Part shown: positions 1-33,681 of the stretch, in pieces
How the letters are laid out: each line of letters starts with the position of its first letter
Position numbering within the stretch: the first letter of the stretch is position 1
Origin: Macrostomum lignano
Lineage: Eukaryota
DNA: 33,681 nt
Direction: 5' to 3'
Assembly: GCA_002269645.1 (NCBI GenBank)
Contig: NIVC01004841.1
Span: forward strand, 1 to 33,681
Position numbers and translations under genes: made by a program
The notes under the pieces: generated by a model
What the model saw: the letters and a program-made list of their open reading frames with translations, nothing else
What the model was told of the DNA's origin: nothing
The model's database searches: none

Positions 1-3000
1 AGGCGATAATCTGAGCCAGGAATCTCCGAGAGCCTCTCGTTACACATACAGATGTTCTGCCTTGATGCTGGACTAGCTCACTTTCTAGGAATCTGTTCTG
101 ATTGCATTCTAACAAACTGAAGCATTCTCGGCACTAAACTTTCTCGGCGGCTCTGAGAGCCAGAGCCTCAAACAGACAGAGAAATCTGTTCGAGTTGTGT
201 CTGTAGGTTAGGTGGACCAGCTACTTCCAAAGCACTTCTAGCGATAATCTGAGCCAGGAATCTCCGAGAGCCTCTCGTTACACATCCAGATGTTCTGCCT
301 TGATGCTGGACTAGCTCACTTTCTAGGAATATGTTCTGATTGCATTCTAACAAACTGAAGCATTCTCGGCACTAAACTTTCTCGGCGGCTCTGAGAGCCA
401 GAGCCTCAAACAGACAGACAAATCTGTTCGAGTTGTGTCTGTAGGTTAGGTGGACCAGCTACTCCAAAGCACTTCTAGGCGATAATCTGAGCCATGAATC
501 TCCGAGAGCCTCTCGTTACACATCCAGATGTTCTGCCTTGATGCTGGACTAGCTCACTTTCTAGGAATCTGTTCTGATTGCATTCTAACAAACTGAAGCA
601 TTCTCGGCACTAAACTTTCTCGGCGGCTCTGAGAGCCAGAGCCTCAAACAGACAGAGAAATCTGTTCGAGTTGTGTCTGTAGGTTAGGTGGACCAGCTAC
701 TCAAGCACTTCTAGGCGATAATGAGCCAGGAATCTCCGAGAGCCTCTCGTTACACATACAGATGTTCTGCCTTGATGCTGGACTAGCTCACTTTCTAGGA
801 ATCTGTTCTGATTGCATTCTAACAAACTGAAGCATTTCGGCACTAACTTTCTCGGCGGCTCTGAGAGCCAGAGCCTCAAACAGACAGAGAAATCTGTTCG
901 AGTTGTGTCTGTAGGTTAGGTGGACCAGCTACTCCAAAGCACTTCTAGGCGATAATCTGAGCCAGGAGTCTCCGAGAGACTTCGTTACACATCCAGATGT
1001 TCTGCCTTGATGCTGGACTAGCTCACTTTCTAGGAATCTGTTCTGATTGCATTCTAACAAACTGAAGCATTCTCGGCACTAAACTTTCTCGGCGGCTCTG
1101 AGAGCCAGAGCCTCAAACAGACAGAAATCTGTTCGAGTTGTGTCTGTAGGTTAGGTGGACCAGCTACTCCAAAGCACTTCTAGGCGATAATCTGAGCCAG
1201 GAATCTCCGAGAGCCTCTCGTTACACATCCAGATGTTCTGCCTTGATGCTGGACTAGCTCACTTTCTAGGAATCTGTTCTGATTGCATTCTAACAAACTG
1301 AAGCATTCTCGCACTAAACTTTCTCGGCGGCTCTGAGAGCCAGAGCCTCAAACAGACAGAGAAATCTGTTCGAGTTGTGTCTGTAGGTTAGGTGGACCAG
1401 CTACTCAAAGCACTTCTAGGCGATAATCTGAGCCAGGAATCTCCGAGAGCCTCTCGTTACACATCCAGATGTTCTGCCTTGATGCTGGACTAGCTCACTT
1501 TCTAGGAATCTGTTCTGATTGCATTCTAACAAACTGAAGCATTCTCGGCACTAAACTTTCTCGGCGGCTCTGAGAGCCAGAGCCTCAAACAGACAGAGAA
1601 ATCTGTTCGAGTTGTGTCTGTAGGTTAGGTGGACCAGCTACTCCAAAGCACTTCTAGGCGATAATCTGAGCCAGGAATCTCGAGAGCCTCTCGTTACACA
1701 TCCATGTTCTACCTTGATGCTGGACTAGCTCACTTTCTAGGAATCTGTTCTGATTGCATTCTAACAAACTGAAGCATTCTCGGCACTAAACTTTCTCGGC
1801 GGCTCTGAGAGCCAGAGCCTCAAACAGACAGACAAATCTGTTCGAGTTGTGTCTGTAGGTTAGGTGGACCAGCTACTCCAAAGCACTTCTAGGCGATAAT
1901 CTGAGCCAGGAATCTCCGAGAGCCTCTCGTTACACATCAGATGTTCTGCCTTGATGCTGGACTAGCTCACTTTCTAGGAATCTGTTCTGATTGCATTCTA
2001 ACAAACTGAAGCATTCTCGGCACTAAACTTTCTCGGCGGCTCTGAGAGCCAGAGCCTCAAACAGACAGAGAAATCTGTTCGAGTTGTGTCTGTAGGTTAG
2101 GTGGACCAGCTACTCCAAAGCACTTCTAGGCGATAATCTGAGCCAGGAATCTCCGAGAGCCTCTCGTTACACATCCAGATGTTCTGCCTTGATGCTGGAC
2201 TAGCTCACTTTCTAGGAATCTGTTCTGATTGCATTCTAACAAACTGAAGCATTCTCGCACTAAACTTTCTCGGCGGCTCTGAGAGCCAGAGCCTCAAACA
2301 GACAGAGAAATCTGTTCGAGTTGTGTCTGTAGGTTAGGTGGACCAGCTATTCTACAGCACTTCTAGGCGATAATCTGAGCCAGGAATCTCCAAGAGCCTC
2401 TCGTTACACATCCATGTTCTACCTTAATGCTGGACTAGCTCACTTTCTAGGAATCTGTTCTGATTGCATTCTAACAAACTGAAGCATTCTCGGCACTAAA
2501 CTTTCTCGGCGGCTCTGAGAGCCAGAGCCTCAAACAGACAGAGAAATCTGTTCGAGTTGTGTCTGTAGGTTAGGTGGACCAGCTACTCCAAAGCACTTCT
2601 AGGCGATAATCTGAGCCAGGAATCTCCGAGAGCCTCTCGTTACACATACAGATGTTCTGCCTTGATGCTGGACTAGCTCACTTTCTAGGAATTGTTCTGA
2701 TTGCATTCTAACAAACTGAAGCATTCTCGGCACTAAACTTTCTCGGCGGCTCTGACATCCAGAGCCTCAAACAGACAGAAATCTGTTCGAGTTGTGTCTG
2801 TAGGTTAGGTGGACCAGCTACTCCAAAGCACTTCTAGGCGATAATCTAAGCATGAATCTCCGAGAGCCTCTCGTTACACATCCAGATGTTTGCCTTGATG
2901 CTGGACTAGCTCACTTTCTAGGAATCTGTTCTGATTGCATTCTAACAAACTGAAGCATTCTCGGCACTAAACTTTCTCGGCGGCTCTGAGAGCCAGAGCC

Positions 3001-6000
3001 TCAAACAGACAGAAATCTGTTCGAGTTGTGTCTGTAGGTTAGGTGGACCAGCTACTCCAAAGCACTTCTAGGCGATAATCTGAGCCAGGAATCTCCGAGA
3101 GCCTCTCGTTACACATCCATGTTCTACCTTGATGCTGGACTAGCTCACTTTCTAGGAATCTGTTCTGATTGCATTCTAACAAACTGAAGCATTCTCGGCA
3201 CTAAACTTTCTCGGCGGCTCTGAGAGCCAGAGCCTCAAACAGACAGAGAAATCTGTTCGAGTTGTGTCTGTAGGTTAGGTGGACCAGCTATTCTACAGCA
3301 CTTCTAGGCGATAATCTGAGCCAGGAATCTCCAAGAGCCTCTCGTTACACATCCATGTTCTACCTTAATGCTGGACTAGCTCACTTTCTAGGAATCTGTT
3401 CTGATTGCATTCTAACAAACTGAAGCATTCTCGGCACTAAACTTTCTCGGCGGCTCTGAGAGCCAGAGCCTCAAACAGACAGAGAAATCTGTTCGAGTTG
3501 TGTCTGTAGGTTAGGTGGACCAGCTACTCCAAAGCACTTCTAGGCGATAATCTGAGCCAGGAATCTCCGAGAGCCTCTCGTTACACATCCAGATGTTCTG
3601 CCTTGATGCTGGACTAGCTCACTTTCTAGGAATCTGTTCTGATTGCATTCTAACAAACTGAAGCATTCTCGGCACTAAACTTTCTCGGCGGCTCTGAGAT
3701 CCAGAGCCTCAAACAGACAGAAATCTGTTCGAGTTGTGTCTGTAGGTTAGGTGGACCAGCTACTCCAAAGCACTTCTAGGCGATAATCTGAGCCAGGAAT
3801 CTCCGAGAGCCTCTCGTTACACATCCATGTTCTACCTTGATGCTGGACTAGCTCACTTTCTAGGAATCTGTTCTGATTGCATTCTAACAAACTGAAGCAT
3901 TCTCGGCACTAAACTTTCTCGGCGGCTCTGAGAGCCAGAGCCTCAAACAGACAGAGAAATCTGTTCGAGTTGTGTCTGTAGGTTAGGTGGACCAGCTATT
4001 CTACAGCACTTCTAGGCGATAATCTGAGCCAGGAATCTCCAAGAGCCTCTCGTTACACATCCATGTTCTACCTTAATGCTGGACTAGCTCACTTTCTAGG
4101 AATCTGTTCTGATTGCATTCTAACAAACTGAAGCATTCTCGGCACTAAACTTTCTCGGCGGCTCTGAGAGCCAGAGCCTCAAACAGACAGAGAAATTGTT
4201 CGAGTTGTGTCTGTAGGTTAGGTGGACCAGCTACTCCAAAGCACTTCTAGGCGATAATCTAGCCAGGAATCTCCGAGAGCCTCTCGTTACACATCCAGAT
4301 GTTCTGCCTTGATGCTGGACTAGCTCACTTTCTAGGAATCTGTTCTGACTGCATTCTAACAAACTGAAGCATTCTCGGCACTAAACTTTCTCGGCGGCTC
4401 TGAGAGCCAGAGCCTCAAACAGACAGAGAAATCTGTTCGAGTTGTGTCTGTAGGTTAGGTGGACCAGCTACTCCAAAGCACTTCTAGGCGATAATCTGAG
4501 CCAGGAATCTCCGAGAGCCTCTCGTTACACATCCAGATGTTCTGCCTTGATGCTGGACTAGCTCACTTTCTAGGAATCTGTTCTGATTGCATTCTAACAA
4601 ACTGAAGCATTCTCGGCACTAAACTTTCTCGGCGGCTCTGAGATCCAGAGCCTCAAACAGACAGAAATCTGTTCGAGTTGTGTCTGTAGGTTAGGTGGAC
4701 CAGCTACTCCAAAGCACTTCTAGGCGATAATCTGAGCCAGGAATCTCCGAGAGCCTCTCGTTACACATCCAGATGTTCTGCCTTGATGCTGGACTAGCTC
4801 ACTTTCTAGGAATATGTTCTGATTGCATTCTAACAAACTGAAGCATTCTCGGCACTAAACTTTCTCGGCGGCCTGAGAGCCAGAGCCTCAAACAGACAGA
4901 GAAATCTGTTCGAGTTGTGTCTGTAGGTTAGGTGGACCAGCTACTCCAAAGCACTTCTAGGCGATAATCTGAGCCAGGAATCTCCGAGAGCCTCTCGTTA
5001 CACATCCATGTTCTACCTTGATGCTGGACTAGCTCACTTTCTAGGAATCTGTTCTGATTGCATTCTAACAAACTGAAGCATTCTCGGCACTAAACTTTCT
5101 CGGCGGCTCTGAGAGCCAGAGCCTCAAACAGACAGACAAATCTGTTCGAGTTGTGTCTGTAGGTTAGGTGGACCAGCTACTCCAAAGCACTTCTAGGCGA
5201 TAATCTGAGCCAGGAATCTCCGAGAGCCTCTCGTTACACATCCATGTTCTACCTTGATGCTGGACTAGCTCACTTTCTAGGAAAATGTTCTGATTGCATT
5301 CTAACAAACTGAAGCATTCTCGGCACTAAACTTTCTCGGCGGCTCTGAGAGCCAGAGCCTCAAACAGACAGAAATCTGTTCGAGTTGTGTCTGTAGGTTA
5401 GGTGGACCAGCTACTCCAAAGCACTTCTAGGCGATAATCTGAGCCAGGAATCTCCGAGAGCCTCTCGTTACACATACAGATGTTCTGCCTTGATGCTGGA
5501 CTAGCTCACTTTCTAGGAATCTGTTCTGATTGCATTCTAACAAACTGAAGCATTCTCGGCACTAAACTTTCTCGGCGGCTCTGAGAGCCAGAGCCTCAAA
5601 CAGACAGACAAATCTGTTCGAGTTGTGTCTGTAGGTTAGGTGGACCAGCTACTCCAAAGCACTTCTAGGCGATAATCTGAGCCAGGAATCTCCAAGAGCC
5701 TCTCGTTACACATCCATGTTCTACCTTGATGCTGGACTAGCTCACTTTCTAGGAATCTGTTCTGATTGCATTCTAACAAACTGAAGCATTCTCGGCACTA
5801 AACTTTCTCGGCGGCTCTGAGAGCCAGAGCCTCAAACAGACAGAGAAATCTGTTCGAGTTGTGTCTGTAGGTTAGGTGGACCAGCTACTCCAAAGCACTT
5901 CTAGGCGATAATCTGAGCCAGGAATCTCCGAGAGCCTCTCGTTACACATCCAGATGTTCTGCCTTGATGCTGGACTAGCTCACTTTCTAGGAATATGTTC

Positions 6001-7797
6001 TGATTGCATTCTAACAAACTGAAGCATTCTCGGCACTAAACTTTCTCGGCGGCTCTGAGAGCCAGAGCCTCAAACAGACAGACAAATCTGTTCGAGTTGT
6101 GTCTGTAGGTTAGGTGGACCAGCTACTCCAAAGCACTTCTAGGCGATAATCTAAGCCATGAATCTCCGAGAGCCTCTCGTTACACATCCAGATGTTCTGC
6201 CTTGATGCTGGACTAGCTCACTTTCTAGGAATCTGTTCTGATTGCATTCTAACAAACTGAAGCATTCTCGGCACTAAACTTTCTCGGCGGCTCTGAGAGC
6301 CAGAGCCTCAAACAGACAGAGAAATCTGTTCGAGTTGTGTCTGTAGGTTAGGTGGACCAGCTATTCTACAGCACTTCTAGGCGATAATCTGAGCCAGGAA
6401 TCTCCAAGAGCCTCTCGTTACACATCCATGTTCTACCTTAATGCTGGACTAGCTCACTTTCTAGGAATCTGTTCTGATTGCATTCTAACAAACTGAAGCA
6501 TTCTCGGCACTAAACTTTCTCGGCGGCTCTGAGAGCCAGAGCCTCAAACAGACAGAGAAATCTGTTCGAGTTGTGTCTGTAGGTTAGGTGGACCAGCTAC
6601 TCCAAAGCACTTCTAGGCGATAATCTGAGCCAGGAATCTCCGAGAGCCTCTCGTTACACATCCAGATGTTCTGCCTTGATGCTGGACTAGCTCACTTTCT
6701 AGGAATCTGTTCTGATTGCATTCTAACAAACTGAAGCATTCTCGGCACTAAACTTTCTCGGCGGCTCTGAGAGCCAGAGCCTCAAACAGACAGAGAAATC
6801 TGTTCGAGTTGTGTCTGTAGGTTAGGTGGACCAGCTACTCCAAAGCACTTCTAGGCGATAATCTGAGCCAGGAATCTCCGAGAGCCTCTCGTTACACATC
6901 CATGTTCTACCTTGATGCTGGACTAGCTCACTTTCTAGGAATCTGTTCTGATTGCATTCTAACAAACTGAAGCATTCTCGGCACTAAACTTTCTCGGCGG
7001 CTCTGAGAGCCAGAGCCTCAAACAGACAGAGAAATCTGTTCGAGTTGTGTCTGTAGGTTAGGTGGACCAGCTACTCCAAAGCACTTCTAGGCGATAATCT
7101 GAGCCAGGAATCTCCGAGAGCCTCTCGTTACACATACAGATGTTCTGCCTTGATGCTGGACTAGCTCACTTTCTAGGAATCTGTTCTGATTGCATTCTAA
7201 CAAACTGAAGCATTCTCGGCACTAAACTTTCTCGGCGGCTCTGAGATCCAGAGCCTCAAACAGACAGAGAAATCTGTTCGAGTTGTGTCTGTAGGTTAGG
7301 TGGACCAGCTACTCCAAAGCACTTCTAGGCGATAATCTGAGCCAGGAATCTCCGAGAGCCTCTCGTTACACATACAGATGTTCTGCCTTGATGCTGGACT
7401 AGCTCACTTTCTAGGAATCTGTTCTGATTGCATTCTAACAAACTGAAGCATTCTCGGCACTAAACTTTCTCGGCGGCTCTGAGATCCAGAGCCTCAAACA
7501 GACAGAAATCTGTTCGAGTTGTGTCTGTAGGTTAGGTGGACCAGATACTCCACAGCACTTCTAGGCGATAATCTGAGCCAGGAGTCTCCGAGAGACTTTC
7601 GTTACACATCCAGATGTTCTGCCTTGATGCTGGACTAGCTCACTTTCTAGGAATCTGTTCTGATTGCATTCTAACAAACTGAAGCATTCTCGGCACTAAA
7701 CTTTCTCGGCGGCTCTGAGAGCCAGAGCCTTAAACAGACTGAGAGAGCTGATTCAGTTGTGTCTGTAGGTTAGGTGGACCAGCTTCTCTACAGCAAT
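1..7797. repeat. Tandem satellite array, 238-bp consensus monomer, about 33 copies (open at the window's left edge)
   Basis: Monomer AGGCGATAATCTGAGCCAGG...CCAAAGCACTTCT restarts at 1, 240, 477, 713 ... 7563. Copies are near-identical, with recurrent variants and scattered 1-bp indels; the last copy is the most diverged. Confidence 0.98.
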
Positions 7798-9541
7798 TGA
7801 GTTGCAGGCCTTGCAGCTAGCTACTTTGAGATCATCAAACGAAACTCACTTTTCTGGACTCGGTGTCGACGGATTTGCGAGCAGACTGATGATTTTCACC
7901 AGGCGATGCGGCTTCTTCGATTTCGCAGTGGCTTTTTGCGACGGTGTTTTTTTAGTTTTTATTTTAGGCTTGGCGTCCTTTTTTGCGGGTCATCATATTT
8001 TGGTTGTAGATTACAGTTTTTGGCACAATAAATTTATATATGGATGAAACTTGGAGTAAGGATTAACATTAGACCTATTAAGTATAAAAAAACCGTTCTA
8101 ATCTATACAATTGCAATCCTTTAGAGTTGTATAGTATGGATTATAAGTACTTTCTTTTAAACTGTCTGTGTCTGGTCTCACTACGCCATGGTTTACGTGG
8201 ACCACCCGCTTAGACATTATATATCCCTCTCTCCACTGTCTTACCTTCAGAACGCTTGCGGGTTTCCTATTGGCTGCGGTCGGTCCCATTGTTGGGGTGG
8301 ATCTATCCTCCTAAGTGTTAACCAGCCAATTATAGAAAGGGAGGTCTGTCTGTCTGTCTGTTCCAACCCTATACTCCTGCACATGTGTTTACGTGGACCA
8401 AACAGACAGTGAGTGTTAGGCTGACTGTTAATGCGTTCTTAGTTTTACTGGGACCGCAATCAAGTCGACCTTTTGCTAGAGAGTCAGAGACCCGATCGCT
8501 AGTTAAAAGGCCCTTCTTAATTGCGTCCTCTTGATCAAATCTTTTGCATGTACATGTATGAATTGTCCTTTTCAATTAGGTAAATTGCATCTTCAACTTT
8601 GCACTTGAAAGGCTGCAGCTTAGGATCTTCTTCTTCCAAAATTGGAGGAGGATAGAACAGGATATCCCATAGTGTTTAGGATAGAATTGGCAAGCACTTA
8701 ATTCATGAAGTTGCTATTTTCTTCTTGTGTAATGGTAGAGCCTCAGAAATTCGCATTTACACAGTGTGGCTATCAAGGACCACTGGGAGTTCTTGTGAAG
8801 TCATTGAAGAATACTATTTAAGCTTCACTTAAATATCTTTCTTGTCTCGGAGTCTTTATCGTTTGATCTGGTTCGCGAATTGGATTTCTTTACGTTGGTG
8901 TCTTACTCTGTGAGTCTGTGCTCAGAGTACGATACCGGAATTGCTGGAACTGAGCTAATTAAATGGAGTTTAAAGTTTACTGTATCAAATTCATTTCGCA
9001 TACGAGGTTTCAGAATTTTTAATTAACCTGCGTACCTACTTGAATGTCAAAGAACTGAACGCATATTGTTTTAAAGCCAGTAGCGGTCATAATATGATGC
9101 CAACATACCCCTTTGTTCGTAAGGTAATGATCTGTAAAAAATTCAGTTTTGCATTGAATCTATGCTTAATAACTGCTATACACAAACAGACACAAACAGA
9201 CACAAACAGACACAAACAGACACAAACAGACGATTTTCGAAAAATTTTCTAAAATTTTTCGGTTTACGTGGACCAGACTCGCTCGGTTTAGGTAGACCAG
9301 GCTGGAGGTCCAGCTAAACTGAAATGCGAATAACTTTGGAAAAAACCATGCTAGACATCCCAAAATTGCTTAAGCCTTTCTTGACCCGCCTGACATTAAT
9401 GTGAGATCCTCATCAACGTCTTAACCCCACCAGAGACAAAATTATTTGGTGGTCCACCTAAGTGGTCTACCTACACCGGTTGGTCCAGCTAACGAGGCTA
9501 CTGAACTTCCAAAAAGTCCACGTAAACACACAGACAGTAGA

Positions 9542-9836
<295 letters not shown>

Positions 9837-10345
9837 AATCGTACCATCAAACATTGGCTTTCTTCTTTGACATCCCCTTACTCTACCCGCAGCCTTAGCC
9901 CGAACCTGAACGCGGATAAAATAGTGGATAAAAGTCCGCCTCACCATCAGGCTGGATTCGGTCTTTCTCTTAGCAACACCCGGCTGTCCCGTGTTAATTT
10001 TGTCCATCGCCTTCTGTACTGATGAAGTCTGGAAGAAACTCTGTAGACGCTGGACCAGAGAAAGCTGATTAGTGAGACAGCCGCCGCCGCTGCTACTGCC
10101 GGGGATTTGTCAGGCTTGATGGCAATTTCTGCCGGATCAGAGCAGACTGAGCCAAGTGTAGCGCCGAAAAAAGAATTTTTGCCGGTACTTATCCCTGCCC
10201 CCACCCCTGATCTGGCTGCAGAGCCCCGTCGTGCGTTTCTAAATTTTGCCTTCCTTCCTCAGGGGCTTCGCTGCCGCTGCGGCATCGGCGTGGGGAGCCG
10301 ATTGGCAGAGGCGAGAGGGAGACTGCCATTGGCTGGCGATGCTGG

Positions 10346-10729
<384 letters not shown>

Positions 10730-11160
10730 TTCACTCACAATCATCTATTTATGTACAATTTTGCGGCACGCATTGAGCAGCGGTTGAGTAGCCGCAAAAT
10801 GTGTTGATTTGGGCAGCCAAACAGCAATTACTTGCAGCTCATTTGTACAACACTCAACAGTGAGATCAGCTGCAATGCTTAGTTCCGAGCCAGAAGGCAA
10901 TATTTCCCCACTCGGTTCCCCAGCTAAATGCTCCGCATCTGCACCGTGACCTGGGCACGGGCCTGGCTTGCTCCCCTCTTCATAAAATATTCACGATATT
11001 TTTCGTAAAATTGATTACCTTCTGCGGAGGCGGACTCGAGGTTCGGTGCTCCAGGAGCGGAGTGAGGTGAGCAGACTGGATACAGCTGATGTATGTTTGA
11101 TCGACAGATCTGCTACCGATAAATATTGCATTGAATCCCTGAAAACGCATCTGGTGTACA

Positions 11161-11218
11161 TGCATTTAGATCTATAGACACACACTGGATGCATTTAGAT
11201 ATATAGACACACATTGAA
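11161..11218 (+). repeat. 29-bp direct duplication
   Basis: TGCATTTAGATCTATAGACACACACTGGA is followed immediately by TGCATTTAGATATATAGACACACATTGAA. Confidence 0.85.
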
Positions 11219-11257
11219 CCAACACACAATCTGCTTGGGATCTGTTCAAATTTTGAT

Positions 11258-11783
11258 TGGAATCTTCGCACAATCAGCTTGGAATCTACGCACAATCTGC
11301 TTGGAATCTACGCACAATCTGCTTGGAATCTACGCAGAATCTGCTTCGAATCTACCCACAATCTGCTTGGAATCTACGCACAATCTGCTTGGAATCTACG
11401 CACAATCAGCTTGGAATCTACGCAGAATCTGCTTGGAATCTACCCACAATCTGCTTGGAATCTACGCACAATCTGCTTGGAATCTACGCAGAATCTGCTT
11501 CGAATCTACCCACAATCTGCTTGGAATCTACGCACAATCTGCTTGGAATCTACGCAGAATCTGCTTCGAATCTACCCACAATCTGCTTGGAATCTACGCA
11601 CAATCTGCTTCGAATCTACCCACAATCTGCTTCGAATCTACCCACAATCTGCTTGGAATCTACGCACAATCTGCTTCGAATCTACGCAGAATCTGCTTGG
11701 AATCTACGCACAATCTGCTTGGAATCTACGCACAATCTGCTTGGAATCTACGCAGAATCTGCTTCGAATCTACCCACAATCTG
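11258..11783 (+). repeat. 22-bp minisatellite (AATCTGCTTGGAATCTACGCAC)n, about 24 copies
   Basis: The unit is two 11-nt halves, each starting AATCT. Variants are TTGG/TTCG and ACGCAC/ACCCAC/ACGCAG. Confidence 0.97.
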
Positions 11784-13348
11784 TTACGCTCTTATGCTGC
11801 CGAGAACTTCGATTTCGCCTGGAATTCGCACATGTAAGAGATCAGCTACTGAAAGTAGAAATACGAGAGTTTGACTGTAGAAATCTCTCAATAGCCGTAA
11901 CAATACCGCCAAAAGAAACATGCGCTAGACGAGAAGCCGAGCGAGTGTGTTAATTACTAACTGACGAGGACAGAATGAGGCAAAGATTCAACATAGGGTT
12001 CGATTCAACTTCTCATCTATCTATCCGAACTTTGATTAAAAAGTTTAAATTAAAAAGTTGACCACTTGAAATGAAATCGGCAGATTGCAGTCAGGCGGCT
12101 GAATTCCCTGTCCGAAGGGGTACATTGTCCGTGGGGAAGATTGTCACCAAGGGAAACTGCAGGTCTCGCATGTCGGTCGCAGTAAGTGTAGTCAATTAGC
12201 CGTGAGGGGACGACGCCGTGGGTGGTTGACTGGTTGGCGAAGTTCGGGTGGATAAAAAATGAGTTAAAAATTAAAAAACTTATTGGTACGTATAAGACAA
12301 CGTCCACTAATGAGTAGCAAGGACAGAATTTGAAGCGAATCTTTTACAGCGTGCACAAAAAGGTTGAACAGAGCTAGCTTCGAACCCGCGTGTCAAGTTA
12401 ACAACGATAAAGAACTCTCAGCAGTCGGTCCTGAGCTATTGCAAGTTCGAATCTCACTTTTGAACACGGCTCGTAGAAGCTCACAGTCAGGACCGCTGTA
12501 CACCCTTGGTTTGTGAGCGTTTCGGCAATTTGAAACGCCAGCAATTTGTTGTGCAAGCCATTATTTTTTGTGAGCGCTTCAATTTTAACTTTGCATTGAA
12601 TTGTGCTCAGCCTCTCCTGAGTATCATGAGGCTCTTCTAACTCGTGTCTATGAGAATGTCCCGCAGGAAGTTTTCCCGCAGCGAGGTTTTCCCGCAGGGT
12701 TTTCCAGTCGGAATTTCACGTCAAATCCAATCGGATTTGAAATCTAATCTAGTCTAGTTTATGTCTAGTTCTCAAGAAGGGCGAGTTCGAATCTCCATTT
12801 TAGACACGTGTGTAGGAGCTCAGGCTATCCACCAACTCCCGGCTTCTGTCTCATCCATATCGGAAGGCAGTGCGAGCGATGCAGTTTTGATTGCCCGTCA
12901 ATCTCGACACTGGCTGTCAGAACATTCGAAAGCTCCACTTCCAGTCTCGCCAAAAAATGGTTTCGCTGACTCATCCGATTTAATGCCCCTAGATAGTCAC
13001 GCATATGTGAGTCCGCGATCGCTAATTATCTTGACATTCTAAATGATCCAGCCCCAGTTGATATGCCTTGGCCTGGCCAAGTCTCAAATGGCTTCCGGTT
13101 TCCATTAGCATCCTAAAATGCCGGCAGTGAAAGCGCGCTGTGTAGTCACTTTTAGATGAACAATTATCTTTATTTTTGCCATAATTCCAATTTTTTGCTA
13201 TCACAGACGCTCAGCAGAGCCGCTGGCGTGGCCTTTTAAAAAGGCGAAATCGCCTTGCCGCTCAAACTCAGCTTGAAGTTGACTTTAAAGCGCAGTTGAC
13301 AGTTTTGCTTCAAAAAAGTGGACAGACCGAATCTTGCTTGAAAGCAAA

Positions 13349-13402
13349 ATGAAAGAGATTAGTTTGATTACCATTGGCCTCTGCATCTTGGCAGTGCTGC
13401 AG
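13349..13402 (+). CDS. Secreted Cys-rich protein, exon 1 (signal peptide MKEISLITIGLCILAVLQ)
   Basis: ATG in A-rich context, hydrophobic core, and a phase-0 donor CAG|GTGAGG (a second in-frame donor GTGAGT lies at 13409). It joins in frame to exon 2. Confidence 0.75.
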
Positions 13403-13440
13403 GTGAGGGTGAGTCAGTTAACTGCTAGCAGCTGGAACCA

Positions 13441-14165
13441 TCACTCATCAACTCTGTAATGAACTCACTCATGAACTCACTCATAAACTCACTCATGAGC
13501 TCACTCATGAGCTCACTCATGAACTCACTCATGAACTCACTCATGAACTCACTCATGAACTCACTCAGGAACTCACTCATGAACTCACTCATGAACTCAC
13601 TCATGAACTCACTCATGAACTCACTCATGAACTCACTCATGAACTCACTCATGAACTCACTCATGAACTCACCTATGAACTCACTCATGAACTCACTCAT
13701 GAACTCACTCATGAACTCACTCATGAACTCACTCATGAACTCACTCATGAACTCACCTATGAACTCACTCATGAACTCACTCATGAACTCACCTATGAAC
13801 TCACTCATGAACTCACTCATGAACTCACCTATGAACTCACTCATGAACTCACCTATGAACTCACTCATGAACTCACTCATAAACTCACTCATGAACTCAC
13901 TCATGAACTCACTCATGAACTCACTCATGAACTCACTCATGAACTCACTCATGAACTCACTCATGAACTCACTCATAAACTCACTCATAAACTCTGTAAT
14001 GAACTCACTCATTAAATCACTCATGAAATCACTTATGAGCTCACTCATGAACTCACTAATGAGCTCACTCATGAACTCACTCATAAACAAACTTGAGCTC
14101 ACTCATGAACTCACTCATAAACAAACTCATGAACTCACTCATAAACTCACTCATGAACTCTCTCA
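13441..14165 (+). repeat. 12-bp minisatellite (ATGAACTCACTC)n, about 60 copies, inside the predicted intron
   Basis: Directly visible. It explains the MNSL and EFMS repeat ORFs. Confidence 0.97.
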
Positions 14166-14217
14166 AAAAATTGCTCAGAAACTAGTTTATGAGCTCAGTA
14201 ACTCCTGGACTCTCCAG

Positions 14218-14544
14218 CAGGTGTCAGCTAGGCGGCCCCAGCACATCACTGACAAGATCGAAGCCCGCCTAGAAAACAATCTGAAGCCGTGCTTCTACTA
14301 CGGCAGAAATTGTCCGCCCGGCCTTGGCGACTTCGAGACAATGCAGCACGAGCTGCCAATCATGCAGATGGGGCTGACAGCTTCCGGCATCTCTATGCCG
14401 TCGAAGTGCAACTGCGATGAGGAGAGCGAGAGGTGCGTGCGGCAATGCTACTATGCCGTGTCTAAGGCTATGGTGATGAGGTCGGCCGTGCTAGACGAAG
14501 ATGAAGGCGAGGGCGAGGGCGAGGAATGGCGGCGACGGCGATAA
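14218..14544 (+). CDS. Secreted Cys-rich protein, exon 2 (QVSARRPQHITDK...CFYYGRNC...CNC...CVRQC...EEWRRRR*); spliced product about 125-126 aa
   Basis: NAGNAG acceptor CTCTCCAG|CAG| at 14217/14220, GC3-rich codons, six Cys. The VSA completes a signal-peptidase site. Stop TAA at 14542-14544 and AATAAA at 14572. Confidence 0.82.
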   Translation, partial: QVSARRPQHITDKIEARLENNLKPCFYYGRNCPPGLGDFETMQHELPIMQMGLTASGISMPSKCNCDEESERCVRQCYYAVSKAMVMRSAVLDEDEGEGEGEEWRRRR

Positions 14545-14571
14545 ATGTTTCGGTTTTTGTTTTCGTACAGC

Positions 14572-14577
14572 AATAAA
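14572..14577 (+). terminator. Polyadenylation signal AATAAA of the Cys-rich protein gene
   Basis: Canonical hexamer about 30 nt after the stop codon, followed by AT-rich sequence. Confidence 0.6.
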
Positions 14578-15212
14578 TATAACAAATTGAATACCAAAGT
14601 ACACAGTGAAGTGTTAAATTAAACCATTAAAATAAGAAATATGCTTAGATATTTATTTCTGCTAATACCAACATAAAGATGTGATCAGACGGAGTTTTTG
14701 CTGGCACACGATGGTACAAAGTTATTTTTTTGGCGGTAATTTTTCGCGCAATATGCCCTTGGTCTACTTTCTGATGAGCATATGAGTGCGCACAGCTTCC
14801 TAATTTTTTTATTTACGCTCGTATCGTCAGAATTTGAAATTTAGGTTTATCCGACCCGACTGATGTAGCTAAGTGAGTTAACACTTAGTCTAGGGATGTC
14901 AATTCCCCGAAAAATTCGCACCCTAGGGAACCCGGGGATTTTTCGGCTAAAACCCCTTGGGTCCCGGTAAAGAATGTGTGGACATCAAAAAACACGTCGA
15001 AGTTCCAACCAAAAAAAGTTGCAGATATTGTAGCAGTTTTACTGTGCGTATGCTCTGACTGTGTAAAACGGTATCGCGGGCTTCTCTGCATGTCTGGCCC
15101 TCGGTCCTTCTGAAACTTCACAATAGCAATCTGGCCCGCTTGAGGTCTGTGTCTCTTCTCAGCTCTCTTCTCTACTCTCTCCTTTCATCTCCTCCCTCTC
15201 CCCTCCTCTCCT

Positions 15213-15986
<774 letters not shown>

Positions 15987-16410
15987 TTTTTGGACATCAT
16001 TTTTGGACCTATGCCGCTGACCTAAGTTTGTAGAGCTTTTCAGAAATCTTAGAAATTCTACGCTCATATATTAATCGAAGCATCTTACTACGTAGTTACA
16101 GTAGCAAACATAGAATAATACTCGTAGCTGTGTCTCTCCGGAGTACGAAGGTTGCCCGCCGAAGAATTCCAACCGATATACGCGTATATCTGTTAAAACG
16201 GTCCTATTTAACACATTCTAAGAACACAAAGCACAGAAATTAAGGATTTCTTGATAAAAATATTAAATTGAAAAATGAAAATTCACGACCTAGGGCTCTT
16301 GTTGGCATGAGTATAGTATAAGAAAACTTTTGTTCCTTCGATTTGAACTTTAATACTCGTAAATACATGCTGTGCAAAAAATCAGCTGCTTTGCATAGAG
16401 CTAAATCGGA

Positions 16411-16778
16411 TTTTTTATTAGAGGCAGAGGACTGTATGCACCCTGGCGCACTTTAAGCGACATTGTCACACAACCGGCGAGAGGCGTTACTGCCCATTCC
16501 GCCGACTCCCCTGAGCAGGCACACAAGCGCGCGGCTACGCACGCAGTCATACGCACAGGCACTCACTCACACAGGAGTGCACAGCGGCCCTAACTTTATT
16601 TATCGTTAGGCAAGTACACTTCACTGCGCCTTGGGGGGTTGGCTCTCAAGGGCATTAACTGCACGAGCAGAGCCAAGCCGAGATTCCAATTCAGCCCCAA
16701 ATTAATGTGACTGCACTTGGAATCGAGCCTGGGTCGCTGGCACACCAGAGCAGCTGCGCTACCGCTGGGCTACGGCCC
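16411..16778 (-). mobile_element. tRNA-derived SINE, full-length copy A
   Basis: The minus strand begins GGGCCGTAGCCCAGCGGTAG (A-box), carries GGCTCGATTCC (B-box) and ends CTCTAATAAAAAA. It is homologous along its length to 17853-18195. Confidence 0.8.
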
Positions 16779-17852
16779 TTGTTAAACGGAGTTTTGCCAT
16801 GAACAAATAGATCAAAGTTTGTAAAGAAAAAGTACACAAAAGTCGCGGATAGAGGATAGAAAAAACAGAAATTTTACCGGTAGTATTTCATGAAAAATAG
16901 CTTGTAAAAATAAAAATAAAAATAGTTGGTAAAAATTAAACAGAAAGCATCAATGTTGATGATGAATGGAAGCTGAAACAAAATTTCCGAAATGAGCACA
17001 AATTGGAGTTCTCAGCCAATAATGACCCGATCGACTAAAACAAATAATTACACAGCTGCAGTTTGAACCGACTCGGTGTTGCCTTCCTCCTATAAATGAA
17101 TTACTTTTTAGTTCGCGAAAAATTATCCTCTTTTAAATCAGACAGAGCCGAACGGTTCCGCCAACCGGAAGCGGGAAAACCGCATGCCGGCTTCCCCATG
17201 CGTGAGCCGTTCGACTATGGAAATTGCGGCACCCAGGCAAGATGGGCTTGAAAACAGCGCACTAAAGCAGCGGCTCAGTTTAGCTTTCTTTGGTTAAATT
17301 TTTTCAGCAATATTCAATACTTGTTTACGTCAGATAATATAATGCGAGTTCTGGAGTTTGAGCTAGAAACTGAGTGAGAATCGGATGAAAAAATTAAAAT
17401 TAACTAGCGGATTGTTGTTGAATTTAGTATCACACACTGCTCAAAAAACGGTAAACTTATTGTTTAATCATTCATCAACAGTATTGTAATAAAATTTGTT
17501 GACCAGTTTTATATAAGCCGTTATTGTAGGTAACAGTCACTTTCATTAACTACTACTTACCACCGCGATTGCTGGCTGACAGTAGTATGAAGGGCGCGGC
17601 GGACAGTTAAACAAAAACTTATTGAAAGAAAAAAATATTTTTCTAAGCAATTGTAGCTTCAAATTTACGTCATTTCTAACAACAACAAAATAAATTAGAA
17701 ATTGGTCAGAAAACTCCCTATGCACTAGCCATCATATGCCACTGATCTTCACAAAACAGCACGATTCGATGCTAACCAATTACGAGTAAACAGAAAGAGA
17801 CAGATGGGGGACCAGGAGCATCACAGACAGGAGAAACAGGCTCCTGGATTTG

Positions 17853-18195
17853 TTTTACTTTTATCAGAGGCAGGAGGCTGTGAGCACCCTGGCGCACTCT
17901 AAGCGACATTGTCACACAACCGGCGAGAGGCATTGCTGCCCATTCCGCCGACTCCCCTGAGCAGGCATACAAGCGCGCAGATACGTACGCAGTCATTAGC
18001 ACAGGCACACACTTTATTGAACGATAGGCATGTACACTTCACTGTGCCTTGGGGTTTGGCTTTCAAGGGCGTTAATTGCACGAGCAGAGCCAAGCCGAGA
18101 TTCCAATTCAGCCCCAAATTAATGACTGCACTTGGAATCGAGCCTGGGCCGCTGGAATATCAGAGCACTGCGCAGGACCACTGGGATACGCCCCC
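17853..18195 (-). mobile_element. tRNA-derived SINE, copy B
   Basis: Same family as copy A, with long identical blocks such as CACGAGCAGAGCCAAGCCGAGATTCCAATTCAGCCCCAAATTAATG. It has an internal deletion of about 25 nt relative to A and A/B-box-like motifs at the right end. Confidence 0.8.
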
Positions 18196-18753
18196 AGGCT
18201 ACTGCATAATCAGTTCAGGAATTTCGTGTTAGTAAATAACCCCAAATCAATGAGCTCCCTGCTCACTAATGTTTTTCCAAGACGCAATCTCTTTTCTGAG
18301 CTCAAGTTCCAGCATCCACTCGCTAGCATAAACAGATACTCGTATTTTTTAGGGAAAAGTCGGGAAGGACTCCCACTGGAATCGCACCAGAGTCGGCTTT
18401 TGTCCAGCTTCTGGAAGGGTGCAGAGATATGCCATTGATCAAGCAGTCACCAACAGCCGGACTGGACACCCCCAAACCGCCGGTGCTTTGGCTGCAAGGC
18501 GCATTTTGTCCAAACAGTTTTTCAAACGAGCTCAACTTTCGCCGGAAATGCCGGATTAGCAGAGTGCAGCAGGAAAAATTTTCTAGCAACAACTTTTCAA
18601 CCCAGCGTCCGATTAAAATCCAGCCCTGCATCATCGCTTCAGCTAGAATTGATGAGGTCCCGGCAATTTTCGCTGTTCCGAAACCGGTCCGCCCCGGCAA
18701 CCAGACTTTTTAATTGCCGCTGCAGGAAGCAGAGCGGATGAAGCGAATTTCGC

Positions 18754-18759
18754 TATAAA
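18754..18759 (+). promoter_or_regulatory. Candidate TATA box of the acidic precursor gene
   Basis: TATAAA about 125 nt upstream of the ATG at 18882. The position is plausible but no TSS evidence is available. Confidence 0.4.
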
Positions 18760-18881
18760 TTCGATACGGACTGCTCGCGAAGCCGGGATCGAACTCGAAT
18801 TGTCTCAGCGACTCCTCCAGGTTCCGCAGCTGTCCCTCCCCCCGGTTTTGCTTGCCAAACAAATCGAGACAGACAAAAAGC

Positions 18882-18941
18882 ATGCGCCTTCTGTTGGTTG
18901 CCATGGGCATCGCGCTCTGCATCGCGCAGATGCACCGTGAG
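18882..18941 (+). CDS. Acidic secreted precursor, exon 1 (signal peptide MRLLLVAMGIALCIAQMHRE)
   Basis: ATG, hydrophobic core and a phase-0 donor GAG|GTGAGA. The 92-nt intron ends in a C-run plus TACAG, and the exon joins in frame to the 427-aa ORF. Confidence 0.85.
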
Positions 18942-19033
18942 GTGAGACAAATTTATCAAAATGCCTCAAATTGGATTTTTTGAGTTAAAGTGAACTTCCG
19001 TAGCCTTAAAATCGCACCCCCCCCCCCCTACAG

Positions 19034-20374
19034 TCTGATGCGCGAGCTCTCAAGCGTCAAGCCTACGACGTAGGCTACTCCGATAGCGTCATGCCGTCGA
19101 GCTTCGACGATATGAAGAGGGAAGACTCAATTTTCGATGAGTACGATGATCAGGACGACGAAGGGGGCCTGTTTGGCAGACGGAAGAAGGAGGACGATGA
19201 GGAAGATGAAGAAGAGGAGTATGAGGAGGAGGAAGAAGAGGAAGAGGAGACCGAGGACAGGAGGAAGCGACAGGATAATCGAGTAGAACAGGAGGAGGTC
19301 GAAGAGATTATAGAGGAGATTGAAGAAGAGGTGGAGGAGATCCGAGAAGAGGAGTATGAGGAGGAGGAGGAGGAGAGCTACGACAGAAGGAAGAAGCGAC
19401 AGGACGATGAGGAAGATGAAGAAGAGGAGAATGAGGAGGAGGAGGAGGAGGAGGAGGAGAGCTACGACAGAAGGAAGAAGCGACAGGACGATGAGGAAGA
19501 TGAAGAAGAGGAGTATGAGGAGGAGGAGGAGGAGGAGAGCTACGACAGGAGGAAGAAGCGACAGGACGATGAGGAAGATGAAGAAGAGGAGTATGAGGAG
19601 GAGGAGGAGGAGAGCTACGACAGGAGGAAGAAGCGACAGGACGATGAGGAAGATGAAGAAGAGGAGAATGAGGAGGAGGAGGAGGAGGAGGAGAACTACG
19701 ACAGGAAGAAGCGACAGGACGATGAGGAAGATGAGGAAGAGGAGTATGAGGAGGAAGAGGAGGAGGAGGAGAACTACGACAGGAGGAAGAAGCGACAGGA
19801 TGATGAGGAAGATGAAGAAGAGGAGAATGAGGAGGAGGAGGAGGAGGAGGAGAACTACGACAGGAGGAAGAAGCGACAGGACGATGAGGAAGATGAAGAA
19901 GAGGAGTATGAGGAGGAGGAGGAGAACTACGACAGGAAGAAGCGACAGGATGATGAGGAAGATGAAGAAGAGGAGAATGAGGAGGAGGAGGAGGAGGAGG
20001 AGAGCTACGACAGAAGGAAGAAGCGACAGGACGATGAGGAAGATGAAGAAGAGGAGTATGAAGAGGATGAGGAGAACTACGACAGGAAGAAGCGACAGGA
20101 TGATGAGGAAGATGAAGAAGAGGAGAATGAGGAGGAGGAGGAGGAGGAGGAGGAGAGCGAGGACAGGAGGAAGAAGCGACAGGAGGACGAGGAAGATGAA
20201 GAATACGAGGAGGACTACGACAGGAAGAAGAAGTATAGTGACATGGACTTCTATGACGAGGACATCGAGTCCAACCCGGACCAAGAATTTTTCGGCCGGA
20301 GGAAGAAGGAGGACGACCAGGACGAGGATGAGGACTACTATAAGAGGAGGAAGCGGGCCAGGCGTTCGGTCTAG
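19034..20374 (+). CDS. Acidic secreted precursor, exon 2 (SDARALKR...RRSV*): prohormone/granin-like polyprotein, 466 aa spliced
   Basis: Acceptor CCCTACAG|TCT is in frame with the ORF at 19091. There are 11 KKRQ plus 1 RKRQ repeat junctions, and all repeat length variation is in whole codons. Two FG-RRKK motifs are present; stop TAG at 20372-20374 and ATTAAA at 20528. Confidence 0.9.
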   Translation, partial: SDARALKRQAYDVGYSDSVMPSSFDDMKREDSIFDEYDDQDDEGGLFGRRKKEDDEEDEEEEYEEEEEEEEETEDRRKRQDNRVEQEEVEEIIEEIEEEVEEIREEEYEEEEEESYDRRKKRQDDEEDEEEENEEEEEEEEESYDRRKKRQDDEEDEEEEYEEEEEEESYDRRKKRQDDEEDEEEEYEEEEEESYDRRKKRQDDEEDEEEENEEEEEEEENYDRKKRQDDEEDEEEEYEEEEEEEENYDRRKKRQDDEEDEEEENEEEEEEEENYDRRKKRQDDEEDEEEEYEEEEENYDRKKRQDDEEDEEEENEEEEEEEESYDRRKKRQDDEEDEEEEYEEDEENYDRKKRQDDEEDEEEENEEEEEEEEESEDRRKKRQEDEEDEEYEEDYDRKKKYSDMDFYDEDIESNPDQEFFGRRKKEDDQDEDEDYYKRRKRARRSV

Positions 20375-20756
20375 GAGAATCAGCGGAGATCCGCGCGAGT
20401 CAGTGCGCTGAAGGAACTGACCGACAAGAGCTGCAGGCTTCACACTGGACTGAAACCGTCTTGCCCCGATCTTATTAACTTAAAGCATGCACCAATGCTT
20501 CAAGACTATGTTTGGCGCCTAGAGCCTATTAAAAACATTTTTGACAGTAAAACTAAAATATATAATTGTAACATCCCGAAAAATGCGACAAAACGAACGA
20601 TTTTAGTGATAAATTTTAAACTCGGTGGGTTTCAAATTTTAAGCTAAATGACATGCATGAGCACTTTAACTGACTCCTGTTCGGCACCTCTTATGCTTTG
20701 ACCTTCAGCTGCGCTGCATTCTGACAGAAAACATCCGAAAATTTTGTCTGTCAAAA

Positions 20757-22222
<1,466 letters not shown>

Positions 22223-22826
22223 GTTATTCCATAAACTTGATTCCAGATTCAAGTCCCGGAGATGGAATTACGTGTAAGTAGGATATTCTTGCTGGGGAGT
22301 TTGGGATCTGATTGGCAGGCAAGAAGATTTCGCTGATTCCGGATGAAGCATCGGGCCGCAGCTGCAGTGCTCAAATCGCTCAGAAGAGAATTGCTTTAGC
22401 CAGGCCGGGTCCCCATGCCACAGCGCGTTCTGTATGGGGATAACTTGGCCGCTCACAGCAGAAAAGTGGGGGGGGGGGAACAGGCGCAAGTGGCAGAGGC
22501 GGAGATCGCAGTTGGATTATAAAGTTTTCCTACGGCACGCGATAGCCCTGCCTGATGCGGCCAGACTTGGCTGGGGCAGGAGTGTAAAAGTTACAGAATG
22601 GCTCCCCCCTACCCGCCACGGTCCCTCCAGCTCAGTGATCGATGGGGCCGCTGCGAGCCTCAGCAATAATCGACATGTTGAATCTTGATACCCCATTCAC
22701 GGCTCCTCTCCGCCTCACATCCGCAATTCGTTTTCCCATGATCCCAGAGGCCCCGTTGGATTGCAGTGAAAGTGCATCACTTCTGCGGCCTGCACCCTCG
22801 CCTTTGTCTCGCCCTCTAATCTCTCT

Positions 22827-23021
22827 TCCATCTCTCTGCCTACTCTCTGCCATCTGCTTGCCATCTGTCTGCCTACTCTCTGCTATCTGTCTGCCTACTC
22901 TCTGCCATCTGTCTGCCTACTCTCTGCCATCTGTCTGCCATCTGTCTGCCTACTCTCTGCCATCTGTCTGCCTACTCTCTGCCATCTGTCTGCCTACTCT
23001 CTGCCATCTGTCTGCCTACTC
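22827..23021 (+). repeat. Pyrimidine-rich 22-bp minisatellite (CTACTCTCTGCCATCTGTCTGC)n, about 8 imperfect copies
   Basis: Directly visible. Confidence 0.9.
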
Positions 23022-23562
23022 CCTACTCGTCTTGTCCTCTCTTTCCCTTTTCCTGCCTGCCACCAATCGTTCCCAAACATGTCTACTTCACACAACAACA
23101 AAGCACTTCTGCTTTAGCATCTCCATCCCAGTTCCTTCACTATTCCCAGCTTCCCCCTAACAGGTGTCTGAAGGACTGATTCTCAGTTTGAGCTGAGCAG
23201 GCTAAAAATAGCAGCGAGAGCCACGACTGGCAGAATCAGCAGAGTTGAGTTCCTTCAATGTTTGCGCCCACCTACAGACCGGAGCTGCCCAAATACTATG
23301 GGGGGGGGGGCGAAAGACTTCTCCATGAACTCTCATTGGCTGAGACAGTGATGGGGCTGTTGCCAAGGCCGCAGTTGCTGACTGGCTGGGCAAAACTGCT
23401 CCGTAGTGTTAACACATAATTTCCCTTCCTTCATATTTAACGACCAGAACCTTTGTGAACTGCATCCCGGCCAGAAGGAAGCGTCTGTCTGATGCTGTTC
23501 TCAAGTTCTCAAGGTAAGGTTGACAGCTCAATTTTATAAAGACGTTGAAGTGAAGCAAAGTT

Positions 23563-24403
23563 GCTATGGGAATCTTAGCTATGAGAATCTTAGCTATGAG
23601 AATCTTAGATATGAAAATCTTGGCTTTGAAAATCTTAGCTATGAGAATCTTAGCTATGAGAATCTTAGCTATGATAATCTTGGCTTTGAAAATCTTAGCT
23701 ATGAGAATCTTGGCTATGAGAATCGTAGCTATGAAAATCTTGGCTATGAGAATCTTAGCTATGAGAATCGTAGCTATGAAAATCTTAGCTATGAAAATCT
23801 TAGCTATGAGAATCTTAGCTATGAGAATCTTAGCTATGAGAATCTTAGCTATGAGAATCGTAGCTATGAAAATCTTAGCTATGAAAATCTTAGCTATGAG
23901 AATCTTAGCTATGAAAATCTTAGCTATGAGAATCTTAGCTATGAGAATCTTAGCTATGATAATCTTGGCTTTGAAAATCTTAGCTATGAGAATCTTGGCT
24001 ATGAGAATCGTAGCTATGAGAATCTTGGCTATGAGAATCTTAGCTATGAGAATCGTAGCTATGAAAATCTTAGCTATGAAAATCTTAGCTATGAGAATCT
24101 TAGCTATGAGAATCGTAGCTATGAGAATCTTAGCTATGAGAATCTTAGCTATGAGAATCTTAGCTATGAGAATCTTAGCTATGAGAATCGTAGCTATGAG
24201 AATCTTGGCTATGAGACTCTTAGCTATGAAAATCTTAGCTATGAAAATCTTAGCTATGAGAAGCTTGGCTTTGAAAATCTTAGCTATGAGAATCTTAGCT
24301 ATGAGAATCTTAGCTATGAGAATCTTGGCTATGAGAATCTTAGCTATGAGAATCTTAGCTATGAGAATCTTGGCTATGAGAATCTTAGCTATGAGAATCT
24401 TAG
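23563..24403 (+). repeat. 15-bp minisatellite (AATCTTAGCTATGAG)n, about 56 copies
   Basis: Directly visible. It explains the ENLSY, ILAMR and KILIA ORFs. Confidence 0.98.
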
Positions 24404-24648
24404 TACCCAGCGAACAGCATGACTGAGCACTTTCTGAGCAGTTTTTGTCCTCTCTTTCTGTTTCCCTCTCCCAATAAACATGAAACAAAGATTAATCTGC
24501 TGGCCAAAGTCCTCAGGGCGGTTCATTTCGATCAGACAGCCGTCTTCGATCTGCCTCACCCACCCGTCGGATCCCACTGCTCCCAGCTCAACTTCTCCTC
24601 AGCCATCCACACTGTGTTTCATTTTTTTTCAATTTTCTGTGGGAGACA

Positions 24649-24858
24649 GATTTTAGCGCTAATTATAGGCGCCATAGCCGAGATTTTAGCGCCAAGTAAG
24701 CGCCATAGCTGAGATTTTAGCGCCAAGTAAGCGCCATAGCCGAGATTTTAGCGCCAATTAAGAGCCATAGCCGAGATTTTAGCGCAAAGTAAGCGCCATA
24801 GCCGAGATTTTAGCGCCAAGTAAGTGCCAAGCTGAGATTTTAGCGCCAAGTAAGCGCC
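24649..24858 (+). repeat. 31-bp minisatellite (GATTTTAGCGCCAAGTAAGCGCCATAGCCGA)n, about 7 copies
   Basis: Unit starts at 24649, 24682, 24713, 24744, 24775, 24806 and 24836. Confidence 0.95.
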
Positions 24859-25414
24859 GCACCTGATGCGCAGCCCTCACTGATTGCTTCATGCATCAGT
24901 TGACAGAGAATTCCTACAGGACCTACAGGAAAAAATCTGCGACCTTCCTATGCTGACTTCGCGTCAATTTCTCTACCATTAACAACTCTTTCTCTCCGCT
25001 TTGCCTGCACAAAAGCGCAGGGCCGAGAGGCCTCGGTTCTCTCGTCAGTTCCAGATTCTATTGGAACAGCAGGGGAATGACAGAAAGCTGCTGAATGCCA
25101 GCTCTCTGCCTGCGAGTGTTTATCAGCCACCGCAAATATTCCCTGCCGTGTTTATCTACTGGGAGAGGAGGGAGCCCAGCAGCCCCGCCTGCCTGCCGGT
25201 CTGTCTGTCTGTAATCCCAAATCCCCAGGCCTCTTATTGCCCACGCACTCATACCGTTTTCCATTTTCTGTCCACCTTGGTAATTCTCCTCTGCATCGGC
25301 AGGGAGCTGGAATTTATTCGATGGGAGAGGAGCGGGTTGGGAGTTCGAAGACGGAAGTGACAGCAGCTGATTTCAGCTGGGAGTCTCGGGGCAACTGAGA
25401 GCTCCTGCTTTGTT

Positions 25415-27047
25415 GACTCTTAGATATGAGATTCTCATTGAGATTAATCTTAGATATGAGATTCTAATTGAGATGACTCTTAGATACGAGATTCTCATTG
25501 AGATGACTCTTAGATACGAGATTCTCATTGAGATGACTCTTAGATACGAGATTCTCATTGAGATGACTCTTAGATACGAGATTCTCATTGAGATTATTCT
25601 TAGATACGAGATTCTCATTGAGATGACTCTTAGATACGAGATTCTCATTGAGATGACTCTTAGATATGAGATTCTCATTGAGATGACTCTTAGATACGAG
25701 ATTCTCATTGAGATTGCTTTTAGATACGAGATTCTCATTGAGATGATTCTTAGATACGAGATTCTTATTGAGATTGCTTTTAGATACGAGATTCTCATTG
25801 AGATGATTTTTAGATACGAGATTCTCATTGAGATTACTCTTGGATATGAGATTCTCATTGAGATTACTCTTGGATATGAGATTCTCATTGAGATGACTCT
25901 TAGATACGAGATTCTCATTGAGATGACTCTTAGATACGAGATTCTCATTGAGATGACTCTTAGATACGAGATTCTCATTGAGATGACTCTTAGATACGAG
26001 ATTCTCATTGAGATTGCTTTTAGATACGAGATTCTCATTGAGATGATTCTTAGATACGAGATTCTCATTGAGATTACTCTTGGATATGAGATTCTCATTG
26101 AGATTACTCTTGGATATGAGATTCTCATTGAGATGACTCTTAGATACGAGATTCTCATTGAGATGACTCTTGGATACGAGATTCTCATTGAGATGACTCT
26201 TAGATACGAGATTCTCATTGAGATGACTCTTAGATACGAGATTCTCATTGAGATTCTCATTGAGATGACTCTTAGATATGAGATTGTCATTGAGATTCTC
26301 ATTGAGATGACTCTTAGATACGAGATTCTCATTGAGATGACTCTTAGATACAAGATTCTCATTGAGATGACTCTTAGATATGATATTCTCATTGAGATTC
26401 TCATTGAGATGACTCTTAGATACGAGATTCTCATTGAGATGACTCTTAGATATGAGATTCTCATTGAAATGACTCATAGATATGAGATTCTCATTGAAAT
26501 GACTCTTAGATACAAGATTCTCATTGAGATGACTCTTAGATACAAGATTCTCATTGAGATGACTCTTAGATACGAGATTCTCATTGAGATGACTCTTAGA
26601 TACAAGATTCTCATTGAGACGACTCTTAGATACGAGATTCTCATTGAGACGACTCTTAGATACGAGATTCTCATTGTGATGACTCTTAGATATGAGATTC
26701 TCATTGAGATGACTCTTAGATACGAGATTCTGATTGAGATGACTCTTAGATACGAGATTCTCATTGAGATGACTCTTAGATACGAGATTCTCATTGAGAT
26801 GACTCTTAGATACGAGATTCTCATTGAGATGACTCTTAGATACGAGATTCTCATTGAGATGACTCTTAGATATGAGATTCTCATTGAGATGACTCTTAGA
26901 TACGAGATTCTCATTGAGATGACTCTTAGATACGAGATTCTCATTGAGATGATTCTTAGATACGAGATTCTCATTGAGATGACTCTTAGATACGAGATTC
27001 TCATTGAGATGACTCTTAGATACAAGATTCTCATTGAGATGACTCTT
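25415..27047 (+). repeat. 30-bp minisatellite (TCTTAGATACGAGATTCTCATTGAGATGAC)n, about 54 copies
   Basis: Directly visible. Occasional 12-nt internal duplications of ATTCTCATTGAG occur, and the unit contains the palindromes GAGATTCTC and TCTCATTGAGA. Confidence 0.98.
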
Positions 27048-27979
27048 CGATCACTGAGATGATTCTCGCAGATTCTGCAAAAATCTCTTGCTCATCATGC
27101 CACTCAATTATTACTCAGCCGACTTCACCGAACTCGGCAAACTGCTTTAAACTGTTGCTGTGCTCAGAGCAGAGACTCTTGGGAGCTGCAGGGAGCGGCA
27201 GACGGGAGTGCATCGATTCGACAACGAAAGGAGGTGAGGAAGGGGGCAGTGGGGGAATTCAGGGAGAGCTGGTCAGTGATGAAGCGGCTTCGAGGCTGGA
27301 AAATTTGATAAAAGGTTAAAGCGGCGAGGCCGGCGCCGCCTGAGTCTCTGGTTGGCAGCCATGGGGGGATTTGGGAGAAATAGGGGGAGATGGGGAGAGG
27401 CGGCTCCCACGGGAGCGGGTGGATTCGGAGGCTTGCCATTCTCCGCTCATCAACATCCCGCTGGTCGCACGGGGCCCACATACACGCTTTGCTTGTCAAG
27501 AGAAGAGAGGAGAGGAGAAGCAACGACTCGGTTGAGGAAGAGATGAAGAAGGGAAGCTGCAGCCGGTCCGCCCTGCCACTCCCCTACACCGCCCGTCGGT
27601 CAAGCTTTTGCCAGATTCAGGGCCAAATTTCTCTTGCAAAATTCACTTACGTAGTCGCTATAGATGACGGGGAGGCCTGAGCAGGGCGCGGTGAGTCTGG
27701 CGGCGTCTTCATTAGAGGCTCTCGTCTGAGATGGGGGAGGGCAGCACAGGCTGAGTTAGTTCGGAGTTCCCAGCTGGGCACCGGCTAAGCACATAACATG
27801 CGGGAGGAGCGAGGTTAGCCAAGCAGCGAATTAGAACTTTTGCCAACTATGGCCCTGCGTGCGTCATTGCGGAGGAGTTCTTTTTAATCAGGCTCAGTTA
27901 CTGTAGAAATTCAAGTACGTCCAGTGCAGTGCTGCTCTGGTGATTATTCTGATATTATTATCCGATAATGAACAATGAG

Positions 27980-29200
27980 ACGAGAAGAGGGAGGGGGAGA
28001 GGAAAGGAGAGGAGAGGAGAGGAGAGGAGAGGAGAGGAGAGGAGAGGAGAGGAGAGGAGAGGAGAGGAGAGGAGAGGAGCGGACAGAAGAGGAGAGGAGA
28101 GGAGAGGACAGGAGAGGAGAGGAGAGGAGAGGAGAGGAGAGGACAGGAGAGGAGAGGAGAGGAGAGGAGAGGAGAGGAGCGGACAGGAGAGGAGAGGAGA
28201 GGAGAGGAGAGGAGCGGACAGGAGAGGAGAGGAGAGGAGAGGAGAGGAGAGGAGAGGAGAGCAGAGGACAGGAGAGGAGAGGAGAGGAGAGGAGAGGAGA
28301 GGAGCGGACAGGAGAGGAGGGAGAGGAGAGGAGAGGAGAGGAGAGGAGAGGAGAGGAGAGGAGAGGAGAGGAGAGGAGAGGAGGGAGAGGAGAGGAGAGG
28401 AGAGGAGAGGAGAGGAGAGGAGAGGAGCGGACAGGAGAGGAGAGGAGAGGAGAGGAGAGGAGAGGAGAGGAGAGGAGAGGAGAGGAGAGGAGAGGAGAGG
28501 AGAGGAGGGGAGAGGAGAGGAGAGGAGAGGAGAGGAGAGGAGAGGAGAGGAGAGGAGAGGAGAGGAGAGGAGAGGAGGGGAGAGGAGAGGAGAGGAGAGG
28601 AGAGGAGAGGACAGGAGAGGAGCGGACAGGAGAGGAGAGGAGAGGAAAGGAGAGGAGAGGAGAGGAGGGAGAGAGAGAGGAGAGGAGAGGAGAGGAGAGG
28701 AGAGGAGAGGAGAGGAGAGGAGAGGAGAGGAGAGGAGAGGAGGGGAGAGGAGAGGAGAGGAGAGGAGAGGAGAGGAGAGGAGAGGAGCGGACAGGAGAGG
28801 AGAGGAGAGGAAAGGAGAGGAGAGGAGAGGAGGAGAGGAGAGGACAGGAGAGGAGAGGAGAGGAGAGGAGAGGAGCGGACAGGAGAGGAGGGGAGAGGAG
28901 AGGAGAGGAGAGGAGAGGAGAGGAGAGGCGAGGAGAGGAGAGGAGAGGAGAGGACAGGAGAGGACAGGAGAGGAGAGGAGGGAGAGGAGAGGAGAGGAGA
29001 GGACAGGAGAGGAGAGGAGGGGGAGAGGAGAGGAGAGGAGAGGAGAGGAGAGGACAGGAGAGGACAGGAGAGGAGAGGAGAGGAGAGGAGAGGAGAGGAG
29101 AGGAGAGGAGAGGAGAGGAGAGGAGAGGAGAGGACAGGACAGGAGAGGACAGGACAGGAGAGGAGAGGAGAAGACAGGACAGGAGAGGACAGGAGAGGAG
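27980..29200 (+). repeat. (GGAGA)n purine-rich pentanucleotide satellite with GGACA/GGAGC variants
   Basis: Directly visible. Confidence 0.98.
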
Positions 29201-29744
29201 GGAAGACAGTTGGCCGAGTGCCCAAGTCCAACTGCCTTTCACTCACCAGTGAAAAGCACCAGCCATTCTACATGCAGCGCTGAAGTTAATACGGTAGAAA
29301 ATATTTATGGAAGGCCAACCGCGCAGGGGAACAAGGGAGAATTCGGAAGTGGCCCACCGTTTGGCGTGTAGAAGCATAGAAAAGCCTCCGAAAGAGAAAA
29401 AATATAAGTAGAGAAAAGCCATTAACACAGCCTCGAAGATCTGCCAGATTAGGCTGATCCCAGCTTCAGGGGAGATGGGAAATCTCCCAGCTCAGGCGAA
29501 TGGCCTCAGCTCTCGAGAGCCCCTAAAGATTGGAATTGAAGACTTTCTTTCTGAAATTGTTTTTCTTTGCTGATAAAAGACAACGGATTTAGCATGGCGG
29601 CTTTTTGCATGCCCGTGAGGATTTTTTGCCCAGTGGGATTAAAAATCCCGGTCAGATGAAGCAAAGCCCTAAGTCTCTCGGTCCAGAGCATTCTCTGAGA
29701 AACATGCTCAAACTACTTGATTCGGAATTTCTCGGGTTGGGACA

Positions 29745-29965
29745 GGCCAAGTGGCGGAGGGTAACGCGGTGTCCGACCCTCGCGTCCGGAGCTCGAATCC
29801 CGGCACTCATACACACCCTCTCAAGAGGTGCACAGCGCCCTGACTTTCTGATCGGCAGAAGGCATGTATGTACACTCTCTCTGAGCTCTGGGGGTTGGCC
29901 CTCATGCTCGTAGGAGGAACCAGGGACCGTGGCGAAAGAGTCAAGCGTGTTTACCGCTGAGCCGC
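29745..29965. mobile_element. SINE-related element sharing the core of copies A/B, with tRNA-like heads at both ends
   Basis: 29802-29904 aligns by eye with 16558-16650 (GGCACTCA, GTGCACAGCG, GTACACT, GGTTGGC.CTCA). A/B-box-like motifs occur at the left on + and an A-box at the right on -. Confidence 0.6.
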
Positions 29966-30063
29966 TCTGACCAACCAGCCATCCTCGTTTGCAGGTGATT
30001 CACTTCCGTTTAGCAACAGATATTCAGCTGTAATCTACCACCGATAGCTACCCGACACCGAGC

Positions 30064-30571
30064 ATGCTGGCATTTCTGGCGGCAGCAGCGGCAGTGCTGC
30101 TAAGCCTGCCGCAGGCGGCACTGCAGTGCCAGTACCGCAACGGCTACATTTTCGAATGCGGTCACAACCAGCTGAGCAGGATGTCCCAGCTGCGCGGACC
30201 CCTGCCCGATGGTGTCACAGTGCTGGACATTTCCTACAACAGGTTTGACCAGCTGGACCCAGCCTACTTGGTGGAGCAGTTCCCCGGAGTGCAGCAGGTG
30301 CTGGCAGTGGACAACAGAATTACCAGACTGCTGCTGAATACCGATGCTCAAACTACTTGGCCGCAGTTGAGACTGCTCAGGCTGAGCAGGAACCGGCTGG
30401 AATCGATCAGCCGAGACGAGTTCTCATTCGGCACAGGCCTGGAGACGCTGCATCTCGACAACAATCGGTTGCAGAGTCTCAACAGGGGCTGCTTCAGCAG
30501 GTGTCACAATTTGAGTTTGCTCAATTTGGCGCACAATAATCTGGACTTTCTGCACTCAGATTACTTCTGGG
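30064..30571 (+). CDS. LRRN/NLRR-like LRR-Ig-FN3-TM receptor, exon 1 (signal peptide, N-cap, first LRRs)
   Basis: MLAFLAAAAAVLLSLPQAALQ signal peptide, LxxLxLxxN repeats (LRLLRLSRN, LETLHLDNN, LSLLNLAHN) and a phase-1 donor TGG G|GTGAGC. Confidence 0.92.
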
Positions 30572-30609
30572 GTGAGCATTGCGGCTTACTGAACCGGTTA
30601 GGGGGGGGG

Positions 30610-30682
30610 GGGTTGTAGCCTAGTGGTTAGAGCGTCGGACTCACTACTTGAAAGGTCGGGGGTTCGATTCCAGATCCACTAG
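30610..30682 (+). mobile_element. tRNA-like Pol III head (SINE fragment or tRNA pseudogene) in intron 1
   Basis: A-box TAGCCTAGTGGTTAGAGCG and B-box GGTTCGATTCC, but the anticodon and T stems pair poorly, so it is not a functional tRNA. Confidence 0.6.
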
Positions 30683-30752
30683 AACAATTTGTGTCTAATA
30701 TCTAAAATATTGCGCACAATAAAGTACATCAGAATCTTCTACCTCCGCACAG

Positions 30753-31707
30753 GCCTGTGGAGCCTTCAGCGACTCCAGCTCAGCCACAACCAGCTCACCG
30801 GACTGTCCAGCGACGCCCTCGGCCACCTGCACAGCCTGAAAGCGCTGGACCTCAGCCACAACCGCATCAAGTCCCTGTCAGCCTCCGCTCTCCAGGGCCT
30901 GCCAAGCCTGTCCAGACTCAGCCTCGCAGGCAACCAGCTGACGGAGTTCCCGATGGACGCGCTGAAACCGTCGCAGTCCCTGCTGCACCTGGACCTGTCG
31001 GGCAACCTCCTGACTGACCTGTACCCCGGCACCGTCACTCAGCTGGCCGCGCTCGAGAGACTGCTGCTGAACAACTCCGAGGAGTTGCAGCTCATCGATG
31101 CCGGAGCTTTCCAACGCCTGCCGCGACTGCGCCTGCTGGACGTCACCGACAGTCGCCGGCTGGTGTACATCAGCGCCAATGCATTTGTCAACTGTCCTCG
31201 TCTGGCGAAACTGCGACTGACCGGCTGCCCGCTGGCTGTCGCTCCGCTGGCGGACTGGCGACGAAACTCGCCGAAGATCAGCTCGATCGACATCGCCGAG
31301 GCGACACCCACCGGGGCTCCTGGCTCTGGCGGTGGCGGCGGCGGCGTCATGGTGATGGACCTGTTCCCGGCCGAGATCGTGCTGTCAGAGGGCCACCGGC
31401 TCAGGCTGCCTTGCCGCTCTTATCCGGAAGGTCGGGCCCGCTGGCGGCTGCCCGCCGGTCTGGCGGCTGGCCGCTTCGCTGGAGGCGGCGAGCAGAGGCG
31501 ACATCTACGGCATCACGTGACCGTCACTCCGCAGCAGGACCTGCTGCTGCACGACGCCTTTGACAAGCTGAGCGGCACATATGCCTGCGTTGCCGACGAA
31601 GAAGTCAACGCGACCGCCGAGCATCCGGCGGAGAGCTTAGGGGGCCGCTGAGACGAGAGGTTGCCATCAGCGTCAAACGGCTGGAGAGCCGGCTGCTGCT
31701 GTTGAAG
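30753..31707 (+). CDS. LRRN/NLRR-like receptor, exon 2 (LRRs, Gly linker, Ig domain); needs one frameshift between 31595 and 31648
   Basis: Phase-1 acceptor CCGCACAG|GC. The segment LERLLLNNSEELQLIDAGAFQRLPRLRLLDVTDSRRLVYISANAF resembles LRRN proteins as I recall them. Ig motifs are LRLPC..W and SGTYAC. The shifted frame gives ASGGELRGPLRREVAISVKRLESRLLLLK and a phase-0 donor AAG|GTGAAG. Confidence 0.85.
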
Positions 31708-31801
31708 GTGAAGAACAGACAGAGAGATTTTAAGACACATATCGATAGACAGAATAAACGGTAGGAACATACAGATGAAAACTCCGACGCTAAGACACTA
31801 C

Positions 31802-32104
<303 letters not shown>

Positions 32105-32135
32105 CGTCCCACCTCCGCCGACCCTCCAAATCCAG

Positions 32136-32528
32136 CTGACCGAAAACAGCATCGTGGTGACCTGGCAGAATCTCAACAACCCGGACGATTTCGTGCTGAT
32201 GTACCGGCCGCGCGGTGACACGGACTCTGGCTACCACCGCATCCGCCTGCGCGCCTACATGAAGCGGTACTCCATCAGCAGCCTGAGACCCGGCTGCGCC
32301 TACCAGCTGTGCCTGGCGCTGAGGACCTATACAGATTACCAGCACCTGCACTGCATGGTGGTGACCACCCTGACTGGCCGGGAGTCAGGTGACAGAGACA
32401 ATTTACTATTCAACGGAAGAATCGTGCTGGTGCTGGTTATTGGCATAGCGGTGTCAGTCGGCGTTCTAGTGGCCTGCTTGGTGGCCTGCAGCCTGTCGCG
32501 AGATAAAGAAACGGACGCTTGGAGTCAG
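32136..32528 (+). CDS. LRRN/NLRR-like receptor, exon 3 (FN3 domain and transmembrane helix)
   Basis: Phase-0 acceptor AAATCCAG|CTG. FN3 signatures are TENSIVVTW and [16 protein letters not shown], and the TM is [23 protein letters not shown]. It either splices at CAG|GTGATG (32528) or reads on to TGA at 32559-32561. Confidence 0.88.
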
Positions 32529-32963
32529 GTGATGAGAGTACCAGCTGCCCGCCTTGTGTGAACAACAGTTTTATCAAAATATTTCGGTCTCAAAAGGTCT
32601 CGGTAGTCTTTTAAACAGAGGATAAAGGCGCCATACTGGGTTGCCGAAGGTTGCAACCAAGGATTTTATATTAGCGTCAAGCAACACAGTCCTCGAAGCT
32701 TCGAGGTGGCCATTTCGTAAACAATGTTACTTCCGAGACGACGCATCCAAGAACGACTTAACTAAAGTGCAATGCTTCACATGTCTTTGGGGCTACAAGA
32801 AGCTGGTCAAAAACTTACTCTAGTGCGATTCCAGAGGGAGTCAGTCAGAACTTTTCCCTTAAAAATATGAGTAGCTGTTTAGCGAGGGCATGCCGTACTT
32901 GAGCTCAGATATAGAAGCTGCGCCTAGTACACACTACACACTAGTGAGCCTTGAAACCTTGCC

Positions 32964-33127
32964 TCCAGCGCGGCACTTTTATGTTCCAGCGGCCCAGGTT
33001 CGATTCCAAGTGTAGTCACATTAATCTGGGGCTAAATTGGAATCCCGGCTTGGCTCTGCTCGTGAAGTTAACGCCCTTGAATGCCAACCACCAAATCGCA
33101 GAGAAGTGTGCATGCCTAACGATAAAC
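32964..33127 (+). mobile_element. tRNA-derived SINE, partial copy C (reverse orientation relative to A/B)
   Basis: Perfect B-box GGTTCGATTCC at 32997-33007, followed by a body matching the reverse complement of copies A/B (TTGGAATC.CGGCTTGGCTCTGCTCGTG, CATGCCTA.CGAT). Confidence 0.8.
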
Positions 33128-33278
33128 AGAGCTCGTGAAGAGTTCACGATTTCAGCACACTAGGGAGAGGGAAAAGAGAGAGAAGAGAGAGAGAGAATAA
33201 CGAGTAGTGTCCAAACGCACGAACTCCCACTTCCAGACCGAAAGTCTGGGAACATAATTTAGTGATCACTTACCACAG

Positions 33279-33371
33279 CGGTCTCCTCTTCTTATCGGGC
33301 AGGTTCACAGCCGCCGCAGCGGGTTCTCCTTGTTGGTTCTGAAGTCGGCCGAATACGAGAGCAACTTCTAA
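33279..33371 (+). CDS. Putative terminal exon 4 of the LRR receptor ((RSPLLIGQ)VHSRRSGFSLLVLKSAEYESNF*)
   Basis: Two phase-0 acceptors (TTACCACAG| at 33278 and CTCCTCTTCTTATCGGGCAG| at 33302) match the phase-0 donor at 32528. The frame is open to TAA 33369-33371, and AATAAA lies at 33642. Confidence 0.5.
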   Translation, partial: RSPLLIGQVHSRRSGFSLLVLKSAEYESNF

Positions 33372-33681
33372 AAATAACGGAATCGGAGTCGTATGCCCCT
33401 ATCTGCTACTCTAGCGTACCAAAAGTCAATGAACGTCTTAAGAGTTCGGAATCGGTCCAAAGGACCCTATCCAATCCCTTAGGAATAGGAGGCGGCCTTT
33501 AACTCAAATTCAACAGAAATCAATTGAACAACAACCGCCGATAATTGTAATGGCTATAAGAAAGGCCGGAGTGTGCTGAGACGAAAGGTGGAAGCCCTGC
33601 TAGGTGGGCTTGATCGATATTTATTTATTTTCAGACTATGGAATAAAATCACGCCACCAGCAGTGGGGGTGGAGAATCGCC

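What the first reader, a model, noticed from the sequence alone, without database searches (positions are those of the whole stretch)
18882..20374. Unrecognised secreted precursor of polyanionic, pyroglutamyl, Tyr-bearing peptides
Seen: a signal peptide, then about 17 segments separated by KR, RRKK, RRKR or (R)RKKR. About eleven are near-copies of QDDEEDEEEE[Y/N]E(n)[S/N]YD with roughly 20 acidic residues each, and repeat length changes only by whole codons. Established: multibasic sites are furin/prohormone-convertase substrates, N-terminal Gln cyclises to pyroglutamate, Tyr in acidic context is the tyrosylprotein-sulfotransferase consensus, and S-x-D/E is the FAM20C consensus. Inference: a neuropeptide-style precursor that mass-produces protected, very acidic peptides (Ca2+ chelators, granin-like granule matrix, biomineral modulators or polycation antagonists). 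If uncut, it would be a block polyampholyte. I do not recognise it as a described family.
Basis: partly seen in the sequence, partly recalled or inferred. Interest (0 to 1): 0.85.

Follow-up and report, generated by a model that had tools for sequence, protein, structure and literature searches.

The report
Flatworm secreted precursor of polyanionic peptides
This is a real two-exon gene of the flatworm Macrostomum lignano whose secreted product is built to be cut into about a dozen short, extremely acidic peptides plus two peptides with amidation signals; it has no detectable relatives and its function is untested.

Summary
ATG 18882 to stop 20374, with one 92-nt GT..AG intron (18942-19033), encodes a 466-aa protein. 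It is 56% Asp+Glu and 18% Lys+Arg, starts with a textbook signal peptide and has 19 multibasic clusters, 14 of them R-x-K/R-R. Ten near-identical units, RRKKR-QDDEEDEEEE[Y/N]E(5-9)[S/N]YD, plus two variant units, would give peptides of 19-23 aa with net charge -15 to -21.

The organism is Macrostomum lignano. The only database relative is a 159-aa UniProt fragment, A0A1I8IM69, mis-named "ANP32-related". It is 157/159 identical, starts 29 nt after a TATAAA and reads across the splice junction.

The mid-Tyr and the Ser are present in only 5 of the 10 units. The constant features are the cleavage site, the Gln and the acidic head.

Pfam gave nothing, and HMMER against 1.84 billion representatives found only that fragment. 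No paper mentions the sequence.

Best reading: a convertase-processed secretory polyprotein that releases soluble polyanions. Processing, modifications and expression site are all inferred.

An untested lead: M. lignano workers predict an unidentified small, negatively charged factor that releases the animal from its own glue.

The parts
18754..18759 (+). TATAAA box
   Evidence: It lies 29 nt upstream of the first base covered by the independent model P0001 (18783).
18783..18881 (+). Inferred 5' UTR. P0001 reads it as 33 in-frame residues, all identical to the window.
   Evidence: An in-frame TAA lies just upstream, and ATG 18882 is the first ATG after it.
18882..18941 (+). Exon 1 coding part: signal peptide MRLLLVAMGIALCIA|Q followed by MHRE
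   Evidence: Arg2 is followed by a 13-residue hydrophobic core, with small residues at -3/-1. The copy in P0001 has Ser instead of Ala at -1, also a small residue. SignalP was not available.
18942..19033 (+). Intron, 92 nt, GT..AG, phase 0, with a polypyrimidine (C10) tract before TACAG
   Evidence: P0001 reads MHRE|SDARAL across the junction.
19034..19120 (+). Pro-region: SDARAL-KR-QAYDVGYSDSVMPSSFDDM-KR
   Evidence: It is non-repetitive, and tblastn finds it only once in the window.
19121..19189 (+). Peptide EDSIFDEYDDQDDEGGLF followed by Gly-RRKK (amidation-type signal)
19190..19270 (+). Gln-less acidic unit EDDEEDEEEEYEEEEEEEEETED followed by RRKR
   Evidence: net charge -21.
19271..19384 (+). 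38-residue acidic peptide QDNRVEQEEVEEIIEEIEEEVEEIREEEYEEEEEESYD
   Evidence: net charge -21. It is less repetitive and contains Ile/Val heptad-like spacing.
19385..20233 (+). Array of 10 canonical units (R)RKKR-QDDEEDEEEE[Y/N]E(5-9)[S/N]YD plus one degenerate unit (QEDEEDEEYEEDYD-RKKK). Asn-type and Tyr-type units mostly alternate, giving a 153-nt higher-order period.
20234..20308 (+). Peptide YSDMDFYDEDIESNPDQEFF followed by Gly-RRKK (second amidation-type signal)
   Evidence: The junction FGRRKKEDD is shared with the first module (1 of 2000 shuffles reach the observed score). The peptide cores are not similar (1596 of 2000).
20309..20374 (+). C-terminal tail EDDQDEDEDYY-KRRKR-A-RR-SV and the TAG stop
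20528..20533 (+). ATTAAA, candidate polyadenylation signal 154 nt after the stop
   Evidence: The (ATAG)n array begins at 20757.

Best explanation
This is a secretory polyprotein of Macrostomum lignano.

Proposed steps:
1. The signal peptide is removed, probably after Ala15.
2. Furin/prohormone-convertase-type enzymes cut the disordered chain after each R-x-K/R-R or RRKK cluster.
3. A carboxypeptidase trims the basic residues.
4. N-terminal Gln cyclises to pyroglutamate.

The main output by copy number and mass is 12 peptides of 19-23 residues (2.45-2.94 kDa) with net charge -15 to -21. There is also a -21 38-mer, two shorter acidic peptides, and two distinct 18-20-residue peptides predicted to end in Phe-amide.

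I take the amplified polyanions to be the selected product. They would act as soluble, protease-protected polyanions, either as counter-ions that condense cationic cargo or Ca2+/Mg2+ in a secretory granule, or as competitors for Lys/Arg-rich extracellular proteins once released.

Shown: gene structure, composition, motifs, and the absence of relatives.

Inferred: secretion, every cleavage and modification step, the cell type, and the function.
For: - The gene model is complete: TATAAA, an ATG after an in-frame stop, a canonical phase-0 intron, a stop codon and ATTAAA.
- An independent M. lignano model, A0A1I8IM69, is 157/159 identical. It starts where the TATA box predicts a transcription start and reads across the splice junction.
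- The N-terminus has signal-peptide features. Its hydrophobic core is only 13 residues, too short for a membrane anchor.
- There are 19 multibasic clusters, 14 fitting R-x-[KR]-R. Every array site is followed by Gln.
- In the 15-codon block RRKKR-QDDEEDEEEE, all three variable nucleotide sites among the 10 units are synonymous (P about 0.003-0.014 if neutral). Amino-acid changes sit in the second half of the unit. This fits constraint on the cleavage site and the new N-terminus in this reading frame.
- The amplified unit contains only the acidic peptide and its cleavage site, not the Phe-Gly peptides.
- Flatworms have PC2-dependent prohormone processing and C-terminal amidation, shown by mass spectrometry and RNAi in a planarian (PMC2953531).
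Against: - There is no expression, peptide or localisation evidence of any kind.
- The units are 85-90% identical at the DNA level, so they are young. Their sameness says little about selection. About half of this window is tandem repeat, so neutral minisatellite growth inside an exon is plausible.
- The synonymous-site argument rests on only three sites.
- The predicted modification sites (mid-Tyr, Ser) are not constant among units.
- No orthologue is available to test conservation.
- SignalP and ProP could not be run.
Confidence: 0.45

Rival explanations
1. It is a peptide-hormone or neuropeptide precursor. The bioactive products are the two non-repeat peptides predicted to end in Phe-amide (EDSIFDEYDDQDDEGGLF-NH2 and YSDMDFYDEDIESNPDQEFF-NH2), perhaps with QAYDVGYSDSVMPSSFDDM. 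The acidic array is a spacer or sorting domain that expanded by neutral unequal crossing-over. Processing is the same as in the best explanation; only the functional product differs.
For: - Two of the 19 basic clusters are directly preceded by Phe-Gly, and both sit in the same FGRRKKEDD context. Gly is rare in this protein (6 of 466).
- Acidic spacers next to amidated peptides are usual in invertebrate precursors (general knowledge).
- The array is young and lies in a genome region full of tandem repeats.
- Amidated peptides cut at basic sites are documented in flatworms (PMC2953531).
Against: - Multi-copy precursors normally amplify the active peptide, but here only the acidic unit is amplified.
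- The two candidate peptides are themselves very acidic (-8 and -9) and are not similar to each other outside the junction (1596 of 2000 shuffles reach the observed score).
- No neuropeptide family matched in Pfam.
- GGLFamide and EFFamide gave no relevant paper.
- The flatworm neuropeptide catalogue that includes M. lignano (McVeigh 2009) was not readable here.
Confidence: 0.25
2. It is secreted but essentially uncut. It would be a block polyampholyte or polyanionic matrix protein of a secretory granule, mucus/rhabdite, egg-shell or cement secretion, binding cations or cationic proteins as a whole chain.
For: - It has a signal peptide and an extreme net charge: 260 acidic against 84 basic residues.
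- Dense acidic residues on the P' side of each site (Q-D-D-E-E) might slow convertases (inference).
Against: - RRKKR gives basic residues at P1, P2, P3, P4 and P5, a strong furin-type site, in a chain with no predicted fold (no Pfam domain).
- Every array site ending in Arg is followed by Gln. That pattern has an obvious meaning only if a new N-terminus is created.
Confidence: 0.12
3. It is a nuclear acidic protein of the ANP32, nucleoplasmin or prothymosin type. The RRKKR clusters would be nuclear localisation signals and the acidic tracts would bind histones, as the automatic UniProt name suggests.
For: - The composition, poly-Glu tracts interspersed with K/R clusters, is typical of such proteins.
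- The nearest database entry is named 'Acidic leucine-rich nuclear phosphoprotein 32-related protein 2-like'.
Against: - No LRR or any other domain was found (0 Pfam families at E<=1).
- The first ATG after an in-frame stop opens a hydrophobic signal sequence.
- The strictly periodic basic-site/Gln junctions are not a feature of those families.
- The name is most likely a composition-driven automatic transfer.
Confidence: 0.08
4. It has no function of its own: a young, decaying or neutrally expanding GAG-rich minisatellite that happens to stay open behind a former secretory exon.
For: - Three of the six frames are open across the array.
- About 50% of the window is tandem repeat.
- There are no relatives outside the species.
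Against: - The promoter, splice sites, stop and poly(A) signal are intact.
- A second copy or allele is kept open with only two conservative changes in 159 residues.
- The unique C-terminal module is still in frame after 849 nt of array.
- The only substitutions in the junction block are synonymous.
Confidence: 0.05

Closest known systems
Multi-copy convertase-processed peptide precursors of animals (FMRFamide-type and proenkephalin-type polyproteins; planarian npp/spp prohormones, PMC2953531)
   Same: A signal peptide, tandem peptide units delimited by di- or multibasic sites, Gly-basic amidation signals (two here), and acidic stretches between products.
   Different: The amplified unit is itself a polyanion of 19-23 residues with no amidation signal. 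No sequence relationship to any described precursor was found. No evidence of neuronal expression.
Granins (chromogranin A/B, secretogranins)
   Same: Acidic secretory-granule proteins with many dibasic sites, Ca2+ binding, Tyr sulfation, and cleavage into smaller peptides (general knowledge).
   Different: No match to the Pfam granin family. The composition is far more extreme (56% D+E). It is strictly periodic and much shorter.
Kex2/furin-processed repeat proteins outside the nervous system (Ustilago maydis Rep1 repellents and fungal KEPs; Drosophila Baramicin; honeybee apidaecin multipeptide precursors). From general knowledge; not tested here.
   Same: The same logic: one secreted polyprotein is cut at R-x-K/R-R or KR into many near-identical short effector peptides that act by their physical chemistry.
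   Different: Those products are hydrophobic or cationic, not polyanionic. The sequences and lineages are unrelated.
ANP32 / prothymosin-alpha / nucleoplasmin-type acidic nuclear proteins (the name attached to UniProt A0A1I8IM69)
   Same: Poly-Glu/Asp tracts interspersed with K/R clusters.
   Different: This protein has a signal peptide, has no LRR or nucleoplasmin core, and has periodic R-x-K-R|Gln junctions.
Heparin and fondaparinux as experimental antagonists of the cationic glue protein Mlig-ap1, and the postulated 'small negatively charged releasing factor' of flatworm duo-gland organs (PMC6410801)
   Same: The predicted peptides are small (about 2.5-2.9 kDa), carry -15 to -21 charges, and come from the same species in which such a factor is predicted and still unidentified.
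   Different: Expression in releasing glands is unknown. Releasing vesicles were reported as PAS-positive for polysaccharide and low in nitrogen/protein, which points away from a peptide.

Membership tests
Convertase-processed multi-copy peptide precursor (functional class) | N-terminal cleavable signal peptide | tested here: met
   Rule-based check only: Arg2, a 13-residue hydrophobic core (mean KD 2.9), and Cys/Ala at -3/-1. SignalP was not available.
Convertase-processed multi-copy peptide precursor (functional class) | Repeated peptide units flanked by di- or multibasic cleavage motifs | tested here: met
   19 clusters, 14 fitting R-x-[KR]-R, delimiting 12 near-copies.
Convertase-processed multi-copy peptide precursor (functional class) | The peptides are actually released (mass spectrometry, convertase dependence) | not testable with these tools
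   No peptidomic data for M. lignano were reachable.
Known neuropeptide families | Sequence similarity to a described precursor or peptide family | tested here: not met
   Pfam gave 0 families. HMMER against 1.84e9 representatives found only the M. lignano fragment. Literature strings gave no relevant hit.
Known neuropeptide families | C-terminal Gly-basic amidation signal on the repeated product | tested here: not met
   Only the two non-repeat peptides (residues 50-68 and 421-441) have Phe-Gly-RRKK. The repeated units end in Tyr-Asp.
Granin family | Granin signature / Pfam granin domain | tested here: not met
   No Pfam family at E<=1.
Granin family | Acidic, multiple dibasic sites, sorted to dense-core granules | tested here: inconclusive
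   Composition and sites are met. Sorting is not testable.
ANP32 family (name of nearest database entry) | N-terminal leucine-rich-repeat domain | tested here: not met
   No LRR hit in the 466-aa protein. The same Pfam scan found LRR_8 at E=1e-17 and 1e-32 in the neighbouring gene.
ANP32 family (name of nearest database entry) | Nucleo-cytoplasmic protein without a signal peptide | tested here: not met
   A hydrophobic signal sequence follows the first ATG after an in-frame stop.
Duo-gland releasing factor of M. lignano (postulated, unidentified) | Small, negatively charged, secreted molecule able to compete for the Lys/Arg repeats of Mlig-ap1 | tested here: inconclusive
   The predicted products fit in size and charge (PMC6410801). 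Binding was not tested.
Duo-gland releasing factor of M. lignano (postulated, unidentified) | Made in releasing gland cells of the tail plate; knock-down blocks detachment | not testable with these tools
   No expression data could be linked to this gene. Supplements of two tail-screen papers had no matching entry.
Duo-gland releasing factor of M. lignano (postulated, unidentified) | Consistent with vesicle cytochemistry | tested here: not met
   The literature reports PAS-positive polysaccharide and low protein/nitrogen in releasing vesicles. Glu-rich peptides carry less N than average protein, so this weakens the idea but does not exclude it.

The most novel reading that the evidence does not exclude
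The pGlu-polyGlu/Asp peptides are the long-sought releasing factor of the flatworm duo-gland adhesive organ. They would be stored in the ~90-nm releasing-gland vesicles and discharged to out-compete the anchor-cell glycocalyx for the Lys/Arg-rich repeats of the cohesive glue protein Mlig-ap1, letting the animal detach within a second. That would be a genetically encoded, convertase-manufactured 'peptide heparin'.
Probability: 0.06. Interest if true: 0.9.

Novelty: new variant of a known kind. Interest (0 to 1): 0.6.

Why it matters
Polyproteins cut at basic sites are a well-known way to mass-produce peptides. A precursor whose amplified product is a 20-residue polyanion of -15 to -21 charge is not a described class, as far as these searches and my own knowledge go.

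If the peptides are made, they would be a natural, genetically encoded polyelectrolyte. Copy number, length and charge are all readable from the gene. That is relevant to granule condensation, cation buffering and coacervate or adhesive chemistry.

M. lignano is the one animal in which a small anionic detachment factor has been explicitly predicted and not found. It also has in situ hybridisation, RNAi and transgenesis. The gene therefore gives a concrete candidate that can be tested in weeks.

The work also corrects a database error: the "ANP32-related" name of A0A1I8IM69 is not supported.

Tried and rejected
- **Full-length protein search and a repeat-junction query with shortened Glu runs.** Both were flooded by low-complexity word matches (8000 candidates, the cap) and returned nothing. 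They are uninformative, not negative evidence.
- **Exact-sequence look-up of the spliced protein and the exon-2 ORF.** Neither is in the collection.
- **Ends-only query.** One hit, P0001. The C-terminal module found nothing.
- **HMMER of the 52-aa unique N-terminal part against 1.84e9 representatives, and a metagenome scan.** No relatives.
- **Rfam on the whole window.** Nothing.
- **Literature, peptide strings.** QDDEEDEEEE, DEGGLF, PDQEFF, IFDEYDD, the accession, and the GLF/EFF amide forms gave no relevant paper.
- **Literature, generic terms.** Terms for acidic convertase-cut repeat proteins, and for acidic proteins in Macrostomum, gave nothing relevant.
- **Supplements of the prostate/seminal-fluid screen and the positional RNA-seq paper.** Searched for acidic, ANP32 and poly-E entries; no occurrence.
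- **McVeigh 2009 and 2012 flatworm neuropeptide catalogues.** Not held.
- **Orcokinin/pedal-peptide resemblance.** I considered that the first Phe-Gly peptide (DSI, FDE, GGLFG) resembles this family. It rests on memory only and the two peptide cores are not even similar to each other, so I dropped it.
- **Biomineral matrix protein.** Considered and set aside because, from general knowledge, this animal makes no mineral skeleton. Not tested.
- **Tiling primer-length k-mers through paper supplements to find an in situ probe for this gene.** Judged too costly for the prior.
Full report
**What is in the sequence**

The finding's coordinates are exact. An ATG at 18882 opens a 60-nt exon, MRLLLVAMGIALCIAQMHRE. 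A 92-nt intron with GTGAGA and C10-TACAG boundaries (18942-19033) follows. A 1341-nt second exon then runs to a TAG at 20372-20374. If the intron is retained, the frame stops after 23 codons.

The spliced product is 466 aa, with 188 Glu, 72 Asp, 50 Arg, 34 Lys and 26 Tyr. That is 56% acidic and 18% basic.

A TATAAA sits at 18754. An in-frame TAA precedes the ATG. An ATTAAA lies 154 nt after the stop. The window contains no other copy of the unique ends.

**Anatomy of the protein**

Splitting at runs of two or more Lys/Arg gives 19 basic clusters, and 14 positions fit the furin-type R-x-[KR]-R. Reading from the N-terminus, the protein contains:

- a signal peptide
- SDARAL-KR
- QAYDVGYSDSVMPSSFDDM-KR
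- EDSIFDEYDDQDDEGGLF-G-RRKK
- a Gln-less acidic unit, then RRKR
- a 38-residue acidic peptide
- ten canonical units, (R)RKKR-QDDEEDEEEE[Y/N]E(5-9)[S/N]YD
- a degenerate unit, QEDEEDEEYEEDYD-RKKK
- YSDMDFYDEDIESNPDQEFF-G-RRKK
- EDDQDEDEDYY-KRRKR-A-RR-SV

The twelve acidic near-copies (the ten canonical units, the Gln-less unit and the degenerate 14-mer) have net charges from -11 to -21. Apart from the degenerate 14-mer (about 1.84 kDa, -11), they would be 19-23 residues, 2.45-2.94 kDa and -15 to -21. Thirteen predicted peptides begin with Gln, and every array site ending in Arg is followed by Gln.

**Is it more than chance?**

The periodicity is that of a young tandem duplication. TRF reports periods of 78/81 nt at 85-87% match and a 153-nt higher-order period at 90%. 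The longer period reflects the mostly alternating Asn-type and Tyr-type units. The eleven copies are therefore not eleven independent observations.

The open frame is also not evidence by itself, because two other frames are open across the array.

What fixes the frame and the gene is independent of the repeat:

- the signal-peptide exon, the in-frame canonical splice and the unique in-frame C-terminus after 849 nt of array
- a database protein found with the unique ends, P0001 = UniRef100_A0A1I8IM69 from Macrostomum lignano

P0001 is a 159-aa fragment and is 157/159 identical to the window's translation. Its first residue corresponds to window base 18783, 29 nt after the TATAAA. It translates 33 codons of 5' UTR identically and reads MHRE|SDARAL across the splice junction. 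Its two differences are Ala15Ser, at the predicted -1 position of the signal peptidase site and still a small residue, and Pro41Ser. It is most simply a homeologue or allele from another assembly, truncated where the repeat begins.

A small within-array test also supports the frame. In the 15-codon block RRKKR-QDDEEDEEEE, the only three variable nucleotide sites among the ten units are synonymous (P about 0.003-0.014 under neutrality). Amino-acid differences (Tyr/Asn, Ser/Asn, Tyr to Glu, Glu to Asp) lie in the second half of the unit. With three sites this is suggestive only.

- The central Tyr is Tyr in five canonical units and Asn in five.
- The Ser of S-Y-D is Ser in five and Asn in five.
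- Sulfotyrosine at that position and Ser phosphorylation are therefore not constant properties of the product.
- The constant properties are the basic site, the Gln, the DDEEDEEEE head, the penultimate Tyr (9 of 10) and the charge.
Only 1 of 2000 shuffles reach that module score. The peptide cores themselves are not similar (1596 of 2000).

**Relatives and names**

- Pfam finds nothing at E<=1. The same call finds LRR_8 at E=1e-17 and 1e-32 in the neighbouring gene, so the scan was working.
- HMMER of the unique 52-aa N-terminal part against 1.84 billion representative proteins returns only P0001.
- A metagenome scan returns nothing.
- Full-length and repeat-junction queries were swamped by low-complexity matches and are uninformative.
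- No paper contains the peptide strings or the accession.

The UniProt name, 'Acidic leucine-rich nuclear phosphoprotein 32-related protein 2-like', fails the defining tests of that family. There is no LRR domain and there is a signal peptide. I regard the name as a composition artefact.

As far as these collections reach, the gene is an orphan of Macrostomum.

**How it most likely works**

I commit to a secretory polyprotein (confidence 0.45 for the whole statement). The chain would enter the ER and be cut in the late secretory pathway after each R-x-K/R-R or RRKK. It would then be trimmed by a carboxypeptidase and capped by Gln cyclisation.

This yields about a dozen protease-protected polyanions per molecule, plus two candidate Phe-amide peptides. 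Because only the acidic unit is amplified, I take the polyanion to be the main product. It would act as a soluble polyelectrolyte, either as a counter-ion for cationic cargo or divalent cations in the granule, or as a competitor for Lys/Arg-rich extracellular proteins.

PC2-dependent processing and amidation are documented in another flatworm (PMC2953531). In M. lignano, and for this protein, every step is inference.

**Rivals**

- A hormone precursor whose active products are the two Phe-Gly peptides, with a neutrally expanded spacer (0.25).
- An uncut secreted polyampholyte (0.12).
- A nuclear acidic protein (0.08).
- A functionless expanding minisatellite (0.05).

**A lead worth testing**

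M. lignano attaches and detaches with duo-gland organs. Wunderer et al. (PMC6410801) reported the following:

- Heparin and the 1.7-kDa fondaparinux block attachment.
- Lys, Arg, MgCl2 or a cationic peptide block detachment.
- They predicted 'a small negatively charged molecule' from the releasing gland that binds the Lys/Arg repeats of Mlig-ap1.

Later papers still call that factor unidentified. The peptides predicted here fit that description in size and charge and come from the same species.

Against the idea:

- Releasing vesicles were reported as PAS-positive for polysaccharide and poor in nitrogen/protein.
- Nothing links this gene to the tail plate.

I put the idea at about 6%. It is cheap to test with in situ hybridisation, RNAi and a detachment assay.

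**Verdict**

This is a real, complete and unusual gene. The class, a convertase-cut multi-copy precursor, is known, but the amplified polyanionic product is not, so I rate it a new variant of a known kind. Interest is 0.6. It is limited by the complete lack of expression or peptide data and by the youth of the repeat array.

Noticed in passing
window 1-7795: A 236-bp satellite with 33 copies at 97% identity fills the first 7.8 kb and runs off the window start.
   Followed up: no
window 9526-29200 (many arrays): About half of the window is tandem repeat: (ACAG)n 9526-9827, (CTAT)n 10346-10729, a 22-mer 11225-11783, a 12-mer 13441-14165, (TCTG)n 15212-15986, (ATAG)n 20757-22222, a 15-mer 23563-24403, a 30-mer 25414-27060 and (GAGAG)n 27977-29200. 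The gene sits as an island between them. The 1.5-kb (ATAG)n starts about 380 nt after its stop codon.
   Followed up: partly
window 30064-32561, + strand: A neighbouring multi-exon gene has an N-terminal hydrophobic signal-like start (MLAFLAAAAAVLLSL), LRR_8 repeats (E=1e-17 and 1e-32), weak Ig_3 and fn3 matches, and a hydrophobic TM-like stretch near 32420-32500. This is an LRR-Ig-FN3 membrane protein architecture. A (GACA)n array (31802-32104) lies inside it, presumably in an intron.
   Followed up: partly
UniProt A0A1I8IM69 (P0001): The database model translates 33 codons of 5' UTR as protein and stops where the repeat array begins. It carries an ANP32-type name that the sequence does not support.
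   Followed up: yes
window 19271-19384: The 38-residue peptide QDNRVEQEEVEEIIEEIEEEVEEIREEEYEEEEEESYD has Ile/Val at roughly heptad spacing within poly-Glu, unlike the other units. It may be the less-eroded ancestor of the repeat or an amphipathic helix.
   Followed up: no
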